Part shown: in pieces, positions 1-64,000 of the stretch
How the letters are laid out: every line of letters begins with the position of its first letter
Numbering within the stretch: the first letter of the stretch is position 1
Source of the DNA: an uncultured Chloroflexia bacterium
GTDB lineage: Bacteria; Chloroflexota; Limnocylindria; Limnocylindrales; CSP1-4
Assembly (NCBI GenBank): GCA_963713075.1
Contig: CAVQKO010000006.1
Location: 644,408-708,407 of the forward strand
Direction of reading: 5' to 3'
DNA length: 64,000 nucleotides
Program-made: the position numbers and the translations under genes
Notes under the pieces: model-generated
What the model saw: only the letters and a program-made list of their open reading frames with translations
What the model was told of the DNA's origin: nothing
Database searches by the model: none

Positions 1-564
1 TCGAGCGGTGCCGTCGCGGCCTCCGCGGCTGTCGGCGGGTCGGGCGGGCCGTCCGCGTCGATCGCCTCGCCGCCGGCCTCCGGCCCCACTGCCTCGGCGG
101 TCGCGGGCAAGCCGCTCAAGCTCACGAGCGCGAGCGCCTCGTCGATCCTCGGGGGCAACACCGGCAAGTACGGCCCCCAGAACGCCATCGACGGCAGCCT
201 CAAGACCAGCTGGCAGGAGGGCGCCGCGGCCGAGCAGGGCCAGTGGATCGAGGTGGGATTCGCCGCGGCCGCGGTAGACGGGATCGTCATCCGCAACGGC
301 TTCCAGGCGTCGACCGCGCTGTACAAGGGCAACCTGCGGCTCAAGGCGATCGAGGTGTCGGTCGACGGCGGGACGCCGGTGCCGTTGACGCTCAAGGACA
401 CGACCTCCGCCCAGCGGTTCGGCCTGCCGGCGGTGGCCAACGCGACACGCGTCCGGATCACCATCGTGTCCACCTACCCGTCGGTGAAAACCTCGGTCAG
501 CGGGTCGCCGTTCAAGGATGCCGCGGTCAGCGAGGTCAGCGTGCTCGGGGTGACCGGCGGATGA
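1..564 (+). CDS. Discoidin (F5/8 type C) domain protein, 5'-truncated at the window edge
   Basis: Frame 1 is open from the window start. The translation contains NAIDGSLKTSWQEG...GQWIEVGF...IRNG, which is characteristic of a carbohydrate-binding discoidin domain. The stop codon is at 562-564. Confidence 0.55.
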   Translation, partial: SSGAVAASAAVGGSGGPSASIASPPASGPTASAVAGKPLKLTSASASSILGGNTGKYGPQNAIDGSLKTSWQEGAAAEQGQWIEVGFAAAAVDGIVIRNGFQASTALYKGNLRLKAIEVSVDGGTPVPLTLKDTTSAQRFGLPAVANATRVRITIVSTYPSVKTSVSGSPFKDAAVSEVSVLGVTGG

Positions 565-654
565 ACGAACGTCCGGGGCGGGCTCGCCCCGAGTTCGTCG
601 TATGCTGCGGGCCGACATGGCCCGGGTGATGCGTCCTGCCCAGGGTGACCGCCG

Positions 655-1944
655 ATGAGCGCCATCGGCTCCTGGTTCGCGCGCGCCCTCGCGGCCTTCG
701 GCGGGCCGCAGGTGGCGGGGATCGTGCTGCTGGCCGGGATCATCGCCGGCGGCGTGGGCGGCGTCATCGTCAGCTCGGGCAGCGGCTCGAGCGGCGGGAC
801 CATCGACGTCTACGCGTGCCCCAACCAGGGGCCCGCGCTCGCGGCCGCGGCCAACGGCCAGCAGCTGCTGGTGACCGGGCGGACGGCCGACAACGCCTGG
901 CTCCGGATCCACCTGCCGGCGCCGGGACGGACCGAGGGCTGGGTCGAGGCCGGACCGCTCACGGTCAGCGGCTCGCTCGATTCGGTGCCCGTCGCCACCT
1001 GCAGCGCGATCGCCGCCGCCGCGCCGCCGCTGATCGCCGCGGAGCCCTCGCTGACGGCGATCGTGAACGCCACGCCGTCGCCCGCGCCAAGCCCGACCCC
1101 GTCGCCCACGGCCTCGCCGACGAGCACCCCGGCGCTCGCGAAGCTGAACCTGACGGCCTCCGCCAAGACGATCAGCTACGACCAGGGCTCGTACTGCCCC
1201 ACCGCGGCCAAGTCGGTGACGATCTCGGTCAACGCGACCGACTCGGCTGGCGTCGCCTCGGTGACGCTCTACTGGCGCGCACCGGGCGCGGCCACGTACG
1301 CGTCGACCGCGATGAGCCTCAAGTCGGGGACGGACACGAGCGGGACCTGGCAGGCGACCATGAGCACGAGCGGCAACTCGATCACGCATGCCGGTTCGCT
1401 CGCGTACTACGCGGTCGCATCGGTCTCGGGCGGCAGGTCCAGCAAGATCCCGGCGAAGGGCGCGAGCTACCTCTCGGTCGCCGTATGCGCGAACACCGGG
1501 CCCACGATCACGCAGCTGGCGTCGAGCTCTGGCTCCTCACTGTTCTGGGATCCGCTCGGCGTGGCCACGTGCCAGACCGCCACGAACATCACCGCCGCCG
1601 TCGCGGACGTCGACGGCGTGAAGTCGGTCACCCTCTACTACCGCCGTCCGGGCGCCTCCGCGTGGTCGTCCAAGTCGATGAACAACCAGACGATCGCCGG
1701 GAAGTGGTACGCGAACCTCGATTCGCTCGGCGACAAGATCTCGATCCCGAAGCCGCCGACCGGCGCGCTGAGCTGGTACATCAAGGCGGCCGACGGCAAG
1801 AACGCGACCAGCCAGTCGAAGACGTCATCGATCACGGTCCGACGGTGCGATTCGAGGCGGGTTCCGACGAGGATGCAGACCACGGACACCGAACCTACGG
1901 CACGACTGTGCTCGCCAGACGGCGACCACCAGATCTTCGCCTAA
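655..1944 (+). CDS. Membrane-anchored secreted protein with an SH3-like domain, a Pro/Thr/Ser linker and two homologous about 100-aa domains; function unknown
   Basis: There is an N-terminal hydrophobic segment (IVLLAGIIAGGVGGVIV). The PSPAPSPTPSPTASPTSTP linker is followed by two related Cys-bracketed domains (VTLYWRAPGA... and VTLYYRRPGA...). The codon bias is consistent with the genome. Confidence 0.5.
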   Translation: MSAIGSWFARALAAFGGPQVAGIVLLAGIIAGGVGGVIVSSGSGSSGGTIDVYACPNQGPALAAAANGQQLLVTGRTADNAWLRIHLPAPGRTEGWVEAGPLTVSGSLDSVPVATCSAIAAAAPPLIAAEPSLTAIVNATPSPAPSPTPSPTASPTSTPALAKLNLTASAKTISYDQGSYCPTAAKSVTISVNATDSAGVASVTLYWRAPGAATYASTAMSLKSGTDTSGTWQATMSTSGNSITHAGSLAYYAVASVSGGRSSKIPAKGASYLSVAVCANTGPTITQLASSSGSSLFWDPLGVATCQTATNITAAVADVDGVKSVTLYYRRPGASAWSSKSMNNQTIAGKWYANLDSLGDKISIPKPPTGALSWYIKAADGKNATSQSKTSSITVRRCDSRRVPTRMQTTDTEPTARLCSPDGDHQIFA

Positions 1945-2237
1945 GCCGGTGATCCGGACGGCATCGCCCGAGGACGCGCTAAGGTCGTCGTCTACACGGA
2001 CACGTTGATGACGATCGAAGCACGACAGAAGACGGCCACGGCAACCACGACGATGACTGATTCATCGCCAAGGACTCATCGAGTACTGGGTCACGATCCA
2101 GCCGAACACACGGGCAGACCTTCTCGGCGCATCGCCATGACGCTCACGGTACTATGCGAACGACGGACCGAGGTACGGCGGCAGCGGGCAAGAGCCCGCA
2201 GCGCGCCCACGGCTCGATCCGATGCAGGTCTGCTGAG

Positions 2238-4217
2238 ATGACCCGTATCGCGTCGCTCCTCCCCAAGGTCCTGCTCTTCGCCGTCTCGGCGCTCGTGAGC
2301 GGCCTCGTCGCGTCGGTCATCGTCAGCGCATCGGCCAACAACACCCCGGTCTCGACGGTGGGCAGCGCTCCTGCCTACCTGCTGGCCGGCCCCGACACCC
2401 CCTCGGGCAGCAACGCGCCCGTCGCGCTGGCCGCGCCCGTCGCGTTCAACATGACGCCCAGCGGGTCCCCCGCACCGCTGCCGACGCTCGCGCCGGACCA
2501 GCTGGCCGCGGCCGCCAAGGCGCTCGTCGGGGCCAAGCCCGCCAAGTGGGTCAACCCCACGGGCTTCCCGCGGATCACGCCCATCACGCAGTTCGACGGC
2601 GGCCCGCTCCAGAACTTCAACTGCACGATGGCGTCAGGCGCCATGCTCGCCCGGCTCGGCTCGGGAATCGTCACCGACGGCTCCACGCTCCGCTCGCTCC
2701 AGGCCAAACAGGTGGGCGGAACCAGCCTCAACGACCTCGCCGCGGCACTGTGGCACGGCTACGGCGTCAGCTACCACTTCGGCCTCATCAAGCTCGATTC
2801 GCTCAAGTCGCTGCTCAAGGCGGGCTACGGCGCCGTCGCGCAGGGCGTCTACGGCCAGGTCCCGGCGGCGCTCCGCCTCCAGAAGGACTTCACCGGCGGC
2901 CACGCGATCTACCTCGACGGCTACTACCCGGGCGATCCAGCGCACAAGATCCCCGAGGCCTACTTCGTCGTCGACCCGCTCGGGCGGCCGTGGGCGGGCT
3001 ACGAGGGCGACTGGTGGCCGGCCGCAGTCGTGGACCAGTTCCTCGTCGCGTTCTCCGGCGGCAGCCGCGCCTCGGCGATGTGGGCCTACCCGCCCGGCGG
3101 CTCGCCGCCTGCGGTGGTCAACCCCGACGTGCTGCCGATGCCGCCCGACCCGCCGGCCTCAGCCACGCCATCGCCGTCGGGCTCGGCCTCGCCGTCGGAA
3201 TCGGCATCGACGGAACCGTCGCCCTCAGAGTCGGCGACGGCCTCGCCCTCAGGCTCGGCGGGCGGCACAATCCCGCCGTACGTCGGGCCGATCTTCGCCG
3301 GCGACCAGGCCGTGTCGCAGGTCCTGCTCCAGGAGATCCAGCAGCCGCAGTCCGGCGGCGTGATCGTGCACCCCGTGTTCGACCTGTGCCTCCACGACCC
3401 GAAACCGCCGGGCTGCCCCACCGGGATCCCGGCCACCGTGACGCTCCACATCCAGCCTGCCGCGCTCGCCCCGCCGGGGCCGAGCATCAGCGTGCTGTTC
3501 GTTGACTCGCCGACCTCGAACCTCGCGATCGTCGGCTACACGGTGGACCCGGCCGCCACCTCGGACGTCCGCTTCTGGGAGGTCGGCCTCAGCCCGGGCT
3601 CGGTGCACTCGGCGTCCGCGATGAGCACCGCGCAGATCAACGGCCAGACGGTGGTGCTGGCGAGGCTCGACGTGAACGCGGGCACGCACTACCAGTTCCA
3701 GGTGGTGGCGGGCAGCGGCGCGAGCGCCGCCCAGAGCCCGATCGGCGACTTCACCACCGGCGCGGGCGTGGCGCAGTTCGACGTGACCGTGGGCTCGGCG
3801 CCGTCGCCGAGCCTGGGCCTCGGCACCGGGTTCTCGCCGTACTTCCACGTTCCCCAGGGGGGCATGGCGCCGCCGATCATCCCGCTCGCGTCGGCGGGCG
3901 GCTCGTGCGCGACCACGGGCGACTTCAACGGCGTGGCCTTTTGCCTCGACCCGATCACCACCCTGACCCTCGCGACCTGCACGAAGGCGACCGTGACCTA
4001 CACGCTCGTCGGCCTCGACGCGGCGGGCGTCGTCGTCCGCGCCTACCCGCAGGGCGGCGGCGGGGGCGTGGGCGGCGTCGTGGAGGCGACGGGCCCCACG
4101 CCGTCGGGGTCGCTCGACGTCGGCTGCCTCGCGTCGGGGCTCACCTACACGGTGGCGCTCTCGGCGCAGGGCGACGACCACGGCATCCTGGCCCAGCGGA
4201 CGGTCAGCGTCCCGTAG
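2238..4217 (+). CDS. Secreted protein with a possible papain-like Cys/His hydrolase fold at the N-terminus, a Ser/Pro-rich linker and C-terminal beta-rich domains
   Basis: ATG at 2238 gives a signal/TM-like segment (LLPKVLLFAVSALVSGLVASVIV). The protein contains CTMASGAM...GGHAIYLDGYY...VVDPLG, a Cys-His-Asp arrangement. A long SASPSESASTEPSPSESATASPSGS linker follows. Confidence 0.5.
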   Translation: MTRIASLLPKVLLFAVSALVSGLVASVIVSASANNTPVSTVGSAPAYLLAGPDTPSGSNAPVALAAPVAFNMTPSGSPAPLPTLAPDQLAAAAKALVGAKPAKWVNPTGFPRITPITQFDGGPLQNFNCTMASGAMLARLGSGIVTDGSTLRSLQAKQVGGTSLNDLAAALWHGYGVSYHFGLIKLDSLKSLLKAGYGAVAQGVYGQVPAALRLQKDFTGGHAIYLDGYYPGDPAHKIPEAYFVVDPLGRPWAGYEGDWWPAAVVDQFLVAFSGGSRASAMWAYPPGGSPPAVVNPDVLPMPPDPPASATPSPSGSASPSESASTEPSPSESATASPSGSAGGTIPPYVGPIFAGDQAVSQVLLQEIQQPQSGGVIVHPVFDLCLHDPKPPGCPTGIPATVTLHIQPAALAPPGPSISVLFVDSPTSNLAIVGYTVDPAATSDVRFWEVGLSPGSVHSASAMSTAQINGQTVVLARLDVNAGTHYQFQVVAGSGASAAQSPIGDFTTGAGVAQFDVTVGSAPSPSLGLGTGFSPYFHVPQGGMAPPIIPLASAGGSCATTGDFNGVAFCLDPITTLTLATCTKATVTYTLVGLDAAGVVVRAYPQGGGGGVGGVVEATGPTPSGSLDVGCLASGLTYTVALSAQGDDHGILAQRTVSVP

Positions 4218-4241
4218 CGCCTGCGGCGGGCTCCGGCCGCC

Positions 4242-5354
4242 TCAGAACATGATCATCTGGCGGGCCGCGGCGCCGGCGCGGAGCCGGTCGAAGGCGTCCT
4301 CGAGCCCGCCCAGCGCAATGCGCCGGTCGATCAGCTTCTCGATCGGCAGGCGGCCGGCGAGGTACGCCTCCGCGTATCGCGGGAAGTCGATCGCGGCCAC
4401 CGCCGACCCGTAGTTGGAGCCGAGGATCCGCCGCCCGCCGTCCACGAACGGGAACGCCTCGAACGACGCCTGCTGGCGGAAGCGGGTCAGCCCGACGAGC
4501 ACCGCCGTGCCGCCGGGCGGCAGCGCCGCCACCGCCTGCGAGATCGTGGCCGGGCTGCCGATGGCCTCGAACACGAAGTCGGGGCCGCCGTCGCCAGCGG
4601 CCGTCTTGATGCCCTCGAGGGTGGCCTCGGGCTTCGCGGGGTCGGCCTGCACCCAGTGCGTGGCCCCGAGCGTGCCGGCGAGCTCGATCTTGGCGCGGCT
4701 GATGTCCACCGCGACGATGCGGCGGGCGCCGGCCAGCACCGCGCCCATGACGCACGAGAGCCCCACCCCGCCGAGCCCGATCACCGCGACGGTGTCACCC
4801 GGTCTCACCTCGGCGGTCTTCACCACGGCGCCGACGCCGGTGGACACGCCGCAGCCGATGAGCGCGGCCACCTCGGGCGGCACGCCGTCGGGCATCGGCA
4901 CGACCGCCGTCGCCGGCACCACCTGAGCGGTGGACATCGTGCCGATCGAAAGGTACGAGAGGACGGGCGAACCGTCGGCGCGCGACACGCGGGGCGTGCC
5001 GTCGAGCCCCGCGTGGCGATAGGCGGGCGAACCCTGGCAGAGCCACTGGCGGCCGCGCTGGCACTCGCGGCAGCGCAGGCACGGCGCAAGCCAGTTGAGC
5101 GCGACGGCGCGGCCGACCGCCCCCGGGTCGATCCCGGCGCCCACCTCCTCGATGACGCCGGCGCCCTCGTGGCCCATGACCACCGGGCCCTCGCGCTCCC
5201 AGTCGCCGTCGCGGACGTGGAGGTCCGAGTGGCACACGCCGGCGCACGTCATCCGGACGAGGACCTCGCCCGGGCCGGGGCCGTCGAGCTGGAGCGTTTC
5301 GATCGTCACGGGCATGCCCGATCGCTCGATGACGGCTCCGGTGATCTCGCGCAT
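4242..5354 (-). CDS. Zn-dependent alcohol dehydrogenase (MDR family, class III/formaldehyde-dehydrogenase-like)
   Basis: GHEGAGVIEEVG and C..H..D catalytic Zn ligands are present, as are the structural-Zn cysteines (CLRCRECQRGRQWLC). A Rossmann GLGGVGLS motif is also present. The product is 370 aa. Confidence 0.85.
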   Translation of the reverse strand: MREITGAVIERSGMPVTIETLQLDGPGPGEVLVRMTCAGVCHSDLHVRDGDWEREGPVVMGHEGAGVIEEVGAGIDPGAVGRAVALNWLAPCLRCRECQRGRQWLCQGSPAYRHAGLDGTPRVSRADGSPVLSYLSIGTMSTAQVVPATAVVPMPDGVPPEVAALIGCGVSTGVGAVVKTAEVRPGDTVAVIGLGGVGLSCVMGAVLAGARRIVAVDISRAKIELAGTLGATHWVQADPAKPEATLEGIKTAAGDGGPDFVFEAIGSPATISQAVAALPPGGTAVLVGLTRFRQQASFEAFPFVDGGRRILGSNYGSAVAAIDFPRYAEAYLAGRLPIEKLIDRRIALGGLEDAFDRLRAGAAARQMIMF

Positions 5355-5469
5355 CCCGCCTCCTCGTTGTCCGGCGCCCGGCGGCGCACCGCCATGGTGC
5401 CGTGCTTCGGGCGCGCGTGCGGGACGGGCGCGTCGCGGGCGTGCTTGGGGCGCGCGTGCGGGGCCCGCG

Positions 5470-8373
5470 TCAGCCGGTGTTCTGGAGGCCGGCCGCCACG
5501 CCGTTGATCGTGGCGCCGATCACCGAGCGCAGCGCCGCCGCGTCGGCGGGCGTCACGTCGTCGCGGCGCAGCCGCGCCAGCAGCTCCACCTGGAGCGCCG
5601 AGAGGGCGTCGACGTACGGGTTGCGCAGGTCGATCGCCCGCGCGAGGGACGGGTGGTCGGCCAGCAGCCGGTCCCGGCCGGTCACGAGCGCGAGCAGCCG
5701 GACCGAGCGGGCGTGCTCCGCCTCGATCATCGCCCGGATGGCCGTGGCGTCCGGCCCGGGGGCCAGGTCGGCGAACCGCCGGAAGGTGCCGATGTCGGCC
5801 TTGGCGAGTGAGAGCTCCGCGTTGTCGAGCACCGAGCGGAAGAACGGCCAGCTGCGGTAGACGTCGGCGAGGTGGTCCACCATCTCGCGCCCGCCGCGGG
5901 CCGCCACCGCCTCGAGCGCGGTGCCGAGGCCGTACCAGCCGGGCAGGTTGGCGCGCGCCTGGGACCACGCGAACACCCAGGGGATCGCGCGCAGCGAGGC
6001 CAGCTCGTCGCCCGGCGGCCTCGCCCCCGCGTCGCCGCTCGGCCGGGACGACGGCCGCGACCCGAGGCCCAGGCCTGCGATCAGGTCGATCGGCGTGGCG
6101 GCCCGGAAGAACGCCGGGAAGGCCGGCAGATCCACCAGCGCCCGATACGCGGCCCGCGAGATCGCCGCCAGCTCGGCCATCGTCGCCGCGCCCCGCTCGG
6201 CCGCCGCCCGGGTCGCGCGCTCGTGCTCGCGGGTGGAGGCGAGCAGCACGGCGGCCGTCACCTGCTCGAGGTGCCGCTGTGCGATCGCCGGGTCGGCGTA
6301 GTGCGCCGCGATCACCTCGCCCTGCTCGGTGAACTTGAGGCGGCCGTCCACCGAGCCCGGCGCCTGGGCGAGGATGCCCCGGTTCGCCGGGCCGCCGCCG
6401 CGCCCGATCGCGCCGCCGCGGCCGTGGAACAGCGTGAGCGTGACCCCGTGCCTTCGGGCGACGGCCACGAGCAATTCCTGCGCCCGGTACAGGAGCCAGT
6501 TGGCCGCGAGGAACCCGCTCTCCTTGGAGGAGTCGGAGTAGCCGAGCATCACCTCCTGGGCATCGCCGCGCGACCGCAGGTGCTCGCGGTAGGCGGGGTC
6601 CGCGAGGAGGGCGTCGAGGAGCGGCCCCGCCCCCTCGAGCGCCTCGGCCGACTCCAGGAGCGGCACCACGTCGATGACGGGCACGATGGCGGGCAGCTCG
6701 GCGAGCGCGGGTGCCGGCACGCCGAACGGGTCGGCCTCGGCCGCCTGTCGGGCGAGGTCCAGGACGCGGCGGACGTCGTCGGGGCTGGTGGTGAACGAGA
6801 TGACATAGCGGCGGCAGGCCTCGACGCCCACGCGCGCCTGGAGCCGCGCCATGGCGCGGAACGTCGCGAGGACCTCCTCGGCGGTGACGCCGGCCGTGAC
6901 CTCGGTGTCGGGCGACGCGCCCCGGTCCAGGGCCGCCGACAGGGCGCGGTGCACGTCCGCGTGCTGGCGGACCTCGAGCGAGGCGAGGTGGAAGCCGAAC
7001 GTCGCCAGCTGCGAGCGCAGGTCGGCGATCTCGCCCCAGGCGACGCGCCCGAGACCGTCGGCGACGAGGGCGTCGGCGAGCGCGCTCAGCTCGGCGTCGA
7101 GCGCCCTCGGGTCCGGGTAGCCGCCGGTCCGGGGCGCCGTCTCGCCGGTGAGCGCCGCGCGGGTCCGGCGCAGCCGCTCGGCGATCACGCCCATCCGCAC
7201 CCGGTACGGCTCGTCGGGGAAGCGTCGCCGCAGCGCGCGCACGGTCTCGGTCAGCTCCTCGGCGTCGCGGGCGAGCTGGCTGTCCACGGCCCGGTCGAGG
7301 CGCTCGGCGGGCACGCGCGCCGCGAGCATCCCCATGAGGCGCGTCGCCACCGCCTCGTAGCCCCGCAGCAGGTGCTCGACCTGGAGCCGGGCGGCCTGGA
7401 GCGTCACGTCGGCGGTCACGCCCGGGTGCCCGTCGCGGTCCGCCCCGATCCACGATCCGAACTGCAGGATCGCCGACACCGCCGGCGGCCGGGCGCCGGT
7501 CCGGCCCGCGTCGGAGGCAGGCGCGTCGGGACTCGCCGGCGGCGTCCCGGGCGCCGGGTCGAGGGCGCGGTCCGCCGCCCGCTGGAAGCGCGGCACGCTC
7601 GTGAACAGCACGTCGTCGAAGATCGCCAGCGCCGAGCGGACCTCGTCGAGCGGTGACGGGCGCACCGTGCGCAGGTCCGCGGTGTGCCACAGCAGCGCGA
7701 TCTCCTCGCGCAGGCGCCGGCGCACGTCGGCGTCCTCGTCGGGGGTGATGAGCGGGTCGTCGAGCGCGTCGAGCAGCCGCTTCACGCGCCGCTGCGCCTG
7801 GAGCAGCGTGCGGCGGCGGGCCTCGGTCGGATGCGCCGTGAGCACCGAGTGGACCACGGTCCGGCCGAGGATCGCGCTCACCTCGTCGGGCGCGTGCTCG
7901 GCGCGCAGGAGCTCCACGGCCTCGCGCAGCGAGCCGTCGATGCCACGGCCCCTGGCGCGACGGGCCCGCGACCGCAGGACGCGGATCCGCTGGCGCTCCT
8001 CGGCGAGGTTGACCAGCTGGAAGTACAGGGTGAACGCCTTCGCGACCGCGGCGGCCGCGGTGGTGTCGAGGGCGCCGAGGTCGGCGGTCAGGAGGGCGCG
8101 CTCCGCCGCGTGCGCATCGGGCGTGAGCGGATCGCCGCGCCGCAGCGCGATCGTCCTGCGCCGCAGCCGCTCGACGGTCGCGAACAGCTCGGGGCCCACC
8201 TGCTCGGCGATGACCTGGCCGAGCAGCGCGCCCAGCAGGCGGACCTCGCGCGTCAGCGGGTCGCGGGCGCGCCCGAGCCCGGGACCCGGCGGCTCCGCCG
8301 CGACGGCGACGAACCGGGCCTCCGGGGCGCGCGAGTCGGGGGACCGCGGATCGCGGGCGGCTCGAGGAGGCAC
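5470..8373 (-). CDS. ppc: Phosphoenolpyruvate carboxylase
   Basis: PEPC hallmarks are present: [36 protein letters not shown] and the C-terminal GLQNTG. The ORF is open to 8598, but the conserved N-terminus ([11 protein letters not shown]) begins at about aa 113, so the true start is probably internal (the GTG near 8373 is approximate). Confidence 0.9.
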
Positions 8374-8502
8374 GACGCACAGGATATGGCCCCGCGTCGC
8401 GCGCTCCAACGCCCGCTGGGTTACGGTTCGACTGCAAGGGCACCGTCGCGCTACCGGGCCGAAACCGACGACGGTAGCGGCGGCGCATAGGCTTGCACCG
8501 AG

Positions 8503-9948
8503 ATGGCGAAGACGACCAGCGACGCGCGCCCCCCGGCTGGCGCCACGGACCCGAACGGGTCGGCGGCCGGTTCGCTGCAGGCGTCGGGCCTCCTCCACGG
8601 CCCGTCGGTCGAGCCCCTGAGCGTCGCGCAGCCAGGTGACAGCCCGGCGGCCGAGCCCCTGCCCGCGTCAGGCCCGCCGCACGGCCCCGTGCCCATCCCG
8701 CCGACCGCGCCCCGCGACCCCGTGGCCGAGCTGCGCTTCCTCCACGAGATCCTGCGCCTCGCCACCACGGCCCGGACCTGGGAGGAGCTGCTCGAGACCG
8801 TGGTCGACGGCACGCGCGACGCGCTCCACGCGTCGGTGTCGAGCCTGTACCTGCTCGACCGCGACGGCGAGATGCTGACCCTCGCGGCCACCAACGGCCT
8901 CGACCGCCACCACATCGGCCGGACGAAGATCAGGCTCGGGGAGGGGATCACCGGGCGTGTCGTTGCCAGCCGCCAGCCGATCGCGATCCCCGAGGTCCGC
9001 GCCGACCCCCGCTTCCTCTGGGTGCGCGGCCTCGACCAGCGCCGGTTCATCACGTCCATGCTCTCGGTGCCGCTCACGTGGCGCGACCAGGTCGTGGGCG
9101 CGCTCAGCGTCCAGACCGAGCTGCGCCGCGAGTTCGACGACGACGACATCGCGCAGCTGTCGGCCATCGCGGACCTGCTGGCGGGGATCGTCGAGAAGGG
9201 CCGCCTCCAGCGCGAGGCCGAGGCGCAGGTCGCCCAGCTCCAGGCGCTCGACCACGCCCGCTCGGAACTGATCGCCCTCGTCACCCACGAGCTGCGCACG
9301 CCCCTCGCCGTCGTCCGCGCGTACACGGACCTGCTCTCGGAGGAGCCGTCGCTCGACGGCCGGACATCCCGCGACCCGATGCGCCGCTCCACCCGCGCCG
9401 CCTGGCACTCGGGGACGCTCGAGCAGATCGAGCGGCTCGACCGGCTCGTCGGCGCGATCCTCGAGTCGGTCCGCGTGGTGCCCGACCAGCCCGCCGAGCT
9501 CGGGACGATCGACCTCCACGGCCTGGTCGGCGAGATGCTCGCGGACATGGCGCCGCTGCTCCACCGGCACCCGACCGTGCTGGGCACCACCCGCCCGCTG
9601 TCGGTCACCGCCGACGCCACGCGCCTGCGCCAGGTGCTCGAGCACCTGCTGGAGAACGCGGTCAAGTACGCTCCCCCCGAGACCCGGATCGAGCTCGACT
9701 GGTCGCTCGTGGAGGGCGTGGCCCGAATCGGCGTGTCCGATGAGGGTCCCGGCATCCCGCCCGAGTGGCGGGAGAAGATCTTCGAACCCTATGCCCGTCG
9801 CGAGACGAGCACCGCGCGCGGGTCCGGCATCGGGCTCTACGCGGCGCGCCGCCTCGCGGAATCGATGGGCGGTCGACTGTGGTGCGAGCCCGCAGCCACC
9901 GGCGGGGCGAGGTTCGTCCTCGCGCTGCCGGCCGCAGCCGCCGCCTGA
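8503..9948 (+). CDS. GAF-domain sensor histidine kinase
   Basis: An N-terminal GAF-like region is followed by the H-box HELRTPL and an HATPase region with N, G1 and G2 motifs (ENAVKYAPP, GSGIGL). The gene sits immediately upstream of a response regulator. Confidence 0.85.
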   Translation: MAKTTSDARPPAGATDPNGSAAGSLQASGLLHGPSVEPLSVAQPGDSPAAEPLPASGPPHGPVPIPPTAPRDPVAELRFLHEILRLATTARTWEELLETVVDGTRDALHASVSSLYLLDRDGEMLTLAATNGLDRHHIGRTKIRLGEGITGRVVASRQPIAIPEVRADPRFLWVRGLDQRRFITSMLSVPLTWRDQVVGALSVQTELRREFDDDDIAQLSAIADLLAGIVEKGRLQREAEAQVAQLQALDHARSELIALVTHELRTPLAVVRAYTDLLSEEPSLDGRTSRDPMRRSTRAAWHSGTLEQIERLDRLVGAILESVRVVPDQPAELGTIDLHGLVGEMLADMAPLLHRHPTVLGTTRPLSVTADATRLRQVLEHLLENAVKYAPPETRIELDWSLVEGVARIGVSDEGPGIPPEWREKIFEPYARRETSTARGSGIGLYAARRLAESMGGRLWCEPAATGGARFVLALPAAAAA

Positions 9949-9963
9949 GGAAGGAAGGACCAC

Positions 9964-10683
9964 GTGATCGGAACACGACCCCTGCGGATCCTCGTCGTGG
10001 ACGACGACCCGGCAATGGTGGGGGCCATCACCGCGCTGGTGGGCACCGAGGGCCACCAGGTCATCACCGCGTACGACGGCCTGACCGCGGTCAAGCGGTT
10101 CCGCGAGGAGCGGCCGGACCTCGTCCTGCTCGACCTCGCGATGCCCGGGCCGGACGGCTTCACGGTCATCGGCCAGCTGCGCGCGTCGGGAAACGTGCCA
10201 GTGCTCGTGGTGTCGGGCGAGAGCGCCGAGACCGCCAAGGTCAAGGCTCTCGGCATCGGCGCCGACGACTACCTCGTCAAGCCGTTCGGCAAGCAGGAGC
10301 TGCTCGCGCGGATCGCCGCGGTCATGCGCCGCGTGGACCTCGCCGGGGCGGGGCGCGGGTCCGGCGACGGATCGCAGGGCCTGCTGACCGCGGGCTCACT
10401 CACCCTCGAGCCGGCGCGCCACGAGGCGCGGGTCGGCGCGATCACCCTGGGGCTGACCCCGACCGAGTTCCGCCTGCTCGAGGCGCTCGTCCGCGCCGGC
10501 GGCGACCTCGTCCCGCACCACCGCCTGGCGCGAGCCGGCTGGCCGGCCGAGCCCGACCCCGACCTGCTCTGGCTGAAGCCGCACTTGGCGCGCCTGCGTT
10601 CGAAGCTCGAGGCGGTGGGCGGGCCGCGGATCGTGGCCGTGCGCTCGGTCGGGTACCGCATCGAGGCCGACGAGCGCGCCTGA
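9964..10683 (+). CDS. OmpR-family response regulator
   Basis: The receiver domain (LVVDDDP...LLDLAMPGPDG...YLVKPF) is followed by a winged-helix domain (LTPTEFRLLEAL). There is a 16-nt gap after the kinase gene. Confidence 0.9.
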   Translation: MIGTRPLRILVVDDDPAMVGAITALVGTEGHQVITAYDGLTAVKRFREERPDLVLLDLAMPGPDGFTVIGQLRASGNVPVLVVSGESAETAKVKALGIGADDYLVKPFGKQELLARIAAVMRRVDLAGAGRGSGDGSQGLLTAGSLTLEPARHEARVGAITLGLTPTEFRLLEALVRAGGDLVPHHRLARAGWPAEPDPDLLWLKPHLARLRSKLEAVGGPRIVAVRSVGYRIEADERA

Positions 10684-10699
10684 GGGCCTGGCCCTCCGG

Positions 10700-10900
10700 G
10701 GCGGACGGCGTTCGCGTACCGGCAGCGCCGACACGCCGGAAGCGCCGGGAGCGCCGGCAGCGCCGCAGGCACCGGCGGCGCGACAGGCGCCGGCAGGCAC
10801 CCGCGGCGCCGGGAGCTCCGTCAGCGCCGTCAGCGCCGGCAGTGCGGTGTCGTCAGCGCCGTCAGCTCCGGCGGCGCCGGCAGCTCCCGCACGCGGTGCC
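10700..10900. repeat. GC-rich microsatellite-like low-complexity repeat (GCGCCGGCAGCGCC-type units), in a 690-bp noncoding gap
   Basis: Short cggcagcgcc/cgtcagcgcc units are reiterated more than 10 times. A 17-bp direct duplication gcacatgcccgccccgg follows at about 10975-11020. ORFs through this region have no plausible start or RBS. Confidence 0.5.
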
Positions 10901-11373
10901 GGCAGCGCGAGGTCGTCCGCGCCATCCCAGCGACGTCGCGCTGCGCGTCACCCGGCGCCATCCCGTGCGGGTCCCTCGCACATGCCCGCCCCGGACTTGT
11001 CGCACATGCCCGCCCCGGGGCCCTTATCCGGGCCTGGCACGTCGGCACGCCTGTCGCGCGAGCGTGACAGCCGGCGCGAGGGGCTGTGGATTCCGCCAGA
11101 TGTCCTCACGGCGGTCCGTAGACGAGGACTTCTTGGCCAAGGTCCGCTCGGTGGCCAAATGGCGGAATCTGCAGCCGACCTCACGCACGGCGGGCAGTCA
11201 GCAGGGGACAACGGCCTGAATAGCGTCCTCCCGGCGGTCATCTGCAACGAACGCACGGCGGCCAGCCGCGACCAACGCGGCTGTAGGCGGAGGCCCGAGG
11301 CCGCGGAAGCCCTGGGAATCGAAACGGCCCCGGGGCGTGACCGGGGCCGTGTCGTTGCTGAGAGCGGGGGGCG

Positions 11374-11595
11374 CTAGGCGGCGACCAGCGCGCGCCCCTG
11401 GCTGTCGTGCGCCTCGTTCGCGCAGTCGACCTTGCAGCCGCGGGCATCGCGGCCGCCCATCGGCGCGAAGTGGTACCAGGCGGAGACGCCGTCGACATTG
11501 CCGCGCTCGAGGCGGCAGCCGCAGCTGGTGCAGGTGACCGGGCCGCCGACGCTGCGGCCGGAGGCACCGCTGGACTCGAAGACCGGGTATGTCAT
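11374..11595 (-). CDS. Small (73 aa) Cys-rich protein, possible zinc ribbon
   Basis: ATG at 11595 is preceded by a strong RBS (GGAAGGAAG). The protein is MTYPVFESSG...CTSCGC...WYHFAPMGG...CKVDC, with four or five Cys. Confidence 0.45.
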   Translation of the reverse strand: MTYPVFESSGASGRSVGGPVTCTSCGCRLERGNVDGVSAWYHFAPMGGRDARGCKVDCANEAHDSQGRALVAA

Positions 11596-11859
11596 GTTGG
11601 GCGCTTCCTTCCCGTGCCTGCCGGGCGGCGTCGCCGGGAACCGCGACTGCCAGCCCGTTGTGGTGATGCCGTGCTTCGTGGAGCATCGTGCCCCGGGTGT
11701 GTTGAGGGGGCGGCACCGCGGGGGCAACAGGGCGGTTGCGTTTCGGTTGCACCCCGCAGAGGGGGCGAGGGCCGATTGGCCGAGCTCGCCGCCCGTGTGC
11801 GCGGCTGCAATTGCCGAGGTCTGCGGTCGCAGGCCTGGAGGCGGAGCGTGCGGCCGGCG

Positions 11860-13089
11860 CTACTCCCGCAGCGGGTCCGGCACCGGCGGCACCGGCGCCA
11901 GCACCCCAGAGCGCCGCACGATCCAGCCAGCCGAGGTGCCCTGCAGCAGCAGCGTCACCAGGACCACGCCGTAGACGCCGCCAGCGATCAGGTCGTGCTG
12001 CGGCAGGTCCGGCGGCAGGGAGAGCACGAGCGCGATGGCGATGGCGCCGCGCAGCCCCGCCCAGAACATCACGTGGAGGTACCCCGCCGAGACCGCCGGG
12101 CGGCCGCCGCGGGACAGGAGGCGGCTGCCCGCCCCGATGAGCCCGTAGACCACCGCCGCGCGCGCCGCCGTGATCCCGACGAACCCGGCCGCGATCACCG
12201 GCAGTGCAACCGAGAGCTCCGCGGGCGTGATGACGATGCCGATCAGCAGGAACAGGACCGCGGTGAGCAGGAACGCGATCGTCTCCCAGACGTTGTCGAG
12301 CGCCTCGGTCGTCTGCGTCGGGAGCGTGAACCGCCCGCCGGCGTTGCCGATCACGATCCCCGCCACGACGGTGGCGATGATGCCCGACTGGTTGATGGCG
12401 TCCGCGGCGAGGTAGGTGCCGTAGGCGGCGACCAGCGACACCATGACCTGCACGGTGTGGTCGCGGGCAAGGTGCATGGTGCGCACCGCGACGAGGCCCG
12501 CGAGCGCCCCGATCACCGCGCTCACGGTCAGCTCCGCGACGAAGCGGATGACGCCGTCGACCGGCGAGACGGGTGTGGACACCGCCGTGAGGGCGATCGT
12601 GAACAGCACGACACCCGTGCCGTCGTTGAGCAGGCTCTCGGCCTCGACCACCGTGGCCAGGGCGCGCGGTGCGCGCAGCTGCTTGAACACGGCCACGGTG
12701 GCCACCGGGTCGGTGGCGCAGACGATCGCGCCGAGCAGGAAGGCGAGGCTGTGGTCGAGCCCGGTCGTGAGCGTGACCACCTCGGCGACGAAGGCGGCGG
12801 TGATCACGACGCCCGGCGCCGCGAGGATGGCGACCGCGGCGAACGACTGCCGCAGGTGCCCCACGTCGATGTGGTAGGCCGCCTCGAACACGAGGCCCGG
12901 GATGAAGACCGCCAGGATCAGGTCGGGCGTGATCCCGGCCCCGCGGATCGGCTGGGTGACCGAGAGCACGAAGCCCGCGATGACCAGCGCCACCGAGAAC
13001 GGGATCGACAGCCGCTGCGTGACCAGCGCCACCGCAACCGCGATGGCGACCAGCACCACGAACAGCCCGACGATGACCTCGCTGCCCAT
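11860..13089 (-). CDS. Na+/H+ antiporter (CPA1/NhaP family)
   Basis: ATG at 13087-13089 has a textbook RBS (GCAAGGAGGTCG). The protein is a 409-aa polytopic membrane protein with ATDPVA and LLNDG motifs typical of NhaP. Confidence 0.85.
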   Translation of the reverse strand: MGSEVIVGLFVVLVAIAVAVALVTQRLSIPFSVALVIAGFVLSVTQPIRGAGITPDLILAVFIPGLVFEAAYHIDVGHLRQSFAAVAILAAPGVVITAAFVAEVVTLTTGLDHSLAFLLGAIVCATDPVATVAVFKQLRAPRALATVVEAESLLNDGTGVVLFTIALTAVSTPVSPVDGVIRFVAELTVSAVIGALAGLVAVRTMHLARDHTVQVMVSLVAAYGTYLAADAINQSGIIATVVAGIVIGNAGGRFTLPTQTTEALDNVWETIAFLLTAVLFLLIGIVITPAELSVALPVIAAGFVGITAARAAVVYGLIGAGSRLLSRGGRPAVSAGYLHVMFWAGLRGAIAIALVLSLPPDLPQHDLIAGGVYGVVLVTLLLQGTSAGWIVRRSGVLAPVPPVPDPLRE

Positions 13090-13206
13090 CGACCTCCTTG
13101 CGACGATGCCGCCCGCCCCGGTCGAGCGTACCCGAACCTGGCCCCGGTTGGCGCCACCGATCGTCGTCCGGCGATACGCTGGCCGCCCACGACAGCGGAG
13201 GATCGG

Positions 13207-13974
13207 ATGGACCTCGGACTCGCCGGGCGACGCGCTCTCGTCGGCGCGGGCGCCTCGGGCATCGGCAACGGGATCGCCTCGGCGCTGGCGGCCGAAGGGG
13301 CGCGCGTGGCGCTGATCGGCCGGACCGCTGACCGGGTCCGCGCGGAGTCGGAGCGGCTTGGCGGCGTGCCGGTGGTGGCCGACCTCTCGACAGCCGACGG
13401 GCCGTCGGGCGCGGTCGCGACCGCGGTGGGCGCCCTCGGCGGGCTCGACCTGTTGGTGGCCTGCACGGGCGGGCCCCCGGGCGGCACGTTCGAGGCGATC
13501 GACGAGGCCGGCTGGGAGACGGCGATCAACGGCACGCTCCAGTCGGTGCTGCGCCTGCTCCGCGCCGGCCTGCCGCACCTGCGGGCGGGCGCGGACCCGT
13601 CGATCCTGATCGTGCTCTCGTCGTCGGTCCGCGAGCCGATCCCGGGCCTCGTGACGTCCAACGTGCTGCGGCCGGGGCTCGCCGGCCTGATCAAGACCCT
13701 GACCACGGAGATCGCGCCGGTCCGGATCAACGGCCTCGCCCCGGGGCGGATCGCCACCGACCGCGTCGCGCACCTCGACGGCGTGCGGGCGGAGGCCGCC
13801 GGCGTGAGCCGCGAGGAGATCGCGCGCCGCTCGCAGGCGGCGATCCCGCTCGGCCGCTACGGCGACACCGCCGAGATCGGGCGTGTCGGCGCCTTCCTCC
13901 TGTCGCCCGCCGCGTCGTACGTCACCGGCGCCATCGTGCCGGTCGACGGGGGAATGATCCGCTCGCTGCCCTAG
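13207..13974 (+). CDS. Short-chain dehydrogenase/reductase (SDR) family oxidoreductase
   Basis: Has a GAGASGIGNGIA glycine-rich motif, an NG motif and a catalytic S...Y-like region. The product is 256 aa. Confidence 0.85.
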   Translation: MDLGLAGRRALVGAGASGIGNGIASALAAEGARVALIGRTADRVRAESERLGGVPVVADLSTADGPSGAVATAVGALGGLDLLVACTGGPPGGTFEAIDEAGWETAINGTLQSVLRLLRAGLPHLRAGADPSILIVLSSSVREPIPGLVTSNVLRPGLAGLIKTLTTEIAPVRINGLAPGRIATDRVAHLDGVRAEAAGVSREEIARRSQAAIPLGRYGDTAEIGRVGAFLLSPAASYVTGAIVPVDGGMIRSLP

Positions 13975-14084
13975 GCCTGATCTCCCGAGACGTTGTTGAC
14001 AGCGTCGAGGGGTGACCGCCCGCCGATGGAGACCCGCCATCGCATGCGGCTGCCGCTCCGGACCAGGATCGGCCCGAAGCTTCC

Positions 14085-15026
14085 TCAGCCCGCCAGCAGC
14101 TCCGACAGCACCGAGCCCGCCGCGAGGTGCCGGTCCAGCCCGACGCGCCGCAGGATGTCCTCGAGGTCGGCGATCGTGCCCGGGTCGGCCGCCACGCCCG
14201 GGGCCCGGACCGTCGCGTCCGCGATGGCGCCGCGGCGCTCGTAGACGTACTTGCGGATCGGCAGGTTGAGCAGCGCCTGGTTCTCGAACCGGATCAGGGT
14301 CGCGAAGCGGTCGAACACCGCGGCGGCGCCGGCGCGGTCGCGATCGAACCACCGCCGCACGATCGCCACCAGCACCTCGGGGAACCCGAATCCGGTCATC
14401 GTCCCGTGGGTGCCGCGGCCCAGCTCCTCGAGCAGCATCGCGCCACCGAGCCCGCCGAGCACCCGGAGCTCCGACGACCCGGCGACGAGCCGCCCGGCCT
14501 TCGGCGGGGTCGGCTCCTCCTCGAGCTTCACGACTCCGCACGCCGGCGCCTCGGCCGCGAGCGCCAGCAGGAACTCGACGCTCATCGGGACGCCCGAGGA
14601 GGCAGGGTGGTCCTGAACGACGATCGGCAGGTCCACGGCCTCGGCCACCGCGAGGTAGTGGCGGCGCAGGGCGGCGTCCGTCGGACGCGCCAGCGGCGGC
14701 GGGGCCAGCATGACGCTGTGCGCGCCGGCAGCCTGGGCGTCCCGCGCGTACGCGACCGCCCGGTCGGTGGCCGCGTGCGAGACGCCGACGCAGACCGGGA
14801 TCGAGCCGTCCGCCGCCTCGAGCACCGCCCCGAGCACCGTCGACCGCTCCCCGTCGCCCAGCCGGCCGGCCTCGCCGAGCACGCCCAGGATGGTCAGGCC
14901 GTCCACGCCGGTCGCCCGCACGAAGGACACGAGCGTGGGGAGGGAGGCGGTGTCGAGGGCGCCGTCAGGCGTGAACGGGGTCGGGACGATGTTCCACACG
15001 CCGTGGAGTGCCGCGATGTCGCCCAT
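14085..15026 (-). CDS. DapA-family lyase (dihydrodipicolinate synthase/N-acetylneuraminate lyase superfamily)
   Basis: The N-terminus (VPTPFTPDGALD...VDGL...GVLGEAG) is typical of the DHDPS/NAL TIM-barrel family. The product is 313 aa. Confidence 0.75.
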   Translation of the reverse strand: MGDIAALHGVWNIVPTPFTPDGALDTASLPTLVSFVRATGVDGLTILGVLGEAGRLGDGERSTVLGAVLEAADGSIPVCVGVSHAATDRAVAYARDAQAAGAHSVMLAPPPLARPTDAALRRHYLAVAEAVDLPIVVQDHPASSGVPMSVEFLLALAAEAPACGVVKLEEEPTPPKAGRLVAGSSELRVLGGLGGAMLLEELGRGTHGTMTGFGFPEVLVAIVRRWFDRDRAGAAAVFDRFATLIRFENQALLNLPIRKYVYERRGAIADATVRAPGVAADPGTIADLEDILRRVGLDRHLAAGSVLSELLAG

Positions 15027-15269
15027 GCCGCCTCCGTGCCGATCGACCGGTAGACGACGAGGCTACACGACCCTCGCGCACACAAAGATCGTCGGCGAAC
15101 CGTTGGCGGGGGAGACGGGCCGACGGTTCGCCGACGAAGGCGGAGATCCCAGCGGAGGGAAGGGAAAGGGCTCCGTCTGGGTGCGCACCACCGCGGGGAC
15201 CGACCCACCGTGCTGCCCCACCATGCTGCGGCGCCCGGCGGGCGCCCACAACCCTCGAATCTGTCCCCG

Positions 15270-15296
15270 GGCCACCCCCCGTTCGTGGGGGTGGCC
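15270..15296. terminator. GC-rich hairpin (10-bp stem GGCCACCCCC/GGGGGTGGCC) downstream of the M14 peptidase gene
   Basis: A perfect inverted repeat with a 7-nt loop lies about 135 bp after the stop of the minus-strand peptidase gene. No U-tract follows, as is common in high-GC genomes. Confidence 0.4.
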
Positions 15297-15430
15297 TACC
15301 CGCCGAGCGAGATGTCGTGCGCGAGGCCGGCCATCCCGGGTCCGCCCACTTCGCCCCTGCGCCCCCTTCGCCCCTGCGCTGTTCGCGGCGGCGTGGCGCC
15401 GCGCCTCGAGGCGATGCTGTTCGCCGCGGC

Positions 15431-17095
15431 TCAGGGCCGCCGGATGCGCAGATCGTCGACCGCGGCCTCGACCAGGCTGTCCGGCCCGCCGTCAGTCGCC
15501 GCCACGACGATGCGGATCGTCTGCCCCGCGAACTGCGAGATCGACACCCAGCCCGACGCCCAGGCGGCGTTGCGATTGGCCGCGCTGCCCTTGACGGTGA
15601 ACACCGGCGTCCGCGTCCCGTCCTGCGTCTGCACGAGGACCTGGAGCGAGTCGGCGGAGGTCGACCGTGCGTCGTGCGCGAAGACGTACCGGAACGTCAG
15701 CGGCCCGACGCGCGCCGGGTCCGCGGGCAGCGTGACCGCCGTGCTCGTGACCGACGTGGTGCCGCCGTCGACGTCGTTGGCGTTCGCGCTCGAGCCCGCG
15801 GCGAGCCCGGTCGCGAGGACGCTGCGTCCCGAGATCCTCGTCGCGAGCTGCTTCGCGCCCTTGGCGTCCTTGGTGGCCTTGGGCGGGCCGATCTGCCACA
15901 GTCCGCTGGTCGCGGTGTCGGTGCCGTCGGAGTTGCGCGTCCAGCCGCGGTTGATCTCGAAGTCGTCGTACATCGGCCCGCAATCGGCCCGCACGTAGCT
16001 CGCGCCGAGGTCGGCGTAGGTGCAGCCGGCCCGGTAGATCAGCCGCAGCAGGGCGGTCTTGTTGCGCTCGGTCGCCGCGGCGATGTGGGAGTCGTCGGGG
16101 TAGAAGTCGCCGAGGACCGTGTTGAGCTCGCGCGGGTAGAGCTCGAACGTGTACGAGAAGATCCGGTACCGCCCGTACATCCAGTCCATCTCGTCGCCGT
16201 CGGTGACGTACAGCGCCGAGGACTGCTCCGCCTTGTAGCCGTTGAGCCTCGCCATGCCGTTGGCCATCGCGACGAGCGCGGCGTGGTCAAGGCGGCTCAT
16301 GTCCGTCGGGATCGCCGTCCGCGTCCACCCGTACGGGTAGAGGACGAGCTGGCCGTTGGTGTGCAGGGTCACATGCGTCTTGATGCGCTGGACGCCGTCG
16401 ATCACGCGGCTGGCGACGAAGTCGCGGATCGCCTGCGTCTCGGGCGCCGAGAAGGCCGAGCGGCCGCGGTAGGTGATCGAGGCCGGGTTGCCCGACGAGC
16501 CGCTGCAGCAGCCCCAGTGGTAGTTGTAGTTGCGGTTGAGGTCGGTCCCGACCGCGGTCGGGCCGGCGTTCGGCTGGCGGTTCTTGCGCCAGCCGCGGAA
16601 CGGGCTGCCCGTCAGGTCGTAGCGCATCCCGTCGGGGTTGACCGCGAACACGATCCACACCACCCGCGTGTTCATCAGGCTCGTGACCGTCGCGTCGTGC
16701 CCGTACCCGGTGGTGAGCCACCGCAGGACCGCGAGCGCCTGCTCGGTGGCCAGGTGCTCGCGGGCGTGGTGGAGCGCGTCGATGAGGACCTCGGGGTAGC
16801 CGTGGTCGGTGGCCACGTCGTTGCTGACCTTGGCGATCCAGATGTCGCGGCCCTGGTAGCTCTTGCCGATCGACGAGATCTGCACCAGGTTCGGGTAGTC
16901 GACGGCGGCCTGCTGGATCTCGGCCTCCATCTCGGGCAGGTTGTGGTAGCCGCTGTCGTAGGACGGGAAGTTGGGCTCCGCGGCCGCCGCGGGCGTCGGG
17001 CGGACCGCAGTCCCGGACCAGCCCATGCTGGCCGCGACGACGGCGGCGAGCAGGAGGCGGAGGAGGGGAGCCGGGGCGCGTCGCTGGCTGGACAT
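15431..17095 (-). CDS. Secreted M14-family zinc carboxypeptidase with C-terminal beta-rich domains
   Basis: ATG at 17093-17095 gives a signal peptide (MSSQRRAPAPLLRLLLAAVVAA). The protein has HAREH Zn ligands and the FAVNPDG motif of M14 peptidases. Confidence 0.85.
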   Translation of the reverse strand: MSSQRRAPAPLLRLLLAAVVAASMGWSGTAVRPTPAAAAEPNFPSYDSGYHNLPEMEAEIQQAAVDYPNLVQISSIGKSYQGRDIWIAKVSNDVATDHGYPEVLIDALHHAREHLATEQALAVLRWLTTGYGHDATVTSLMNTRVVWIVFAVNPDGMRYDLTGSPFRGWRKNRQPNAGPTAVGTDLNRNYNYHWGCCSGSSGNPASITYRGRSAFSAPETQAIRDFVASRVIDGVQRIKTHVTLHTNGQLVLYPYGWTRTAIPTDMSRLDHAALVAMANGMARLNGYKAEQSSALYVTDGDEMDWMYGRYRIFSYTFELYPRELNTVLGDFYPDDSHIAAATERNKTALLRLIYRAGCTYADLGASYVRADCGPMYDDFEINRGWTRNSDGTDTATSGLWQIGPPKATKDAKGAKQLATRISGRSVLATGLAAGSSANANDVDGGTTSVTSTAVTLPADPARVGPLTFRYVFAHDARSTSADSLQVLVQTQDGTRTPVFTVKGSAANRNAAWASGWVSISQFAGQTIRIVVAATDGGPDSLVEAAVDDLRIRRP

Positions 17096-17247
17096 GCCCA
17101 CAGGGTGCCAGACGGCGCGGCTCGCGGATAGCCCCCCGAGGTCGTTCGACCGGCCGGCCGAGCGGTCGCTTGCAGCCGGCGCCCGTGCCGGGCGGAAACG
17201 CCTCGAGACCCCTTGACGCTCTAGCGGATGGGCGTCATCATGCTCAT

Positions 17248-17259
17248 GTAATCGATTGC
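17248..17259. promoter_or_regulatory. Palindromic operator GTAATCGATTGC (IolR/LacI-type candidate) 21 nt upstream of iolB
   Basis: This is one of five copies of the consensus GTAATCGATTAC found at iol promoters in this window. Confidence 0.55.
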
Positions 17260-17279
17260 CGAGCACGAAGGAAGACTGG

Positions 17280-18170
17280 ATGACCTCTGTTCCCACGGTC
17301 GGCAACCCTGCTCCTGCCATCGATCCCCCGGGGGCCGCGCGGCATCTCCTCCGCCGCGCGGCCCGCCCGGACGCCAACGGCGTCATCAGCCACGTCGATC
17401 CCGACAGCGCGGGCTGGGACTGGGTGACCGTCACGGTCCACCGCCTGGCCCCCGGCGAGACGGTCACCAGTGCGGCCGACGACCAGGAGCGCCTCGTCCT
17501 GGTGCTCGAGGGGTCCGCGGCCGTGACCGCGGGCGCACTGTCCCTCGACCGCGTCGGCTCGCGCGACAGCGTCTTCGACGGCCCGGCATCGCCCGTCATC
17601 CTGGTCGCCCCCGGCGACGCGGTCCGCGTGACCGCGGCAACAGACGCGCTGGTTGTCGTGGCCGCGGCGCCCGGCGGCGAGGTCCGGAGCACCCGCTACA
17701 TCGCCCCCGAGGACGTCCTCGTCGAGGCGCGAGGGGAGGGGAACACCGCCCGCCGGATCCACCACCTGATGGACCCGCAGATGGAGGCGGGCCGCCTGAT
17801 CGCGTTCGAGGTGTACACGCCGGGCGGCAACTGGAGCAGCTACCCGCCCCACAAGCACGACACCGAGAACCCGCCGGTCGAGGCCTATCTCGAGGAGCTG
17901 TACTTCTACCGCTTCGCCAAGCCCGGCGCCTTCGGCTTCCAGCGGGTCTACACCGCCGACCGCTCGCTCGACCAGTCCATGGCCGTCGGCGACCTCGACA
18001 TGGTCCTCGTCCCCGAGGGCTACCACCCGTTCGGCGCCCCCGCGGGCTACGACGCCTACTACCTCAACATCATGGCCGGGCCGAACCGCGCCTGGCACTT
18101 CACGATCGACCCGGACCACGCCTGGCTGATGAACTGGTCCCCGGCGGCGCCGGCCGCCGCTCAGGGCTGA
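17280..18170 (+). CDS. iolB: 5-deoxy-glucuronate isomerase
   Basis: Has an IolB-type cupin with the YPPHKHD motif. ATG at 17280 is preceded by GAAGGAAG. The upstream TTG at 17256 overlaps the operator. Confidence 0.8.
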   Translation: MTSVPTVGNPAPAIDPPGAARHLLRRAARPDANGVISHVDPDSAGWDWVTVTVHRLAPGETVTSAADDQERLVLVLEGSAAVTAGALSLDRVGSRDSVFDGPASPVILVAPGDAVRVTAATDALVVVAAAPGGEVRSTRYIAPEDVLVEARGEGNTARRIHHLMDPQMEAGRLIAFEVYTPGGNWSSYPPHKHDTENPPVEAYLEELYFYRFAKPGAFGFQRVYTADRSLDQSMAVGDLDMVLVPEGYHPFGAPAGYDAYYLNIMAGPNRAWHFTIDPDHAWLMNWSPAAPAAAQG

Positions 18171-18176
18171 CGGCTT

Positions 18177-18195
18177 GTCAGACTGGCAATCGATG
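18177..18195. promoter_or_regulatory. Operator-like CAATCGATGATCGATGATC (two overlapping ATCGAT half-site cores) upstream of the transaldolase-family gene
   Basis: Shares the AATCGAT core with the other four sites. Confidence 0.45.
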
Positions 18196-18238
18196 ATCGA
18201 TGATCTGAGGGCAAGAGCTGCCCGCCGATGGAGGCCCC

Positions 18239-19339
18239 ATGACGATGACCGTTGCGACCGCCGCCAGCCCGCTCGCGAGGATGGTCGAGACCACCCCGAC
18301 CGACTTCTGGAACGACTCGTGCGCCGTCGCTGAGCTGGAGTACGCGGTCGCCCGCGGCGGCACTGGCGCCACCTCCAACCCGACGATCGTCGGCGAGGTG
18401 ATGAAGAAGGAGAAGGACCACTGGGTCCCGCGGGTGCGCGAGATCGCCGCCGCGAACCCCAACTGGTCCGAGGTGGAGATCACCTGGCAGCTGATCGAGG
18501 AGATGGGCGTCCGGGGCGCCTCGATCCTGCAGCCGGTGTTCGAGGCCCACGACCGCAGGAAGGGCCGCCTGTCGCTCCAGACGAATCCCGCCAACTACCG
18601 GACGCCCGACCGCATGGTCGAGCAAGCGGTCCGCTTCAGCACCCTCGCGCCAAACATCCAGGTCAAGTTCCCGTGCACGGCCGAGGGCCTGGTGGCGGTG
18701 GAGGAGGCCACCGCGCAGGGCGTGGTCGCCAACATCACGGTGGTGTTCACCGTGCCGCAGTGCATCGCCGCGGCCGAGGCGGTCGAGCGGGGGATCCGGC
18801 AGTTCGAGGCCGCCGGCGGCGACTCGAGCCGGATGTCGCCCGTCTGCTCGCTCATGGTCGGCCGCCTCGACGACTGGATGAAGGTCCTCGTCGAGCGCGA
18901 CTCCATCGCGCTCGACCCCGCCGCCTCGAGCTGGGCCGGCGTGGCCGCATTCAAGCGGGCCTACGGCATCTACCAGGAGCGCGGCTACCGCACCCGGCTG
19001 CTCGCCGCGGCCTACCGGCACCGTCTGCACTGGACCGAGCTCGTGGGTGCCGACGTCGTGCTCACGATGCCCTACGCCTGGCAGGTCCGGTTCAACGCCT
19101 CCGGCATCGACCCGACGCCGCGCATCGACGTCCCGGTCGAGCAGGCCCTGATCGACGACCTGCTCGAGCGGGTCCCGGACTTCCGGCGCGCCTACGAGCC
19201 GGATGGCCTGACCCCTGCTGAATTCGTGACATACGGCGCCACCGCGCGGACCTTGCGCGGCTTCGTGGCCTCATATCACGATCTCGTCGGCGCGGTCAGG
19301 GATATCGTTCTACCCAACCCGGACGCCAAGGCAGGCTGA
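18239..19339 (+). CDS. Transaldolase-family protein (class I aldolase fold)
   Basis: Has the TSNPTIV motif and an actinobacterial-type length (366 aa). It lies between iolB and iolA with an iol-type operator upstream. Confidence 0.75.
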   Translation: MTMTVATAASPLARMVETTPTDFWNDSCAVAELEYAVARGGTGATSNPTIVGEVMKKEKDHWVPRVREIAAANPNWSEVEITWQLIEEMGVRGASILQPVFEAHDRRKGRLSLQTNPANYRTPDRMVEQAVRFSTLAPNIQVKFPCTAEGLVAVEEATAQGVVANITVVFTVPQCIAAAEAVERGIRQFEAAGGDSSRMSPVCSLMVGRLDDWMKVLVERDSIALDPAASSWAGVAAFKRAYGIYQERGYRTRLLAAAYRHRLHWTELVGADVVLTMPYAWQVRFNASGIDPTPRIDVPVEQALIDDLLERVPDFRRAYEPDGLTPAEFVTYGATARTLRGFVASYHDLVGAVRDIVLPNPDAKAG

Positions 19340-19388
19340 GCCGCCGCTCGCGTCCCGCAAACAACAAACGCTGTACTGGAGGCACCTG

Positions 19389-20915
19389 GTGGCCATCGAC
19401 ACCCCCAACGAGGCGGCTGTCCTGCCGATCCTCAGTCACTACATCAACGGCACCGCGGTCGAGGTCCTCCCCGACGCCACCGGTCCGGTCTACAACCCGG
19501 CGACGGGCAAGGTGATCGCCCGCGTGCCGCGCGGCGGCCAGACCGAGGTCGATGCCGCCGTCGAGGCCGCGAAGGCCGCCTTCCCGGCGTGGGCGAGCAT
19601 GCCGCTCATCGCCCGCAGCAACATCTTCTTCAACTTCCGCGCGCTCATGTACGAGAACCGCGAGGAGCTGGCCCGCCTGATCACCCGCGACCACGGCAAG
19701 ACGTTCCCCGACGCCCTCGCCGAGGTCCTCCGCGGCATCGAGACCATCGACTTCTGCTGCGGCCTGCCGCTCCACCTCTCCGGCATGAACACGCCGAACG
19801 TCTCCACCAAGGTCGACACGTTCACCATGCGGGCCCCGCTCGGCGTGGTGGCGGCGGTCACGCCGTTCAACTTCCCGGTCATGGTCCCGACCTGGATCTA
19901 CCCGGTCGCGCTCGCGGCCGGCAACACCGTCATCCTCAAGCCGTCCTCCCACACCCCGGGCGCCACGCAGCTTCAGGCCGAGCTGTGGAGCCAGGCCGGC
20001 GGCCCCGCCGGCACGTTCAACATCGTCTACGGCGGCAAGGAGGCCGTGAAGGCGATCGTCGAGCACCCCGACATCAAGGCGATCCAGTTCGTCGGGTCCA
20101 CCGCGGTCGGCCGCTACGTGTTCGAGGAGGGCACCCGCCACGGCAAGCGGGTCGGGTCCTACACCTCGGCCAAGAACGCGATGCTCGTCCTGCCCGACGC
20201 GGACCTCGACCTCGTCGCTGACGCGGCGGTCGCGGCGGGCTTCGGCTCGGCGGGCGAGCGCTGCATGGCCCAGACACTGATGGTCGCGGTGGGCGACACC
20301 GGCGAGAAGCTCCGCCCCAAGATCCTCGAGCGGATCGCCAACCTCAAGATCACCGACGGCATGGAGCCGGGCGCCGACATGGGCCCGATCTACTCCGCCG
20401 AGCACCGCGAGTCGGTGGTCAAGTGGATCGGCGTCGGCGAGGCCGAGGGCGCCGAGCTGGTGGTCGACGGCCGCACGTTCGTCGGCCCCAATCCCGACGG
20501 CTACTTCCTGGGCGTCTCGCTGTTCGACAACGTCACCCCGGACATGAAGATCTACCAGGAGGAGATCTTCGGCCCGGTGTTCGGCATCGTCCACGCCGCG
20601 ACGTTCGACGAGGGCCTCAAGCTCATCAACGACCACAAGTACGCCAACGGCACCGCGGTCTTCACCACCGACGGCGGCGCCGCGCGGCGCTTCAAGCTCG
20701 AGGTCGATGTCCCGATGATCGGCGTCAACGTGCCGATCCCGGTGCCGGCCGGCTTCATGAGCTTCTCCGGCTCCAAGGAGTCCGCGATCGGCGACCTCCC
20801 GATGCGCGGCGAGGACGGCATCCGTTTCTGGACCCAGCAGAAGATGGTCACCGAGCGCTGGCCCGAGCCCGGCAAGCAGGGCCCGCTCTCGCTCGTCTTC
20901 CCCGGCAACTCCTAG
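19389..20915 (+). CDS. iolA: Methylmalonate-semialdehyde dehydrogenase (CoA-acylating)
   Basis: Has ALDH-superfamily motifs (FNFPVMVP, GSTAVG, catalytic Cys in GERCMA). The product is 508 aa and sits in an iol context. Confidence 0.85.
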   Translation: MAIDTPNEAAVLPILSHYINGTAVEVLPDATGPVYNPATGKVIARVPRGGQTEVDAAVEAAKAAFPAWASMPLIARSNIFFNFRALMYENREELARLITRDHGKTFPDALAEVLRGIETIDFCCGLPLHLSGMNTPNVSTKVDTFTMRAPLGVVAAVTPFNFPVMVPTWIYPVALAAGNTVILKPSSHTPGATQLQAELWSQAGGPAGTFNIVYGGKEAVKAIVEHPDIKAIQFVGSTAVGRYVFEEGTRHGKRVGSYTSAKNAMLVLPDADLDLVADAAVAAGFGSAGERCMAQTLMVAVGDTGEKLRPKILERIANLKITDGMEPGADMGPIYSAEHRESVVKWIGVGEAEGAELVVDGRTFVGPNPDGYFLGVSLFDNVTPDMKIYQEEIFGPVFGIVHAATFDEGLKLINDHKYANGTAVFTTDGGAARRFKLEVDVPMIGVNVPIPVPAGFMSFSGSKESAIGDLPMRGEDGIRFWTQQKMVTERWPEPGKQGPLSLVFPGNS

Positions 20916-21019
20916 ACCGATCGGCGGCCGGCGCGCCCATAACTCCGGGGCGCGCCCGGCTCACCGTCGCTTCGTGAAGGCGCCGTCCTCGGACGGCGCC
21001 TTCTGCATGCGCGAGGCCT

Positions 21020-21250
21020 TCGCCGGGGTGCCCCCCAGGGGCGTCGCGACCGCGCCCCCGCGGGCTAGCCTCGGGGCCCCCGCCCGGCTTGTTCCACCGG
21101 GCGCGACCGCGCCCCCGAGGGCCTGCCTCGGGCCCCCGCCCGGCTTGTTCCACCGGGCGCGACCGCGCCCCCGAGGGCCTGCCTCGGGCCCCCGCCCGGC
21201 TTGTTCCACCGGGCGCGACCGCGCCCCCGAGGGCCTGCCTCGGCGCCACC
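21020..21250. repeat. Tandem repeat array, 57-bp unit in about 4 copies (gggcccccgcccggcttgttccaccgggcgcgaccgcgcccccgagggcctgcctc)
   Basis: Three identical copies plus degenerate flanking copies are visible directly in the sequence. Confidence 0.8.
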
Positions 21251-21446
21251 GTCCACCGGGTGGGTGAACGGTGCGCTGCCCGCACATTCGGCCCACCTGG
21301 CGGGTGGCCGGTGCGGTGCCGGGCGCTGAGATGACCCGCGAATGCACAGTCGAACCGCCCGGCGGCCGATGCGTGCGCCGCCCGCACCGTTTAGCCGCTG
21401 GGTGGCTGCCGGGCAACATCCCCGGCACCGCGCCGCGGCGGCCCGG

Positions 21447-21800
21447 GAGGATGGCTGGCCTCCCCCATGGCCGGCCCAGTCTGCTTCCGCGATTCGCGAA
21501 CGACCCGGAAAGCGCCCGAATCCCGCGATGTTGCCCGCGGCCCGGGACCCCGGCCGGCCCGATCCCCCCAGGGCCGGCCCAGTCTGCTTCCGCGATTCGC
21601 GAACGACCCGGAAAGCGCCCGATTCCCGCGATGTTGCCGCGCGGCCCGTGAGGATGGCCGGCCCGATCCCTCCTGGCCGATCCGGCCCGATCCGCTTCCG
21701 CGTTTCGCGAACGACCCGGAAAGCGCCCGAATCCCGCGATGTCGCCCCGACGCGCCGGCCGGGCCGAGCCCCGCGATGTCGCCCCGACGCGCCGGCCGAG
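21447..21800. repeat. Tandem repeat array, about 103-bp unit in 3 copies, each containing a TTCGCGAA palindrome (…cttccgcgattcgcgaacgacccggaaagcgcccgaatcccgcgatgttgcc…)
   Basis: Three near-identical units at about 21471, 21574 and 21677, the last degenerate. The array is intergenic between iolA and a divergent or convergent Gfo gene. Confidence 0.8.
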
Positions 21801-21813
21801 CCGGGCCCCGCCC

Positions 21814-22932
21814 TCACCCCTCGCCCGAGGCGATCTCGGCGATCGAGACCCGGCGGCCATCGCGCGCGCTCAGAACCGCGGCGTCGACGATCCGCTGGTT
21901 GGCCAGGCCGTCGGCGAGGTCGGGCTTGACGGGCTGACCCGCTGCCACGGCCGAAACGAATGCCCGGCCCTGGGTCTCCTGGTGTCGGAAGACGTGCTTG
22001 TAGGTCGCGTGGACGTCATCGCGTGGCGCGCCGCCCCAGCAGCGGTCGGGGATCGGGAGGTCGTGCACGGCGGCCTCGTCAGCTCGCGCCCCGCTGACGA
22101 CCTGGAGCCGGTTCCAGTCGTTGACGTGGTGGAGGGTGCCGGCCGAGCCGTGGAGCTCGACGGCCTGGAGCTGGTTGAACGAGGACGGCTCGTGCGCCAG
22201 CGACGACACGTGGAGGTTCCCGGTGGCGCCATTCACGAACCGCAGGAGGATGACTGCGGCATCCTCGCCTCGCGGGTAGTCGGTGCCGTCGGGACGGGCG
22301 GCTCTCGGGACGCTCACGCCGAACTCGGCCGTCACCGCCTCCACCTCTCCGAAGTACCACGATGCGTAGTAGGCGAGGTGCGATCCGAGGTCACCCGCGA
22401 GCGCCGCTCCGGCCACGTCGAGGTCGAACCGCCACATGTAATCGCCGCGCCGGCCGTAGCCGGCGAAGTACCGCATGTTGAGGTGGTACGGCTGCCCGAG
22501 GTATCCCTCCTCGACGAGCTCCTTGAGGTACCGCATCCCGGGCATGTTCTTGTAGGTGAACGGCACCATCGTGGTGAGGCCCCTGGCTGCGGCGAGGTCG
22601 GCCAGCTGCCGCGCCTCGCGTGACGACATCCCAACCGGCTTCTCGCACAGGACGTGGAGCCCGCGTTCGAGCGCTGCGTGAGCGATGGGATAGTGGGACC
22701 GGTTGGGCGTGGCGACGATCAGCGCGTCGAGCCGCTCGCGCTCGAGCATCTCCTCGACCGTGTCGTACGGCTTGCCGATGCCCCACTTGGCCGCGAACTC
22801 GCGGGTGTGCTCGGGCCGAGTGCCAGCAACCGCACGCAGGTCCGCCAGCGGATGGGTCGCGATCGCCGGCAGGTACATCGAGTCGGCCCACCAGCTGGTG
22901 CCCGCGATGCCGATCCTGACCTTGTCAGCCAT
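21814..22932 (-). CDS. Gfo/Idh/MocA-family NAD(P)-dependent oxidoreductase
   Basis: The N-terminal Rossmann fold (VRIGIAGTSWWA) and EKP motif (VLCEKPV) are typical of inositol or sugar dehydrogenases. Confidence 0.8.
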   Translation of the reverse strand: MADKVRIGIAGTSWWADSMYLPAIATHPLADLRAVAGTRPEHTREFAAKWGIGKPYDTVEEMLERERLDALIVATPNRSHYPIAHAALERGLHVLCEKPVGMSSREARQLADLAAARGLTTMVPFTYKNMPGMRYLKELVEEGYLGQPYHLNMRYFAGYGRRGDYMWRFDLDVAGAALAGDLGSHLAYYASWYFGEVEAVTAEFGVSVPRAARPDGTDYPRGEDAAVILLRFVNGATGNLHVSSLAHEPSSFNQLQAVELHGSAGTLHHVNDWNRLQVVSGARADEAAVHDLPIPDRCWGGAPRDDVHATYKHVFRHQETQGRAFVSAVAAGQPVKPDLADGLANQRIVDAAVLSARDGRRVSIAEIASGEG

Positions 22933-23249
22933 GTCGCCTCCTCGCGCTCAGCCGGAACCGTGTCACGTCGGACGACCCGCGGTCCACCCGGCGCGTCGAG
23001 CATCGCCCCAATGCCACGGCTCAGGAATTTATCGAGGAACCCGAACTGCCGCCGCGGAGCCCGACGGCCCCGCCCGTCGGCGCCATACAGTCGCCGGGCG
23101 CATGCAAGGCGGGCCGGGCTGGCCGAGGGAAGGCGGTCGACGCCGAATCGACGCCTGATCTCTGCCTCCTACGCCCCGAGACTGGATGGCGCGGAAACGG
23201 CCGCCGGTTCCCGCCGAGCAGTCGTCCCACGACTGGATGGCGCACCCGC

Positions 23250-23400
23250 GGCGCGGACACCCGGCGCGTCGACGGATCCGCGGCGCGGCCGCCCGGCGAG
23301 GGTTCCGCCCCGCGTCGAGCGAACGGCCACCCGCCCCGCGTCGAGGGCGCGGCCGCCCGGCGAGGGATCCGCCCCCGCGCCCCGGGGAACCGCCACTCCG
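23250..23400. repeat. Degenerate direct repeats (cgcgtcgag…ggccgcccggcgaggg[at]tccgcc, about 3 copies)
   Basis: Seen directly in the intergenic region between two minus-strand genes. Confidence 0.5.
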
Positions 23401-23403
23401 TCG

Positions 23404-24303
23404 CTAGACCCCGATCGACCGCAGGTACTCCCGGTTGCGCCGGGCGCTCTCGCGCGGGTTGCCCATTCCCGGAAGCACGTCCTGCTCGACGACAATCCAG
23501 CCCCCGTAGTCGATGTCCGCGAGCGCCGTGAGCATGCCCGGGAAGTCCACGGAGCCCTTGCCCAGCTCGCAGAACACCCCGCGGCCCACGGACTCGGGTC
23601 CGCTGAGCTCGTCGGAGCGCGAGGCGGCCATGATGGCCGGGTCGGCGTCCTTGAAGTGGACGTGCCACACGCGGTCGCGGAACTCGCGCACGGCCGCCAC
23701 CGGGTCGCCGCCGGCGCCGAAGGTCCAGTGGCCGGTGTCGAGGCACAGGCCCAGCACCGACGGGTCGGTCATGTCGAACAGCTTGCGGGCCTCGGCCTCG
23801 GTCTCGATCCAGGTCCCGATGTGCTGGTGGACGACCGTCCGGATCCCGGCCTCGTCCCACACGCGTTTGGCGACGTAGTTGGCGCCGTCGGCGAGGACCT
23901 TGAACTGCTCGTCGGTGAGGGCGTCCTCTGGCCGGACCCGGCCGGCGATCGTGGTCCGGCACGGATCGCCGTAGGGGTCGTTGCCGAGCACGACGACCGC
24001 GTCCTTGCCGCCGACGCGGGCGAGCTGCTTGCCCGTCCGCACGGCGTCGTCGGCCGAGCTCTGGTGCCTCGAGCGGTCGTGCAGCCAGACGCTGACCCAG
24101 GAGCCCACGAGCGCGAGTCCGCGCGCGTCGAGCTCGCCCCGGAGCTGGTCGGGGTCGGTGGGCATGAAGCCCCAGTCGCCGAGCTCGGTGCCGGCGTAGC
24201 CGGTCTCGGCCATCTCGTCGATGACCTTCACGTAGCCGGCGGTCTCTCCGTCGATGCCCTCGATCACGCCCCACGAGCAGGGCGCGTTGGCGATGCGAAC
24301 CAT
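23404..24303 (-). CDS. Sugar-phosphate isomerase/epimerase (xylose-isomerase-like TIM barrel; IolE/IolI-like)
   Basis: The protein is about 299 aa with TIM-barrel metal-site H/D/E residues (HVHFKD, LDTGH). Confidence 0.7.
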
Positions 24304-24375
24304 CTGCTGTCTCCGATGAACTCGCCGGCTTTCGTGCCGGCACGGTGTCTGGTGGCCGCCGGTGGCGACAGGGCG

Positions 24376-25419
24376 TCAGGCCCGGGCGCCTCCTGGGGCG
24401 ACTGGGCCGGTGGACTCGCGAACCTGCAGCACCATCGGGACGCGGATGGTCTCGGGGGCGATGCCGCCCTCACCGGCGTCGAGCATCGTCAGCAGGCGCT
24501 CGACGGCCATTCGGCCCATCTCCGCCTTCTGCTGCGCGACGGTGGTGAGGGACGGCACGATCCAGGATGCGGCGGCGATGTCGTCGCAGCCGACGACGCT
24601 GATGTCGTCGGGGACGCGGATCCCGGCGGCCCGGAGCGCCCGCATCGCCCCGATCGCCGTGATGTCGTTGTGGCACGCGATCGCTGTGACGTCGGTCCCC
24701 GCGGCGAGCAGCTCGGCCACGGCCTGCTCGCCGCCCTCGAAGAGCGCGTCGCCGTGCAGTTCGACGATCGCGGACGCCGCAATTCCCGCGGCCTCGCAGG
24801 CGGCCCGGAAGCCCTCGATCCGCGGCACGTCCGCTGTGATGCCGTCGAGGGCGCGGATGTAGGCCAGGCGCCGGTGACCGAGACCGATGAGGTGCTCGGC
24901 CACCATGCGCATGCCGGTGCGGTTGTCGCTCGTGATGACGGTGATGGGCACACTGGCGGGCTCGGCGTTGACGACCACGACGGGCACGGGGCTCTCGGCC
25001 AGCCATCGCCAGCTCTCGTCCGACACCTGGCTCGAGGCCACGATCATCCCGTCGACGCGCCGATCGGCCATCAGGTCGAGGTAGTGGACGGCGCGGTGCT
25101 CGTCGAAGGCAGCCGAGCCGAGCAGGATCGAGTAGCCCACGTGGCGGGCAGCGTCGTCGGCGGCCCTGACCAGCTCCGGGAAGAACGGGTTCTGGATGTC
25201 GGTGACGATCAGCCCGAAGGTGTGGGTCCGGCGCATCCGCAGGGACCGGGCCACGGCCGACGGGCGATAGTCGAGCGCCTCGACGGCGGCCATGACCGCG
25301 TCGGCCGTCTCCGTCTTGGGGTTCCCGATTCCGGCGAGGACTCGGCTCACCGTCGCGGTGGAGACGCCCGCCATCCGCGCGACGTCGCGGATGGTTGCGG
25401 GTCCGCCGCGCTCCCTCAT
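24376..25419 (-). CDS. LacI-family transcriptional regulator (candidate repressor of the iol regulon)
   Basis: The HTH is at the N-terminus (IRDVARMAGVSTATVSRVL) and is followed by a periplasmic-binding-fold sugar-binding domain. Confidence 0.85.
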   Translation of the reverse strand: MRERGGPATIRDVARMAGVSTATVSRVLAGIGNPKTETADAVMAAVEALDYRPSAVARSLRMRRTHTFGLIVTDIQNPFFPELVRAADDAARHVGYSILLGSAAFDEHRAVHYLDLMADRRVDGMIVASSQVSDESWRWLAESPVPVVVVNAEPASVPITVITSDNRTGMRMVAEHLIGLGHRRLAYIRALDGITADVPRIEGFRAACEAAGIAASAIVELHGDALFEGGEQAVAELLAAGTDVTAIACHNDITAIGAMRALRAAGIRVPDDISVVGCDDIAAASWIVPSLTTVAQQKAEMGRMAVERLLTMLDAGEGGIAPETIRVPMVLQVRESTGPVAPGGARA

Positions 25420-25565
25420 GCCCGGGTCACCTCGCGGCAGCCATCGGCTTCGACCGGCCGGCTGCCTGCCGCATCGCCCGTGGTTCCCGTGCGCCGCATC
25501 AGAATTCCCTCCGGAGCCTCCGCGGCCTCCGCCATGCGTCGGCCGTTCTCCAATGTCGTGCGAGC

Positions 25566-25577
25566 GTAATCGATTTC
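25566..25577. promoter_or_regulatory. Operator GTAATCGATTTC upstream of the LacI regulator gene (possible autoregulation)
   Basis: Matches the palindromic consensus with one mismatch. Confidence 0.45.
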
Positions 25578-25800
25578 GCAGCCTAGTGGACGCGGTGGCG
25601 CGGCGTCAAGGCGACAACATCACAATTGTCGACAACATCACAATCGCCTCGAGCGGTGTCGCGCGATGGCTGCAACCGCATGCGCCTTCGCCCCGCCCGC
25701 GCTCCTCGGAGCCCCAGACGGCTCGCCCATCTCGCGACCTGGCCGGCAGTCGGCGGTCTGACCCATCTCCCGACGTGGCCTGCCCTCGGGGGACCAGGCC

Positions 25801-26793
25801 TCAGCCGACCTTGACCACCCGGCCGGTCGCGACGCTCTCGTTCGCCGCCTCGGCGAGGACCAGGGCGGCCCGGCCGTCGGCGAACCCGACCGACGGGGCG
25901 CGGTCCGCCTTGACCGCCGAGACGAACTCGTCGAGCTCGGCCCTGAACGCCGGCATGTACCGCTCGAGGAAGAAGTTGAGGATCGGGCCCGCGGCCTCGG
26001 TCCGGGTCGCGCTGGCCGCCCGGACGGTCGTGGCGGTCCAGTTGCCGGCCTCGAGCGAGCCCAGGTCGCCGAACGCCTCGAGCCGCTGGTCGTAGCCGTA
26101 CGCGCAGGAGCGGCTGTTGACGATGGTGCACAGGGCGCCCGACGCCGCCCGCATCGTCAACATCGCCTGCGCGTGGTCACCGGCCTCCCTGAACGCGTCG
26201 AGGCCATTGTCCGACGCGACCGCGGACACCTCGACGATGTCGCCCAGCTGGAAGCGGGCCATGTCGAAGTCGTGGATGGTCATGTCCTTGAACATGCCGC
26301 CCGACACGCCCAGGTACGCGGCGGGCGGGGGCTGGGGGTCGCGCGACGTGATGCGCAGCGCCCGGACGATGCCGATCTCGCCCTGCTCGACACGCGCCTT
26401 GACCTCCCGGTACGACGGGTCGAACCGGCGGCAGAAGCCGAGCATCACGAACGGCGCCCTGGGCGCGATCTCGGCCCACGCGGCGTCGACCTCGGCCAGG
26501 TCGAGGTCGATCGGCTTCTCGAGCAGGATCTTCTTGCCCGAGTCGACCGCGCGGCGGAGCATGTCGATGTGGGTGTTGGTCGGCGTGCCGATCACGACCG
26601 CGTCGATCGAGGCGTCGCTGAAGGCGTCCTCAGGATCGAGACTCCACGTCGCGCCGTGCTTGGCGCCGAGCGCCGAGGCGGCCGACTCGATCGGATCGAC
26701 GACCAGGGCCAGCTCGGCCTCTGGGTTCTGGCTGATCGAGGTCGCGTGGACCTGGCCGACCCGGCCAGCCCCCAACATCGCGATGCGGAGCAT
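25801..26793 (-). CDS. iolG: Inositol 2-dehydrogenase (Gfo/Idh/MocA family)
   Basis: ATG at 26791-26793 with an AGGAGG RBS. The N-terminus is MLRIAMLGAGRVGQVH and an EKP motif is present. The product is 330 aa. Confidence 0.8.
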   Translation of the reverse strand: MLRIAMLGAGRVGQVHATSISQNPEAELALVVDPIESAASALGAKHGATWSLDPEDAFSDASIDAVVIGTPTNTHIDMLRRAVDSGKKILLEKPIDLDLAEVDAAWAEIAPRAPFVMLGFCRRFDPSYREVKARVEQGEIGIVRALRITSRDPQPPPAAYLGVSGGMFKDMTIHDFDMARFQLGDIVEVSAVASDNGLDAFREAGDHAQAMLTMRAASGALCTIVNSRSCAYGYDQRLEAFGDLGSLEAGNWTATTVRAASATRTEAAGPILNFFLERYMPAFRAELDEFVSAVKADRAPSVGFADGRAALVLAEAANESVATGRVVKVG

Positions 26794-26943
26794 GTGCGGT
26801 GCCTCCTGGTGAACCTCGTCGGGGCGCAGCGCAGACGTGCCGCTGCCGGGTCGGAGTTGACGAACTGGCCACGATCCGAGCCCCGCCGCCACCCGGCGGA
26901 ATCCGCGCGAGGGTTGCGCCCGAGGGTCCGATCGGTCTAGAGT

Positions 26944-26955
26944 GTAAACGATTAC
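26944..26955. promoter_or_regulatory. Operator GTAAACGATTAC in the divergent iolG/iolD promoter region
   Basis: A near-perfect palindrome centred between the two divergent genes. Confidence 0.55.
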
Positions 26956-27034
26956 CGACGCTAGTGCACCCCTGTTGTCCGGCGCTGACCCGCCTGGGCT
27001 CCAACCTCCGCGGTTCCTTGAGAGGAGGCTCCCG

Positions 27035-28915
27035 TTGTCCACCATCCGGCTGACGGTCGGACAGGCGATCGTGCAATTCCTGGCCGCCCAGTACGTCGAG
27101 CGCGACGGCGTCGAGAACCGCTTCATCGCGGGCGTGTGGGGCATCTTCGGGCACGGCAACGTGGCGGGCCTCGGCCAGGCCCTCGAGGAGCTGGGCGCGG
27201 AGTACGAGATGCCGTACTACCGGCCGCAGAACGAGCAGGCCCAGGTCCACCTCGCGTCGGCCTACGCCAAGCACAAGAACCGGCTCCAGACCTTCGCCTG
27301 CATCAGCTCGATCGGGCCCGGCGCCACGAACATGGTCACCGGCGCCGCGCAGGCCACCGTCAACCGCCTGCCAGTCCTGCTGTTCCCGTCGGACTACTTC
27401 GCGAACCGCCTCCCCGACCCGGTGCTCCAGCAGGTCGAGCACCCGGTCGAGCACGACGTGTCGGCCAACGACGCGTTCCGCCCGGTCAGCCGCTATTTCG
27501 ACCGGATCAGCCGCCCGGAGCAGCTCCTCTCCTCGCTCCCCGAGGCCTTCCGCGTGCTGACCGACCCCGCCGAGACCGGAGCCGTCACGGTCGCCCTGCC
27601 CGAGGACGTCCAGGCCGAGCCCTACGACTGGCCGGAGCGCTTCTTCGAGAAGCGCGTGTGGCACGTCCGCCGGCCGGTGCCCGAGCCGGCCATCCTGGCC
27701 GAGGTCGCGGACCTGGTCCGCGCCGCGAAGAAGCCGCTGATCGTCGCCGGCGGCGGCGCCATCTACTCGGGCGCCGAGATGGCCCTCGGCGCCTTCGCCA
27801 CCACGTACGGCATCCCGGTCAGCGAGAGCCAGGCTGGCAAGGGCGTGCTGCCCTGGAACCACCCGATGAACGTGGGTCCGGTGGGCGCGGCCGGCGGCCT
27901 GGCCGCGAACCGCCTCGCCAAGGAGGCGGACCTGGTCATTGGCATCGGCACCCGGATGGGCGACTTCGTCACCGCGTCCAAGACCGCCTTCCAGAACGAG
28001 GACGCTGCCTTCGTCGGCATCAACCTCAACGGCTTCGACGCCCACAAGCTCCGGGCGGTGGCCCTCGTCGCCGATGCCCGCGAGGCGCTCCTGTCGCTCA
28101 CGGCGGCCCTGGCCGACCACCCCGGCACCGACCAGGCGTACCGCGACCGGATCGGCGACCTCAAGGAGGAGTGGGACGCCCGGGTCACCTTCCACCGCAC
28201 GCCGAGCGGTGAGCCGGGCGACCTGGCCCAGCCCGAGGTGATCGGCATCGTCAACGACGCGGTGGGCGGCCACGCCACCGTCGTCTGCGCGGCCGGCAGC
28301 CTGCCCGGCGACCTGCTCAAGCTGTGGCGGCCCGAGGACTCGAAGGCCTACCACCTCGAGTACGGCTACTCCTGCATGGGCTACGAGATCCCGGCCGGCA
28401 TCGGGGTCAAGATGGCCGAGCCCGAGCGCGAGGTGGTGGTCGCCATCGGCGACGGCACCTACCTGATGCTCAACTCTGAGATCGTCACCGCGGTCGCCGA
28501 GGGCATCAAGATCACCGTGGTCGTGTTCGACAACCACGGCTACCAGTGCATCAAGGACCTCGCCTGGAGCTGCGGCGTGCCCCAGTTCGGCAACGAGCTC
28601 CGCTTCCGCGAGGCCGGCACAGGGCGCCTGACCGGCGGCTACATCCCGGTGGACTTCGCCAAGCACGGCGAGGCCATGGGGGCCATCGGCGTCACGGCGC
28701 ACACCGAGCAGGAGATCCGCGACGCGCTCGCCGCCGCCCGCAACGCCGACCGCCCGACCGTCATCCACGTGCTGGTCTCGCCCGACAAGCGCGCCCCCGG
28801 CTACGAGAGCTGGTGGGACGTGCCGCCGGCCCAGGTCAGCGGCTCGGACCTCGTCGTCGCGGCCCGCGCCCGCTACGAGCAGGCCGCAACACTCCAGCGA
28901 GAGGAACTCGCCTAG
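27035..28915 (+). CDS. iolD: 3D-(3,5/4)-trihydroxycyclohexane-1,2-dione hydrolase (ThDP-dependent)
   Basis: TTG start at 27035 after a GAGAGGAGG RBS. ThDP-enzyme architecture with a GDG...N motif (IGDGTYLMLNSE). The length is typical of IolD. Confidence 0.85.
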   Translation: MSTIRLTVGQAIVQFLAAQYVERDGVENRFIAGVWGIFGHGNVAGLGQALEELGAEYEMPYYRPQNEQAQVHLASAYAKHKNRLQTFACISSIGPGATNMVTGAAQATVNRLPVLLFPSDYFANRLPDPVLQQVEHPVEHDVSANDAFRPVSRYFDRISRPEQLLSSLPEAFRVLTDPAETGAVTVALPEDVQAEPYDWPERFFEKRVWHVRRPVPEPAILAEVADLVRAAKKPLIVAGGGAIYSGAEMALGAFATTYGIPVSESQAGKGVLPWNHPMNVGPVGAAGGLAANRLAKEADLVIGIGTRMGDFVTASKTAFQNEDAAFVGINLNGFDAHKLRAVALVADAREALLSLTAALADHPGTDQAYRDRIGDLKEEWDARVTFHRTPSGEPGDLAQPEVIGIVNDAVGGHATVVCAAGSLPGDLLKLWRPEDSKAYHLEYGYSCMGYEIPAGIGVKMAEPEREVVVAIGDGTYLMLNSEIVTAVAEGIKITVVVFDNHGYQCIKDLAWSCGVPQFGNELRFREAGTGRLTGGYIPVDFAKHGEAMGAIGVTAHTEQEIRDALAAARNADRPTVIHVLVSPDKRAPGYESWWDVPPAQVSGSDLVVAARARYEQAATLQREELA

Positions 28916-28942
28916 TCCGTGTCCCGCCGTCCCGAACCAGGA

Positions 28943-29821
28943 GGAGCTGGCGTGAGGATCGCGACCGCGGTCGTCAACTGGAACAACCCGGACATCCCGG
29001 ATGTGTTCCCGTGGATGCCCTACGGCGAGGCGCTCGACCACATGGTCGAGGCCGGCTACGACGCCACCGAGTGGGGCCCGTCGATGCCGACCGACCCCGA
29101 GGAGCTGCGCGAGGCATTGGGCTCACGCGGGCTCGACCTGGTGGGCGCGTTCGTCGGGCTCGGCTTCCGGGACCGCGATCGCTGGGAGGCCGAGCTCGAG
29201 CGGGCCCTCGGCATCGCGGACTTCCTCGCCGCGAACGGCGGCAGGGTGCTGATCGCGGCGGAGGCCGGCGACGACCGCCGCCGGGGCGAGGCGGGCCACG
29301 TGGACGAGTCCCGTGGCCTGACCGGCGCGCAGTGGCGCAACCTGGGCGAGGGCCTCGAGACGCTGGCCCGCAGGGTCGGCGGGCTGGGCATGACCCTCGC
29401 CTTCCACAACCACGTGGGGACATACGTCGAGACGCCCGGCGAGACCGCGCGCCTGCTCGAGGAGACCGACCCCGCGCTCGTCGGCTGGTGCCTCGACATC
29501 GGCCACCTCGCGTTCGGCGGCGGGCGCGCGGTCGACCTGCTGCCGCGCTACGCTGGGCGCGTCAGGCACGTGCACGTCAAGGACGTGGACGCCGCGGTTC
29601 TGGCCAAGGCGACGAGCGACCGGTGGTCATTCGGGCAGGCGCTCGCGCACTTCATCTTCCCGCCGCTGGGCGAGGGGATGGCCCAGATCCCGGCCGTTGT
29701 CGACGCCCTGCAGAGCGTCGGCTACGACGGCTGGTACGTCATCGAGCAGGACACCGCGCCTGACCCGACGTCCACCGCTACCGCCAACCGCATCTATCTG
29801 GAGGGACTGCTCGGGATCTGA
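28943..29821 (+). CDS. Sugar-phosphate isomerase/epimerase (xylose-isomerase-like TIM barrel), second paralog
   Basis: GTG start after a CAGGAGGAG RBS. It lies 4-28 nt downstream of iolD. The TIM-barrel H/D/E sites include HVHVKD. Confidence 0.7.
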   Translation, partial: GAGVRIATAVVNWNNPDIPDVFPWMPYGEALDHMVEAGYDATEWGPSMPTDPEELREALGSRGLDLVGAFVGLGFRDRDRWEAELERALGIADFLAANGGRVLIAAEAGDDRRRGEAGHVDESRGLTGAQWRNLGEGLETLARRVGGLGMTLAFHNHVGTYVETPGETARLLEETDPALVGWCLDIGHLAFGGGRAVDLLPRYAGRVRHVHVKDVDAAVLAKATSDRWSFGQALAHFIFPPLGEGMAQIPAVVDALQSVGYDGWYVIEQDTAPDPTSTATANRIYLEGLLGI

Positions 29822-29896
29822 TCGTTGTGGCGCACCGGTCTGCGAAACCGCTTGAACTTCCATGGTTGACAGGCGGCTTCGACACGACTAACGTCT

Positions 29897-29908
29897 GCAA
29901 TCGATTAC
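29897..29908. promoter_or_regulatory. Operator GCAATCGATTAC upstream of the ABC substrate-binding protein gene
   Basis: Embedded in a larger inverted repeat, ACGTC…GACGT. Confidence 0.55.
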
Positions 29909-30010
29909 GCGACGTTCGCGACCTCGCTATGGGACCCGCTTGGAGGGCGGCAGCAGGCGCGCTCGGAGGTGATCGACCAGGCCTTTAGCTCACGGAGGAG
30001 TGGAGACAAC

Positions 30011-31081
30011 ATGGCCATCAATCGTGTGCTGCGGATCGCTGGCGCCCTGCTCGCCAGCGCCGCCATCGTGGTCGGCTGCTCGTCGAGTTCGTCGCCGAGT
30101 CCGGCCGCCAGCGGCGGCACCGGCTCCGGCACCGCTTCCGGGTGCCCGTACAAGTTCGCGGTCATTACCCACGGCGACACCGGCAGCTTCTGGAGTGTCG
30201 TCTACAAGGGCGCCCAGGACGCCTCCAAGGACACGGGCTGCACGCTGACCGAGGTCTACGGGTCGCAGCAGCAGGGCCAGGCGCAGCCTGACGACAACGC
30301 CGAGAACCAGGCGATCCAGGATGCCATCAACCAGAAGGTCGACGGCCTCGCCGTCTCCGACCACAACCCGAGCCTGATGAACCCGACCCTCGCCGGGGCC
30401 GTGAAGGCCGGCATCCCGGTCGTCCTGATCAACGCCGGCTGTGACGACGCCGACATCGCGGCCTCCGGCGCCATGACGTGCGTCGGCCAGCCGGAGTCGC
30501 TCGCGGGCAAGCAGGCTGGCGCCCGGTTCATGTCCGAGAACGCCAACAACGTCCTGTGCGTGATCCACCAGAGCGGCCAGAACCTGCTCGACCGCTGCAA
30601 CGGCATCGCGCAGGCGCTTGGCACCGGTGACACCTGCTCGACGGGCGACGCCCCGGCCTCCGGCCCGGCGTGCACTGAGCTCACCCTGAGCACGCCGAAC
30701 GCGGCGTCCAACCCGAGCGCCTCGGCCCAGCAGGTCACCGCGTACCTGCAGGCCCACCCGGGCATCAACGCCGTCATGACCCTCAACAACGCCATCGCGC
30801 AGGGCGTCCAGGCGGCGCTCCCGAGCGGCAGCACGATCAAGCTCGCGACCTTCGACCTCAACAGCTGGGCCATCTCAGCGGTCAAGGCCGGCACGCTCGA
30901 CTTCATCGTCGACCAGCAGCAGTACCTGCAGGGCTACCTGCCGATCGTCTTCCTCCAGCTCTACAAGGCCCACTACGGGGCGAGCGTCGGCGGCGGCACC
31001 ACCGTCGCGACCGGACCGCTCCTCGTGGACAAGACGAACGTCTCCAACGTGGAGGCCGGGGCCGCCGCCGGCGAGTCCTGA
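30011..31081 (+). CDS. Sugar ABC transporter substrate-binding lipoprotein
   Basis: A GGAGG RBS is followed by a lipoprotein signal with lipobox IVVGC. A periplasmic-binding-protein fold follows. Confidence 0.8.
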   Translation: MAINRVLRIAGALLASAAIVVGCSSSSSPSPAASGGTGSGTASGCPYKFAVITHGDTGSFWSVVYKGAQDASKDTGCTLTEVYGSQQQGQAQPDDNAENQAIQDAINQKVDGLAVSDHNPSLMNPTLAGAVKAGIPVVLINAGCDDADIAASGAMTCVGQPESLAGKQAGARFMSENANNVLCVIHQSGQNLLDRCNGIAQALGTGDTCSTGDAPASGPACTELTLSTPNAASNPSASAQQVTAYLQAHPGINAVMTLNNAIAQGVQAALPSGSTIKLATFDLNSWAISAVKAGTLDFIVDQQQYLQGYLPIVFLQLYKAHYGASVGGGTTVATGPLLVDKTNVSNVEAGAAAGES

Positions 31082-31143
31082 GCCGCCGCACTCCCAGCAA
31101 CGCACCAGGTTCTGCCCCGGGCGGGGATCCCCCGCCCGGGGCA

Positions 31144-32244
31144 GTGAGTAGCGAGGAGGCGGGCGACTCTGCCATGGACGTGCCCAATCCGACCAAGCCG
31201 GCCGAGCCCGCCGGCCAGACTGAACGCGTTGTCGCTGCGCGGGTCGTGACCCGCGTCTTCCGGCGGCCCGAGGTCGGGGCGGCGCTCGCCGCTGTCGCCA
31301 TCTTCCTCATCTTCGCCCTCAACCCCACCTCGAACCCACTCTGGGTCTCGCAGGCCGGCTTTGTCGGATGGCTCACCCAGGCGTGGCAGTTCGGGATCAT
31401 GGCCGTGCCCGTCGGCCTGCTGATGATCGGCGGCGAGTTCGACCTGTCCGCTGGCGTCATGACCGGTTCGACGGCCATCGTGATCGGCCTGCTGGCCAAC
31501 GGGTTCGGCTGGAACATCTGGCTGTGCATCGCGGTGTCCGCGGTGTTCGCTCTCCTGGTGGGGCTGTTCAACGGCCTCCTCGTCGTCCGGACCAAGCTGC
31601 CGAGCTTCATCGTCACGCTGGCCACGTTCTTCATCCTCCGAGGCACGTCGGTCGGCCTCGTCGAGGCGCTCAACGCCAACAGCACGGTCGTCACGGTGCT
31701 CAACCCGCCCGCCGGCTCGGATGTGGCCAAGGCCATCTTCGGCGGCACGGTGGGGGCCGCCCCGGCCTTCCCGGTCGCCCTGTTCTGGTGGCTCGGGGTG
31801 ACCATCCTCGGGATGGTCGTCCTCTCGCGGACCACCGTCGGCAACTGGATCTTCGCGGCCGGCGGCGAGCCCAATGCCGCCCGCAACGTCGGCGTTCCCG
31901 TCGGCAGCACCAAGATCCTGCTGTTCGTCTTCACCGCGCTCGCCGCCTGGCTCGTCGGCACGATCGAGTTCACCGCCGGCATGTCGGCGGTCTCCGAGCA
32001 GGGCGTCGGCTACGAGCTCTACTACATCGTCGCGGCGGTCGTCGGCGGCTGCCTGCTGACCGGCGGGTACGGGTCCGTGCTGGGCGCCTCGATCGGTGCC
32101 GCGATCATCGGCATGGCCCTCCAGGGGGTGATCTACGCACGCTGGCCCAGCCAGTGGGGGTTCGCCTTCCTCGGGATCCTGCTGCTGTTCGGGGTGATCG
32201 TGAACGCCGTGACGTTCCGTCAGGCACAGAGGGCACGTCGATGA
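31144..32244 (+). CDS. Sugar ABC transporter permease (branched TM, CUT2-like)
   Basis: A polytopic membrane protein whose stop overlaps the next gene's start (ATGA). Confidence 0.8.
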
Positions 32245-33137
32245 CCGGGAACAACGCTCCCGCCACCCAGGCGCCGGATGGGCGGCCGGCCGCCGGCGCC
32301 GTCCCCGTGCTCGAGGCGCGCCACGTCAGCAAGTACTTCGGCAGCGTCATCGCGCTCCATGACGTGTCGCTCCAGGTCAAGGCCGGCGAGGTGACCTGCG
32401 TCCTGGGGGACAACGGCGCCGGCAAGTCGTCGCTCATCAAGATGCTGTCCGGCGTGTTCCAGCCCGACGAGGGCGAGATCCTCGTTGACGGCACCCCGAT
32501 CCGGTTCTCCGGGCCGCGCGAGGCCCGGGCACACGGCATCGCGACCGTGTTCCAGGACCTCGCCACGGTGCCGATGATGTCGGTCTGGCGGAACTTCTTC
32601 CTCGGCCAGGAGCCGACCCGGTCGTTCGGCCCCATCCGGTTCCTCGACCAGGGCCACGCCAAGGACATCATGAAGGTCGAGATGGCCAAGATGGGCATCA
32701 ACGTCTCCGACCCGAACCAGTACGTGGGGACGCTGTCGGGCGGCGAGCGGCAGGCCGTCGCCATCTCCCGTGCGGTGTACTTCGGGGCCCGGGTGCTCAT
32801 CCTCGACGAGCCGACCTCGGCCCTCGGCGTGCGCCAGTCGGGCATCGTGCTCCGCTATGTCGTCCAGGCTCGCGACATGGGCCGGGCCGTGATCCTCATC
32901 ACGCACAACCCGCACCACGCCTACCCGGTCGGCGACCGCTTCGTGCTCCTCAAGCTGGGCAAGGTGATGGGGTCGTTCACCAAGGACCAGATCACCGTCG
33001 CCGAGCTGACCCAGATGATGGCCGGCGGCGAGGAGCTCGCCCAGCTCAGCCACGAGCTGCAGCGGTTGGGGGGCGACGAGCCGTCGCTCCGCGAGGTCGC
33101 CCAGGAGCTCGCCGAGGACGCCGCCGCGAACCCCTGA
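32241..33137 (+). CDS. Sugar ABC transporter ATP-binding protein (single NBD)
   Basis: Has Walker A (GDNGAGKSS), the LSGGERQ signature and Walker B ([12 protein letters not shown]). Confidence 0.85.
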
Positions 33138-33188
33138 GGCGCCACCCCGGCGACGGGCCACCGCGCCGTCGCGGGGCAGGTGCCCTCG

Positions 33189-34355
33189 CTACGGCCGGGC
33201 CGCGGGCTCGGCCGCCCAGGGGTCGATCACGACCTTGAGCGAGGTCGGGGCGATCGCGGTCGTCACCGCCTCCTCGACACGGTCGAGCGGGAAGCGGTGG
33301 GACACGAACTCCCGCCACGGGTACTCGTCGAGGGTGCGCGCCATCTGGCGCATCGAGGGGCCGTAGGCGCCTGCCTCCTGGCCCGGGATGCCGATCATCC
33401 GGATCCCCTTGCTGCACAGGTGCCGGTTGGGCGAGATCTCGACCGTGCCCAGGTCGCTGAAGTTGCCGGCCTCGACGTACACGCCGCCCGGCCGCAGGAG
33501 CTCGAGCGACTCGGGAACGGCCGCCGGGACGCCGGCGCACTCGACCACGACGTCGGCGCCGCGTCCGTGGGTGAGGTCGCGCACGAACGAGAGCAGGTCC
33601 GCGGCCGACACCGCCGTCCGGTCGACGGCGTGGTCGGCGCCGAGACGCCGCGCGAAGTCGAGGCGCATCCGCGAGAGGTCCACCGCGATCACCACGCCGG
33701 CGCCGAGCATCCGCGCCTTGGCGACGTGGCACAGCCCGAGCGGCCCCGTCCCGAACACGACCACCGTGTCCCCGAACTGGAAGCCCTCGCCCGGGAAGGA
33801 GCCGTACTGCTTGGCCCGGTCGAGGCCGATCGTGACCGCGATCACCTCCGCCAGGACCGCCACCTCGGACGGCAGGTCGTCGGGGACCCGGAAGATCTTG
33901 CTCCCCGGCAGCGCGTAGAGGTAGTGGGCCCAGCCGCCGAACAGGTGGGGCGGGTCGGCGGCCGAGATGGTGTTGCCGTAGTCGAGGATGTTCTCGCACA
34001 GCGTGTACGGCATGTCGTGGGTGCACGAGTAGCAGGTTCCGCAGACCAGGTTCGGGCTGACCACGACGCGGTCGCCGACGGCCAGCTCCTCACCGTCGAA
34101 GTCGAGGACCCTGCCGCCGATCGCGGCCACCGTGCCGACGTTCTCGTGGCCCTGGATGATGGGGAACGGCGTCGACGAGGGCTTGGCGGCGCCCGTGTAC
34201 TGCGACACGTAGCCCTCGAACGTGTGCTTGTCGGTGCCGCAGATGCCCGACAGCTCGTTCCGCACCAGGACGGCGCCCGGCCCGGGCTCGGGGACCGGAA
34301 ACTCGTGCACCTCGTAGCGGCGCGGTTCAACCAGCAGCGCGGCCCGTGCGCCCAT
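33189..34355 (-). CDS. Zn-dependent medium-chain dehydrogenase (sorbitol/idonate-dehydrogenase-like)
   Basis: Has the catalytic Zn ligand motif GHENVG, a structural Zn site (CGTCYSC) and a GTGPLG Rossmann motif. Confidence 0.8.
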   Translation of the reverse strand: MGARAALLVEPRRYEVHEFPVPEPGPGAVLVRNELSGICGTDKHTFEGYVSQYTGAAKPSSTPFPIIQGHENVGTVAAIGGRVLDFDGEELAVGDRVVVSPNLVCGTCYSCTHDMPYTLCENILDYGNTISAADPPHLFGGWAHYLYALPGSKIFRVPDDLPSEVAVLAEVIAVTIGLDRAKQYGSFPGEGFQFGDTVVVFGTGPLGLCHVAKARMLGAGVVIAVDLSRMRLDFARRLGADHAVDRTAVSAADLLSFVRDLTHGRGADVVVECAGVPAAVPESLELLRPGGVYVEAGNFSDLGTVEISPNRHLCSKGIRMIGIPGQEAGAYGPSMRQMARTLDEYPWREFVSHRFPLDRVEEAVTTAIAPTSLKVVIDPWAAEPAARP

Positions 34356-34443
34356 TGCTCTCCCTCCGGATGCGATTGGTTGGCCGGCGCGGGCGCCGGC
34401 TGTCGACGGCCCGCGACGACGCGCCGCGCACCACCGACAGCCG

Positions 34444-35451
34444 TCAGTCCGGCGGCGGCGCGGTCGAACGCCGCACGACCAGCGTGCAGGCGGTGGTGAT
34501 GGCGCTCCTGTCCTGGTCGCCCCCGATCATGGCCAGCAGCCGCTCGACGGCCAGCCGGCCCATCTCCAGGCGGGGCTGGGCCATGGTCGTGAGCGGCGGC
34601 GTGACCAGCTGCGCGAGCTCGAGATCATCGAAGCCCGCGATGCTGAGCTGCTCGGGGACCCGGATGCCGCGGTCGAGGATGGCGCGCAGACCCCCGATCG
34701 CCGCGAGGTCGTTGTAGAAGAAGATCGCGGTCGGCCGATGGGGGAGCAGCAGCTGCACGCCCTCGGCGCCGGCGTCGGCCGCCTCGCGAGCCCGGGGCGC
34801 GGCCACGAGCGCCGCGTCGACCTCGATCCCGGCCTGGCTGAGCGCCCGCTCGTAGCCGGCCTGGCGCGCCCCGCTCGCCAGCGACGCGCGGCCGATCGCC
34901 ACGTAGCCGATGCGACGGTGGCCGAGGCCGATCAGGTGCTCGGTGATCGCCATCGCGCCGGCCGCATCGTCGACCGCCACGGAGCTCGCAAGCGGCCGGT
35001 CGGGCACCAGCTCGGACCGCTCGGCGACGAACACGACCGGGATCCTCGGGTCGAGGAGGGCGTGGTTCTCGGCGAGGTTGGACGCCACGATGATCATCCC
35101 GTCGACACGGCGCTGCTGGAACATCCGGGCGACGTCGAACTCGCGCACGTCCGAATCGCGGGTGCTCGCGACAAGCAGGTGGTAGCCGGCCCTGACGGCT
35201 GCGCCCTCGATGCCGCGCATGAGGAGCCCGTTGTACGGGTCGGCGTAGTCGCGGACGATCAGCCCGAGCGTCAGCGTGCGCCGCGTGGCCAGGCTCTGAG
35301 CCGCGGCATTGGGGGTGAAGCCGGCCTCCCGGGCGAGCTCCTGGACGCGCGCCCGGGTCGCCGCGCTGATCCGGGGGTCGTCGCGGAGCGCCTTCGACAC
35401 GGTCGACGGAGCGACACCGGCTCGTCGAGCCAGCTCGTAGATGGAGTCCAC
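34444..35451 (-). CDS. LacI-family transcriptional regulator (second copy), divergent from the corrinoid operon
   Basis: The HTH is at the N-terminus (IYELARRAGVAPSTVSKAL), followed by a sugar-binding domain. Confidence 0.85.
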   Translation of the reverse strand: MDSIYELARRAGVAPSTVSKALRDDPRISAATRARVQELAREAGFTPNAAAQSLATRRTLTLGLIVRDYADPYNGLLMRGIEGAAVRAGYHLLVASTRDSDVREFDVARMFQQRRVDGMIIVASNLAENHALLDPRIPVVFVAERSELVPDRPLASSVAVDDAAGAMAITEHLIGLGHRRIGYVAIGRASLASGARQAGYERALSQAGIEVDAALVAAPRAREAADAGAEGVQLLLPHRPTAIFFYNDLAAIGGLRAILDRGIRVPEQLSIAGFDDLELAQLVTPPLTTMAQPRLEMGRLAVERLLAMIGGDQDRSAITTACTLVVRRSTAPPPD

Positions 35452-35600
35452 GGTACCTCTGGCGGAATGGCCGCTCGACGCCTTGCCCCGGGCAGGTGGG
35501 CCAAACTATACTCCGCGAAACCGGTTGAAATGCGACCGGAGACCCCGTCGAGGACGGTGGCGCCAGGCCCCGACCTCGCACCGAATCGCAGCTGTGGCCG

Positions 35601-36851
35601 GTGACGCGGAAGGGCGCAAACGTGGCTGATCGGACAATCAGGGTCGCCGTCGTCGGGGCCGGCATGGCGGGCAGGGCCCACGCGGCCGGCTACCGGAGCC
35701 TCCGCTCGCTCTATGGCGACGCCGTGCCCGGGGTCGAGCTGGTCGCGGTCGTCGACGCCAACCGGACGCTCGCCGACGACCTCGCGGACAAGTTTGGATT
35801 CGGGCGGGTGGAGACCAGATGGGAGGCCGTCGCCGAGGCCGACGACATCGATGCGGTGAGCGTCGTCCTCCCCAACAGCGAGCACCGGGCGGCCGTGGCC
35901 GGCCTCGTGTCGCGCGGCAAGGCGATCCTGTGCGAGAAGCCGGCCGCGCGGACGGCCGCCGAGGCCATGGCGATGGAGGCGGCTGTCGCGAAGGCGGGCG
36001 TCATCGCCAGCGTGGCCTTCACCCACCGGTTCGCGCCGCCGGTTGCCGCGGTCAAGCACCTCATCGACGAGGGCCGGCTCGGCGCGCCGCGCCAGCTGAT
36101 GAGCCGGTACCTCTCCGACGGCGGACGCGACGCCGACGTCCCGTTCACGTGGCGCCACGACCTGGCGCTGGCGGGCGGCGGATCGCTGGTGGACCTCGGC
36201 GCCCACAACCTCGAGGCCGCCCGGTTCATGCTCGGCGACGTCGCGGCGATCCGCGGCGCCGTCCTCTCGATCCGGGTCCCGGAGCGCCACCTCGCCCTCG
36301 GCGCCACGAGGGGCCACGAGAAGGCCGCCCTCTCGGACGAGGCGCGCCGCGTGACCACCGACGACGAGGCGATGTTCCTCGCCGAGTTCGAGAACGGGTG
36401 CGTCGGCGTGTTCACGACCTCGCGGGTGGCCACCGGCTTCAAGAACGCGACGGGGTTCGTCCTCGTCGGCTCCGAGGCCTCGGCCTCGTTCGACTGGGAG
36501 CGCCTGTCCGAGTTCGGCTGGGCCGACGGGTCGGCCGACCACTACACTGAGGGCTGGACCCGAGTCCTTCTCGGCGGCCAGCACCCGTATCTCGCCGAGG
36601 GCCTCGTGATGCCGGTCGCCGGCGTCGGCTTCGGCCTCGGCGACGCCTTCATCTTCCAGGCGGCCGACTTCGTGACGGCCGTCGCCACCGATACGCCCAG
36701 TCGAATCGCGTCCTCGTTCGCTGATGGCGTCGCCAACGCGCTGGTCCTCGACGCGGTGAAGCGCTCCGCCGCGGCCGGGGGGACAGCTGTCCTGATCGCC
36801 GACGAGCGCGAGCGCGCTGCCGCCGACTTGGCGGCGGAAGGAGCTGCCTGA
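35601..36851 (+). CDS. Gfo/Idh/MocA-family oxidoreductase, first gene of the corrinoid operon
   Basis: A Rossmann N-terminus (IRVAVVGAGMAGRAHAAGY) and EKP motif (ILCEKPAA) are present. The product is 416 aa. Confidence 0.8.
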   Translation: MTRKGANVADRTIRVAVVGAGMAGRAHAAGYRSLRSLYGDAVPGVELVAVVDANRTLADDLADKFGFGRVETRWEAVAEADDIDAVSVVLPNSEHRAAVAGLVSRGKAILCEKPAARTAAEAMAMEAAVAKAGVIASVAFTHRFAPPVAAVKHLIDEGRLGAPRQLMSRYLSDGGRDADVPFTWRHDLALAGGGSLVDLGAHNLEAARFMLGDVAAIRGAVLSIRVPERHLALGATRGHEKAALSDEARRVTTDDEAMFLAEFENGCVGVFTTSRVATGFKNATGFVLVGSEASASFDWERLSEFGWADGSADHYTEGWTRVLLGGQHPYLAEGLVMPVAGVGFGLGDAFIFQAADFVTAVATDTPSRIASSFADGVANALVLDAVKRSAAAGGTAVLIADERERAAADLAAEGAA

Positions 36852-37480
36852 TGCCCGCCGACCTCGCCGCCCTCACCGCCGCCGTGGAGGCCGGCGACCG
36901 CACCGCCGCCGCCGCGCTCACGCAGCAGGCGCTCGACGGCGGCGTCCCGCCCAAGGCGGTCCTCGACGCGATGACCGCCGCCATGGACGCGGTGGGCCGG
37001 CGGTTCCAGGAGGGCGAGCTCTTCGTCCCCGAGATGCTCATCAGCGCGCGGGCCATGAAGGCGGGCACCGCGATCCTCGAGCCCGCCCTGGTGGCGGCCG
37101 GGGTGGTGCCCGAGTTCACCGCGGTCGTGGGCACCGTCGAGGGCGACCTCCACGACATCGGCAAGAACCTCGTGGGCATGATGTGGAAGGGCGCCGGGTT
37201 CGAGGTCGTTGACCTCGGGGTCAACGTCCCCGCCGCCCGGTTCGCCGAGGCGGCCCGGGAGCGGGGCGCCCACATCGTCGGCGTCTCGGCGCTGCTCACC
37301 ACCACGATGCCCGGCATGCGCGGCGTGGTCGAGGCCGTCCGCGCGGCCGGGCTCACCGCGAGGGTCGTCGTCGGCGGCGCCCCCACCACCCCCGAGTTCG
37401 CCGCCCAGATCGGCGCCGACGGCCACGCCCCCGACGCCGGGGCCGCGGTGGACCTCGCCCGGCGCCTCCTGGCGGGCTGA
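36851..37480 (+). CDS. Cobalamin-binding corrinoid protein (B12-binding cap plus Rossmann B12-binding domain; MtaC/MttC/MetH-like)
   Basis: Has the canonical DxHxxG...S.L...G B12 motif (DLHDIGKNLV…GVSALLTT…VVVGG) preceded by a helical cap domain. Its start overlaps the upstream stop (TGATG). Confidence 0.8.
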   Translation: MPADLAALTAAVEAGDRTAAAALTQQALDGGVPPKAVLDAMTAAMDAVGRRFQEGELFVPEMLISARAMKAGTAILEPALVAAGVVPEFTAVVGTVEGDLHDIGKNLVGMMWKGAGFEVVDLGVNVPAARFAEAARERGAHIVGVSALLTTTMPGMRGVVEAVRAAGLTARVVVGGAPTTPEFAAQIGADGHAPDAGAAVDLARRLLAG

Positions 37481-37493
37481 GGACGGCCGGGCG

Positions 37494-38831
37494 ATGTCCG
37501 GGGCCACGACGTCGACGGGCACCCCGATCGCGGGCTCGACCGCCGGCCTGCAGGATGTGGAGTGGGCGATCACGCCCGACGAGCGCACGTACCTCCGCGA
37601 GCTCGCCGGGCGCCAGGCCGAGTACGCCGCGCTGCCGGTGATGGCCGAGCGGCGCCGGCAGTGGCTCGACCTCAACGACGGCAGGCCGAACGTCCGTCCG
37701 CCGTTCATCCTCGAGGCCTCGAACTTCATGTTCGAGCTGCTGCCGGACCGGCGCTACCACTGCCGGTCCGCGGCGGCCCAGGCCATCGAGAAGGAGCTCG
37801 TCCGGTACACGCGGCCGCACGAGGTGTGGCAGGACGACCGGGTGGTGCCCGGTGTGCTCGACTTCAGCTGGTTCCTCGACATCGACGAGTTCGGCCCCGA
37901 CGTGCGGGTCGGCCTCGAGATGGCCGCCGACGCCGAGGGCAACGAGGTGGGCTACGGGTTCCAGCACCCGATCACGGACCTCGAGGCGGACCTGCCCAGG
38001 CTCCGGCCGGCACGGGTCGCGCTCCACCGGGAGCGCTCGCTCGCCTGGAGGGCCTTCGTGGAGGAGGTCCTGGGCGACGTCCTCCCCGTCCGCCTCGTCG
38101 TGGTCTGGAACGACGCAAACACGCTCGCCCAGCGCCTCGTGCACCTCATGGGCATGGAGGCCTTCTTCATCGCCTGCTACGAGCAGCCCGACGCGGTCCA
38201 CGCCGTCATGGCGTACCTGCGCGACAACGCACTCTCGATCATGCGCCAGGAGGACGAGCTCGGAATCCTCGGCCTCAACAACGACCACCAGGAGGTCTGG
38301 TGGTCGGGCCACAACTACACGAGCCTGCTCCCCGGGCCCGGCTTCGACCCGGGGCACGTGACGTGGAGGGACCGCTGGCAGGCGACCAACCTCCAGGAGG
38401 CGACCGGCATGCGGCCATCGATGGCGTCGGAGTTCCTCCACCCCTACGTCCACGAGATCGCCCAGCCCGTGGGCCTCCTCTACTACGGCTGCTGCGAGGC
38501 GGTCCACCAGAGCTGGGACGACATCCGCACGCTCCCGAACCTGCGGAAGGTCTCGATCAGCCAGTGGACCGACGAGGCGTTCATGGGCGAGGCCCTGCGC
38601 GGCACGGACCTCGTCTACTCGCGCAAGCCCAACCCGAACTACCTCTCGCTCGACGAGGTCCTCGACGGCGATGCATGGGCCGCCCACATCCGCACGACCC
38701 TCGAGGCGACGCGCGGCTGCTCGGTGGAGTTCCTCGTGCGCGACGTCTACACCCTGCACCGCAACCTCGACAATGCACGCCGTGCCGCGTCGATTGCCGA
38801 AGAGGTGATCGACCGCCACTGGGGCGCGTAG
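37494..38831 (+). CDS. Putative substrate:corrinoid methyltransferase (about 445 aa; URO-D/MtaA-like or MttB-like, family uncertain)
   Basis: ATG lies 14 nt after the corrinoid-protein stop. The protein is large, soluble and TIM-barrel-sized with a possible Zn site (H…YYGCCEAVH). It is operonic with a corrinoid protein, and no other partner type is evident. Confidence 0.5.
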   Translation: MSGATTSTGTPIAGSTAGLQDVEWAITPDERTYLRELAGRQAEYAALPVMAERRRQWLDLNDGRPNVRPPFILEASNFMFELLPDRRYHCRSAAAQAIEKELVRYTRPHEVWQDDRVVPGVLDFSWFLDIDEFGPDVRVGLEMAADAEGNEVGYGFQHPITDLEADLPRLRPARVALHRERSLAWRAFVEEVLGDVLPVRLVVVWNDANTLAQRLVHLMGMEAFFIACYEQPDAVHAVMAYLRDNALSIMRQEDELGILGLNNDHQEVWWSGHNYTSLLPGPGFDPGHVTWRDRWQATNLQEATGMRPSMASEFLHPYVHEIAQPVGLLYYGCCEAVHQSWDDIRTLPNLRKVSISQWTDEAFMGEALRGTDLVYSRKPNPNYLSLDEVLDGDAWAAHIRTTLEATRGCSVEFLVRDVYTLHRNLDNARRAASIAEEVIDRHWGA

Positions 38832-38850
38832 CGCGCGCAGGAGCCCGGCG

Positions 38851-39768
38851 ATGCCCAGCGATCCGACCTACCCGAGCCTGCTCCTCGGCACCGCGCCCGA
38901 CAGCTGGGGCGTGTGGAACCCGTCGGGCGACCCGCTCCAGACGCCCTGGGAGCGCTACCTCGACGAGGTGCAGCGGGCCGGCTACCGGTACAGCGAGCTC
39001 GGGCCCTTCGGGTACGTCCCCGCGGACCCCGGCGTTGTGCGCGAGGAGTACGCCAAGCGGGGGCTCACCCTCACGGGCGGCACCGTCTTCGCGGCGCTCC
39101 ACAAGGGCAAGGACGCGCTCGCGAAGGCCAAGGCGGCGTGCGACGCCGAGATGGCCGTCATCGGGCCCAACGGCGCCCGGCACCTCGTCATCCTGCCCGA
39201 GGGTTACACCGACATGGACGGCAACGTCACCGGACCGACGACGCTCGCCGGCGACGAGTGGGCGAGCCTCACCGGCGGCATGAGCGAGCTCGGCCGGTAC
39301 CTGGCCGGCGAGCACGGCGCCGCGCTCGTGTTCCACAGCCACGCCGACAGCCACGTCGGCACCCAGGCCGAGATCGAGCGCTTCCTCGACGCCACCGACC
39401 CCGATGCCGTGGGGTTCTGCCTCGACACCGGGCACGTCGCCTACTGCGGCGCCGACAGCCTCAGGATCGTCGCCGACTACCCCGACCGCGTGCAGTACAT
39501 CCACCTCAAGCAGGTGGACACGGCGATCCTCGCCCGCGTCCGCGGAGAGGGGCTCGGCTTCGCCCCGGCGGTGCGCCTCGGCGCCATGGTCGAGCCGCCG
39601 CTCGGCGGGCCCGACATGCCGAGCCTGCTCGCCGCGCTGGCCGGCCTCGGCCGCGAGCTGTACTGCATCGTCGAGCAGGACATGTACCCGTGCGCGTTCG
39701 ACCGGCCGCTGCCGATCGCGCGTCGCACCTACGACTACTTCAGGACCCGCAGGATGCGGGTCGCTTAG
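38851..39768 (+). CDS. Sugar-phosphate isomerase/epimerase (xylose-isomerase-like TIM barrel), third paralog
   Basis: CAGGAG RBS. Has the metal-site residues (HSHADSHVG, LDTGHV) and is 305 aa. Confidence 0.75.
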   Translation: MPSDPTYPSLLLGTAPDSWGVWNPSGDPLQTPWERYLDEVQRAGYRYSELGPFGYVPADPGVVREEYAKRGLTLTGGTVFAALHKGKDALAKAKAACDAEMAVIGPNGARHLVILPEGYTDMDGNVTGPTTLAGDEWASLTGGMSELGRYLAGEHGAALVFHSHADSHVGTQAEIERFLDATDPDAVGFCLDTGHVAYCGADSLRIVADYPDRVQYIHLKQVDTAILARVRGEGLGFAPAVRLGAMVEPPLGGPDMPSLLAALAGLGRELYCIVEQDMYPCAFDRPLPIARRTYDYFRTRRMRVA

Positions 39769-39851
39769 GGTGGGGGAGCGTGCCCGCTCGCCAGGCCGCG
39801 ACGACGGCCCGCTTCGCGCGCTGAACGCCAAGCCCCGCGGCACCGCGACCG

Positions 39852-40820
39852 TCACGCGGCGTAGGCCACCGCCACCACCGGGATCAGCACCAGCGTCGCG
39901 ATCGTCGCCACCGACAGCGTGTCGGTCACGTAGGCGCGCTCGCCATCGTCCGCGCGCGGTCCCAGGTACAGCGGCAGGACGAACGGCGGCGGCAGCACGG
40001 CCATCGTCATCACGGCTGCGCCGAACAGCCGGTCGAGGCCCAGCAGCCCCTCCACCACCAGCCGGTCGAACGCGAGCGCGAGCACGATCCACAGCGCGAG
40101 CCGGACCGCGATCGTCGCGCCCGGCCGGGTCAGCCCACCCGGCCGCAGGGACGTCGTGTAGCCGATGACGACCGCGATGAGCGGCGTCGTGCACGCGCCG
40201 AGCAGCCCGAGCGCCGCGGGGACGGCGCCCAGGATGGGGGAGCCGGCGAGCACGTCGCCGAGGCCCACGAGCCGTCCGGCGACACCGCCCAGGATGGCCA
40301 GGATCACGGGTGTCGTGATGAAGGTGCGCGCCGTTGCGCCCAGACCCGGCCGGACGCCGGTCGACCGGCGGACGACCACGGTCGCGAGCACGAAGAACAC
40401 GAACAGGACCTGGCCGAGGTCGATGATCCCGAAGCGGTACAGCTGGTCCTGCCCGAAGATCCCGCCGTAGATCGCGTAGCCCAGCATGCCCGCCTCGAAG
40501 CCTGTCAGCAGCGGGGCGCCATAGGGCGACCGCTCGCCGACCGGCCGCAGCAGCATCCCCCCGACGGCGAGGACGGCCACGGAACTCAGGAAGACCGCGG
40601 CCACGACCGGCAGGTAGCGCGCTTGGAGGTCGACGTGGAGGAATGTGAGGAACAGTGCTGAGGGCAGCGTGATCGTCAGCACCAGACGCCGGAGGTCGGC
40701 CACCGTGGACGCCGAGAGCCATGCCCGCCGGCGGAGCAGCCAGCCGAGGGCGAACAGCAGCAGGATCGGCAGGACCCGGCCGAGTGCGTCGAGGATCAGG
40801 CCCATGGCGGCGGAGCGCAC
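39852..40820 (-). CDS. AEC-family (auxin-efflux-carrier/malate permease-like) membrane transporter
   Basis: Has about 10 TM helices, with N- and C-terminal halves resembling the AEC fold. Confidence 0.7.
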   Translation of the reverse strand: MRSAAMGLILDALGRVLPILLLFALGWLLRRRAWLSASTVADLRRLVLTITLPSALFLTFLHVDLQARYLPVVAAVFLSSVAVLAVGGMLLRPVGERSPYGAPLLTGFEAGMLGYAIYGGIFGQDQLYRFGIIDLGQVLFVFFVLATVVVRRSTGVRPGLGATARTFITTPVILAILGGVAGRLVGLGDVLAGSPILGAVPAALGLLGACTTPLIAVVIGYTTSLRPGGLTRPGATIAVRLALWIVLALAFDRLVVEGLLGLDRLFGAAVMTMAVLPPPFVLPLYLGPRADDGERAYVTDTLSVATIATLVLIPVVAVAYAA

Positions 40821-40856
40821 GGCCGGCCGTGGCCGACCCCGCGACCACTCGACCTG

Positions 40857-42563
40857 CTAGAAGAGGCCGACGACGTTGCCGTCGGCGTCGATGTCGATGC
40901 GCTCGCCGCCGGGGCGGGAGTTGAGGCCGGGCATCGTGCGCATGTCGCCCAGGATCGGGGTGATGAAGCCCGCGCCCGCGTAGAGGCGGACCTCGCGGAC
41001 GGGGATGCGGAAGCCGGACGGCGCTCCGAGCAGCTTCGCGTCGTGGCTCAGCGAGTACTGCGTCTTGGCCATGCAGACCGGGAGGCCCGCGTAGCCCATC
41101 GCCTCGAACTGGGCGAGCTGCTTGTTGGCGGCCGGGCTGTAGTCCACGCCGTCGGCGCCGTAGATCTTGGTCGCGATGGCCTCGATCTTGCCCTTGAGCG
41201 GCATGTCGTCGGGGTACAGGAGGTGGAAGTCGGGCGAGCCCTCCTCGGCGGCGGCCCAGACGGCCTGCGCCAGGTCCTCGGCGCCGGCCCCGCCGTCGGT
41301 GAAGTGGCGCGCCTCGACCGCGTCGCGAGCGCCGGCCGCGAGGGCGGCCTCGCGGATCGCGGCGATCTCCTCGGCCGTGTCGGTCGGGAAGATGTTGATC
41401 GCCACGACCACGGGCACGCCATAGGAGCGGACGTTCTCGATCTGCTTTCGGAGGTTCGCCGCGCCCCGCCGCACGCCCTCGGGGTTGTTCTCGAGCAGCG
41501 CCGGGTCGAGCGGCTTGCCGGCCACGATCCTGCCCACGCCGCCGTGCATCTTGAGCGCGCGGACCGTGGCCACGATCACGGCCGCGTCGCAGCGCAGGCC
41601 CGACGCGCGGCACTTGATGTCGAAGAACTTCTCGGCGCCCATGTCGGCCCCGAAGCCGGCCTCGGTCACCAGCACGTCCGAGCCGGCGAGCGCCGCGCGG
41701 TCCGCGATGATGCTGTTGTTGCCGTGGGCGATGTTGGCGAACGGGCCGCAGTGGACGAACGCGGGGCCGCCCTCGAGGGTCTGCATGAGGTTGGGCTTGA
41801 GCGCGTCCTTGAGCAGGACCGCCATCGAGCCCGCCACCCTGAGGTCCTCGGCGGTGATGGGCGTGCCGTCGCGCCTGGTGGCCAGGACGATCCGGCCGAG
41901 GCGGGCGCGCAGGTCCCGCAGGTCCTTGGCCAGGGCGAGGATCGCCATGACCTCGGACGCGACGGTGATCACGAACGACGTCTGGCGGGGGTAGCCGTTG
42001 TCCTTGCCGCCGAGGCCCACCACGATGTCGCGCAGGGCGCGGTCGCTGATGTCCACGACGCGCGGCCAGAGGATGTCGTTGGCGTCGATGCCGAGCTCGT
42101 TGCCGTGGTGGACGTGGTTGTCGATGAACGCGGCCGCGAGGTTGTGCGCCGCGCCGATCGCGTGCGTGTCGCCGGTCAGGTGGAGGTTGAAGTCCTCCAT
42201 CGGGATGACCTGGCTGTAGCCGCCGCCGGCCGCGCCGCCCTTGATCCCGAACACCGGGCCGAGCGACGGCTGGCGGAGCGCCACGGTGGCCTTCTTGCCG
42301 ATCCGGTTGAGACCCTGGGCGAGGCCGACCGTCGTGGTGCTCTTGCCCTCGCCCAGCGGGGTGGGGGAGATGGCCGTCACCAGCACGTACTTGCCCCGCG
42401 GGCGTTCGCGCTCAAGCCGCTCGATGCCCGCGACGGTGATCTTGGCCTTCGTGCTCCCGTAGAGCTCGACCTCGTCGTCGTGGTACCCCAGCTCGTGGGC
42501 CACCTCGACGATGGGCCGGGGCTTGACCGAGCGGGCGATCTCAAGGTCGGACGGGAACGACAT
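40857..42563 (-). CDS. fhs: Formate--tetrahydrofolate ligase
   Basis: Has the TPLGEGKSTTTVGL P-loop and is 568 aa. Its start abuts the folD stop. Confidence 0.9.
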   Translation of the reverse strand: MSFPSDLEIARSVKPRPIVEVAHELGYHDDEVELYGSTKAKITVAGIERLERERPRGKYVLVTAISPTPLGEGKSTTTVGLAQGLNRIGKKATVALRQPSLGPVFGIKGGAAGGGYSQVIPMEDFNLHLTGDTHAIGAAHNLAAAFIDNHVHHGNELGIDANDILWPRVVDISDRALRDIVVGLGGKDNGYPRQTSFVITVASEVMAILALAKDLRDLRARLGRIVLATRRDGTPITAEDLRVAGSMAVLLKDALKPNLMQTLEGGPAFVHCGPFANIAHGNNSIIADRAALAGSDVLVTEAGFGADMGAEKFFDIKCRASGLRCDAAVIVATVRALKMHGGVGRIVAGKPLDPALLENNPEGVRRGAANLRKQIENVRSYGVPVVVAINIFPTDTAEEIAAIREAALAAGARDAVEARHFTDGGAGAEDLAQAVWAAAEEGSPDFHLLYPDDMPLKGKIEAIATKIYGADGVDYSPAANKQLAQFEAMGYAGLPVCMAKTQYSLSHDAKLLGAPSGFRIPVREVRLYAGAGFITPILGDMRTMPGLNSRPGGERIDIDADGNVVGLF

Positions 42564-43487
42564 CTACTTGGCCTCCAGAACAGGGACTGCAAGGGAGTGG
42601 GCGCCCAGCGGGATCGTGCCTGTGGCCTTCGCCCGGGCCGCCTGGACCAGGTGCGTGAGCAGGATGGCGTTGGTGAGCGGTCCGACGCCGCCGGGGACTG
42701 GGGTGATCGCGAAGGCCACGCGCGCCGCGCTCTCGAAGTGGACGTCGCCGACGAGCTTGCCGTCGACGACGTTGATGCCGACGTCCACGACGACGGCGCC
42801 GGGCTTGAGCATGTCGCCGGTGATGAAGTTCGCCTTGCCGATGGCGACGATGACGATGTCCGCCGTGGCGAGGATGGCCGGCAGGTCCTGCGTCTTGCTG
42901 TGGCAGACGGTCACAGTGGCGTTCTCGCGCAGCATGAGCATCGCCGCCGGCTTGCCGATCACGTTGGAGCGCCCCACGACCACGCAGTGCTTGCCCGCGA
43001 TGGGGATCCCCGAGTGCTTGAGGATCTCGACGCTCGCGTGCGCGGTGGCCGGCAGGAACCCGTCGTAGCCGAGCGAGAGGAGCCCCGCGTTGAGCGGGTG
43101 GATGCCGTCGATGTCGCGCGTCGGGTCGAGCGTGTCGATCACCGCCCGCAGGCCGATCCCCTTGGGCAGGGGCTGCTGGACGATGATGCCGGCGACCGTG
43201 GGGTCGGCCTGGAGGTCCTCGAGGGCCCGGCTGACGTCGGCCTCCGTCGAGTCCGCGGGGAGCTCCACGAGCCGGTCGCCGATGCCCACTAGGCGGCAGC
43301 CGTCGAGGATCTTGTGCAGGTAGACGAGCGAGGGCGCGTCGGCGCCGACGACCAGCACCGCGAGCGTGGGCTGGAAGCCGAAGTCGCCCTTGAACGCGGC
43401 CACGTCCGCCGCCACCTGCTCGCGGATGGCGGTCGCCACCGGGCCTCCCCGCAGCAGCCGCGGGCCTTCGTCCATCAAGCCGGTCAT
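42564..43487 (-). CDS. folD: Bifunctional 5,10-methylene-THF dehydrogenase / 5,10-methenyl-THF cyclohydrolase
   Basis: Has the FolD fold with GRSNVIGKP and an IIVQQPLP-type motif. ATG at 43487 is preceded by a GAGGGA RBS. It is directly upstream of, and coupled to, fhs. Confidence 0.9.
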   Translation of the reverse strand: MTGLMDEGPRLLRGGPVATAIREQVAADVAAFKGDFGFQPTLAVLVVGADAPSLVYLHKILDGCRLVGIGDRLVELPADSTEADVSRALEDLQADPTVAGIIVQQPLPKGIGLRAVIDTLDPTRDIDGIHPLNAGLLSLGYDGFLPATAHASVEILKHSGIPIAGKHCVVVGRSNVIGKPAAMLMLRENATVTVCHSKTQDLPAILATADIVIVAIGKANFITGDMLKPGAVVVDVGINVVDGKLVGDVHFESAARVAFAITPVPGGVGPLTNAILLTHLVQAARAKATGTIPLGAHSLAVPVLEAK

Positions 43488-43617
43488 GCGTCCCTCGTCG
43501 GTTCCGCCCGGGGTCGGCCCGGCGCCGGGCGCCCAGTGTCGCACCGGACGGCCCGGTCGAGCCGAGCCATCCGGCAGGTTGTTGACAGTTTACCGTCCCC
43601 GCCAGCGGACACGCCGG

Positions 43618-44181
43618 CTATCGCGCCACGCGGTAGCGGAGGTAGACGACCTTCGAGTTGAAGGTGCGGGTCTCCACGAGTTCCAGATCCACTCCCCGCC
43701 CGCGCTGCGGGAAGTACGGGGTGCCGCCGCCAGCGAGCACCGGGTAGACCCTGAGCCGGTACTCGTCGACGAGGCCCAACGCGGCTGCCTCGGCGGCGAG
43801 CGTCGCGCCGCCGATCGCGATGTCGCCCTCGCCCGGCTCCGCTCGCAGGCGCTCGATCTCCTCCGCGAGGCCGCCGGAGGCCAGGCGGGCATTGCCCTGC
43901 ACCGCGGACAGCGTGGTGGAGAACACCACCTTCGGCAGCGCCTTCCAGATCGCGGCCCACTCGAGTTCTGCAGAGTCGAATGGTGGATCCTGGTCAGTCG
44001 TCTCCCAGTACAGCATCGTCTCGTACAGCCGTCGCCCCAGCAGGTGGGCGCTGACCCCTCGGATCTCGTCGGTCACGAAGCGGAAGACCTCCTCGTCGGG
44101 CGGCGGCGCAGTGATCTCGCCGTCCGGCCCGACGATGTAGCCGTCGAGCGAGACGCCCATCGAAAAGGTCACGCTGCGCAT
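43618..44181 (-). CDS. Dihydrofolate-reductase-like protein (RibD C-terminal domain family)
   Basis: The MRSVTFSMGVSLDGYI…GRRLYE…GGATL pattern matches the DHFR/RibD_C reductase fold. The product is 187 aa. Confidence 0.75.
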   Translation of the reverse strand: MRSVTFSMGVSLDGYIVGPDGEITAPPPDEEVFRFVTDEIRGVSAHLLGRRLYETMLYWETTDQDPPFDSAELEWAAIWKALPKVVFSTTLSAVQGNARLASGGLAEEIERLRAEPGEGDIAIGGATLAAEAAALGLVDEYRLRVYPVLAGGGTPYFPQRGRGVDLELVETRTFNSKVVYLRYRVAR

Positions 44182-44319
44182 CTGATGTCCTCCTTGGTAA
44201 CGGGCTCGACAATACTGCCGGGCCCGCAGGATTCATCCTGACCGCGTACCGGGCGGGCGAGCTCGGCGGCGACTGGGCCCCATCGATCCAGCGCGGTCGC
44301 CGGCCCGGGGGCGGTCCCG

Positions 44320-46626
44320 TCAGGCGGGCGGCGCGCCGCCTCGGCCGACGGGCGGCGGTGGAGCGGCGAGGGCTCCCGACGGCGTGGGCGGCACCGGCGG
44401 GATCGTCGTGGCGGGCGGGAGGAGCGGCATCAGCGGCTGCGGCGAAACGAGCCGGGGTGGTGGCGGCGGGCCGAGGGTCCCGGTCGCGCGGAGGGCGATG
44501 AGCCAGTCGGGGGGCGGCGGCGGCATGACCGGGCGACTCCCCGCGTGGACCATGACCCGGATCGGCGCGCTTGCCACGGGCGCGGCCGTGCCGTCCGGCC
44601 CCGCCCCGGGCCCCGACACGAGCGCGGCGAGACGCCGGCGCGGCCGCCGCCGGACCCGCGAGACGACCACGAGGCCCACGATGACCGCGAGGTTGAACAG
44701 CACGATCGACCCGAGCGCCAGGCGGTTCTCGCCCTCGACCTCGTAACGGGCGAGCTCGGCCCGCAGGTGGGCGGCCGCCGCCTCGGCTGCAGCCGGGTTT
44801 CCGGCGCCGACCGCCGCCTCGGCCTCGGCCAGGGTGGGCGACTTGGACCCGAGCGAGCCCAGCCATGCGACGAAGCCGAGCGGGCTCTGGAGCGGCGCGA
44901 TCGCCGCAGCCACGTCGCGCGCCGCGTCGAGCTGGGCCCGGGCCATCGCGAGGACCGCGTCGAGGTCGTCGGGTGTCGCCGCCGCCTGCCACTCCGCCCG
45001 GAGGGGCCCCGACGTGGTGTTCGATCCGGGGACAAGCCGCCCCGCCTGGACGACATCGTCGTACGCCTCCTTGGCCGTCGCGATGGCTGCCTGCGCCTGC
45101 GTGAACTGCCATGCGGAGAGCGGGTTGCGCACCGCCATCGGCACCGTCCACGGCGCGGTGTGGCCGATGAGGTCGTGGTACGCGGAGCGGGCCACAAGGC
45201 GCGCCTGCAGCGTGGCGGTGTCGCTCGTGACGCCGTACCTGAGCAGCAGGCTCCCTGCCAGCGCGTCGGGGCCGTGCTGCGGGTAGACCCCGAGCTCGTC
45301 GAACGCGTCGAGCCAGGCCTGCCACGTCGCGGCCCCGGTTCGGCTGGACTGGCTGGCCCCGTACGGGTCGCGATGGTCGAACAGGGCGGCGAGGGCGGCC
45401 CGGGTCCCGTCGGGCCCGGCCGCACGGGCAACGAGCGTCACCACGTTGCACGCGGTGTCGTACTCGTCCCACGCCGCTTGCTGCTGCGCCGGCGTGTATC
45501 CGGGGTCGAGGTACGTCCATGTGCGCAGGGTCTGCTTGCCGGCGCCTGGCGGCACGGTGAGGCAGGGCGGCTCATCGGGGACCACCGACCGGGCTGCCCA
45601 CTCCGCCGACCCCTCGTACAGCCAGACCGGCAGCTCCGTCTTGGCGTTGAACCAGGCGTGGGAGAGCTCGTGGGCGACGGTGGTGCCGCTGTCGGCGGGG
45701 GTGTCGGTCGTGAGGAACTCGCTGAGCGCGATCTCGTTGGCGGCGGCCCCGTACTGGCCCTCGTAGCCGGGCGGCACGAACGCCTCGCGCACCGTCAGGC
45801 CGAGGATGTTGGGCAGCGGCCGCCCGATGAGGGTGACGAGGGAGGGGATGGAGGTCTGGAGGGCGGCAGTGACGCGCGACTCCCATTCGGTGTCGCCCGG
45901 CCAGGAGCGCAGCGTCACCGCGCCGCCACCGGTGGAGATGACAGCGACCCGGTCCTGTCCGGGGTCGATGAGGTAGAGGCACGTGCTCCAGGTGTCCGGT
46001 GATGGCAGGACGCCACTGCGCAGGACGAGTTGGTCGCCGTCGGTCGACGGGCTGAACGGCTGAAGGCTGCTGAATGCCCGGTCGAGCCGGTAGCGGTCCG
46101 GGGCGACGACGTCGACCTCGCCGTCCGTCTGGCCGGACCCGTGGACGCAGAGGTGGATCGCGTCGGCGAGCACCCGGGTGGAGGCCTCGGAGCGGATGCC
46201 GCCATCGGGGAGCGTGTACGTCACCTTGACGCGGCGCAGCGCGGCGGCGCGGTATGCCGGCACGTCGACGCTGATCTGGTGGTACCCGAGGGGATCGAGG
46301 ACCGGGGTGTCCGGCGGCGCCCAGTCCAGCGTGGTCGACCCGAACGCCGCATGGACGTCGGTCGCGGTGTTCTCGACCCACAGGTCCACCTTCTCGGCGC
46401 GGACGCTGGCCTGCTTGGCCGACCCAGGGTCACTGAACACCTCGGCGGCCGCCTCGGGAACGAGGTCGACGAGGACGGCCACCTGGCGGTGCTCCGGGTC
46501 AACGGTATACGTGGTGATCGACCGGTAGCCTGCCGACACCGCTGCGGCCGGGACGGGCAAGCCGGGAGCGAGCGCGAGCGCGGCGAGCAGGAGCGCGCCT
46601 CCCACTCCAGCCAGCACCGACCGCAT
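44320..46626 (-). CDS. Membrane-anchored zinc metallopeptidase (gluzincin HEXXH…E) with a Pro-rich C-terminal tail
   Basis: A signal peptide (MRSVLAGVGGALLLAALALA) from ATG 46624-46626 is followed by HELSHAWFN…EGSAEW (HEXXH+18E). A C-terminal TM helix (IVLFNLAVIVGLVVV) precedes a PPPPP-rich tail. Confidence 0.65.
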   Translation of the reverse strand: MRSVLAGVGGALLLAALALAPGLPVPAAAVSAGYRSITTYTVDPEHRQVAVLVDLVPEAAAEVFSDPGSAKQASVRAEKVDLWVENTATDVHAAFGSTTLDWAPPDTPVLDPLGYHQISVDVPAYRAAALRRVKVTYTLPDGGIRSEASTRVLADAIHLCVHGSGQTDGEVDVVAPDRYRLDRAFSSLQPFSPSTDGDQLVLRSGVLPSPDTWSTCLYLIDPGQDRVAVISTGGGAVTLRSWPGDTEWESRVTAALQTSIPSLVTLIGRPLPNILGLTVREAFVPPGYEGQYGAAANEIALSEFLTTDTPADSGTTVAHELSHAWFNAKTELPVWLYEGSAEWAARSVVPDEPPCLTVPPGAGKQTLRTWTYLDPGYTPAQQQAAWDEYDTACNVVTLVARAAGPDGTRAALAALFDHRDPYGASQSSRTGAATWQAWLDAFDELGVYPQHGPDALAGSLLLRYGVTSDTATLQARLVARSAYHDLIGHTAPWTVPMAVRNPLSAWQFTQAQAAIATAKEAYDDVVQAGRLVPGSNTTSGPLRAEWQAAATPDDLDAVLAMARAQLDAARDVAAAIAPLQSPLGFVAWLGSLGSKSPTLAEAEAAVGAGNPAAAEAAAAHLRAELARYEVEGENRLALGSIVLFNLAVIVGLVVVSRVRRRPRRRLAALVSGPGAGPDGTAAPVASAPIRVMVHAGSRPVMPPPPPDWLIALRATGTLGPPPPPRLVSPQPLMPLLPPATTIPPVPPTPSGALAAPPPPVGRGGAPPA

Positions 46627-46741
46627 CGACACGCACGGACCCCCACTGCGACGCCCATCGGCGTCACCCGCCACCATAGCCGCCACCACGCGCGCCTGCC
46701 CATCCCCGATGATGCGGGGAACCGCACCCGGGAGTCCGCCG

Positions 46742-48139
46742 ATGCTCGACACTGACCAGACCACCAGCCCCGGCCTCGAAGCCGCGATCGCACGCGGCCG
46801 TGAGACGGCCGAGCGCGAGGAACGCGCCCGGGCAGCCGCCCGCGCGCGACGCTTCGACACGATCGCCGTCCACGGCCTCTACGACCACCTCGCGGCGGCC
46901 GCCAACCAGGGCGCGATCATCGAGCCCGCCTACCTCGCCCCCGCCCAGCACTTCGCCGACAGCGACGAGCTCGAGGCGGCGCTCGGCTACCTGATGCCCG
47001 CCTGGGGCTACACGCGGATCGCGAACCCCACGACCCACTACCTCGAGGAGACGCTCGCCCTGCTCGAGGCGTACGGCACGGGTCTCACCGCCTCCACGGC
47101 CACGACCGGGTCCGGCATGGCGGCGGTCCACCTGGCGACCAGCGCCCTGCTGGCCGCGGACCCCGCACGGCCGGGCTCGGTGCCCAACCTGGTGGCGTCC
47201 GCGAAGTGCTACGGCGGCACGTTCATGCTGTTCACGCGCTACGCGACCGAGCGGGGGATCGGCGTGCGCTGGATCGCGGACCCGCTCGACGCGGACGCGT
47301 GGGCAGCGTCGATCGACGAGGACACCCGGTTCCTCTACGCGGAGGTGCCATCGAACCCGGCGGTCGCGGTGGCCGACATCCCGGCGCTCGCCGCGCTGGC
47401 CCACGGGCACGGCATCCCGCTGCTCGTGGACTCGACCGTCGCCACGCCGGCCTGCCTCCGGCCGCTCGGCCTCGGTGCGGACGCCGTGATCCACTCGCTC
47501 TCCAAGGCGATCGGCGGGTCGGGGCTGGCGATCGCCGGGGCGGTGACGGCGCGCCACGACATCCCGGTGCGCGTGGGCCCGGACGAGCTGCGCGCGGACT
47601 TCGCGACGCACCTCAAGCTGCTCCCGGGACGGGACCTCGGGGCGGCGCTCTCGCCGTTGTCCGCGCTCGTGCTGCTGTCCGACCTGCGCACGCTGCGCAC
47701 CCGGATGGACCGCTGGAGCCGGTCAACCCACACGGTGTCAGAGTTCCTCGAGGCGCATCCGGCGGTGGCGCGCGTCTGGTACCCGGGCCTGGCGTCGCAC
47801 CCGGGGCACGTCGTCGCGGCACGCGACTTCTCGCTCGCGGACGGGGACGCCGATGGGCGGCCGGCCGCCCGGTACGGGTCGCTGCTCGCGTTCGGGCTCA
47901 AGGGCGGGTTGCCAGCGGCGCGCCGCATGTACGACCGGCTGGAGCTGGTCTTCCGCGCCACGGATCTCGGCCGGGTCAAGAGCGTCGCCACGATCCCGTC
48001 CATCTCCACGCACCAGCAGCAGGGGGACGCAGGGCGCGCGACGGCCGACATCGACCCGGGCCTGGTGCGGCTCTCGGTCGGCGGCGAGCACCCTGACGAC
48101 GTGATCGCGGACCTCGCCCAGGCGCTCGAGCCTCGCTAG
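46742..48139 (+). CDS. PLP-dependent Cys/Met-metabolism enzyme (O-acetylhomoserine sulfhydrylase / gamma-lyase family)
   Basis: Has the SLSKAIGG lysine motif and the characteristic length and fold. The upstream extension to 46709 overlaps the peptidase start. Confidence 0.8.
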   Translation: MLDTDQTTSPGLEAAIARGRETAEREERARAAARARRFDTIAVHGLYDHLAAAANQGAIIEPAYLAPAQHFADSDELEAALGYLMPAWGYTRIANPTTHYLEETLALLEAYGTGLTASTATTGSGMAAVHLATSALLAADPARPGSVPNLVASAKCYGGTFMLFTRYATERGIGVRWIADPLDADAWAASIDEDTRFLYAEVPSNPAVAVADIPALAALAHGHGIPLLVDSTVATPACLRPLGLGADAVIHSLSKAIGGSGLAIAGAVTARHDIPVRVGPDELRADFATHLKLLPGRDLGAALSPLSALVLLSDLRTLRTRMDRWSRSTHTVSEFLEAHPAVARVWYPGLASHPGHVVAARDFSLADGDADGRPAARYGSLLAFGLKGGLPAARRMYDRLELVFRATDLGRVKSVATIPSISTHQQQGDAGRATADIDPGLVRLSVGGEHPDDVIADLAQALEPR

Positions 48140-48204
48140 GGCTGGTGCCCGGCGCTGAGCCACTGGCGGTCAGCTCGGCAGCGGGTTCTCTGATCCATCC
48201 GGCC

Positions 48205-49044
48205 CTACGGCGCCGAGACGTGGTCTGCCCAGTGGTGGGCCGGGGCGTAGCCGAGCACCTGTCGCGCCCGGTCGATCGAGAGCAGGGTCTCGCGGCCATG
48301 GAGCTCGCGGCGCACGGGCACGGCCGGGAACACCTCGGCCATCAGGTCCGCCGAGTCGCGGGTCATCACCGTGTCGTCCGCGGCCACGATGCAGACCTCC
48401 GCCCCGACGACGTCAGCCGAGAGGCCGAGCCGGCACGCCTGGGCGACGTCCCGGGCGTCGACATACCCCCACAGGTTCCACTTCCGCAGCTGTGCGTCGG
48501 CCCAGTACGCGGGGAACGCGGCGTAGTCATCGGGCTCCATGATGTTCGAGATCCGCAGGCCCACATGCGGGACGCCCGTCCGCCGCGCGAACTGCGCGGC
48601 CATCGTCTCGCTCGCGAGCTTCGACAGCGCGTACGAGCTCTCCGGCCGCGGCTCGATCGTCTCGTCGACCGGTGCGAAGAGCGGCGGGGTGTCGAACGGG
48701 AGGCCCAGCACCGTCTCGCTCGATGCCCAGACGACGCGACCCAGCCCGTTCGCCTCGGCGGCCGCGAACACGTTGTAGGTCGACGTGGCGTTGATCCGGA
48801 ACGTGTCTGCGGCGGGCCGGATGCCCGGGGCTGGGATGGCGGCCAGGTGGACGACGGCGTCGGCGCCGGCCAGCACCTCGACCGCCTGGCCGTAGTCGGT
48901 CAGGTCCGCGATCCTGCACCGGTCGTCCCACTCCCACGGGTCGTGCCGCAGATCCACGGACAGGACGCTGTGCCCGTGCTCGCGCAGGTCGCGCACGACC
49001 CATCGACCCGCCTTGCCGTTGCCGCCGGTGACCGCGATCCGCAT
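48205..49044 (-). CDS. NAD-dependent epimerase/dehydratase family protein
   Basis: Rossmann N-terminus MRIAVTGGNGKAG. ATG at 49042-49044. Confidence 0.8.
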   Translation of the reverse strand: MRIAVTGGNGKAGRWVVRDLREHGHSVLSVDLRHDPWEWDDRCRIADLTDYGQAVEVLAGADAVVHLAAIPAPGIRPAADTFRINATSTYNVFAAAEANGLGRVVWASSETVLGLPFDTPPLFAPVDETIEPRPESSYALSKLASETMAAQFARRTGVPHVGLRISNIMEPDDYAAFPAYWADAQLRKWNLWGYVDARDVAQACRLGLSADVVGAEVCIVAADDTVMTRDSADLMAEVFPAVPVRRELHGRETLLSIDRARQVLGYAPAHHWADHVSAP

Positions 49045-49151
49045 TCCGAGCCTCCTACCGCTGCTGCACGGACATTGTGGGCCGGGCGGGAAATGGAGCG
49101 GCGGGCGGGGCACGAGGCCCGACACCCGCCGCTCACCCGGAGAGGGATGGC

Positions 49152-49952
49152 TCAGCCGATGAGGAACGACACCTGCACGTCGATCGTGACGTCGGTCGAG
49201 CCCGCCTGGACGGGCGTCGCGGCCTTGTCGGGGACGGCGCCCGCGGCCGCGTTGGCGTATGACGGGGCGTACCAGACCGGCGTGGAGACCTGCTCGGAGA
49301 CCGCCGAGACGCCGGTGATCGCGAGGCCGAGCGTCTTCGCGTAGACATCGGCCTTGGCGCGCGCGTCCTTGGCGGCCGCCTCGCGGGCCTGCGCCTCGAT
49401 CGACGTCCGATCGGCGACATCAAAGCTGATGCCGTCGACGGTGGTGGCGCCAGCGGCCACGGCGTTGTCGACGACATCGGACAGCTTGCTCAGGTCGCGC
49501 ACGGTGACCGCGACCTGGTTGGTCAGCTGGTAGCCGCGCAGGACGGCGCTCGCGTTGGGCGGGTAGTCGTAGACCGCGTTGAGCGACACCTGTGTCGTCT
49601 TGACGTCCTTGTCGTCGATGCCCAGCTTCTTGAGCGCGGCGACGACGTTCGTCATCGCGGTTGCCGCCGCGTCGCGGGCCGCCTTGGCCGTGGGCTTCTG
49701 GATCTGCACGCCGAGCTGCACGTGGGCGAGGTCCGGCGTGACGGTGACCTTGCCCTCGCCGCCGACGGTGATCAGGTGCTCGGGCGCGGTCGTGTCGCCG
49801 GCGGCGGCGGCGGGCGTCGCGTACTGCCGCGGCGCGGCCACGTTCGCGAGCACCGGGCCTGCGATCAGCCCGACCGCCAGTGCCGCCACGGCGACGACGG
49901 CGAAACGGATCCCGGTGGAGCGGCCGCCGCCGCCAGTGGTCGTGGTGTCCAT
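49152..49952 (-). CDS. SIMPL (DUF541) domain periplasmic protein
   Basis: Signal/TM segment (IRFAVVAVAALAVGLIAG), SIMPL-like KVTVTPD…QLG…V core, 266 aa. Confidence 0.7.
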   Translation of the reverse strand: MDTTTTGGGGRSTGIRFAVVAVAALAVGLIAGPVLANVAAPRQYATPAAAAGDTTAPEHLITVGGEGKVTVTPDLAHVQLGVQIQKPTAKAARDAAATAMTNVVAALKKLGIDDKDVKTTQVSLNAVYDYPPNASAVLRGYQLTNQVAVTVRDLSKLSDVVDNAVAAGATTVDGISFDVADRTSIEAQAREAAAKDARAKADVYAKTLGLAITGVSAVSEQVSTPVWYAPSYANAAAGAVPDKAATPVQAGSTDVTIDVQVSFLIG

Positions 49953-50166
49953 TCGGTGTTGTCCCTGTGCAGTCGGCCCCGGTTCGGCAGACCGGCGGGG
50001 CCGCGTCCGGTCGTGCTGGCCACAGACGCTGCGACCCCCGATCCGGTTTCGCGTCCCGCTCGACCGTGCGCCACCCGCCGCAGGAGGCCTCCTTTTGGTA
50101 GGGTCCGACGTGTCGGGCCCAGGCCGCATCCACGGCGGCCCCGAGCCGGCCGCTCCTGGGGACTGC

Positions 50167-51942
50167 ATGCGGGATCCGGCGGAGGCACTCGTCGAGGAGC
50201 GGGTCGGCGCCGCGCTGCCTGTGGACGCCCGCGCCCACGCGAACGTCCGGATCCTCGCCCGCACCCGGGCCACGGGTCCGGCCCACGACGGCGAGGCCGA
50301 CCTGGTGGTGCTCCAGCCCGACCACGGGCTCCTCGTGATCGAGGTCAAGGGCGGCGAGCCCGGCCGCGACGCCCAGGGCCGCTGGTACGCGGGCGGCCGC
50401 CGGCTCGACCGGTCGCCGTTCGCCCAGGCCGAGGCGGCCAAGCACGACCTGGTCCGGGCCGTGGAGGGCCTGCCCGAGTGGCCACCCGGGCGATCGATGC
50501 GGGCGGGCCACGCGGTGGCCTTCCCGCACGCGGACCTGGCCAGCCTGCCCCGCGGCCACGTGCTCCTCGGGCCGGATGCCGACCGCTCGATCGTGCTCGA
50601 CGCAGCGGCCCTCGAATCGCCAGCCGCGACGCGCGCCGCGCTGGAGCGGATCTGGGAGTTCTGGACAGGGGACGGATCGAAGGGCAGCCCGCTTGAGCCC
50701 CCGCTCTTCGCTGCGGTGGACGCATACCTCTCGCCGACGGTCGCGCTCCGCCGGCTCGTTCGCCGCGATGTGGAGGACGCGAAGGCGCGCCTGGTCGCGG
50801 CGTCGAATGCCCAGCTCTACGTGCTCAACCTGGCGCGCTCGCTCCGGCGGGTCGCGGTGGTCGGGCCGGCCGGCAGCGGCAAGAGCCTGGTGGCCGTCGA
50901 GAAGGCGCGGCGACTGGCGCGCGAGGGCTTCCGGACGCTCTACCTGTGCTTCAACGCCCCGCTCGCAACGAGCGTGCTGCGGGAGGTCGCGGAGGATGAC
51001 CGTCCCGTCGGCCTGCGACCTGTGGTGCACACGTTCCATGGTCTGTGCGAGACGCTGGGGCGCGCCGCGGGGACGCTGCCCCCGAAGCCGCCGGGCTCGG
51101 GCGAGGCGCTGTCGGCATGGTTCGCCAGCCTGCCCGCCGCGCTCGACGCGGCGATCGCCCGGCTGCCCGGCGAGCGGTTCCACGCGATCGTGGTCGACGA
51201 GGGGCAGGACTTCGAGGCTGGCTGGCTGCAGTCGCTCGAGTTCCTGTTCCGGACGCCCGAGGACGGGGTCCTGTGGGTCTTCCACGACCCCGGGCAGGCG
51301 CTGTACCGCGACGATCAGGTGGACCGGCTCACCGCCCTCACGACGCTGTCGATGCCGGAGGACTTCCGCTCGCCCGCACCGGTGGCCGAGCTCGCGGCGC
51401 ACTTCTACCACGGGCCCGAGCCGCCGCTGCCGTACGGCCAGGGCGGCTCCGAGCCGGTCATCGAGGCGGTCGCCCCCGGCCCGCCGACGGTCGATGCCGT
51501 CCGACGCCACCTCCACCGGCTCGTCCACGACGAGGGCGTGCGCGCGTGGGACGTGGCCGTCCTGAGCGGGACGTCGTCGGCCAAGAGCCTCGTCTGGCGA
51601 CAGCGGCGGTTCGGCAACCTCGAACTCTGGAACGGCGCGGTGGACGCGGACGGCGTGTCGCTGGGGTACGCGGCGGAGGACGTGCCCGACGAGCCCAAAG
51701 ACGACGGCGTGGTGCTGTTCGAGACGGTGCGCCGGTTCAAGGGCCTGGAGCGGCCGGTGGTCATCCTGTGCGAGCTGCCCGAGGAGGGGCGCCGCGTCGA
51801 CGAGCTCGTGTACACGGCCCTGACGCGCTCGACGGCCCACCTCGTGGTCATCGCCCCCGCGGCGCTCGCGGCCCGCCTCACGGGCGCGCGGCCCGGGGGC
51901 GCGGCGCCCGTGACACGCAAGCTGGCACGCGGATGGCGATGA
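50167..51942 (+). CDS. NERD-nuclease-domain / SF1 DNA helicase fusion protein
   Basis: Has an N-terminal NERD-like block (DLVVLQPDHGLLVIEVKGG), Walker A (GPAGSGKS), Walker B (VVDEGQD) and C-terminal SF1 motifs (VYTALTRSTAHLVVI). Confidence 0.7.
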   Translation: MRDPAEALVEERVGAALPVDARAHANVRILARTRATGPAHDGEADLVVLQPDHGLLVIEVKGGEPGRDAQGRWYAGGRRLDRSPFAQAEAAKHDLVRAVEGLPEWPPGRSMRAGHAVAFPHADLASLPRGHVLLGPDADRSIVLDAAALESPAATRAALERIWEFWTGDGSKGSPLEPPLFAAVDAYLSPTVALRRLVRRDVEDAKARLVAASNAQLYVLNLARSLRRVAVVGPAGSGKSLVAVEKARRLAREGFRTLYLCFNAPLATSVLREVAEDDRPVGLRPVVHTFHGLCETLGRAAGTLPPKPPGSGEALSAWFASLPAALDAAIARLPGERFHAIVVDEGQDFEAGWLQSLEFLFRTPEDGVLWVFHDPGQALYRDDQVDRLTALTTLSMPEDFRSPAPVAELAAHFYHGPEPPLPYGQGGSEPVIEAVAPGPPTVDAVRRHLHRLVHDEGVRAWDVAVLSGTSSAKSLVWRQRRFGNLELWNGAVDADGVSLGYAAEDVPDEPKDDGVVLFETVRRFKGLERPVVILCELPEEGRRVDELVYTALTRSTAHLVVIAPAALAARLTGARPGGAAPVTRKLARGWR

Positions 51943-51952
51943 TGGGCGGCAG

Positions 51953-54900
51953 ATGAGCCGTGCCGTCCTCGCCCCCGCCGCCCAGACGCCGCCGCCGACC
52001 GCGGAGCAGCGGCGGATCATCGAGGCGCTGGACGGCCCCCTGGTGGTGGTCGCCGGCGCCGGCACGGGCAAGACGCGGGTTGTCGCGGAGCGGGTCAGAT
52101 GGCTCCTCGAGACCCGCGGGCGACGAGCGGCTGGCACCGGCGCCTGGATCGCGGCAGCGCCGGAGGAGCGCCACGGCAGCCCGTTCGACGGGCCGCTCGT
52201 CCCGGAGCAGCTGCTGGTCCTGACGTACAACGTCAAGGCCGCCGCAGAGCTCGCCGAGCGGCTGGACGCTGTCGTGGGACCCACCACGCGCGCGCGGATG
52301 ACGGTCAGCAACTTCCACAGCTTCTGCCAGCACGTCCTGAGCGTGAGTGCCGCGGACGCCGGCCTGCCGTCGATCCCCGACGTCCTCGACGGGCCGGGCC
52401 AGCTGCTCCTGCTGGGGGACCTGCGCCCGGACCTGGGGCTGCGCTACTACAACGAGTTCTCGTACAAGTCGCTCGTCGACTTCATCAACCGGGCGAAGGA
52501 CGAACTGGTCACGCCCGCGGAGGTCGTGGGCTTCGCGGACGCTGAGCGTGCGGCGTACGAGCGCCGATACGGTGGCCGGTACGCGGACGCCGAGGCGCGG
52601 CTACTCGCCGCGGGGAGCCTCGACCCGCTGCGCGCCGTGCAGCGGGCCTACGCGGGGACGCGCTCGGCCGAGCGCGCCGACGCGCTCGGCCTGCCGCCTC
52701 GCAGGTCCGGGCCAGACGATCCTGGGCGGATCGCGGAGCGCGAGGCCCGCCGCACCATGGCCGGCGACGGCTCGGCGCGGGCCATGTTCCAGTTCCCCGC
52801 GGAGGAGGTCCCCCGGATCCTCGCCCTGGCGGAGACCTATGAACGTGACGGCGCCGCGCTCGAGGTGCGGCGCCTCCGGGAGCTCGCAACCGTCTACGCG
52901 GCGTACCAGGCGGAGCTCGCGCGGCGCAACGCCCTGGACTTCGGCGAGCAGATCGCGCTGGTCGCCCGCCTGTTCAAGCAGCGCCCCAACGTGCTGCGCC
53001 GCTGGCAGCGCCAGTACCGCTACATCCTGGTGGACGAGTTCCAGGACGCGAACATCGCGCAGATCGAGCTGGTGGAGCTGCTGGGCCGCACACCCGACCG
53101 CCCGGACAACGTCATGGTGGTCGGCGACGACGACCAGTCGATCTACCGCTTCCGCGGTGCCAGCTTCGCGGCGTTCAGCGAGTTCACCGACCGCTTCGCC
53201 CGCCCGCCCCTCCACGCTCCCGGTGCGCCGCCGCCCGGGCCGCCGCCGGTCCTGCGACTGCAGCGCAACTTCCGCTCGACAGATCGGGTCCTCACCCTCG
53301 CCAACCGCCTGATCGCCTGCAACGCCACGCGGTTCGACCCCGGCAAGCAGCTGTTCGCGGAGCGCGCGGCCGGGGCGCCCGCGGTCCTCCACGTCTGCGC
53401 CAACGAGGAGGACCAGGCGGTCGCGATCATCGACGCCGTGAAGGGGCTTGCCGGGCCTGCCGCCGGACCTGCGGGACGACCCTGGCGCGACGTGGCGGTC
53501 CTGTACCGCAAGCACAAGCACCGCGACGCCATCGTCGACCGGCTCAGGGCGGAGGACATCCCGTACACCGTGGTCGGCGGGCTGGCCCTGTTCGAGACAC
53601 CCGAGATCCGCGACCTGGAGGCGGCCATGCGCGCCATTGCGGACCCGGAGGATGACGCGGCGCTGCTGCGCGTGCTCACGGCCGGCCCGTGGCGGCTCGA
53701 TGCGCTCGAGGTCCTGGCCGTCACGAGGGACGCCAACTTCGACCGGTCGCGCGTTGTGTCCGCGATCGAACGGCTCGTGCGGACCGGTGAGGCGATGCGC
53801 GACGTGCTCGCGGCCGACGCGCCGGCGCCGGACCACGCGTCCACCCACGAGCGGGAGCCCTCTCGTGTGGCGCCGGGCCTGCGCGCCAAGCTGCGTCGTG
53901 TCCAGGGCGTGCTCGACGAGTTGAACCCGCTCACCTGGCGCGAGGGCCCCTACACCGTCGTGGCGCGGTACCTCGAGCGCACCGGCACGGTGCTCGACCT
54001 GCTCTCGACGGGCACGCTCGAGGCCCGGCGCGCGGTGGTCAACATCGCGAGCTTCCTGCGGTTCGCCGCCGCGTGGCAGGAGGCGAACCCGCAGCGGTCG
54101 CTCGCGGACTTCGCCGGCTACCTCGACGCGTACAAGGCGGCCGGCGGCGAGCTGCCCACGAGCGTCGAGCTCTCGGAGGACACCGAGGGCGTGCGGCTGA
54201 TGACGCTGTACCAGGCCAAGGGCCTCGAGTTCCCGGTCGTGGTGGTGCCGAACCTCGTCGAGGGGGAGTGGCCGGTCAAGGAGCAGGGCGGGGGTCTGTT
54301 CCCGCGCGAGCTGCTGCGCGAGCAGCCGCCAGCGGGCGACCTCCACCTCGACGAGGAGCGGCGGCTGCTCTACGTGGCCATCACGAGGGCCCAGGAGCGG
54401 CTGGTCCTGACCACGCACGACCAGGACGGGGCGCGCCGTCCGTCGGTGTTCCTCGACGAGTTGTCCGCCGGAGCGGGCGATGAGCTGGCCGTGGTCGACC
54501 GGACCCGTCGTGCTGCCGCCGAGGGCACCGAATCCGTCGAACCCGTCGAACTCGCCGTGGCCGCCGAGCGCGACGAGCGCGACGAGGCGGAGCCGGACGA
54601 ATGGGCGGCCCCCGAGGACGAGGCAGGTCTGGTGTCAGCGATCGCCGAGGCGCGGCGGGTCCTGCCCCTGCCCACGGCCCGCGAGCGCCGCCTCGCGCTC
54701 CGGCTCCGGGCCGCCGAGCTCGTGGGCCTGCTCGAGGGGACGGCGGCGGGCGACCCCGAGTCGAGCGGCGCCCGCGAGGCGTTCACCTCGCGCCTCGCAG
54801 ATGTCGGCCGGAGCGCCACGCTGCGCGCGGACGAGGCCCGGTCGGCCGGGCTCGATCCGCTCACGTTCCGGGACCTCGCCCTCGATTCGGGCGCCGGCGC

Positions 54901-55687
54901 GAGCCTGTTCGAGGTGGCGCCCCTGCCGCCCCGGTTCTCGTACTCGTCCCTCGATACCTACGAGCGCTGCCCGCTCCAGTACGCCTTCGCCTACGTCTAT
55001 CGCGTCCCGGAGCCCGCCCGGCCGCGGGCCCCGCTCGCCTTCGGCTCGACCGCCCACGAGGCGTTCGAGGCGTTCACGCGGGAGCGGCGCGAGCGGCTGG
55101 CGCGAGGTGAACCCGGGCCCACGCGTGCCGATCTCGAGCAGATGTTCCGCACGCGCTGGCGGCCGCAGGCGTTCGGCGATCGGGAGACCGAGACGGCGTT
55201 CGGGCGCAAGGTCGGCCAGCTGCTCGAGAACTTCTGGACCGGCGAGGTCGCCGCCGTGTCGGAGGCGCTGGCCGAGGAGGCGGAGTTCACGCTCGTCCTG
55301 GACCCGGCCGACGGCACGCCGGCCGTGCGCATCTACGGCGAGATCGACCGGATCGACCGGCTGCCCTCGGGCGGCATCGAGGTCATCGACTACAAGACCG
55401 GCAGCCCGCACTCGCAGAAGGGCGTCCACGACAACCTGCAGCTGACGATCTACGCCCTCGCGTGCCGCGACGCGCTCGGCCTCGGCACGCCTGAGCGGGT
55501 GACGCTCTACTACACGGAGCTGGGCCAGCGGATGTCGACGACCCGGACCGACGAGCAGCTCGATGCGGCGCGCGAAGAGCTCGTGGAGCGCGTCCGGCCG
55601 ATCCGGGCGGGGGTGTTCCACGCGACGCCCGGCGTCGCGTGCCGCAGGTGCGATTTCAGGACGATGTGCCCGGAGCGGGTGCTCTGA
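51953..55687 (+). CDS. UvrD/Rep-like SF1 helicase fused to a C-terminal RecB/Cas4-type PD-(D/E)XK nuclease with a 4-Cys (Fe-S) cluster (AdnB/AddA-like)
   Basis: Has motifs I (GAGTGKT), II (DEFQD), III (GDDDQSIYRFRGA), V (YQAKGLEFPVV) and VI (VAITRAQ). The nuclease block is GEIDRIDR…IDYKTG with CP…CRRC…C. The gene lies 10 nt after the NERD gene stop. Confidence 0.8.
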   Translation: MSRAVLAPAAQTPPPTAEQRRIIEALDGPLVVVAGAGTGKTRVVAERVRWLLETRGRRAAGTGAWIAAAPEERHGSPFDGPLVPEQLLVLTYNVKAAAELAERLDAVVGPTTRARMTVSNFHSFCQHVLSVSAADAGLPSIPDVLDGPGQLLLLGDLRPDLGLRYYNEFSYKSLVDFINRAKDELVTPAEVVGFADAERAAYERRYGGRYADAEARLLAAGSLDPLRAVQRAYAGTRSAERADALGLPPRRSGPDDPGRIAEREARRTMAGDGSARAMFQFPAEEVPRILALAETYERDGAALEVRRLRELATVYAAYQAELARRNALDFGEQIALVARLFKQRPNVLRRWQRQYRYILVDEFQDANIAQIELVELLGRTPDRPDNVMVVGDDDQSIYRFRGASFAAFSEFTDRFARPPLHAPGAPPPGPPPVLRLQRNFRSTDRVLTLANRLIACNATRFDPGKQLFAERAAGAPAVLHVCANEEDQAVAIIDAVKGLAGPAAGPAGRPWRDVAVLYRKHKHRDAIVDRLRAEDIPYTVVGGLALFETPEIRDLEAAMRAIADPEDDAALLRVLTAGPWRLDALEVLAVTRDANFDRSRVVSAIERLVRTGEAMRDVLAADAPAPDHASTHEREPSRVAPGLRAKLRRVQGVLDELNPLTWREGPYTVVARYLERTGTVLDLLSTGTLEARRAVVNIASFLRFAAAWQEANPQRSLADFAGYLDAYKAAGGELPTSVELSEDTEGVRLMTLYQAKGLEFPVVVVPNLVEGEWPVKEQGGGLFPRELLREQPPAGDLHLDEERRLLYVAITRAQERLVLTTHDQDGARRPSVFLDELSAGAGDELAVVDRTRRAAAEGTESVEPVELAVAAERDERDEAEPDEWAAPEDEAGLVSAIAEARRVLPLPTARERRLALRLRAAELVGLLEGTAAGDPESSGAREAFTSRLADVGRSATLRADEARSAGLDPLTFRDLALDSGAGASLFEVAPLPPRFSYSSLDTYERCPLQYAFAYVYRVPEPARPRAPLAFGSTAHEAFEAFTRERRERLARGEPGPTRADLEQMFRTRWRPQAFGDRETETAFGRKVGQLLENFWTGEVAAVSEALAEEAEFTLVLDPADGTPAVRIYGEIDRIDRLPSGGIEVIDYKTGSPHSQKGVHDNLQLTIYALACRDALGLGTPERVTLYYTELGQRMSTTRTDEQLDAAREELVERVRPIRAGVFHATPGVACRRCDFRTMCPERVL

Positions 55688-56120
55688 TCGCCTGCGCGTC
55701 CGGGGTCGCAGGCGGCGCCGGCGGCTCCAGCGGACGGTGCAGCGCGGCGAGCCGCTCGCGGACGACGCCCTCGATGCGGGTGGCGGCCTCCACCGCGATC
55801 GCGTGCTCCCAGAACCGCAGCACGGTCCAGCCCTCGGCCGCCAGGAGCGCGTCCGTCTCGGCATCACGCGCCGCGTTGGCGGCGATCTTCGGGCCCCAGT
55901 AGTCGGGATTCGTGGCCGGCATGTGGAAGTGCTCGGGGCAGCCGTGCCAGAAGCAGCCGTCGAGGAACACCGCGACGCGGGCCCGTGTGAAGACCAGGTC
56001 GGCCGACCGCCGGACGGTCCGCACCGGCCGCACCGCGACCCGATACCGCAGGCCGCGCGCGTGGACGGCCGAGCGCACCGCGAGCTCTGGCCGCGTGTCT
56101 CGTGAGCGGTTCGCCTGCAT
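55656..56120 (-). CDS. vsr: Very-short-patch-repair endonuclease
   Basis: Vsr hallmarks are present: RSRDTRPEL…GLRYR…VFLDGCFWHGCP. Its 3' end overlaps the convergent helicase-nuclease gene by 32 nt. Confidence 0.8.
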   Translation of the reverse strand: MQANRSRDTRPELAVRSAVHARGLRYRVAVRPVRTVRRSADLVFTRARVAVFLDGCFWHGCPEHFHMPATNPDYWGPKIAANAARDAETDALLAAEGWTVLRFWEHAIAVEAATRIEGVVRERLAALHRPLEPPAPPATPDAQAIRAPAPGTSS

Positions 56121-56261
56121 GGTCTTGCGGTTGGCCGCCGACGACGCCCACGAGCCCGCCGGCGGCTCGTAGCCGACGGGGCTGCTGCTGGCGGGCTTCG
56201 GCCTGGCGCGTCGCTTGGACACGTCCACAGGGTAGGGGAGTGGCGGTCCCCGCCGCGCGCG

Positions 56262-56432
56262 TCAGCGCCCCCCGTAACGCTCGGCCTCCTCCGTGTCGAA
56301 GTTGATCGCCGCGTCGCACTCGAGGCACACGGGCGGGTCCCAGTCACCCGCCTCGGGCAGGTCCGTCCGTCCGCACGTGGCACACACGAATGGCGCCCCG
56401 GCACCAGCATCGTCGTCGGCCGGATGGGCCAT
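56262..56432 (-). CDS. Small zinc-ribbon protein (56 aa, CxxC…CxxC)
   Basis: The protein is MAHPADDD…VCATCGRT…VCLECDAA. Its RBS is weak, and an alternative upstream start would give 76 aa. Confidence 0.4.
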   Translation of the reverse strand: MAHPADDDAGAGAPFVCATCGRTDLPEAGDWDPPVCLECDAAINFDTEEAERYGGR

Positions 56433-56654
56433 GCGCGGCGGCCACGGCGGAGGTTCCGCACCGTCGGCCTGGCGCGAGAAGGGCCATCGCATGGGCACAT
56501 CCTCGACGGGCCGCGTGACAGCTTGGGTGTCACGGTTCGGGCGGTCCCCGGGCCGCGAGCGTCCCACGCACCTCAGCGCAGGCTCATGGGCCGCTCGCGG
56601 GGCCCCGCTCGCGCTTCGCTGCCCAGCGCCGCCATCGGGCCTAGACTCGGGAGC

Positions 56655-57578
56655 ATGCGATACGTCGAAACGGACGGTCTGCGGGTGTCGCGGATCGGGC
56701 TCGGGACCTGGCAGTTCGGGTCCCGCGAGTGGGGCTACGGCGAGCAGTACGCGACCGAGACGGCGCCCGCGCTGCTCCGCCGCGCGATTGAGCTCGGCAT
56801 CACGATGTTCGACACCGCCGAGGCGTACGGCCCCGGCCGCTCCGAGGCGATCATCGGTGACGAGTTCGGCGGCCTCGAGGACGGCCAGCGCGCCGGGCTC
56901 ACGGTGGCGACAAAGCTGATGCCCCTGGCCCCGGCCGAGGTGATCGTCGCGAAGCAGTGCGCCGGCAGCCGGCGGCGTCTGAGGATGGACCGGCTCGACC
57001 TCTACTACGTCCACTGGCCGAACTCGTTCGTCTCGCCGCGGCGCGTGGGCCAGGCGGTGCGGCCGCTGCTCGAGGCCGGCCTCGTCCGCCGCTTCGGCGT
57101 GAGCAACCACTCGGTGGCACAGTGGCAGGTGTTCGAGCGCGGGCTCCGCGCCAAGGCGGTCGCGAACCAGGTGCGGTTCAGCCTGATCTCGCCGCAGCCC
57201 GCCGACGAGCTGGTCCCGTACGCGCACGAGCAGGACCGCCTGATCGTGGCCTACTCGCCGATCGGGCAGGGCGTGCTGGCCGGCCGCTCGCCGCGATCGC
57301 TGCCGTGGATCCGCCGAGGCGGGCCGCTGATGGCGCGCGTCGGCGGGCGGTCGAGCGTGGACCAGCTCCAGCAGGCGCTCGCCGAGGTCGCGATCGCCAA
57401 CGGGGCGACGCCGGCGCAGGTCGCCCTCGCCTGGGTCGTGTCGCACCCCAACACGGTGGCCATCCCGGGCGCGAGGACGCTCGAGCAGCTCGAGCAGAAT
57501 GCCGCGGCCGCCGACCTGGTGCTCGCCGACGACCAGCTGGCGCGCCTGACCGAGGTGTCGCGAGCCTTCGCGCGCTGA
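56655..57578 (+). CDS. Aldo/keto reductase
   Basis: AKR motifs (GLGTWQFG, FDTAEAYG, LDLYYVHWP) are present. The product is 307 aa. Confidence 0.85.
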   Translation: MRYVETDGLRVSRIGLGTWQFGSREWGYGEQYATETAPALLRRAIELGITMFDTAEAYGPGRSEAIIGDEFGGLEDGQRAGLTVATKLMPLAPAEVIVAKQCAGSRRRLRMDRLDLYYVHWPNSFVSPRRVGQAVRPLLEAGLVRRFGVSNHSVAQWQVFERGLRAKAVANQVRFSLISPQPADELVPYAHEQDRLIVAYSPIGQGVLAGRSPRSLPWIRRGGPLMARVGGRSSVDQLQQALAEVAIANGATPAQVALAWVVSHPNTVAIPGARTLEQLEQNAAAADLVLADDQLARLTEVSRAFAR

Positions 57579-57671
57579 GGGCACCCCTCCGCGGCGAGCG
57601 ATCCTGCCCGAGCCCGCGCCCGCCAGCCCGCGGACAACCCTGCGGTGAGCCGCCGCTGCTAGCCTTCGCCC

Positions 57672-59759
<2,088 letters not shown>

Positions 59760-59808
59760 CGACGCCGCCGGCGCGGCCGGCGGCGTCGCCGAGGAGGGGG
59801 TGTCGTGT

Positions 59809-61400
59809 CTAGCGGAGCACGATGAAGGCGTCGAGCGTGGTGCGCTTGCCTGACTGCCCGTTGACGATCTTGATCGTCCGGGTGCCGGAACCGCTCCACA
59901 GGCCGCGGTAGATCACCTGTCCGTAGGCGATCGAGCTGCGGTAGAGCGAGAACTTGCCCTTGAAGACGCCGTTCACGTAAACCCGGACGTAGCCGCCCGT
60001 CGACATCTTGGGGGCGACGTAGGCCACCTGCATCCCGGTGAACTTGAGCTGCGCGTACTTGCCGTACACGGTGTCGAGCTTGTAGCCGCTGCCCGACGAC
60101 GCCGAGGCGCTGCGGTATGTCCACGTGCCCGTGTAGGTCACCGACTTCGACGTCTCCTGGTAGGCCGCGAGCGAGTGCGTGGTCGTCGTGGCCCAGCCGG
60201 AGGTGTTGCCGATGCCGTCAGTGGCCCGGACGCGCCAGGCCAGGGCGGTGCTGAAGTGGTACGTCTTGATGATCGAGGTGGCGGCGCCCGTGTAGATCGT
60301 GGTCCAGGCGCCGGTGCCCACTCTGGCCTGAACCTGGTAGGAGGCCACGCCTGTCTCGGCGTCGGAACCTGACCACGAGATCTGGATCGTGGCGGCCTCG
60401 TTGACCGCGGCGCTGCCGAGGGTCAGCGTCGGCACGCCCACGACGGGCGGGGTGACGTCGGCGCTGACCGTGACGTCCATCGTGGCCGTGTTGGAGTCGA
60501 GCGACCCGTCGTTCGCCTTGAAGGTGAAGCTGTCGGCGCCGGCGAACGTGCCGTTCTCGGGCATGTACGTCCATGACCCGTCATCGTTGACCACGGCGGT
60601 CCCGTGCGCCGCCTGGTCCACCAGCGTGTAGGTCAGGTCGGGGCTGTCCACGTCGGTGCAGGCGAGCGTGCCCGACTGCACGGCGCCCACGCGACCGAGC
60701 GAGGTGACTGGGCTCGCGCACACCGGGGCGTCGTTCACCGCGCTGACGGTCAGGTTCATCGTCGCCGTGTTGGAATCGAGCGACCCGTCGTTCGCCTTGA
60801 ACGTGAAGCTGTCAGGCCCGTTGTAGTTGGCGGCCGGCGTGTAGGTCCACGAGCCGTCCGCGTTGACGACGGCCGTGCCGTGGCTGGCCTGCGCCACGCG
60901 TGCGTACGAGAGGTTGGCGCTGTCCACGTCGGTGCAGGCGAGCGTGCCCGACTGCTGCGTGTCCTCGTTGCCGCTCGAGGTGAGCGGCGTGGCGCACACC
61001 GGCGCGTCGTTGACGGCGGTGACGCTCACGTAGAGGTGCCCCTGGACGACGTTGCTGCCGTCGCTCACGTTGAACCACGTGGACGCCGACCCGCTGGCGT
61101 TTGCCGCCGGCGTGAACGTCACGTCGCCCGTGGCCGAGGTGAAGGTCAGGTTGCCGAACGAGGGGGCGAAGTTCGCGAACGAGATGATGCTGAGGGTGTC
61201 CTCCTCGGGGTCCGTGGCGCCCGTGAGGAGGTTGCCGTCGAGCGGCGTGTCCTCGAGGGTCGTCAGGTGGACGTCCGGGACGGTGGGCGCCGATCCGCTT
61301 GCCACCGCCGCGCCTGGGCTGAACATGGCTGCCACCAGGGCCGCTCCCACCACGGCCGGGACCACCCCTCGCCTGGTTCGAGTGCCGCGCTCGACTCTGT
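59809..61400 (-). CDS. Secreted protein with two tandem about 100-aa Ig/cadherin-like repeats and a C-terminal beta domain
   Basis: A signal-like segment (VVPAVVGAALVAAMFSPGAAVASG) precedes duplicated VNDAPVCA…TLACTDVDS…FTFKANDGSLDSNTATM modules. The start is uncertain and may be the GTG near 61400. Confidence 0.6.
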
Positions 61401-61722
61401 GCACGGGGACTCCTCTTCCCTGGGCGGGAGCACCTCGCCGCCGCCCCTCTGCTCCATCGTCCGGTGAGCCGGACGGCTCTGGGCCCGCTGGAGCCGTGTC
61501 TGAGGCACGGCACGCGTCCCGGTTCGGTCGCTGAGGGACGGCCACTGGCGGTCTGGCATGATCCGCGCAGGGAAGCGAACGACCCGCCGCGCTCGGGCGT
61601 CGGGCGTATCGTCACCGGTCCGCGGCGCCCCGGCCAGAGCCAGAAGGTCCTCCCCCATTCGGGGGGTTCGCCGAGGCCGCGCCGGGCCCCGGCGGGGCGA
61701 CCGGCCCGGCTGCGGTGCGTCC

Positions 61723-62520
61723 TCAGGCGGCGAGATCGCGACGACGGAAGGCCCACAGCGCGGCCAGCCAGCCCGCGAGTGCGACGAGCGCGAACAGCGC
61801 GAGGTCGCCGACCGGGACCACGCCCTGGTCGATGAGCTCGGTCGTCCGGAAGTGGTCCCAGGCCGACAGCGGGGCGACCCACGCCCAGTCCTTCGAGATC
61901 TGGGTGACGACGAAGACCGCGTACATCGCGAACACCACGCCGCCCACGATCCCCGATGCGCGGCCCCGGCTCAGCGTGGCCACCGAGAGCAGGGTGGTCG
62001 GGCCCGCGATGGCGCACGCGAACGCGAACGAGAGCAGGCCCGCGAGCGCGTATCCGCCCAGGTCGAACACGGTCCCGCCGACGGCGGCCGCGATCCACAG
62101 CCCCGCCACCGCCGCCGTCGCGAGCCCAGCCATGACGAGGGCCTGGACGATGATGTTCGTGGCCAGGTACCGGGTGCGCGAGAGCGGTGTTGACAGCGGC
62201 AGGTCGAGGAAGCCGCGATCGAGGTCGACCGCCACCGCCCGGGTGCCGAGCAGGAGTGCCGCAGCGGTGGCGATGATCGGCCACAGCCAGCTCGAGATGT
62301 AGGTGGTGTAGAAGACCCCCGGGTCGGAGAGGACGCCAGTCATCCCGAAGGCGGCGAGGAACTCCTTGGGCAGGGTGTTGACGTACTGGGTCATCAGATC
62401 GTCGTTGGCCTTGAGGACCGGGTACATCGCGCCCATGATCACGCCGTACACGGCGACCGAGACGGCCAGCCAGACGCCGAGCGACCGGCTTCGCCGCAGC
62501 TCGAGGCGGAACGCGTTCAT
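61723..62520 (-). CDS. ABC-2-type exporter permease
   Basis: A six-TM membrane protein. Its start overlaps the stop of the upstream ATPase gene, indicating translational coupling. Confidence 0.75.
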   Translation of the reverse strand: MNAFRLELRRSRSLGVWLAVSVAVYGVIMGAMYPVLKANDDLMTQYVNTLPKEFLAAFGMTGVLSDPGVFYTTYISSWLWPIIATAAALLLGTRAVAVDLDRGFLDLPLSTPLSRTRYLATNIIVQALVMAGLATAAVAGLWIAAAVGGTVFDLGGYALAGLLSFAFACAIAGPTTLLSVATLSRGRASGIVGGVVFAMYAVFVVTQISKDWAWVAPLSAWDHFRTTELIDQGVVPVGDLALFALVALAGWLAALWAFRRRDLAA

Positions 62521-63452
62521 GCCGTCACCCCCTCGTCGCGGGCATCGCGCGGCGCGTCCGGTGCGGGGTCGTCGCCGCGGTAGAGCCGCAGGAACAGGTC
62601 CTCGACGTCGGGCGTGGTGATGGCGATGTCGTCAACGCGGTGCGTCGCGATGCGCGCCAGGAGCGCGTTGACGTCGCCACGGACCATCAGGTGGACCTCG
62701 CGCCCGGTCATCGCCACGACCTCGACATTGGGCAGCTCGAACGCGTCGCGCGGCGCCGGCGATGCAAGCACGAGACTGATCGACCGCCAGTGCGCACCCA
62801 TGAGGTCGCCCACCGCGCTGACGTCGACGATCCGGCCGTCGCGGATGATCGCCACGCGGTCGCAGGCGCGCTCCACCTCGATGAGGTTGTGGCTGGAGAG
62901 GAACATCGTCCTTCCCTGGGCACGCGCCTCGGCGGCCAGGGCGAGGAACTCGCGCTGCATGAGCGGGTCGAGGCCGCTCGTCGGCTCGTCGAGCACCAGC
63001 AGCGGCTCGTGGCCCATGAACGCGGCGATGACGCCGATCTTCTGCCGGTTGCCCCGCGAGAGGCGCTTGATGCGCATCGTGGGGTCGAGCTCAAGGCGCT
63101 CCGCGAGGGGCGCCCAGGCGCGACGCCCGAGGCCGCGCAGGCGGCCCAGGTACTCGAGCTGCTCGGCCGCGGTCAGCTCCCCGAGGAACCCCGGGTCGGA
63201 GCCGAGGTAGCTGATCCCGGCGTGGATCGCCGGCGCGTCGGTGAATGCGTCCTTGCCGAACACGCGCACGGCGCCGCTCGTCGGCCGCAGGAAGCCCAGC
63301 GCGAGCCGGATGGTCGTCGTCTTGCCGGCCCCGTTGGGCCCGAGGAATCCGAAGGCCTCGCCCTCGACGACGCTGAACGTGACGTCCACGACGCCGCGCT
63401 GGCGCCCGTACCGCTTGGTGAGGCCGGCAGCCTCGATCACGGGTGTGGTCAT
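62517..63452 (-). CDS. ABC transporter ATP-binding protein (ABC-2 partner)
   Basis: Has Walker A (GPNGAGKTT), the LSRGNRQK signature and Walker B (LLVLDEPTSGLD). Confidence 0.85.
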   Translation of the reverse strand: MTTPVIEAAGLTKRYGRQRGVVDVTFSVVEGEAFGFLGPNGAGKTTTIRLALGFLRPTSGAVRVFGKDAFTDAPAIHAGISYLGSDPGFLGELTAAEQLEYLGRLRGLGRRAWAPLAERLELDPTMRIKRLSRGNRQKIGVIAAFMGHEPLLVLDEPTSGLDPLMQREFLALAAEARAQGRTMFLSSHNLIEVERACDRVAIIRDGRIVDVSAVGDLMGAHWRSISLVLASPAPRDAFELPNVEVVAMTGREVHLMVRGDVNALLARIATHRVDDIAITTPDVEDLFLRLYRGDDPAPDAPRDARDEGVTA

Positions 63453-63677
63453 GGGCGTGTCTCCCACGGCTCTCGTCGCGACGCCGCGCTGCGTCGCCCG
63501 CTGCGCCCGTCGTCCGGCGCGGGATGCACCGACGGGCACACGCACGCGCCAGTCGTGGATCACGCCGATCGTCCGACCCTCGGCGCGCGCGATGAAGGGA
63601 CCTCCGGCTCGATCGGAGCGTCGCGCGGTCCTATTCGGCCGCGTCGACGAGCGGCCGGGACGCGGCCGGGACGCGAA

Positions 63678-63707
63678 CCGCCCCGCCGGCGGGGCCGGCG
63701 GGGCGGG
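63678..63707. terminator. GC hairpin (12-bp stem CCGCCCCGCCGG/CCGGCGGGGCGG) downstream of the convergent ABC exporter gene
   Basis: A perfect inverted repeat lies about 25 nt after the stop (63732) of the minus-strand gene. Confidence 0.4.
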
Positions 63708-63731
63708 GGAGCGACGCGTGGAGCCGGGCCC

Positions 63732-64000
63732 TTACGCCACGGGCTCGAGCGCCTCCTCGAACTGGCTCGCGTAGAGCTCGTGGTAGAAGCCGCGCGCGGC
63801 GAGGAGCTCGTCGTGCGTGCCCTTCTCGACGATCCGCCCGTCGCGCATCACCAGGATCACGTCCGCGTCGCGGATCGTGGACAGGCGGTGGGCGATGACG
63901 AACGACGTCCGTCCCTGCATCAACCGGGCCATCGCCCGCTGGATGAGGACCTCGGTCCTGGTGTCCACAGACGAGGTGGCCTCGTCGAGGATCAGGACCG
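63732..64000 (-). CDS. ABC exporter (MsbA-like) ATP-binding C-terminal fragment, continuing beyond the window
   Basis: Has Walker B/D-loop/H-loop ([20 protein letters not shown]). The ORF is open to the window end. Confidence 0.7.

Follow-up and report, generated by a model that had tools for sequence, protein, structure and literature searches.

A near-palindromic motif at inositol promoters of Limnocylindrales as the putative operator of an adjacent LacI-family regulator

The window, as the whole 64-kb stretch of DNA that was analysed is called here, carries a cluster of inositol (iol) genes, an ABC transporter operon and a gene for a LacI-family protein (Table 1). From the canonical iol set, iolB, iolG, iolD and mmsA score above their NCBIfam cutoffs and iolE scores under its own. 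The transporter comprises a binding protein that matches Peripla_BP_4 (149 bits for the rhizopine-type binding-protein model, whose cutoff is 420), a BPD_transp_2 permease and an ABC ATPase whose gene overlaps that of the permease by ATGA at 32241. A transaldolase/FSA-family gene (tal) occupies the place expected for iolC and iolJ. The LacI-family protein and its cluster carry the PF00356, PF00532 and PF13377 domains of LacI/GalR regulators, with the LacI-type helix-turn-helix at the N-terminus, and the protein aligns over its full length with the NCBIfam models for RbsR, PurR, CytR and GalR, in each case under the equivalog cutoff. Its hinge sequence, YRPSAVARSLRM, is invariant across orthologues and includes the conserved hinge-helix leucine, which in LacI-family regulators inserts into the central CpG (PMC3899939). 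The window holds a second LacI gene (34444-35451), and this neighbouring LacI operon encodes a corrinoid protein and a protein with the MtaA/URO-D fold.

Table 1. Predicted features of the inositol locus (window coordinates)
Feature	Position	Strand	Details
iolB promoter, predicted	17213-17241	+	TTGACG 17213-17218, 17 nt, CATCAT 17236-17241; consensus scan
Putative operator O1, GTAATCGATTGC	17248-17259		6 nt past -10, 20 nt before iolB ATG (17280); 26.0 bits
iolB (5-deoxy-glucuronate isomerase)	17280-18170	+	NCBIfam TIGR04378, 304 bits, cutoff 205
Lineage-specific ~69-nt insertion between iolB and next gene	18152-18220		Alignment A3; holds rejected fifth site
tal (divergent transaldolase/FSA family), second in iolB operon	18239-19339	+	Pfam TAL_FSA; NCBIfam transaldolase 114 bits, cutoff 367
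mmsA/iolA (CoA-acylating methylmalonate/malonate-semialdehyde dehydrogenase)	19389-20915	+	TIGR01722, 607 bits, cutoff 448
Gfo/Idh/MocA oxidoreductase, distal in lacI operon	21814-22932	-	NCBIfam matches under cutoff
IolE-like xylose-isomerase-type TIM barrel gene, 3' of lacI	23404-24303	-	Pfam AP_endonuc_2; TIGR04379 185 bits, cutoff 290
LacI-family regulator, proposed repressor	24376-25419	-	LacI HTH and periplasmic-binding-protein-like domains
Putative operator O2, GTAATCGATTTC	25566-25577		Minus-strand reading GAAATCGATTAC; 2 nt past lacI -10; 23.5 bits
lacI promoter, predicted	25580-25609	-	TTGACG 25609-25604, 18 nt, TAGGCT 25585-25580; regular-expression match
iolG (inositol 2-dehydrogenase)	25801-26793	-	TIGR04380, 368 bits, cutoff 355
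iolD promoter, predicted	26914-26943	+	TTGCGC 26914-26919, 18 nt, TAGAGT 26938-26943
Putative operator O3, GTAAACGATTAC	26944-26955		Abuts iolD -10; common to divergent iolG; 22.1 bits
iolD	27035-28915	+	TIGR04377, 896 bits, cutoff 715
iolE-like (inosose dehydratase family)	28919-29821	+	TIGR04379, 211 bits, cutoff 290
Transporter promoter, predicted	29866-29894	+	TTGACA 29866-29871, 17 nt, TAACGT 29889-29894; regular-expression match
Putative operator O4, GCAATCGATTAC	29897-29908		2 nt past transporter -10; 25.8 bits
ABC transporter operon	30011-33137	+	Binding protein 30011-31081, permease 31144-32244, ATPase 32241-33137

The pattern G[TC]AA[TA]CGATT[AGT]C has exactly four matches in the window, where shuffled sequence predicts 0.02, and these four sites (17248, 25566, 26944 and 29897) are all intergenic. 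They also account for all four occurrences of the AAWCGWTT core in the 64 kb (0.17 expected), and in a position weight matrix (PWM) scan of the window they score 22-26 bits, with everything else at 6.5 bits or less. The consensus is a near-palindrome, G-T/C-AATCGATT-A/G-C, with a weak extension to tG...Ca. LacI-family sites are as a rule even-length palindromes centred on CG (PMC4052901), and the motif has this form, with the central CG at all four sites; its length of 12-14 bp is below the 16-22 bp customary for the family.

The original prediction had placed the motif at five promoters, and four of these places hold. The remaining one, upstream of tal, is not retained: its overlapping cores, GGCAATCGATGATCGATGATC, do exist, at 18185-18205 rather than 18177-18195, some 10 nt from where they had been reported, and their best 12-mer, GCAATCGATGAT at 18186-18197, reaches only 4.7 bits against 22-26 and breaks the otherwise invariant TT. 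Matches within coding sequences, for example at 55382 (6.5 bits), do just as well. The 12-mer lies, moreover, in an insertion that is absent by alignment from five close relatives, and in loci L059-L061 tal and iolB share 4 nt; 18186-18197 is not accepted as an operator. The insertion also contains TTGTCA-18-GATGAT, a weak promoter-like match. At 29897 the site itself is sound, but conservation does not extend to the larger ACGTC...GACGT inverted repeat described around it: the left arm corresponds to the -10 hexamer TAACGT, and the right arm differs among four related loci (L002, L003, L004 and L044) that keep the transporter promoter.

Regulator orthologues with 64-88% identity are found in 53 genome loci of the Limnocylindrales (Chloroflexota), inside iol clusters of varying gene order, and the motif scan covered 945 kb of these loci in addition to the window. 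The 53 loci contain 195 sites against 0.15 expected, a number to be read with the provisos that all the loci were retrieved through the regulator orthologue and that a central CG was among the criteria by which their sites were selected. None of the 195 falls within genes annotated by tblastn homology search. Sorted by downstream gene, and with a site between divergent genes counted for both, 80 precede lacI, 48 iolD, 27 iolB, 18 iolG, 17 the binding-protein gene, 12 tal and 6 mmsA; a further 35 precede unannotated genes, for sugar-binding proteins, an MFS transporter, an SDR, a TIM barrel and a transketolase. Even where genes have been rearranged, the sites mostly precede lacI, iolD, iolB, iolG and transporter genes. 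The 12-mer identical to O1 recurs upstream of iolB in related loci, and the commonest form among the 195 is that of O4. The perfect 12-bp palindrome that had been claimed, GTAATCGATTAC, is rare: each of the window sites is one base off, and only 2 of the 195 conform to it. The broader claim, of a palindromic operator shared by an inositol regulon and read by the adjacent LacI protein, holds, and the 53 related loci strengthen it considerably.

Each of the four window sites starts 0-6 nt past a sigma-70-like -35/-10 pair and overlaps the predicted transcription start. Among the relatives, a promoter-like pair stands directly 5' of 77 of the 195 sites (0.135% of random positions have one). The TTGAC-N17-CAnnAT layout also precedes iolB in 27 related loci, and cTTGACg-N18-TAggcT is kept at orthologous lacI loci. 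In a seven-genome alignment (A2) the conservation of the iolG/iolD spacer is concentrated at the operator, which forms an invariant block, at the ribosome-binding sites and at the iolD -35 and -10 elements, each of which differs by one base in one relative while their flanks vary. The four putative operators would serve five transcription units: iolB-tal-mmsA; lacI with the TIM barrel and Gfo oxidoreductase genes, an order that is kept in related loci; iolG; iolD-iolE; and the ABC transporter, which is of inositol type, with the 26944 site lying between the divergent iolG and iolD. O3 stands about 150 nt from the start of iolG, and its putative control of that gene is the weakest link.

Very probably, then, the near-palindromes serve the LacI-family product of 24376-25419 as operators, through which it would repress the inositol genes. 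That the protein binds them, that it represses instead of activating, and which effector it answers to are inferred. A dimer of the protein would sit on each operator, its recognition helices (VSTATVSR) reading the outer GTAA/TTAC bases and its hinge helices (SAVARSL) inserting at the central CpG. Since the operators begin 0-6 nt past the -10 elements, the bound protein would cover the transcription start and thereby repress; through O2, the lacI unit would be autoregulated. The repressor would then be released when its sugar-binding domain takes up an inositol or an intermediate from early in the pathway.

It is unlikely, in our estimate, that the sites are true operators of another protein, such as a LacI paralogue (for example that at 34444-35451) or a global catabolite regulator, with the adjacent LacI acting elsewhere. 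Several LacI paralogues are indeed present in the related loci, and the motif class, AANCGNTT, is common to many LacI-family proteins. The E. coli gal OE operator is GTGTAAACGATTCCAC (PMC2887952), and window positions 26942-26957, GTGTAAACGATTACCG, agree with it at 13 of 16 bases, among them all of the first 12. The motif is best classed as a generic LacI/GalR operator. GalR and GalS serve another pathway in another phylum, the regulator resembles them only as a member of the family (201-206 bits, with NCBIfam cutoffs near 555), and paired operators or looping are not evident in this window. Against a different protein, the motif precedes the regulator's own lacI gene in nearly all of the 53 loci, and its sites are restricted to iol-type genes rather than general carbon metabolism. 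The other two paralogue types have hinges and central bases of their own: the orthologue hinge, PSA/GVARSL, pairs with AATCGATT, whereas a paralogue that is 44-47% identical has the hinge PSGPARAL and pairs with GTAAGCGCTTAC, and the window's second LacI, with the hinge PNAAAQSL, pairs with GAAACCGGTTGA, in a like layout of promoter followed by operator. The palindrome reported at this second locus, AACCGGTT, lies at 35519-35526 as described, and these differences in hinge and central bases support its separation from the inositol regulon.

That the adjacent LacI protein acts at these sites as an activator or dual regulator appears very unlikely. Some LacI-family proteins do activate, and IpsA of Corynebacterium and Mycobacterium is a pertinent example: it is LacI-type, has a central-CG palindrome, is released from DNA by myo-inositol, its proven effector, and activates ino1 in response to inositol (PMC3899939). 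Its regulator type and palindromic central-CG site are shared with the system described here, but IpsA controls inositol synthesis and cell-wall genes rather than catabolism (PMC3899939). Against activation, sites that cover the predicted start are in a position typical of repression, and the near-consensus -35 elements (TTGACG, TTGACA) should need no activator. Finally, the fixed short distance of the 12-mer from the -10 might suggest a promoter or initially transcribed part, or a 5'-leader RNA element, with no protein site at all, but this can practically be dismissed, as the 12-mer is found in either orientation with respect to the gene and also serves promoters that diverge, a loopless 12-nt palindrome can form no stable hairpin, the window as a whole yields no Rfam match, neighbouring non-iol promoters lack the 12-mer in the PWM scan, and the 12-mer covaries with the regulator hinge sequence.

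As a probable operator of the adjacent LacI protein, the motif has several counterparts. Seven non-orthologous LacI-family "IolR" groups have been predicted by comparative genomics in RegPrecise (Ravcheev et al. 2014, PMC4052901), including Arthrobacter AAur_1987, Streptomyces SAV_7156, C. glutamicum cg0210, Thermoanaerobacter TTE1952, IolR1/IolR2 of Bacillales, mlr1005 of Rhizobiales, Jann_1424 of Rhodobacterales and Hahella HCH_03302. These resemble the present system in having a LacI regulator in or next to the iol genes, central-CG palindromes in iol promoters and phylogenetic footprinting as their basis. In BLASTP against nine IolR representatives, the regulator is 29-41% identical (Geobacillus GK2115 is best at 41%, the others 29-37%), no better than between paralogues; it is 36% identical to the unrelated second LacI of the window. 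By protein identity, orthology to the groups compared is thus not found. The Chloroflexi of the RegPrecise study are Chloroflexus, Roseiflexus and Herpetosiphon only, and no IolR from this phylum is found among the IolR entries listed in its supplement (PMC4052901). The regulator is treated here as a further, separate LacI-family inositol group that would work alike.

The LacI-family repressor IolQ (DegA) of Bacillus subtilis has been shown experimentally to control iolX, which encodes an inositol dehydrogenase; AGAAARCGCTTKCK occurs in the IolQ sites, the footprint runs from +4 to +30, and inositols failed to release it from DNA in vitro (PMC5504672). The operator just past the start is shared, as predicted here, but the central bases are GCGC for IolQ and TCGA here, and where IolQ controls one accessory gene the present LacI seems to govern its own gene and the transporter as well as the entire pathway. 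The set of IolR boxes with which the motif had originally been compared was thus incomplete, as LacI-family inositol regulators had been described (PMC4052901, PMC5504672). The IolR of C. glutamicum is GntR-type (PMC3899939). Non-LacI IolR repressors (DeoR, GntR, RpiR) share with the system proposed here a pathway-specific repression of iol and inositol transporter genes that is released by inositol or an intermediate, but their DNA-binding families and operators are unrelated. The B. subtilis IolR, which controls the main iol operon, is DeoR-type rather than RpiR or GntR, and those of Salmonella and rhizobia are RpiR-type.

Neither the IolC kinase (PfkB) nor the IolJ class II aldolase was found among the window protein-coding ORFs scanned or in loci L058, L062 and L063, and both could be encoded elsewhere in the genome. 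With rather less than even confidence, we suggest a variant inositol pathway without IolC and IolJ, in which the tal enzyme cleaves unphosphorylated 5-dehydro-2-deoxy-D-gluconate. Cleavage would occur at the bond that IolJ cuts in the phosphorylated form and supply MmsA with malonate semialdehyde, and the dihydroxyacetone unit would be either released, as by FSA, or transferred to glyceraldehyde-3-phosphate to give fructose-6-phosphate, an option likened to the sulfo-transaldolase route for sulfoquinovose. The gene order iolB-tal-mmsA parallels the reaction order of the proposed variant, and the tal-iolB pairing is retained in most of the 53 loci. In tal, the Schiff-base lysine is kept, the catalytic glutamate of transaldolase is a glutamine, and the Phe position is a methionine.

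LacI-family inositol regulators have already been predicted and characterised, and the system described here adds another member. The regulatory logic is textbook, an ordinary sugar switch in little-studied bacteria. What is provided is a cross-genome regulon reconstruction for the Limnocylindrales, an abundant soil and freshwater order of Chloroflexota without cultured model organisms, in the form of a consensus for the operator, a promoter layout (TTGAC-N17/18-TAnnnT) and a set of regulated genes; it aids the annotation of inositol use and supplies parts for heterologous testing. With their differing hinges and central bases, the three types of LacI paralogue amount to a small natural series of specificities. 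Of greater interest is the membership of the regulon, in which a transaldolase-family enzyme takes the place of IolC and IolJ.

The LacI-type inositol regulon proposed in the original prediction appears sound at its core, as the operator motif is conserved together with the regulator, the LacI-family protein encoded among the iol genes, in related loci. In the window, which has a G+C content of 72.7%, the degenerate operator pattern matches exactly four times (0.02 expected from dinucleotide-preserving shuffles), and the A+T-rich core AAWCGWTT is confined to the same four sites in 64 kb (0.17 expected). A position weight matrix (PWM) derived from the sites of related genomes scores these four at 22-26 bits, the next best match reaching 6.5 bits at 55382, within a coding region. 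Such scores are somewhat circular because the training sites were preselected for AA..CG..TT, but despite this circularity the four sites stand far above all other matches. Five perfect palindromes had been claimed, of which the sites before iolB, lacI, iolD and the transporter are real; each of them deviates by one base from GTAATCGATTAC, so that perfect palindromes number 0/4. The larger ACGTC...GACGT repeat described around the transporter operator is not conserved in relatives.

Genes, probable operators and predicted promoters of the window, and related-locus features (L-numbers denote related-genome loci)
Feature	Position	Strand	Details
iolB operator	17248		GTAATCGATTGC; promoter -35 TTGACG, spacer 17 nt, -10 CATCAT, operator gap 6 nt
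iolB	17280-18170	+	passes NCBIfam equivalog or subfamily cutoff
tal (divergent transaldolase/FSA-family gene)	18239-19339	+	family search
mmsA	19389-20915	+	passes NCBIfam equivalog or subfamily cutoff
Gfo/Idh/MocA oxidoreductase	21814-22932	-	family search
IolE-like TIM barrel	23404-24303	-	family search
LacI-family gene (regulator)	24376-25419	-	family search
lacI operator	25566		GTAATCGATTTC; promoter on minus strand, -35 TTGACG, spacer 18 nt, -10 TAGGCT, operator gap 2 nt
iolG	25801-26793	-	passes NCBIfam equivalog or subfamily cutoff
iolD operator	26944		GTAAACGATTAC; promoter -35 TTGCGC, spacer 18 nt, -10 TAGAGT, operator gap 0 nt
iolD	27035-28915	+	passes NCBIfam equivalog or subfamily cutoff
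iolE-like gene	28919-29821	+	below NCBIfam cutoff
Transporter operator	29897		GCAATCGATTAC; promoter -35 TTGACA, spacer 17 nt, -10 TAACGT, operator gap 2 nt
ABC transporter binding protein	30011-31081	+	below NCBIfam cutoff
ABC transporter permease	31144-32244	+	family search
ABC transporter ATPase	32241-33137	+	family search
Second LacI region	34444-39768		followed by 39852-43589 on minus strand
Second LacI	34444-35451		
Site adjoining second LacI	35517-35528		GAAACCGGTTGA
445-residue protein	37494-38831		
tal in relatives	L058 15218-16315; L062 16111-17211; L063 388-1479 and 18145-19242		
iolB-operator pairs	L010 17173/17259; L026 7478/7560; L032 7960/8042; L038 17232/17315		
Tandem sites	L010 3275/3293		before alternative binding-protein gene
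GTAAGCGCTTAC sites	L007 259; L014 6115; L019 4518; L022 4468; L025 3056; L027 2732; L029 3224; L033 3087		
Split transketolase	L058 7804-9689; L063 5136-6970; L043 ~2030 (minus strand)		behind operator sites

Close relatives of the regulator are numerous in public data, and some are named Candidatus Limnocylindrales. A search limited to one genome for each species, in which every locus was retrieved via the regulator, yielded 53 loci from Limnocylindrales/Chloroflexota bins with regulator orthologues of 64-88% identity, and tblastn with the window proteins placed the regulator always within iol genes, in a heavily rearranged gene order. When a site is defined as a 12-mer that contains AA..CG..TT and departs from the palindrome at no more than two positions, these loci harbor 195 sites in 945 kb, as compared with 0.15 expected from second-order Markov simulations; at least one is present in 53/53 loci and at least two in 50/53, and 0/195 lie inside tblastn-annotated genes. 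With sites between divergent genes credited to both, the downstream genes are lacI (80 sites), iolD (48), iolB (27), iolG (18), the binding-protein gene (17), tal in loci where it precedes iolB (12), and mmsA (6). Another 35 sites precede genes without tblastn annotation, namely those for other sugar-binding proteins, an MFS transporter, a short-chain dehydrogenase and a TIM barrel, as well as iolD paralogues and a transketolase gene. A transketolase split into N- and C-terminal subunits is encoded behind operator sites in several related iol clusters and is absent from the window.

A sigma-70-like promoter is predicted to precede each of the four operators in the window, and since the operator is placed right after the -10 element, it would cover the predicted transcription start, a position that suggests a repressor. 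Because one site sits between the divergent iolG and iolD genes, the four operators would serve five transcription units. The cTTGACg-N17/18-TAnnnT-operator layout recurs throughout the related loci, a strict regular expression recovering it at 77/195 sites versus 0.135% of random positions. An alignment of the iolG/iolD spacer from 7 genomes (A2) shows conservation of the operator, the ribosome-binding sites and the iolD -10 and -35 elements, each of the two elements showing a one-base change in only one relative; the invariant columns beyond these are only scattered single ones. An Rfam search of the window gave no match. Two stretches within the iol cluster, 20916-21813 (~900 nt) and 22933-23403 (~470 nt), contain neither a family match nor an ORF whose GC3 resembles that of coding sequence, and the matching gaps in L058 measure ~400 and ~100 nt.

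The fifth site, claimed upstream of tal, does not withstand the same scrutiny. The sequence concerned, GGCAATCGATGATCGATGATC, is found at 18185-18205, ~10 nt from the position first assigned to it, and its best 12-mer (18186-18197) lacks the TT that is invariant in the other sites and scores 4.7 bits by PWM. It lies, moreover, within a ~69-nt insertion (18152-18220) that is missing in five relatives (alignment A3) and that contains, besides a weak promoter-like match, the new iolB stop codon and the ATCGATGATCGATGATC repeat. Half an operator and a short ATCGATG repeat are seen there. In the three closest relatives found via the tal protein (90-92% identity), iolB and tal overlap by 4 nt, and the gap between them is 12 nt in L003, L044 and L053. 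The site was rejected as an operator on its low score, its place in the insertion and its misplacement, and 18152-18220 is best read as lineage-specific sequence with one good half-site and no conserved operator. In one related genome (L016), a good site, ATAATCGATTAT, is present in the iolB-tal interval, making an internal operator there possible in the lineage. In four related loci the iolB operator is accompanied, at a distance of 82-86 bp, by a second site (A[CT]AATCGATTAT), and together with the L016 site these pairs indicate that auxiliary sites exist in the order, not in the window. Tandem sites 17-18 bp apart occur in L010, with similar pairs in L013, L015, L018, L028, L049 and L050. 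Paired operators in relatives hint at cooperative binding or looping; neither kind of pair was found in the window.

Other candidate sites were likewise set aside. The exact tandem 15-mer CGACAACATCACAAT x2 at 25612-25644, with 18-nt spacing, just upstream of the lacI -35 element and unusually A+T-rich for the genome, was considered as a second regulatory site; it was found in none of 57 related loci and is probably a recent local duplication. GAAACCGCTTGA at 29844-29855, considered as a second-LacI site upstream of the transporter promoter, scores 3.4 bits by PWM, GAAACCG directly abuts the -35 TTGACA of this promoter in relatives, and the sequence was discarded as a product of chance or an indel.

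No PfkB kinase (iolC) or class II aldolase (iolJ) was found among the protein-coding ORFs scanned across the window, and in three related loci (L058, L062, L063) the gene tables likewise list neither. Tal sits between iolB and mmsA in the window and adjoins iolB in most of the 53 loci. In an alignment with 3r5e, the transaldolase of C. glutamicum, its protein keeps the Schiff-base Lys (NIQVKFPCT) and has Gln for the catalytic Glu (GRLSLQTN versus GRVSIEVD) and Met for Phe (SLMVGR versus SFFVSR). Fructose-6-phosphate aldolase likewise has Gln at that transaldolase Glu position. The tal protein may substitute for IolC and IolJ, in a putative kinase-free cleavage of 5-dehydro-2-deoxygluconate; the literature library searched yielded no paper connecting transaldolase with inositol breakdown, and none joining myo-inositol, transaldolase and malonate semialdehyde.

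The second LacI operon encodes, in this order, a Gfo-type dehydrogenase, an MtgC-like corrinoid protein, a protein of 445 residues and an IolE-like TIM barrel, and is followed on the opposite strand by an unknown 334-aa gene, formate-THF ligase and FolD. Searches of Pfam, NCBIfam and PDB sequences gave no match for the 445-residue protein; by structure prediction (pLDDT 86) it comes closest to the MtaA methyltransferase 4ay7 and to uroporphyrinogen decarboxylases. One possible reading of the operon is corrinoid-dependent demethylation of methylated inositols; around the two more distant homologues of the 445-residue protein that were inspected (51-52% identity), there is no corrinoid-protein gene.

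The assignment of the motif to the regulator is supported by their association, as in almost all loci the motif stands before the gene of the regulator itself, and as it is an even palindrome with a central CG, typical of the LacI family (PMC4052901). The orthologues share the recognition helix VSTATVSRVL and the hinge PSA/GVARSLRM and are associated with AATCGATT. In 8 loci, a paralogue 44-47% identical to them has VSIATVSRVL and the hinge PSGPARALAR and is associated with GTAAGCGCTTAC, in which the outer bases are the same and the centre is different; this site sits between the paralogous LacI gene (hinge PSGPARAL, not PSAVARSL) and a second iolD-iolE set. The second LacI of the window has VAPSTVSKAL and PNAAAQSLAT, and a single GAAACCGGTTGA adjoins it, 4 nt after TTGCCC-18-TATACT and before the Gfo/corrinoid operon, in support of the two separate regulons originally envisaged. 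The motif covaries with the regulator protein.

Inositol utilisation has been listed, by prediction, as governed by seven non-orthologous LacI-family groups, all named IolR, from Actinobacteria, Firmicutes and Proteobacteria (Ravcheev et al. 2014, PMC4052901). The regulator is at most 41% identical to their representatives (best, Geobacillus GK2115), shares 36% identity with the unrelated second LacI of the window, and is therefore treated as a further group, seemingly outside every described IolR orthologous group compared here. Among characterized LacI-type proteins, B. subtilis IolQ has been shown experimentally to repress iolX through sites containing AGAAARCGCTTKCK, with a high-affinity footprint at +4 to +30 (PMC5504672), and IpsA is freed from DNA by myo-inositol (PMC3899939). 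The E. coli gal OE, GTGTAAACGATTCCAC (PMC2887952), shares 13/16 positions with 26942-26957 of the window; the motif class is generic. The system appears to belong to the LacI/GalR repressor-operator kind and to work alike. As a LacI-type sugar regulon it would be ordinary, though its phylum is poorly studied, and the paralogue of its regulator offers a natural case of the hinge sequence and the central operator bases changing together.

Follow-up and report, generated by a model that had tools for sequence, protein, structure and literature searches.

A corrinoid protein paired with a divergent URO-D-fold protein in a sugar/cyclitol operon of Chloroflexota: a candidate B12-dependent methyl-transfer system

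Corrinoid O-demethylases are known from anaerobes as three-component systems: MtvABC of Moorella, Odm of Acetobacterium, and MtoABCD of Methermicoccus (PMC8630106). In these systems a substrate:corrinoid methyltransferase (MT1) of ~47-48 kDa adjoins a corrinoid protein (CP) of ~22 kDa, and a separate MT2 passes the methyl group to a (tetrahydro)pterin. The locus described here has a similar CP and candidate MT1, and in its relatives a pterin-binding MT2 lies beside the locus. The differences are that the candidate MT1, a 445-residue protein that we call X445, is in a distinct family unrecognised by Pfam; that no MtoD/RamA activating enzyme occurs in the window (the whole 64 kb stretch analysed) or in Pfam-annotated related loci; and that the genes lie in a Chloroflexota sugar/cyclitol operon that has a LacI regulator and an ABC importer, whereas the known systems act on aromatic methyl ethers in acetogens and methanogens. 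The presumed methyl donor would be an aliphatic ether here, as against a phenolic ether there.

In an aerobic marine bacterium, Ruegeria pomeroyi, the MtgBCD system has a dispersed MT1/CP/MT2/RamA arrangement (PMC12478193). The likeness to our locus lies in the aerobic heterotrophic host, the separately encoded MT1, CP, pterin-binding MT2 and activase, the tetrahydrofolate (THF)-linked C1 oxidation, and the nearness of the CP/MT2 core to methionine-related genes. Such dispersal in an aerobe is a precedent that counts for methyl transfer by CP and X445. Unlike X445, which has a URO-D fold and sits in a carbohydrate operon, the MT1 of this system is an MttB-family protein (PF06253) acting on glycine betaine, and no RamA or MetF2 was identified in our locus.

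Two catabolic systems provide further comparisons. Rhizobia degrade rhizopine (3-O-methyl-scyllo-inosamine) via moc genes, and a ferredoxin oxygenase complex takes part in the catabolic model given for them (PMC10107442, citing Bahar 1998 and Rossbach 1994). The moc genes resemble our locus in having MocA (Gfo/Idh/MocA), the binding-protein-dependent importer MocB, a regulator, and O-methyl handling, and in feeding the inositol pathway. MocC is IolE-like, and the oxygenase complex is MocDEF, which serves the demethylation step; an oxygen-independent corrinoid system would replace the oxygenase here. The levoglucosan enzymes LgdA/LgdB1/LgdB2/LgdC (PMC7676230) are similar in that levoglucosan dehydrogenase is the enzyme nearest to our Gfo/Idh/MocA dehydrogenase (Gfo), whose partner is a xylose-isomerase-like TIM barrel (XI-TIM). 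Gfo nevertheless scores 240 bits against LGDH, far under the equivalog cutoff of 650, XI-TIM is nearest to IolE, and levoglucosan loci have neither a CP nor a URO-D-like gene.

The source genome is that of a soil bacterium of the Chloroflexota (Limnocylindria), not of the actinobacterial type that a first-pass annotation had supposed; the loci closest to the window belong to Chloroflexota MAGs, named Candidatus Limnocylindrales in their sources. The operon runs Gfo, CP, X445, XI-TIM, with a LacI-family gene divergent from it (Table 1). The annotated xylose-isomerase-like barrel and divergent LacI were both recovered by Pfam, as was the proposed inositol-catabolic setting, in the form of IolD-, IolE- and IolB-like genes; the window also holds a second LacI gene and two further Gfo/Idh/MocA genes. 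The Gfo stop does overlap the CP start (TGATG, within ...GCCTGATGCCC...). The spacer between the CP stop (37478-37480) and the X445 ATG is 13 nt, not 14 nt as first given, and AGGACGG precedes X445; the gap from X445 to XI-TIM is 19 nt and contains AGGAG.

Table 1. Features of the locus, in window coordinates
Feature	Position	Strand	Matches and remarks
IolB/KduI	17256-18170		
Aldehyde dehydrogenase	19389-20915		
IolE-like gene	23404-24303		
IolD-like TPP enzyme	26975-28915		
IolE-like gene	28919-29821		
CUT2-type sugar/cyclitol ABC transporter	29969..33137	+	PF13407, ABC_tran; binding protein 29969-31081, permease 31144-32244, ATPase 32241-33137
Zn-dependent alcohol/polyol dehydrogenase (ADH; IolM-like)	33189..34355	-	PF08240 + PF00107
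LacI-family transcriptional regulator, divergent from operon	34444..35451	-	PF00356 + PF13377/PF00532
Conserved promoter/operator-like block ACTATACTCCGCGAAACCGGTTGAAAT	35505..35531	+	
Gfo, Gfo/Idh/MocA NAD(P)-dependent sugar/cyclitol dehydrogenase	35601..36851	+	PF01408/PF22725/PF02894
CP, 209 aa, cobalamin-binding	36851..37480	+	PF02607 + PF02310, DxHxxG; helical cap and Rossmann B12-binding domain
X445, unclassified URO-D-fold family member, candidate substrate:corrinoid methyltransferase (MT1)	37494..38831	+	
XI-TIM, xylose-isomerase-like TIM barrel (IolE-like dehydratase, isomerase or lyase)	38851..39768	+	PF01261
AEC/Mem_trans-like membrane transporter	39852..40820	-	weak PF03547 match
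Formate-tetrahydrofolate ligase (Fhs)	40857..42563	-	PF01268 855 bits; NF010030 above cutoff
FolD, methylene-THF dehydrogenase/methenyl-THF cyclohydrolase	42564..43544	-	PF00763 + PF02882

Both domains of the CP scored above cutoff (PF02607, 71 bits; PF02310, 96 bits), and its translation carries the base-off/His-on signature DLHDIG (DxHxxG), SALLTT and VVVGGAP, bearing out the annotated cobalamin-binding motif behind a helical cap. The methyltransferase-associated architecture also held: the best matches were MtgC, MtbC, the Moorella CP 1y80, MttC and a D. hafniense CP, and among PDB entries 1y80 (178 bits), followed by MttC, 4jgi and the MetH B12 domain. Scores fell below the NCBIfam cutoffs for MtgC (176 vs 370 bits), MtbC (164 vs 310), pyl_corrinoid (159 vs 350) and MtaC (156 vs 215). 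By sequence the CP is of the methyltransferase-cognate type, yet in no named orthologous group.

X445 proved harder to place. It had no Pfam-A match at E<=0.01 and no NCBIfam match, MttB (PF06253) and MtaB included, so the profile searches against URO-D and MTTB proposed earlier gave nothing at threshold; PF01208 gave nothing even at E<=10, and 24 of 30 relatives matched it only weakly (best E 4e-4). The expected methyltransferase-family homology was found at the level of fold and profile: X445 has the URO-D/MtaA fold, a URO-D-type (beta/alpha)8 barrel, and profile-level homology to URO-D-family proteins. Identity to MtaA, a methylcobamide methyltransferase of the URO-D family (PF01208; structure 4ay7), is 13%, with no PF01208 hit above threshold. 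X445 exceeds it in length by ~100 residues, having a helical extension at the N terminus and an insertion with a beta-hairpin. A zinc site had been predicted, and its Cys-Cys/His elements are present as invariant G332-C333-C334-E335 and H338 (family motif GCC(E/D)xxH at 332-338), but X445 does not keep the His-x-Cys...Cys zinc motif that is canonical for MtaA-type enzymes, a point against the methyl-transfer reading. In hhalign alignments G332-C333-C334 falls on H-S-C of URO-D-family neighbours; X445 lacks the His of the HxC site because Gly aligns at that position, and it has a vicinal Cys-Cys pair instead. The family has no conserved Cys at the last-strand position, and H422 and C90 are not conserved in a sister subfamily (X445-B, below). 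An alternative Cys-Cys/Glu/His metal site is possible. Superfamily-invariant residues lie mostly on or just after predicted barrel strands, where TIM-barrel active sites lie, and this was counted in favor of an MT1 role.

Gene association is what makes X445 a candidate MT1. The close spacing of CP and X445 with the other operon genes (the TGATG overlap and the 13-nt spacer) speaks for a joint function, and the pair is kept in loci L001, L002, L005, L006 and L074, behind different transporters. X445-B is 28-30% identical to X445 over the full length and shares with it GCC(D/E), SRKPNP and KD(I/V)ST. It directly follows a CP 82-85% identical to the window CP in L086, L089 and L091, and in L088 it is in one operon with a CP 88% identical to the window CP. 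L088, L089 and L091 also have a CUT2 transporter, a Gfo gene and an XI-TIM gene, the XI-TIM copies in L088 and L089 being 77-78% identical to that of the window. Thus the pairing does recur in independent sugar-type operons, including those of subfamily B, but the annotated four-gene arrangement is not uniformly conserved, since several close relatives have lost the CP and most distant members have none nearby.

In L003 the operon CP is deleted except for residues 2-7 and 183-208; in L004 residues 3-104 are left, frameshifted and with DxH changed to NxR, so that different deletions removed the CP in the two loci. The CP is absent from the operon in L081 and L083 as well. X445 is intact in all four loci, with a dN/dS of 0.15-0.39 indicating purifying selection. 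The order transporter-ADH-Gfo-X445-XI-TIM forms one same-strand unit in L003, L004 and L081, these relatives having the IolM-like dehydrogenase between transporter and Gfo; L083 has transporter-ADH-X445, with a Gfo gene downstream on the opposite strand, and the orthologous permease of L081 and L083 contains PF02653. Among 73 distant X445 homologues (~50% identical, from other phyla), a gene with a B12 domain lies within 10 kb in 2. CP loss and the CP-less distant homologues count against the reading of CP and X445 as a methyltransferase pair. Bona fide HxC URO-D-family genes at the same distant loci are likewise without an adjacent CP, so a missing nearby CP is weak evidence.

No pterin-binding, MtrH, MTHFR or RamA-type gene was found among the Pfam-scanned ORFs of the window, in agreement with the annotated lack of MtrH-like and RamA-type partners, and tblastn with the MT2 of a relative gave no match in the window; these absences count against the methyl-transfer reading. 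The missing methyl-corrinoid:THF methyltransferase does adjoin the locus in relatives: in the close relatives L074, L005 and L085 a PF00809 pterin-binding methyltransferase lies just past Fhs/FolD, accompanied in L074 by a second CP, and in L086 it lies one gene past CP/X445-B, with a formate transporter next. RamA/RACo-type activase families were absent from window ORFs and Pfam-annotated related loci; an activase could be encoded elsewhere in the genome. Fhs and FolD, immediately downstream of the operon, bear on the methyl-transfer hypothesis, and they adjoin the operon in L005, L074 and L085 also. They are housekeeping genes, adjacent only in the nearest relatives, which counts against giving them weight. 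The first-pass annotation had omitted this Fhs/FolD pair. The AEC/Mem_trans-like transporter is kept at the same position in L005 and L074.

The sugar-processing genes resemble known enzymes at a distance. Among solved structures, levoglucosan dehydrogenase 6a3f (211 bits) comes closest to Gfo and scyllo-inositol/L-glucose dehydrogenase 5ya8 comes next; the IolG score of Gfo (TIGR04380) is 105 against a cutoff of 355 bits. XI-TIM scored 136 bits against the IolE cutoff of 290 (TIGR04379) and 69 bits against PDB IolE 3cny. Sequence scores thus indicate that Gfo and XI-TIM are relatives of IolG and IolE rather than canonical enzymes. The IolM-like dehydrogenase is likewise under cutoff for scyllo-inosose 3-dehydrogenase (NF041097, 168 vs 450 bits), and the LacI regulator is under every NCBIfam equivalog cutoff. 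The block ACTATACTCCGCGAAACCGGTTGAAAT is the sole long block shared by the window, L074 and L005, the rest of the intergenic region having diverged. It comprises a -10-like TATACT (35507-35512) followed by an imperfect LacI-type palindrome, GAAACCGGTTGAAA (35517-35530), a putative LacI operator.

X445 might act without any cofactor, as a cyclitol or keto-sugar decarboxylase, isomerase or hydrolase with a URO-D barrel as in UroD, working with Gfo, ADH and XI-TIM while the CP is an accessory or passenger (a B12 store, sensor or anti-repressor). The CP-less distant loci give this proposal weak support, as HxC URO-D genes there are also CP-less, and we think it unlikely. The CP is far nearer to methyltransferase corrinoid proteins than to CarH (176 vs 42 bits); a pterin-binding MT2 lies beside these loci; two subfamilies 29% identical both directly follow near-identical CPs, which makes chance or a regulatory role hard to accept; and the invariant vicinal cysteines point to a methyltransferase-typical metal site. 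To our knowledge, UroD has no metal. The same cysteines, together with the fold match to MtaA, could instead mark X445 as a thiol-type (MT2-like) zinc enzyme, a methylcobalamin:thiol methyltransferase or, in reverse, an S-demethylase, acting on an S-methylated sugar such as 5-methylthioribose or supplying a thiol acceptor or methionine synthesis with methyl groups, rather than an O-demethylase. The vicinal Cys-Cys after Gly is similar to the zinc site in the homocysteine domains of MetH and BHMT, and thiols are substrates of the URO-D-family enzymes MtaA and MtsA. Both the regulator (RbsR among its best matches) and the binding protein (PF13407) are of the ribose type, and relatives carry an adjacent second CP, MT2 and Cys/Met PLP enzyme, an arrangement like the split methionine synthase of PMC12478193. 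We judge the thiol alternative less likely still: the surroundings of the locus are inositol-catabolic and include two polyol dehydrogenases and an IolE-like enzyme, the operon itself has no sulfur-metabolism gene, nothing homologous to the PF02574 homocysteine domain turned up, and the PLP enzyme lies several kb off and occurs also where MT2 is absent.

Another possibility is that Gfo and XI-TIM break the C-O bond through oxidation with beta-elimination, the route known from levoglucosan and 3-keto-glycoside breakdown, and so release methanol or another small alcohol; X445 and CP, as a methanol:corrinoid methyltransferase analogous to MtaB/MtaC, would then salvage the C1 unit to THF. Besides the similarity of Gfo to levoglucosan dehydrogenase, there is precedent in LgdA/LgdB1, where such a dehydrogenase is paired with beta-eliminating 'sugar phosphate isomerase' enzymes (PMC7676230), and the CP and both X445 subfamilies occur together with a Gfo gene and a highly conserved XI-TIM. 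Salvage would also explain why CP and X445 are dispensable for carbon-skeleton catabolism and are lost piecemeal. A dispensable salvage module predicts the opposite of what is seen, namely retention of X445 where the CP is lost; X445 has no similarity to MtaB; and the deep divergence of the two MT1 subfamilies, whose operons differ in their Gfo genes and transporters, suggests that each MT1 is specific to its substrate and that they are not one shared methanol enzyme. We judge methanol salvage the least likely of the three alternatives.

From its sequence context, then, X445 probably works with the CP as a methyltransferase, and whether the two make up the initial half of a methyl-transfer system that depends on a corrinoid, set in a sugar/cyclitol operon, seems to us about evenly balanced. 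Context is the sole guide to the substrate, also for pinitol and the similar compounds that the first-pass annotation proposed, and an O-methylated cyclitol or sugar is a tentative choice that falls a little short of an even chance. Aliphatic methyl ethers do not readily give up a methyl group to Co(I), which counts against O-demethylation; the only precedent we know of is zinc-activated methanol in MtaB. Were the methyl-transfer reading right, the adjacent CUT2 ABC transporter would import a methylated polyol, for which an O-methyl-inositol or an O-methyl sugar is the most plausible choice, and X445, with its divergent URO-D/MtaA fold and a putative metal site on Cys333-Cys334, would move the methyl group to the Co(I) form of the CP. 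The pterin-binding MT2, presumably encoded elsewhere in the genome but beside the locus in relatives, would pass it to tetrahydrofolate, and FolD and formate-THF ligase would oxidise the C1 unit. Gfo, the IolM-like dehydrogenase and the IolE-like TIM barrel would turn the skeleton into an iol-pathway intermediate, and the divergent LacI repressor would control the operon via the conserved palindrome. X445 probably represents a new MT1 family in a carbohydrate context, a plausible though unproven assignment, and the locus suggests an undescribed B12-dependent demethylation of methylated sugars or cyclitols.

The genes of the operon and its divergent regulator are present as the first-pass annotation placed them, including the TGATG in which the end of the Gfo/Idh/MocA dehydrogenase gene (Gfo) overlaps the start of the corrinoid protein gene (CP). 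The four plus-strand genes are closely packed, with 13 nt between CP and the gene for the 445-aa protein (X445) and 19 nt between X445 and the xylose-isomerase-like TIM barrel gene (XITIM); each of these two spacers has a Shine-Dalgarno-like purine run. Upstream are an ABC sugar transporter of the CUT2 type, a Zn-dehydrogenase resembling IolM (ADH), IolD- and IolE-like genes, IolB, an aldehyde dehydrogenase, more Gfo genes and a second LacI, so the description of the surroundings as an inositol-catabolic island was correct. The suggestion of an actinobacterial-type genome is rejected; the nearest loci belong to Chloroflexota MAGs labelled Candidatus Limnocylindrales in their sources. Directly 3' of the operon, and unmentioned in the earlier annotation, are an AEC-type transporter, formate-THF ligase (Fhs) and FolD genes.

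Genes of the operon and the divergent regulator (window coordinates)
Feature	Position	Strand	Remarks
LacI-family gene	34444-35451	-	divergent from operon
Gfo/Idh/MocA dehydrogenase (Gfo)	35601-36851	+	
CP, 209 aa	36851-37480	+	PF02607 cap; PF02310 B12-binding domain; DLHDIG / SALLTT / GG signature
X445, 445 aa	37494-38831	+	
XITIM, xylose-isomerase-like TIM barrel	38851-39768	+	

The nearest known enzymes to Gfo are levoglucosan dehydrogenase and scyllo-inositol/L-glucose dehydrogenase, and the nearest to XITIM is IolE, every score being under the equivalog cutoffs; XITIM also weakly matches the cobamide-remodelling enzyme CbiR (22-bit). CP has all features of its type, yet scores under every named equivalog cutoff. 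Cross-genome alignment of the LacI-Gfo spacer revealed a block common to three genomes, ACTATACTCCGCGAAACCGGTTGAAAT, containing a -10-like hexamer and then a LacI-type imperfect palindrome; the site GAAACCGGTTGAAA, likewise found through cross-genome alignment, is operator-like and a candidate for LacI binding. A repeat search of this spacer gave no long inverted repeat, and an Rfam search of 28-45 kb gave no cobalamin riboswitch and no other Rfam family. Elsewhere in the window (15431-18170), the longest M14 carboxypeptidase ORF (minus strand) overlaps IolB/KduI (plus strand) by ~440 nt, so that its start is probably over-extended; the peptidase-iolB neighbourhood recurs in L090 (L numbers denote loci retrieved from other genomes, with locus-internal positions).

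Direct sequence annotation of X445 gave nothing: there was no match in Pfam-A or NCBIfam, nor among PDB sequences, whether searched with the single sequence (phmmer) or with a family profile. A word-indexed search returned >1,200 homologues, and all source-named matches were called 'hypothetical protein'; a full HMM search gave 1,956 clusters at 50% identity, 1,198 of them at E<=1e-10, with lengths of no more than about 450 aa among the best 150 listed. Relationships became visible solely by fold search and profile-profile comparison. The AlphaFold2 model, built from a 30-sequence alignment, was confident (pLDDT 84, pTM 0.86), and Foldseek against the PDB placed it closest to the methylcobalamin:CoM methyltransferase MtaA (4ay7, E 1e-7), then to uroporphyrinogen decarboxylases. 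Sub-threshold PF01208 matches occurred in 24 of 30 family members. Comparison of the X445 profile with URO-D-family proteins that neighbour distant X445 homologues and have the classical HSCG zinc motif gave 96.3% probability (E 1.7e-9), the alignment setting G332-C333-C334 of X445 on H-S-C. X445 therefore belongs to the URO-D/MtaA superfamily as a branch that has diverged deeply, having the URO-D fold in common with it but falling outside PF01208 (by score and HxC motif), MttB and MtaB.

By following close homologues of the window CP we reached a sister subfamily, X445-B. Its full-length identity to X445 is 28-30% (E 1e-35 to 1e-41), and the motifs (F/Y)GCC(D/E)PLH, SRKPNP and KD(I/V)ST are common to both. 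The zinc His is lost in the X445 family and the vicinal Cys-Cys is invariant. Residues invariant or conservatively replaced across both subfamilies are E/D74, E99, D115, W295, Q301, G332-C333-C334-E/D335, K352, S354, S356, W358, S376-R377-K378-P379, E412, D417 and T420, most of which lie on or just past predicted barrel strands, i.e., in the active-site region of a TIM barrel. In the homocysteine domains of MetH and BHMT, a Gly followed by vicinal Cys-Cys marks the zinc site, and Cys333/Cys334 are a candidate metal (zinc) site in X445.

The CP/X445 pair is kept in five close relatives (L001, L002, L005, L006, L074), and persists despite other upstream transporters, namely a CUT1-type binding protein in L006 and a distinct CUT2 system in L002. 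CP homologues at least 80% identical form >100 clusters. In L086, L089 and L091, X445-B lies directly 3' of CPs that are 82-85% identical to the window CP, and in L088 a CP 88% identical shares an operon with a frameshifted X445-B copy. The L088, L089 and L091 operons also have a CUT2 sugar transporter, a Gfo/Idh/MocA gene and an XI-TIM gene; their Gfo proteins are only about 27% identical to the window Gfo, and the XI-TIM proteins of L088 (8274-9194) and L089 (4040-4969) are 77-78% identical to XITIM. XI-TIM is thus well kept beside MT1-like and Gfo partners that are merely about 27-30% identical, and is tightly linked to CP. Two long-diverged MT1-like subfamilies thus have near-identical CP and XI-TIM partners in parallel sugar-type operons, which is the modular pattern familiar from substrate-specific substrate:corrinoid methyltransferases (MT1) that share one type of corrinoid protein. 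Outside Chloroflexota too, X445 and X445-B homologues co-occur: in a PVC-group MAG (L036:8692-11326) the two are adjacent and divergent, and LacI and Gfo genes come next.

The methyl-corrinoid:THF methyltransferase (MT2; pterin-binding, PF00809) that the first-pass annotation reported missing has indeed no copy at the expected slot in the window, but stands beside the locus in four relatives. The complete MAG chromosome that contains L074 has the order Gfo-CP-X445-XITIM, AEC, Fhs, FolD, XI-TIM, then another CP (about 70% identical) and a pterin-binding protein with PF00809; the pterin-binding gene likewise follows FolD in L005 and L085. In L086 the order is CP, X445-B, AraC, pterin-binding gene and formate/nitrite-family transporter. 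The MT2 slot is filled in the window by a RibD_C gene and a gene for an HExxH membrane protein, so that MT2, if present at all, is encoded elsewhere. This segment (43618-46860), in which the HExxH protein is membrane-anchored, of 846 aa and without a Pfam match, corresponds in relatives to XI-TIM, an optional second CP (CP2), pterin-binding MT2 and TMEM175 between FolD and a Cys/Met PLP enzyme; it is a local gene replacement. No MTHFR step was found in the window.

In L086, from a Limnocylindria MAG, two P450 gene fragments accompany the 85%-identical CP, X445-B, AraC and MT2 (4609-12073), with a GH63-like glycosidase after the transporter, and the whole has the look of a full methyl-transfer locus in compact form, neighbouring an oxygenase. 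In L090 (6191-11503) a MerR-family gene precedes a stand-alone, 85%-identical CP, whose immediate surroundings include IolB, an aldehyde dehydrogenase and a transaldolase-like gene; the arrangement could be a CarH-like split regulator or another CP copy in an iol cluster. The Nanopore-derived contig of L085 has many fragmented genes at 1-9200 (IolD, Fhs, FolD, Gfo), probably from frameshift errors, and apparent pseudogenes in such MFD/ERZ contigs call for caution.

CP is not a constant partner of X445. All that is left of CP between Gfo and X445 in L003 is residues 2-7 joined to 183-208 (9267-9396). L004 has residues 3-104 at this place (9710-10017), frameshifted but also with a large deletion and motif changes, the cobalt-ligand motif DLHDIG having become NLRDVG. 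L081 has a 31-codon ORF alone between Gfo and X445, and in L083 X445 directly follows ADH. The scars in L003 and L004 rule out CP as a late insertion and make it ancestral to the clade's operon, and the losses are independent deletions. X445 is intact in the CP-less operons, and is under purifying selection like that in CP-containing operons (dN/dS 0.15-0.39).

Farther afield, a B12-domain gene lies within 10 kb in just 2 of 73 loci with ~50%-identical X445 homologues (from Anaerolineae, Verrucomicrobiota, Planctomycetota, Lentisphaerota, Latescibacterota, Armatimonadota and others); a CP search near these homologues (phmmer, six-frame ORFs) found L062 plus a weak B12-domain match in L042, and none else. 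Neighbours in the distant loci are very diverse and often carbohydrate-related (GH31, apiosidase-like, altronate dehydratase, Gfo, other URO-D-family genes), the commonest Pfams at the +/-1 positions being URO-D (5/99) and GH31 (4/99). No universally conserved neighbourhood was found across the 73 loci, so that the four-gene arrangement is clade-specific. Seven Anaerolineae/Chloroflexia loci (L016, L019, L026, L031, L042, L057, L080) have, at about position 10000, a GH31 glycosidase and ROK-type kinase with X445, continuing with two unannotated conserved proteins, a further URO-D-like protein (HLHSCS) and an SDR; these glycan loci contain several URO-D-like genes and, bar the weak L042 match, no corrinoid protein in the flanks retrieved.

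Two readings of the CP-less loci were weighed. X445 may need no corrinoid protein; or genomes may carry several nearly identical CPs, so that losing one copy is tolerable, since a single CP normally serves both MT1 and MT2. L074 carries two CPs within 8 kb. Genuine URO-D-family genes of the HxC type in those distant loci likewise have no CP nearby, hence CP adjacency is not the rule in those phyla. We favour complementation in trans because the pairing of CP with X445 and with X445-B recurs and MT2 is adjacent. Any final model has to fit the repeated loss of CP and the family's CP-less majority.

The same evidence bears on the main rival, in which X445 is a cofactor-independent enzyme and CP a passenger or regulator. 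It gains from the reading of CP-less operons and distant loci as CP-independent, but recurrent pairing in two subfamilies and the adjacent MT2 speak against it, and we consider it unlikely. That CP is chiefly a regulator of the CarH/AerR type is unlikely on scores, and the idea survives within this rival. Somewhat less probable is that X445 is a thiol-type methyltransferase acting on S-methyl sugars or tied to methionine synthesis. Lower still we place cleavage of the ether by Gfo and XITIM through oxidation and beta-elimination, as in the levoglucosan pathway (PMC7676230), with X445 and CP salvaging methanol. Pure coincidence of the CP/X445 pairing is very unlikely because it recurs in both subfamilies. 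Fold, remote homology and recurrent gene association strengthen the methyltransferase-module part of the original interpretation; the full explanation, a corrinoid-dependent methyl-transfer pair in a sugar/cyclitol operon, we judge evenly balanced, and an O-methylated polyol as substrate is a suggestion from context.

In the proposed mechanism, the ABC transporter would import the methylated polyol, and a Lewis-acid metal on Cys333/Cys334 of X445 (plus Glu335, His338 or another carboxylate) would activate the ether oxygen for movement of the methyl group onto Co(I)-CP. The sole aliphatic O-methyl donor precedent known to us is zinc-activated methanol in MtaB. Alternatively, the translationally coupled Gfo might oxidise first, making the leaving group a more acidic enediol(ate), which would account for the constant Gfo partner. 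A pterin-binding MT2 would then hand the methyl group to THF, from which FolD and Fhs would lead on to formate and yield ATP. The demethylated skeleton would be turned by Gfo, XITIM (IolE-like) and the IolM-like dehydrogenase into an inosose-type intermediate for the neighbouring IolE/IolD/IolB/IolA genes. For D-pinitol, demethylation would give D-chiro-inositol, and oxidation and isomerisation would lead to scyllo-inosose, as Bacillus IolG and IolI do.

Among the known methyl donors of corrinoid-dependent systems are methanol, methylamines, quaternary amines, methylthiols, halomethanes and aryl methyl ethers. For sugar methyl ethers, the routes on record rely on oxygenases, either P450s or a MocDEF-type system; MocDEF is the oxygenase that removes an O-methyl group, and MocC of the rhizopine locus is IolE-like. 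In logic, the module is nearest to the MT1/CP/MT2 O-demethylases of acetogens and Methermicoccus (PMC8630106) and to the aerobic MtgBCD system; in R. pomeroyi, an aerobic bacterium, the MtgB/MtgC/MtgD/RamA components are dispersed, a direct precedent for scattered components, and the CP and pterin-binding protein also serve methionine synthesis (PMC12478193). In pathway context it is nearest to the rhizopine moc locus, which links the inositol pathway with an importer and a Gfo/MocA dehydrogenase (PMC10107442). P450s demethylate 6-O-methyl-galactose (PMC6292453, PMC10033563), and a recent study of bacterial pinitol use identified no demethylase (PMC9788770). In our literature search no paper described corrinoid-dependent demethylation of methyl ethers of carbohydrates or cyclitols. 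The three-component logic is known; the MT1 family, substrate class and context would be new.

Should the substrate guess prove wrong, a family with the URO-D fold and no Pfam model that recurs beside corrinoid proteins is still a concrete annotation target. In legumes and conifers, O-methyl-inositols rank among the major soluble carbon compounds, and methyl-ether sugars block glycan degradation. Tentatively, and with more doubt than belief, we propose that X445 founds a large unrecognised family of metal-dependent methyltransferases (~2,000 clusters at 50% identity in Chloroflexota, PVC phyla, Armatimonadota and others) for O2-independent demethylation of aliphatic O-methyl cyclitols and sugars, such as pinitol, other O-methyl-inositols and the methyl-ether sugars of plant and algal glycans. 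In Limnocylindria these enzymes would use a shared CP, and in other groups perhaps corrinoids that are free or distantly encoded. If true, this would be the demethylation step so far missing for bacterial use of abundant plant methyl-cyclitols, a counterpart of the P450 and MocDEF oxygenases that needs no oxygen, and the family would be a new one among MT1s, acting on aliphatic ethers. It would also give about 2,000 clusters of 'hypothetical proteins' a testable function, and link B12 availability to carbohydrate turnover by soil and freshwater Chloroflexota.

Follow-up and report, generated by a model that had tools for sequence, protein, structure and literature searches.

The window analysed here, a 64,000-nucleotide stretch of DNA from an uncultured Chloroflexia bacterium, carries genes for tetrahydrofolate (THF) one-carbon (C1) enzymes next to an operon encoding a corrinoid protein. 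This arrangement raises the question of whether folD and fhs serve to dispose of methyl groups delivered to THF by a corrinoid system, as an earlier note on this DNA had proposed. On balance we favor the reading that the folD-fhs operon lies repeatedly beside pathways loading C1 units onto THF, that an ancestral upstream corrinoid protein and corrinoid:THF methyltransferase (MT2) were deleted in the window, where a RibD_C gene stands instead, and that a chain would have led from corrinoid to formate. The following features define the folate genes and their immediate surroundings.

40857 to 42563, minus strand: fhs, formate-tetrahydrofolate ligase, 568 aa (PF01268 and NF010030).
42564 to 43487, minus strand: folD, bifunctional-type methylene-THF dehydrogenase/cyclohydrolase, 307 aa (PF00763 and PF02882).
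42561 to 42576, minus strand: folD/fhs junction, with GGAGG at 42576-42572, folD TAG at 42566-42564 and fhs ATG at 42563-42561 (read from the sequence).
39852 to 40820, minus strand: polytopic membrane protein with a distant likeness to AEC/Mem_trans, at the end of the folD-fhs operon (GC3 of 0.94, hydrophobic segments and synteny).
43618 to 44181, minus strand: RibD_C/YyaP-like "DHFR-family" protein, 187 aa (PF01872).

Domain matches confirmed the identities that had been given to RibD_C, FolD and Fhs, all three at these coordinates. Fhs matched PF01268 with 854.6 bits (positions 2-556 of 556) and, over its full length, the NCBIfam equivalog NF010030 with 825 bits, exceeding the cut-off of 652. 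Its P-loop GEGKST (residues 71-76) fits the pattern GEGK[ST]T. A contig of 773,375 nt has on record a protein, P0121, that is 100% identical to it. FolD exceeded the gathering scores of PF00763 (89.1 bits) and PF02882 (211.4 bits) and had full-length matches to solved FolDs (best, 8wfc; E = 2e-68). Matches to the NCBIfam FolD models were also full length, the top one reaching 290 bits against a cut-off of 421, and the protein fell under the cut-off in all 25 models listed, which are lineage specific. The likely folD start, ATG 43487 (307 aa), agrees with the starts called in relatives L170 and L167; GTG 43544 is an alternative. Canonical FolD has a Y-x-x-x-K motif, the Lys of which is needed for cyclohydrolase activity in the human and E. 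coli enzymes. The window protein and all close orthologues have YLHKI at this motif, with Lys one residue early and Ile at the canonical site, and the L084 and L085 proteins have no Lys there. Bearing on this motif, an fchA-like gene lies just upstream in three relatives (L167, L171 and L172).

As had been noted before, the folD stop codon abuts the fhs start codon. A GGAGG lies 8 nt upstream of that ATG, and translational coupling from folD to fhs is likely. The junction is tight in all close relatives (L167-L172), reading TAGATG, TGAATG or overlapping TGATG, and in the next clade (L084 and L085) the two genes have 4-nt overlaps; because it is kept across both groups, the tight junction is not due to chance. 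Codon-position GC backed the minus-strand frames, with GC3 values of 0.94-0.99; long plus-strand ORFs listed over the folD-fhs region failed this test. The permease gene runs in the same direction as fhs and starts 36-51 nt after it (alternative start, ATG 40805). It has ~320 aa and many hydrophobic segments, compatible with AEC/Mem_trans, and scored 17.1 bits (E = 0.0022) against PF03547, under the cut-off of 25.7; eight of eight orthologues matched only this family, all under threshold (best E = 2e-5). A permease gene follows fhs in L005, L065, L167, L168, L169, L170 and L172, and in L167 and L172 it stays with folD-fhs though no corrinoid genes are near. Rather than separating the folate genes from the corrinoid operon, as the earlier note had it, the permease belongs to the former and travels with them in relatives. 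These arrangements indicated a single compact operon on the minus strand, made up of folD, fhs and the gene for a distant AEC-like permease.

The surroundings of this operon were compared among the window and eight relatives (L005, L065 and L167-L172), all of one lineage, with counts that are not independent. In five relatives (L005, L065, L168, L169 and L170), the operon adjoins corrinoid proteins and pterin-binding or MtaA-like methyltransferases in three layouts, the methyltransferase of L170 being present without a called corrinoid gene. In the first layout, a second corrinoid protein gene and a Pterin_bind (MT2) gene are divergent from (TIM2-)folD-fhs-permease (L065 and L168); L005 and L170 have the same arrangement, with no corrinoid gene detected there. 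In the second, a corrinoid protein and an MtaA-fold protein converge on the permease end (the window, L005 and L065), and in the third, seen in L169, a URO-D/MtaA-like gene lies upstream and a corrinoid protein downstream. A corrinoid protein and a pterin-binding or MtaA-like methyltransferase were located no more than about 5 kb from the operon in 6/9 examined genomes, and since a genome usually encodes few corrinoid proteins, this linkage is unlikely to have arisen by chance. The same linkage recurs in unrelated lineages: L094 has metF followed by Corr-Pterin_bind-fhs, and Pterin_bind adjoins fhs in L097 and L101. The general idea of a THF module linked to corrinoid methyl transfer was supported by the five relatives and by an MT2 relic in the window (see below). 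In the other three relatives (L167, L171 and L172), fchA-folD-fhs lies beside the histidine-utilization (hut) genes for histidine ammonia-lyase and urocanase (in L171, also glutamate formiminotransferase, FTCD, and an amidohydrolase) and adjoins DnaB, LexA and L9.

The DnaB, LexA and L9 neighbors are in keeping with a pure housekeeping role, in which a general C1 operon would serve purines, formyl-Met-tRNA and formate handling and the corrinoid adjacency would be an accident of rearrangement. Fhs proteins from corrinoid and noncorrinoid contexts were 85-93% identical and intermixed in an identity matrix, and just one such Fhs was listed in the complete 4.15-Mb chromosome of L065, so that, instead of a dedicated module, the operon looks like the one set of THF one-carbon genes, orthologous throughout, in this Limnocylindrales-like lineage of Chloroflexota, probably its sole general C1 operon. 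Furthermore, folD and fhs are common neighbors in general: among 80 metagenomic fhs loci of unrelated origin, folD was immediately adjacent in 22. Against a housekeeping role stand the linkage in six of nine genomes in three layouts and the Corr-Pterin-fhs operons of independent lineages (L094); even the noncorrinoid context adjoins C1-yielding catabolism, in the form of hut and FTCD. We regard a pure housekeeping role as doubtful, though it is the strongest alternative to the reading that we favor.

The region upstream of folD contained one further feature that bears on this question.

44237 to 44275, plus strand: 3'-end relic of a pterin-binding (corrinoid:THF type) methyltransferase gene (blastn, translation and synteny).

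RibD_C scored 68.8 bits against PF01872 (gathering score, 24.1), and among solved structures its nearest relative is YyaP of B. subtilis (2gd9; E = 2e-23), with T. maritima DHFR at just E = 1e-4. The gene is co-oriented with folD and 130 nt upstream of it, and so the position reported for it stood; its membership in a module with folD did not, as a RibD_C gene was found upstream of folD in 0/8 relatives. Homology with the relatives ends at ~43596 and restarts at 44237, a break on both flanks of RibD_C. The relic lies just beyond the RibD_C start codon and was 87% identical over 39 nt to the final 39 nt of the Pterin_bind gene in L170 (blastn; E = 9e-7). Its translation, TAYRAGELGGD, compares with TAHRAGELGGD and a stop in L170 and with TAFRAGELGGD and a stop in L168, and its strand and gene order agree with the synteny of the relatives. 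These comparisons indicated that the ancestor of the sub-lineage had genes for a pterin-binding MT2 and another corrinoid protein immediately upstream of folD-fhs-permease, and that RibD_C is a lineage-specific replacement sitting in the scar of a deletion that took a TIM-barrel gene, this second corrinoid protein and most of MT2. Because it fills the scar left by the methyltransferase deletion, RibD_C is placed outside the folate module. That the window lost the adjacent MT2 and kept folD-fhs favors a housekeeping role.

No pterin methyltransferase (PF00809) other than the relic was found in the window, and no close MT2 orthologue is recorded from its 773-kb contig. The delivery of methyl groups to THF by the corrinoid system of the window, which had been assumed, is not assured with the local MT2 gone. 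The reported absence of metF from the window was upheld by Pfam searches of ORFs with gene-like codon-position GC and by tblastn, which agreed; metF was also absent from the relatives' loci. A reductive activase (RamA/RACo type) had no Pfam match in any annotated window ORF.

The neighboring operon, on the opposite strand and end to end with the permease, has the following features.

34444 to 35451, minus strand: regulator of the LacI family, pointing away from the corrinoid operon (Pfam LacI and Peripla_BP_3).
35601 to 36851, plus strand: GFO/IDH/MocA dehydrogenase, at the start of the corrinoid operon (Pfam; top NCBIfam match levoglucosan dehydrogenase, 240 bits, under the cut-off).
36851 to 37480, plus strand: corrinoid protein, MtgC/MtbC-like, 209 aa (PF02310 and PF02607).
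37494 to 38831, plus strand: protein of 445 aa from a family lacking annotation, with the fold of an MtaA/UroD-like TIM barrel; it may be a corrinoid-dependent methyltransferase (predicted structure).
38851 to 39768, plus strand: IolE-like TIM barrel of the xylose isomerase fold, final gene of the corrinoid operon (PF01261; TIGR04379 iolE, 136 bits, under the cut-off).
39769 to 39851, no strand: gap of 83 nt where the corrinoid and folD-fhs-permease operons face each other end to end (coordinates).

The "corrinoid operon" is of a sugar/inositol type and is controlled by LacI. A putative LacI operator, GAAACCGGTTGAA, was located at 35517-35529, with a one-mismatch copy at 29844-29856 upstream of a sugar ABC operon, and was absent upstream of folD. 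The convergent orientation means that the corrinoid operon and folD-fhs are not co-transcribed. The gap between them is G+C rich, with a predicted fold of -37.6 kcal/mol, and no T-tract terminator was found in it. Convergence and the lack of a putative operator upstream of folD argued against the co-regulation that the earlier note had envisaged, and both also speak for a housekeeping role. The same is true of three loci without the adjacency: no fhs or folD adjoins the corresponding operon in L001, the closest by its MtaA-fold protein (87%), or in L004 and L082, in which this operon has no corrinoid gene.

The corrinoid protein carries the motif DLHDIG (DxHxxG) at residues 99-104 and scored 156-176 bits against NCBIfam corrinoid-protein models, under their cut-offs. 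The 445-aa protein had no sequence match in Pfam, NCBIfam or the PDB, and each of its >1200 homologues is unnamed or a "hypothetical protein." Its AF2 model (mean pLDDT, 84.8) had MtaA (4ay7) as the top Foldseek match, followed by UroD and MetE, with TM values of about 0.5-0.6. The MtaA/MtbA/CmuA fold (PF01208 and TIGR01463) is thus its best structural match, next to a DxHxxG corrinoid protein; however, it has no sequence match to either model and is about 100 aa longer. The zinc site of MtaA is His-x-Cys...Cys. The invariant residues of the 445-aa family are C90 and the run C333-C334-E335, and this Cys-Cys-Glu run is unlike that site. Furthermore, the genes of this family mostly stand alone, with no corrinoid neighbor, and some relatives keep the 445-aa protein without the corrinoid gene.

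In the chain that we favor, a substrate-specific methyltransferase would methylate the Co(I) corrinoid protein, and MT2 would hand the methyl group from the corrinoid to THF. MetF, absent from the window, would yield methylene-THF, from which FolD would form 10-formyl-THF; Fhs would then free formate with a gain of ATP, and the permease may export it. In the window this chain would be locally broken at MT2, and the corrinoid protein and the MtaA-fold protein could feed THF only if another MT2 is present elsewhere in the genome.

A functional link between corrinoid methyl transfer and folD-fhs is plausible and has two precedents, the cmu (chloromethane utilization) cluster and mtqA of Eubacterium limosum. 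In Methylobacterium extorquens CM4, the cmu cluster includes folD, purU and metF2 genes of its own (PMC3621897). As in our proposal, corrinoid methyl transfer to THF, by CmuA and CmuB, is encoded with THF oxidation genes including folD, and C1 exits as formate (PMC3621897). The cmu cluster differs in having PurU, a hydrolase with no ATP gain, where the window has Fhs, and in being plasmid borne, with a dedicated second metF and a folD present only in strain CM4; the window folD-fhs is apparently the sole copy, with no metF nearby and MT2 lost. In the quaternary-amine system of E. limosum (MtqC/MtqA/RamQ), mtqA, for a shared corrinoid:THF methyltransferase, lies with ramQ inside a methyl-THF oxidation cluster; MtqC and the substrate methyltransferases are elsewhere, the latter in clusters specific to each substrate (PMC8604678). 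L065 and L005 are split in the same way, with MT2 beside folD-fhs and the corrinoid and MtaA-fold proteins in the sugar operon. E. limosum, however, is acetogenic and has both a complete Wood-Ljungdahl pathway and an activase that depends on ATP, whereas genes for an activase, MetF or CODH/ACS were not seen here, and the candidate substrate methyltransferase is not of the MttB family.

The formimino-THF route of histidine and purine degradation comprises FTCD, a cyclodeaminase (FchA), FolD and Fhs. The hut context of L167, L171 and L172 resembles this route, in which THF-bound C1 is dumped as formate with a gain of ATP, and suggested an oxidative or disposal direction for FolD-Fhs, the direction itself not being readable from sequence. 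The route differs in having no corrinoid step, and the window is without fchA and hut genes.

A more specific version of the chain is speculative and, in our estimate, unlikely. The Limnocylindrales soil Chloroflexota might carry out corrinoid-dependent demethylation of methylated cyclitols or sugars (pinitol-type O-methyl-inositols), with the MtaA/UroD-fold family as the substrate:corrinoid methyltransferase in a LacI-controlled iol-type operon, a pterin-binding methyltransferase passing the methyl group to THF, FolD-Fhs producing formate and ATP and the AEC-like carrier acting in export. If so, this family would be previously unrecognized as a methyltransferase, the AEC-like formate carrier would be new and the window would be a natural partial knockout with its THF methyltransferase deleted.

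FolD and Fhs are both reversible, and an assimilatory direction was therefore weighed, in which the permease would import formate, Fhs would activate it and FolD would reduce it towards methyl-THF, with the MT2 and corrinoid protein of the relatives as a split MetH-like donor, e.g., for methionine synthesis with a Cys/Met PLP enzyme. A Cys_Met_Meta_PP gene indeed lies co-oriented directly downstream of MT2 in L168, L170 and L005 (in L065, with a TMEM175 gene between) and is kept in the window at 46709-48139. Source annotations name the pterin protein "methionine synthase," and thiol methyltransferases share the MtaA/MetE-like fold seen in the 445-aa protein. However, neither the window nor the annotated relative loci showed a homocysteine-binding domain, and sulfhydrylase and gamma-lyase models scored the PLP enzyme alike, all under cut-off. 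The C1-releasing histidine catabolism of the other context and the LacI-regulated catabolic sugar/inositol cluster housing the corrinoid operon also argue against assimilation, which we consider quite improbable.

The proposal of the earlier note that RibD_C, FolD and Fhs form a three-gene folate module, in which a DHFR-like protein regenerates or reduces folate, draws on the co-orientation of RibD_C and its DHFR-like fold superfamily and is highly improbable in view of the missing counterpart in relatives, the scar with its relic and the conserved element and promoter-sized room between RibD_C and folD. We know of no assigned function for YyaP-type proteins. The element is as follows.

43577 to 43594, minus strand: GGTAAACTGTCAACAACC, an invariant block that precedes folD and has a stem-loop after it; it may be a promoter, operator or leader (conservation).

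GGTAAACTGTCAACAACC occurs once in the window, with a chance expectation of 0. The stem-loop that follows it had no match in Rfam. The block was identical in the window, L005, L065 and L168, inside an otherwise variable spacer, and the hairpin after it showed two covarying pairs among four sequences.

Genes in the window (∼72% G+C) were mapped by codon-position GC and annotated with Pfam and NCBIfam. The earlier note had proposed that folD and fhs, together with a DHFR-like reductase, constituted a module for the oxidation of one-carbon units on tetrahydrofolate (THF) beside a corrinoid operon. Four genes were located in this region, transcribed in the following order.

44181-43618, minus strand: RibD_C protein (PF01872, 68.8 bits; nearest solved relative, B. 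subtilis YyaP)
43487-42564, minus strand: FolD (both FolD domains; E = 2e-68 against a solved FolD)
42563-40857, minus strand: Fhs (NF010030, 825 bits against a cut-off of 652; GEGKST P-loop)
40820-39852, minus strand: polytopic membrane protein (permease), the last of the four

The NCBIfam matches of FolD spanned its full length, with every score under the lineage-specific cut-offs. Pairing of folD with fhs is itself textbook. As read from the sequence, the TAG stop codon of folD (42566-42564) directly touched the ATG of fhs (42563-42561), with a GGAGG 8 nt upstream, and hence the reported abutment of the two genes was borne out. The permease gene had the same orientation as fhs and started 36 to 51 nt past the fhs end, indicating that it is a member of the folD-fhs operon and not, as had been described, a separator of this operon from the corrinoid genes. 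PF03547 (AEC) was the sole family matched by all eight permease orthologues, but the matches were subthreshold (17.1 versus 25.7 bits for the window protein); the AEC label was thus consistent but weak. The permease gene and the plus-strand corrinoid operon were arranged tail to tail with 83 nt between them, and scans for sigma-70 and terminator consensus sequences between the two operons produced nothing useful.

An identical copy of the window Fhs was recorded in the database from a 773-kb contig, and close relatives of this Fhs (85 to 94% identity) were labelled Candidatus Limnocylindrales or came from Chloroflexota MAGs. Nine contexts with long flanks formed the comparison set and were sorted into two types. 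In type A (loci L167, L171, and L172), the order was fchA-like gene, folD, and fhs, with the permease present in L167 and L172; the operon was bordered by DnaB, LexA, and L9 genes at one end and by genes for histidine ammonia-lyase and urocanase at the other. A glutamate formiminotransferase gene was also present in L171. This gene content suggests that type-A relatives drain histidine-derived formimino-THF to formate. The type-B locus L065 had a TIM barrel gene, folD, fhs, and the permease, with a second corrinoid protein (Corr2), a pterin-binding methyltransferase (MT2), a TMEM175 gene, and a Cys/Met PLP enzyme encoded divergently upstream. Other type-B loci varied on this layout: Corr2 was not detected in L005, the operon of GFO dehydrogenase, corrinoid protein, and 445-aa protein was missing from L168, a GntR gene was inserted in L170, which retained MT2, and L169 had a gene for an MtaA-like URO-D protein upstream and one for a corrinoid protein downstream.

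The Fhs identities of the two types were intermixed, with L167 of type A being 92% identical to the window, and the complete 4.15-Mb chromosome carrying L065 contributed one Fhs only to the listed set. These results indicated a single orthologous operon with changing neighbors rather than a specialized paralogue. As a background, folD was directly beside fhs in 22 of 80 unrelated metagenomic loci. Corrinoid or pterin methyltransferase genes occurred within the fhs cluster in a few unrelated loci, most clearly in L094, where metF was followed by genes for a corrinoid protein, a Pterin_bind protein, and Fhs. The corrinoid/folD-fhs neighborhood whose conservation had been put forward for comparative analysis recurred in type B, but type A lay beside histidine-utilization genes and adjacency was absent from L001, the nearest relative.

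The canonical FolD motif is Y-x-x-x-K. Residues ∼55 to 59 of the window FolD read YLHKI, with the lysine one position earlier, and this arrangement was kept in all close orthologues; FolD proteins of the next clade (L084 and L085) had no lysine at this site. The fchA-like gene of the type-A relatives was a separate gene just upstream of folD. The YLHKI motif and this fchA-like gene are hints that the cyclohydrolase activity of FolD may be weak or absent.

Homology of the window with L065, L005, and L168 extended from folD to ∼43596 and then resumed at 44237-44275. On the plus strand, the latter segment matched the last 39 nt of the pterin methyltransferase gene of L170 (87% identity; E = 9e-7), with the strand and order predicted by synteny and a translation of TAYRAGELGGD, compared with TAHRAGELGGD followed by a stop codon in L170. 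The ∼640 nt between the homology blocks consisted essentially of the RibD_C gene, indicating that RibD_C had replaced the TIM barrel, Corr2, and most of MT2, a block spanning ∼2.9 kb in L065. The operon ancestrally adjoined MT2, and the window has lost this gene. The DHFR-like RibD_C protein occupies the site of the deletion and is to be dropped from the proposed module. No close orthologue of the relatives' pterin methyltransferase was recorded from the 773-kb contig with the identical Fhs. Within the window, no intact gene for metF, a pterin-binding methyltransferase, fchA, or a corrinoid activase was annotated, and tblastn searches (E up to 0.1) of unannotated DNA for a hidden pterin methyltransferase, metF, fchA, or MtaA-like gene detected only the relic; the absence of metF noted previously was thus upheld. 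The stop codon of the relic now reads TGG, and the relic lies just past the RibD_C start.

The corrinoid operon comprised four genes.

35601-36851, plus strand: GFO/IDH/MocA dehydrogenase
36851-37480, plus strand: corrinoid protein (DLHDIG motif)
37494-38831, plus strand: 445-aa protein
38851-39768, plus strand: IolE-like TIM barrel

This operon was located within an inositol-type catabolic supercluster spanning 17 to 40 kb of the window. IolB, IolD, IolG, and a CoA-acylating methylmalonate-semialdehyde dehydrogenase (IolA step) scored above NCBIfam cut-offs; the genes around them encoded IolE-like TIM barrels, more GFO-family dehydrogenases, a sugar ABC transporter, and two LacI regulators. 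The stretch 17217-29821 had a nearly complete gene set for myo-inositol breakdown, made up of these four enzymes, IolE-like TIM barrels, and a transaldolase/aldolase-family gene. A palindrome-like GAAACCGGTTGAA was present between a LacI gene and the corrinoid operon (35517-35529, plus strand), and a second copy with one mismatch was found upstream of the sugar ABC transporter operon (29844-29856, plus strand). A putative LacI-family operator consensus, GAAACCG[G/C]TTGAA, could be drawn from these two promoter regions. A search for an operator common to the corrinoid and folD-fhs operons detected no GAAACCGGTTGAA-like site near folD or RibD_C.

FolD and Fhs running oxidatively would yield formate and ATP and could drain methyl groups supplied by corrinoid systems. 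We infer this direction and role from the association in three neighborhood layouts, the parallel with C1-releasing histidine catabolism, and two known systems. The cmu cluster has folD, purU, and metF2 alongside cmuA and cmuB (PMC3621897), a precedent for folate genes beside a corrinoid methyltransferase, while Eubacterium limosum encodes its corrinoid:THF methyltransferase, MtqA, inside a methyl-THF oxidation cluster and its substrate methyltransferases elsewhere (PMC8604678). Corrinoid methyltransferase genes have already been noted in Ca. Limnocylindria MAGs (PMC11264602); a literature search for gene clusters of O-demethylases with fhs found nothing relevant. A link of the operon to corrinoid methyl transfer, which is of a kind already known, is credible at the level of the lineage. 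A tight link in the window itself is argued against by the loss of MT2, the convergence of the two operons, the lack of a common operator, and the lack of adjacency in L001. The conserved folD-fhs-permease operon is real and largely ordinary, and the best description of the window is that of a degraded supercluster for corrinoid:THF methyl transfer and C1 oxidation. Comparative evidence indicated that the sole THF one-carbon operon of this abundant, uncultured Chloroflexota lineage from soil and freshwater repeatedly adjoins corrinoid methyltransferase parts. Reduction of MT2 to a relic is a clear case of gene loss, and a genome-scale model that took the neighborhood alone as grounds for "methyl to THF" would, unless this organism has another MT2, be in error.

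A more novel lead, outside the folD-fhs coordinates, is the combination of an unannotated MtaA-fold family with a corrinoid protein in an inositol-type operon. The 445-aa protein had no sequence match in Pfam, NCBIfam, or PDB, and none of its >1200 homologues was named. The closest fold to its confident AlphaFold model (pLDDT 84.8) was that of the Methanosarcina mazei methylcobalamin:CoM methyltransferase MtaA, followed by UroD and MetE; the family had an invariant C90 and a Cys-Cys-Glu run. The predicted fold fits, but does not prove, a function as a corrinoid methyltransferase. This case was weakened by the corrinoid gene between the GFO and 445-aa genes, which was intact in six loci, missing in three (L003 and L082/L083), and cut down to a B12-binding_2 cap-domain remnant in L004/L081. 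It was further weakened by ∼73 distant homologues from many phyla without a corrinoid, GFO, TIM, or fhs neighbor, and a general tie of the family to corrinoid proteins was rejected; the distant homologues examined with Pfam labels (3/3) were stand-alone genes. The family was observed in Chloroflexota, Planctomycetota, Verrucomicrobiota, Lentisphaerota, and Armatimonadota, among others. A corrinoid route for methylated cyclitols is possible; literature searches found nothing relevant on pinitol and corrinoids and no bacterial demethylase for methylated cyclitols.

The spacer upstream of folD was otherwise variable but included an 18-nt block, GGTAAACTGTCAACAACC (43577-43594, minus strand), that did not differ between the window, L005, L065, and L168. 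This block was followed by a stem-loop (∼43535-43575) with two covarying pairs and by a conserved GTGCGACACTGG. The block and hairpin had no Rfam match and may be a promoter, operator, or leader. Rfam searches, run on the whole window at gathering thresholds and on the region upstream of folD with E values of up to 1, detected no ZTP, THF, or cobalamin riboswitch.

Elsewhere, a ∼3.4-kb region (10684-14085) had no convincing ORF and contained several short or overlapping frames that were GC-rich at the second codon position. The two frames compared with Pfam had no match; the region may be noncoding DNA or else a gene that is frameshifted or of low complexity. A 718-aa ORF (2061-4217, plus strand) without a Pfam hit had the codon bias of a gene. 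The insert separating the relic from the Cys/Met PLP gene was a gene (44320 to ∼46626, minus strand) whose ∼770-aa product, without a Pfam match, had HELSH (HExxH) and a Pro-rich tail and appeared secreted or membrane anchored. The possibility that the corresponding 846-aa ORF (44320-46860) was a shadow of plus-strand genes was rejected, as its signal peptide, HExxH motif, and C-terminal membrane anchor indicated a real secreted protein.

Follow-up and report, generated by a model that had tools for sequence, protein, structure and literature searches.

A NERD-helicase and a helicase–nuclease of Fe-S type encoded as neighbours in soil Chloroflexota: a candidate two-part DNA-end-processing module

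Each AdnAB subunit pairs a UvrD-like motor with a RecB nuclease at its C-terminus; the Fe-S cluster belongs to AdnA, the subunit whose motor is dispensable. To our knowledge, no member of the UvrD–Cas4-like fusion family has been characterised biochemically. Such fusions group in a single clade, and their neighbours are type III restriction-modification genes or Dcm plus Vsr (Hudaiberdiev et al. 2017, PMC5704561); in S. elongatus, an exogenous plasmid is better transferred or maintained when a solo Cas4-like nuclease or UvrD is lost (PMC10653904). Here we analysed a gene pair, NERDhel and HelNuc, in a 64,000-nucleotide stretch of DNA (the window) whose host is a high-GC Chloroflexota bacterium of the Limnocylindria/Limnocylindrales group and not an actinobacterium; all related loci came from Chloroflexota, some labelled Limnocylindrales. 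Our results show that the pair are chromosomal nuclease-helicase genes of soil Chloroflexota that stay neighbours through deep divergence and rearrangement.

NERDhel (50167-51942, + strand; 591 aa) fuses a NERD domain to an SF1 helicase core, as a first-pass annotation had proposed, and EADLVVLQPDHGLLVIEVKGG is present in its translation. The NERD domain, a nuclease domain of PD-(D/E)XK type at residues 10-99 (50194-50463), matched Pfam with E=4.6e-5 and 24.3 bits against a cut-off of 22.1. The compact helicase core, residues ~226-563 (50842-51855), was placed by invariant motifs, Foldseek and Pfam matches to UvrD_C_2 (E=1.2e-8), AAA_16 (E=9e-9), AAA_19 and UvrD-helicase, with a weak match to SLFN-g3_helicase. 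In an alignment of 22 orthologues, the putative NERD catalytic residues D45 (50299-50301), E59 (50341-50343) and K61 (50347-50349) were invariant, as were the Walker A sequence GPAGSGKS (50863-50886) and motif II, DEGQD (51196-51210). A search returned 836 homologues, the top 120 being 53-88% identical and ~575 aa long, and at least 861 clusters (50% identity) of NERDhel-like proteins matched at E<=1e-30. The AF2 model of NERDhel had a pLDDT of 83, and its best Foldseek matches were SLFN11/14, UvrD and Upf1. Upstream, a SIMPL-family gene (49152-49952, - strand; start at 49952 by frame plot and translation) diverges from NERDhel across a 214-nt intergenic region (49953-50166) that is presumably the promoter region; a consensus scan of this region found no sigma-70 site, and a search upstream of NERDhel for a LexA-type GAAC-N4-GTTC box found none.

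The NERDhel stop codon (TGA, 51940-51942) and the HelNuc start codon (ATG, 51953) are separated by a 10-nt spacer (51943-51952), so the reported ten-nucleotide junction was confirmed on the sequence. HelNuc (51953-55687, + strand; 1244 aa) carries an intact UvrD/PcrA-like motor at residues 21-820 (52013-54412; Pfam UvrD-helicase E=9e-55 and UvrD_C E=2e-40, PDB matches and alignment) and a C-terminal PDDEXK_1 nuclease at residues 994-1240 (54932-55672), which matched positions 1-247 of the 247-position Pfam model with E=9e-41 and was also recognised by NCBIfam and PDB comparison. The earlier description of a UvrD-motif protein ending in a four-cysteine RecB-like nuclease was borne out by these Pfam matches and by an alignment of 15 orthologues, in which the Walker A sequence GAGTGKT, motif II (DEFQD), the cysteines C1006 (54968-54970), C1230 (55640-55642), C1233 (55649-55651) and C1239 (55667-55669), all on the + strand and checked on the sequence, and H1035, D1132, D1146-Y-K1148 and Q1163..Y1167 were invariant. 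Together, the alignments show that all predicted catalytic motifs are conserved in both proteins. HelNuc gave partial NCBIfam matches to pcrA, addA, recB, addB and cas4, the nuclease matching addB_alphas at 9.5e-14 and cas4 at 1.7e-11, and had 4910 homologues at E<=1e-10, of which the top 120 were 55-82% identical. By its predicted domains, HelNuc is an instance of the already described UvrD–Cas4-like (PF12705) fusion architecture.

The locus had been likened to the mycobacterial adnA-adnB…uvrD2 neighbourhood, with a UvrD2-like helicase two genes beyond HelNuc. That helicase (57672-59759, + strand; 695 aa) has the position claimed for it but is like UvrD2 in domain order alone: a UvrD-type motor (Pfam UvrD-helicase 5e-52; PcrA 1.4e-68) precedes a C-terminal HRDC domain (8e-23), and the tetracysteine (Cys4) module is absent, the translation lacking any cysteine between these two domains. 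A variant of the actinobacterial arrangement, its AdnA replaced by a NERD-helicase, is consistent with this superficially similar order, with one or more helicase-nuclease genes and then UvrD+HRDC two genes on, and with PDB matches of the HelNuc motor to AdnB (2e-42) and of the HelNuc nuclease to the Fe-S subunit AdnA (1.6e-12), the only PDB match of that domain. We nevertheless consider such a variant very improbable: the motor is nearer to PcrA/UvrD (PcrA, 7e-65) than to AdnB; the nuclease belongs to the Fe-S class (AdnA/AddB/Cas4), with no AdnB nuclease-domain match reported; NERDhel has the opposite domain order, with its nuclease N-terminal, and a motor of non-UvrD size; the Cys4 module is missing from the UvrD+HRDC protein; the genes between that protein and HelNuc fill a variable slot; and the host and the related loci are Chloroflexota, with no sign that an AdnA gene has been replaced. 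HelNuc was also considered as an AdnB orthologue and rejected, given the better PcrA match of its motor and the match of its nuclease to AdnA only.

To what extent the two genes belong together was judged from related loci. Across 42-86% identity NERDhel and HelNuc stay neighbours, and several arrangements of the two occur. Among the 27 species loci whose NERDhel is >=58% identical, ~20 have HelNuc downstream of NERDhel on the same strand. Directly adjacent copies occur in L003 (39 nt, a homologous spacer of nearly identical sequence) and L015 (146 nt), and among divergent relatives in L091 (111 nt; 42%/44% identity) and L093 (17 nt; 44%/68%). The description of the genes as tightly coupled thus holds in the window and fails as a family property, most relatives having a yccF-like membrane gene, and in some cases genes on the opposite strand, between the two. 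The 10-nt spacing arises because the window NERDhel has a C-terminal tail unique to its genome. HelNuc was missing within 10 kb of NERDhel in 7 of the 27 closer loci and in most loci at <=57% NERDhel identity. A close relative, L004 (79% identity), has a 118-nt spacer in place of HelNuc; in one genome the genes are 18.6 kb apart, and in L085, L088 and L089 HelNuc occurs without NERDhel. The pair is not an obligate operon.

These observations bear on the reading that the two are independent housekeeping genes of DNA metabolism, neighbours through inherited gene order and without joint function, the short spacing being a recent local accident in which an intervening yccF-like gene was lost and the NERDhel tail extended. 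The intervening genes, the absence from L004, the wide separation, the solitary HelNuc genes and the private tail all favour it, and because synteny is about equally strong for unrelated upstream genes (SIMPL, an epimerase and a Cys/Met enzyme), part of the neighbourhood signal is plain shared ancestry. We regard this reading as unlikely, however, since adjacency recurs at 42-49% identity with wholly different flanks (L091, L093 and L044) and the pair stays together where gene order has changed: L039 has HelNuc first, then one gene and NERDhel, and L044 has its yccF-like gene upstream instead. Moreover, loci without HelNuc often have a different RecB-family nuclease or a helicase-nuclease nearby. 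Partners of end-processing type beside NERDhel include a free-standing Fe-S PDDEXK_1 nuclease with its full set of motifs (L029, L032, L033 and L034), a shorter C-terminal ORF with the catalytic and C-terminal cysteine motifs (L038) and an SF1B helicase that has a PF13482 nuclease-like domain and precedes Ku and LigD (L026, L027 and L035).

The 3' flank of HelNuc is variable. A convergent vsr gene (very-short-patch mismatch endonuclease; 55656-56228, - strand; TIGR00632 E=1.6e-37, Pfam Vsr 1.4e-17, PADLOC Vsr 4.4e-15) overlaps the end of HelNuc by 32 nt (55656-55687), as previously noted, and the same 32-nt overlap occurs in L003; the vsr copies of L003 and L004 have 89% identity to the window gene. 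Its start is most likely the GTG at 56228 rather than 56120, because residues 5-36 are conserved (89% identity, L003) and the Vsr model matches from residue 30. The slot directly 3' of HelNuc held a PADLOC-family or restriction/toxin Pfam gene in 18 of 21 loci examined, or 16 when vsr was left out of the count. Its contents were SauUSI-like type IV and AspBHI-like methyl-directed restriction enzymes, HNH, PDC-S41, PDC-S14, Mza, DpdE, a DrmD fragment or vsr, and in the loci measured slot GC was 0.61-0.68, compared to 0.67-0.71 for the locus. The far border is a conserved aldo-keto reductase gene (56424-57578, + strand; Pfam Aldo_ket_red 8.5e-57), present too in L003, L004 and L015; in L087 the order is HelNuc, an AspBHI-like enzyme, PIN toxin-antitoxin genes, a helicase and Aldo_ket_red. 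The site just 3' of HelNuc is thus a low-GC defence-gene hotspot in relatives, its defence genes differing from species to species, and vsr fills it here. The first-pass annotation had missed this setting of vsr.

A dedicated two-gene anti-phage or anti-plasmid system, fixed in the lineage as a conserved defence-island core with no role in host repair, would fit this flank and the defence-like genes around HelNuc in L084 and L088. It is also in keeping with a 2017 prediction on UvrD–Cas4-like fusions (PMC5704561), with NERDhel matches to the defence-associated PADLOC profiles RTasNERD-Hel (3e-34) and C3a187 'NERD+UvrD' (2e-25), and with a top structural match to Schlafen proteins, which combine nuclease and SF1 helicase. 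NERDhel relatives at 28-40% identity adjoin type III-B CRISPR genes, a DUF1998 gene with a helicase-related gene and DarT, or SIR2-domain and SNF2-helicase genes. We judge a purely defensive role improbable, to much the same degree as unconnected housekeeping genes. Both genes have native codon usage (GC3 0.92 for NERDhel, the same as core genes, and 0.93 for HelNuc; vsr, 0.92) and a stable chromosomal position, and orthologues of uniform length occur in many species throughout the lineage, with divergence like that of housekeeping genes; the window has no integrase, transposase or other mobile-element genes, the neighbourhood being core metabolism, and a search of 50,697 phage records gave one weak match only. 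Repair-type neighbours occur in other lineages, with SbcD-like and SbcC-like genes immediately 3' of the pair in L091 as well as Ku and LigD, and PADLOC has no HelNuc-specific model, only cross-matches of the UvrD motor to GajB and RTasHel models. From their sequences, NERDhel and HelNuc look vertically inherited.

Because the pair is kept together, is not AdnAB and lies beside a defence-swapping spot, we propose NERDhel and HelNuc as a candidate new two-part DNA-end-processing module of an uncultured soil-bacteria group. That they form a conserved two-enzyme module serving both repair and clean-up of cut foreign DNA is, in our estimate, an evenly balanced proposition, predicted from sequence. 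In the window genome the genes would be co-transcribed. HelNuc would load at a DNA end or nick, translocate 3'->5' and unwind, its Fe-S nuclease cutting the displaced strand, and NERDhel would act on the other strand as second motor and nuclease. Such a joint machine would be analogous to AddAB, AdnAB and RecBCD, with a composition not homologous to theirs, and may function both in double-strand-break repair and in breaking down foreign DNA already cut by neighbouring restriction-type nucleases. Both options raised by the first-pass annotation, an end-resection variant and a defence module, are still live, given a pair that stays neighbouring over 42-86% identity and distant NERD-helicases in defence islands.

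Compared to known systems, the pair resembles Gabija in having two genes, nuclease and UvrD-like helicase, and GajB HMMs match UvrD cores; these matches are generic, because GajB models fit the housekeeping-type UvrD+HRDC gene just as well, and the locus has no GajA (OLD/TOPRIM ATPase-nuclease) gene. Schlafen group 3 (SLFN11/SLFN14), the best structural match of the NERDhel model (E=6e-15, TM 0.45), shares its order of N-terminal nuclease and C-terminal SF1 helicase, but at ~16% identity and with a different nuclease fold family, so the likeness is one of design and not of membership. The defence-island NERD-helicases (C3a187 'NERD+UvrD' and UG34-associated RTasNERD-Hel) have the same two-domain architecture and length as NERDhel; those at 28-40% identity occur on plasmids or in defence operons in patchy contexts, whereas the NERDhel clade has native composition, a stable position and HelNuc as partner, and no reverse transcriptase lies near NERDhel in the window. 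Like AddAB and RecBCD, HelNuc joins an SF1A motor to a RecB-family nuclease, predicted to be of AddB type with an Fe-S cluster, but all its scores fall far under the family cut-offs (for instance NCBIfam addA, 144 bits vs 708, and recB, 128 vs 696), and the pair has no inactivated-helicase partner like AddB or RecC. The pair is like AdnAB in that two adjacent genes supply two motors and two nucleases of PD-(D/E)XK type, one with an Fe-S cluster, and in having a UvrD-type 3'->5' motor and a nearby UvrD+HRDC gene; unlike in AdnAB, the Fe-S nuclease of HelNuc is joined to a canonical, active-looking motor, and NERDhel, its partner, combines an N-terminal NERD domain with a compact SF1 core. The UvrD–Cas4-like fusions share with HelNuc an SF1 UvrD-like motor and a C-terminal PF12705 nuclease with C...CxxCx5C, a likeness of architecture. 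Their published contexts recur: the window has Vsr, L089 has Dcm and many relatives have restriction enzymes. HelNuc differs in being chromosomal and present throughout the lineage, and in its recurrent association with a NERD-helicase, a partner that PMC5704561 does not mention.

The NERD–SF1 helicase gene (NERDhel) extends on the plus strand from an ATG at 50167 to a TGA at 51942 (591-aa ORF), and the gene for a UvrD-type helicase fused to a four-cysteine RecB/Cas4-type nuclease (HelNuc; 51953–55687, plus strand, 1244-aa ORF) begins 10 nt past its end. The end of HelNuc overlaps by 32 nt a vsr gene on the minus strand (55656–56228). This arrangement, described in the first-pass annotation, was confirmed by reading the ORFs. 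Beyond vsr, Pfam identified an aldo-keto reductase gene (56424–57578), followed by a UvrD+HRDC helicase gene (57672–59759). On the other side, a SIMPL-family gene (49152–49952, minus strand) is divergent from NERDhel across a 214-nt intergenic region. Immediately after the UvrD+HRDC gene comes an ORF (59809–61545, minus strand) whose 578-aa product contains three Big_9/cadherin-like repeats.

Genes in the window, which has a GC content of 70–77%, were called by frame-specific GC3 analysis; an ORF at 48145–49344 (plus strand) was rejected as a shadow of the real epimerase-like gene at 48205–49125 (minus strand). The remainder of the window encodes core metabolism, including PEP carboxylase, a two-component system, formate–THF ligase, FolD, a Cys/Met PLP enzyme, and an inositol-type catabolic cluster. 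The large sugar/inositol-type catabolic region (14085–39768) contains KduI/IolB, several GFO_IDH_MocA oxidoreductases, xylose-isomerase-like TIM barrels, a TPP enzyme, an aldehyde dehydrogenase, LacI regulators, and a periplasmic binding protein. Three high-GC3 ORFs, at 2061–4217 (plus strand, 718 aa), 37182–38831 (plus strand, 549 aa), and 39852–40856 (minus strand, 334 aa), have no Pfam match. An 846-aa protein (44320–46860, minus strand) matched nothing in Pfam, NCBIfam, or PADLOC, and many relatives keep it in the same upstream position at 29–37% identity (cluster c17). Among the annotated ORFs of the window there were no integrase, transposase, methyltransferase, or CRISPR genes, and Rfam gave no RNA families in the window. 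A repeat search around the locus returned chance-level GC-rich matches only, with no mobile-element flanking repeats, and a scan for promoter and terminator consensus sequences gave 0 sites. A GAAC-N4-GTTC (SOS) box was absent upstream in the window and no perfect copy occurred in 73 orthologous upstream regions, although the LexA motif of this lineage may differ.

Domain searches recovered every domain that had been proposed for the two proteins (NERD, UvrD, and PDDEXK_1), with NERD just above threshold: residues 10–99 of NERDhel matched PF08378 at 24.3 bits (cut-off 22.1; E=4.6e-5). A precomputed PF08378 match is present in most NERDhel orthologues, and UvrD_C_2 and AAA_16 match the C-terminal two thirds of the protein. 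In an alignment of 22 orthologues (54–86% identity), the PD-(D/E)XK-like residues D45, E59, and K61 were invariant, and the SF1 motifs GPAGSGKS (Walker A), DEGQD, FHDPGQA, RRFKGLER, and TALTR were invariant or nearly so. NERDhel thus carries Walker A, Walker B/motif II, and the C-terminal motifs V and VI of an SF1 helicase. The AlphaFold model (pLDDT 83) has Schlafen-11/14 as its closest structures, then UvrD and Upf1, a predicted likeness to proteins in which a nuclease is likewise joined to an SF1 helicase. NERD–SF1 helicases are numerous, with at least 861 clusters (50% identity) matching at E≤1e-30.

HelNuc is a single polypeptide in which a complete UvrD/PcrA-type motor (UvrD-helicase, 9e-55; UvrD_C, 2e-40) is N-terminal to a full-length PF12705 nuclease (PDDEXK_1, 9e-41). 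Its helicase motifs GAGTGKT, DEFQD, and GDDDQSIY, which identify it as an SF1 enzyme, are invariant in the orthologue alignment, as are the RecB catalytic residues D1132, D1146-x-K1148, and Q1163..Y1167 and four cysteines (C1006, C1230, C1233, and C1239) that form a putative Fe-S motif. Within PF12705, the largest branch consists of UvrD–Cas4-like fusions; these form one clade, the members of which adjoin type III restriction-modification genes or Dcm+Vsr (Hudaiberdiev et al., 2017; PMC5704561). Judged by the agreement in architecture and context, HelNuc is a probable member of this known family.

All 78 of the related loci, taken from species-representative genomes, belong to Chloroflexota metagenome-assembled genomes, several labelled Candidatus Limnocylindrales. 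Each gene has hundreds to thousands of full-length orthologues, with 53–88% identity among the matches listed. The GC3 of NERDhel and HelNuc (0.92–0.93) is the same as that of their metabolic neighbours, and their divergence tracks that of adjoining housekeeping genes. By these measures, the two behave as long-resident chromosomal genes and not as mobile cargo.

The 78 loci were compared by locating in them nine proteins of the window plus three others and by clustering all adjoining ORFs; both genes occur in 30 or more loci. Several long-read assemblies break genes by frameshift, so exact gene gaps are blurred. Of the 27 loci in the closer clade (NERDhel identity ≥58%) that have enough flanking sequence, ~20 have HelNuc downstream of NERDhel on the same strand. 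The usual order there is a SIMPL gene on the opposite strand, NERDhel, a yccF-like membrane gene, and HelNuc, and opposite-strand genes sometimes intervene between NERDhel and HelNuc. The yccF-like gene, absent from the window, encodes a membrane protein of ~170 aa that contains two YccF-like repeats (L019:11772–12284, L087:7376–7987, and 17 other loci) and may stand between the two genes, upstream (L044), or downstream (L025); its product might represent a dispensable third component. The two genes had been described as tightly coupled. However, the 10-nt spacer of the window arises because of a C-terminal tail found only on this NERDhel, the spacer in the closest relative (L003) is 39 nt, and in L004 (79% identity) HelNuc is missing, with 118 nt from the NERDhel stop to the vsr stop. 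Together with the intervening yccF-like and opposite-strand genes, these observations count against an obligate operon with translational coupling.

Shared ancestry accounts for part of the pairing pattern, as unrelated upstream genes are about as syntenic as the pair. More distant loci with entirely different flanks nevertheless keep the genes directly adjacent, with a 111-nt gap in L091 (42% and 44% identity) and a 17-nt gap in L093 (44% and 68% identity), and in L039 and L044 the gene order is rearranged with proximity kept. Where HelNuc is not nearby, another RecB-family enzyme is often close to NERDhel: a free-standing Fe-S PDDEXK_1 nuclease, all of its motifs present, in L029, L032, L033, and L034, a shorter ORF with the C-terminal motifs of such a nuclease in L038, and, in L026, L027, and L035, an SF1B helicase carrying a PF13482 nuclease-like domain, after which come Ku and LigD, the proteins of non-homologous end joining. 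Distant adjacency, proximity retained after rearrangement, and alternative RecB-family partners argue for a real link, and on this comparative evidence a functional connection between NERDhel and HelNuc is reasonably probable. In L026 (10001–20526), the enzyme that begins ~40 nt after NERDhel is a 1187-aa protein combining the PF13482 nuclease-like domain with an AAA_11/AAA_12 SF1B helicase. In L091, SbcD-like and then SbcC-like genes follow the pair, and this segment (154–8526; GC 0.74) resembles a co-directional four-gene end-processing cluster of NERDhel, HelNuc, SbcD-like Metallophos, and SbcC-like AAA_23/SMC_N.

The interval 3′ of HelNuc is variable. In relatives, the 1.5–3.5 kb directly 3′ of HelNuc have a GC content of 0.61–0.68 compared to 0.67–0.71 locus-wide, and the gene content of this slot, called without a GC3 filter and identified by Pfam and PADLOC, varies by species. 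Occupants include SauUSI-like type IV methyl-directed restriction enzymes (L020, L025, L065, and L080, with a fragment in L019; E down to 1e-270), AspBHI-like methyl-directed enzymes (PADLOC/Pfam matches in L013/L001, L066, and L087), and DpdE (L061; E=1e-191). PADLOC matches added HNH nucleases (L009, L055), PDC-S41, a Schlafen-type helicase (L008, L056), PDC-S14 (L058), Mza genes (L022), and a DrmD fragment (L053). In L087, where both borders are visible, the order is HelNuc, an AspBHI-like enzyme, PIN toxin–antitoxin pairs, a helicase, and the aldo-keto reductase. Across 21 loci, nearly all of those with enough sequence and the first ten picked for their GC dip, 18 had a defence-type gene in the slot, counting the vsr of the window and L003, and 16 did so without vsr.

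The window vsr scored 128.4 bits against TIGR00632 (cut-off 97.85). Its GC3 of 0.92 is native, and L003 and L004 have it at 89% identity, which marks it as a long-standing occupant of the slot. The usual arrangement of vsr is a dcm–vsr pair with an adjacent cognate C5-cytosine methyltransferase. No DNA_methylase domain occurred in any annotated ORF of the 64-kb window, and tblastn with the Dcm of L089 found no match in it; a cognate methyltransferase could be encoded elsewhere in the genome. A vsr without a C5-cytosine methyltransferase in the window, together with methyl-dependent enzymes in the slots of relatives, raises the question of host methylation. HelNuc genes without a NERDhel neighbour also adjoin related genes, namely Dcm and an HhH-GPD glycosylase in L089, AbiE in L088, and PARG, AAA_11/12–MTES_1575, GmrSD, and HNH genes or fragments in L084; beside the HelNuc of L085 there were none. 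The methyltransferase beside HelNuc in L089 agrees with the Dcm neighbourhood published for UvrD–Cas4 fusions. In that locus (8001–17188), HelNuc is followed by the C5 DNA methyltransferase, by the glycosylase, which may act on T:G mismatches, and by a pair of UvrD-like genes. In L084 (7034–16799), HelNuc overlaps a PARG-like gene at its start, and the gene after it encodes a 1547-aa AAA_11/12 helicase that also has a DUF559/MTES_1575 endonuclease domain; fragments of HNH_2 and GmrSD_N lie nearby, and NERDhel is 18.6 kb away in the same genome.

NERD-helicases at 28–40% identity occur in clear defence contexts, among them type III-B CRISPR in Thermomicrobium, an Azospirillum plasmid segment with DarT, a DUF1998 gene, and a helicase-related gene, and a SIR2-domain gene with an SNF2-helicase operon. 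A pure defence role for the pair, which these contexts and the matches of NERDhel to PADLOC candidate single-gene NERD-helicase models would favour, is harder to reconcile with a clade that is native, lineage-wide, and stable in position and with the repair-type neighbours (SbcCD, Ku with LigD) of other lineages; moreover, PADLOC v2 has no HelNuc-specific model, generic cross-matches of the UvrD motor apart, and phage genomes gave one weak match only. The Azospirillum locus was rejected as an instance of the same pair, as the UvrD gene beside its NERD-helicase is no UvrD–Cas4 fusion. In L092 (2829–15725), the gene of a 40%-identical NERD-helicase runs into the start of a DEAD-box helicase gene; both belong to a co-directional operon closed by an SNF2 helicase, with SIR2_2 upstream, likely an uncharacterised multi-gene defence system.

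RecBCD and AddAB serve both in recombinational repair of the host and in the breakdown of foreign DNA that has already been cut. By analogy, an end-processing module with this type of dual role would fit both sets of facts: NERDhel and HelNuc would act in recombinational repair of host DNA and would degrade foreign DNA after cutting. Consistent with a dual role, exogenous plasmid transfer or maintenance in S. elongatus improves on loss of a Cas4-like nuclease or UvrD (PMC10653904). It is conceivable, although in our judgement unlikely, that NERDhel and HelNuc form a heteromeric two-motor, two-nuclease machine, a fourth compositionally distinct bacterial end-resection class beside RecBCD, AddAB, and AdnAB, that in this lineage would also be the common engine of downstream degradation for any restriction-type nuclease that fills the hotspot.

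To our knowledge, neither NERD–SF1 helicases nor UvrD–Cas4-like fusions have been characterised experimentally, though both are widespread. A lineage in which the pair is fixed, native, and repeatedly adjacent offers a clean test of enzyme function and cooperation. The hotspot, in an uncultured soil group and with conserved genes at its borders, could be mined for new defence genes and could also test functional coupling of end-processing helicase–nucleases with restriction-type nucleases.

Compared to known defence systems, PADLOC v2 found no complete component set at the locus for Gabija, Nhi, DISARM, Mokosh, or others, and no GajA, reverse transcriptase, or other partner component in the window; its matches were generic helicase cross-matches (GajB, RTasHel, MkoA) and the candidate NERD-helicase models. 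Mycobacterial UvrD2 consists of a motor, a tetracysteine module, and HRDC, whereas the UvrD+HRDC protein of the window has zero cysteines between motor and HRDC and thus lacks the module; its likeness to UvrD2 is confined to domain order. The proposed AdnAB-like neighbourhood is likewise not borne out. Among solved structures, the HelNuc motor matches PcrA (7e-65) better than AdnB (2e-42, motor only), and its nuclease matches only AdnA (1.6e-12), the Fe-S-bearing subunit, with no AdnB nuclease match reported. NCBIfam scores were far under the equivalog cut-offs for addA_Gpos (144.5/707.65), recB (128.1/696.05), and addB_alphas (50.5/486.5), against an AddA, AddB, or RecB identity. Because PcrA outscores AdnB and these scores are so low, HelNuc is by sequence not an AdnB, AddA, or RecB orthologue, and AdnAB orthology was rejected on the PDB and NCBIfam scores. 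In AdnA, a RecB nuclease lies C-terminal to a UvrD-like motor, whereas in NERDhel the NERD domain is N-terminal, the SF1 core spans 340 aa, and there is no PDB match to AdnA at E≤0.01; moreover, the actinobacterial frame is inapplicable because all of the related loci are from Chloroflexota. The reading of the pair as a variant end-resection machine or a defence-type module is thus partly supported: the AdnAB analogy falls away, and both alternatives stay in play, given adjacency recurring at a distance and the defence contexts of relatives. Set beside the known systems, the new elements are the recurrent NERD-helicase partner of HelNuc and the adjoining defence hotspot.
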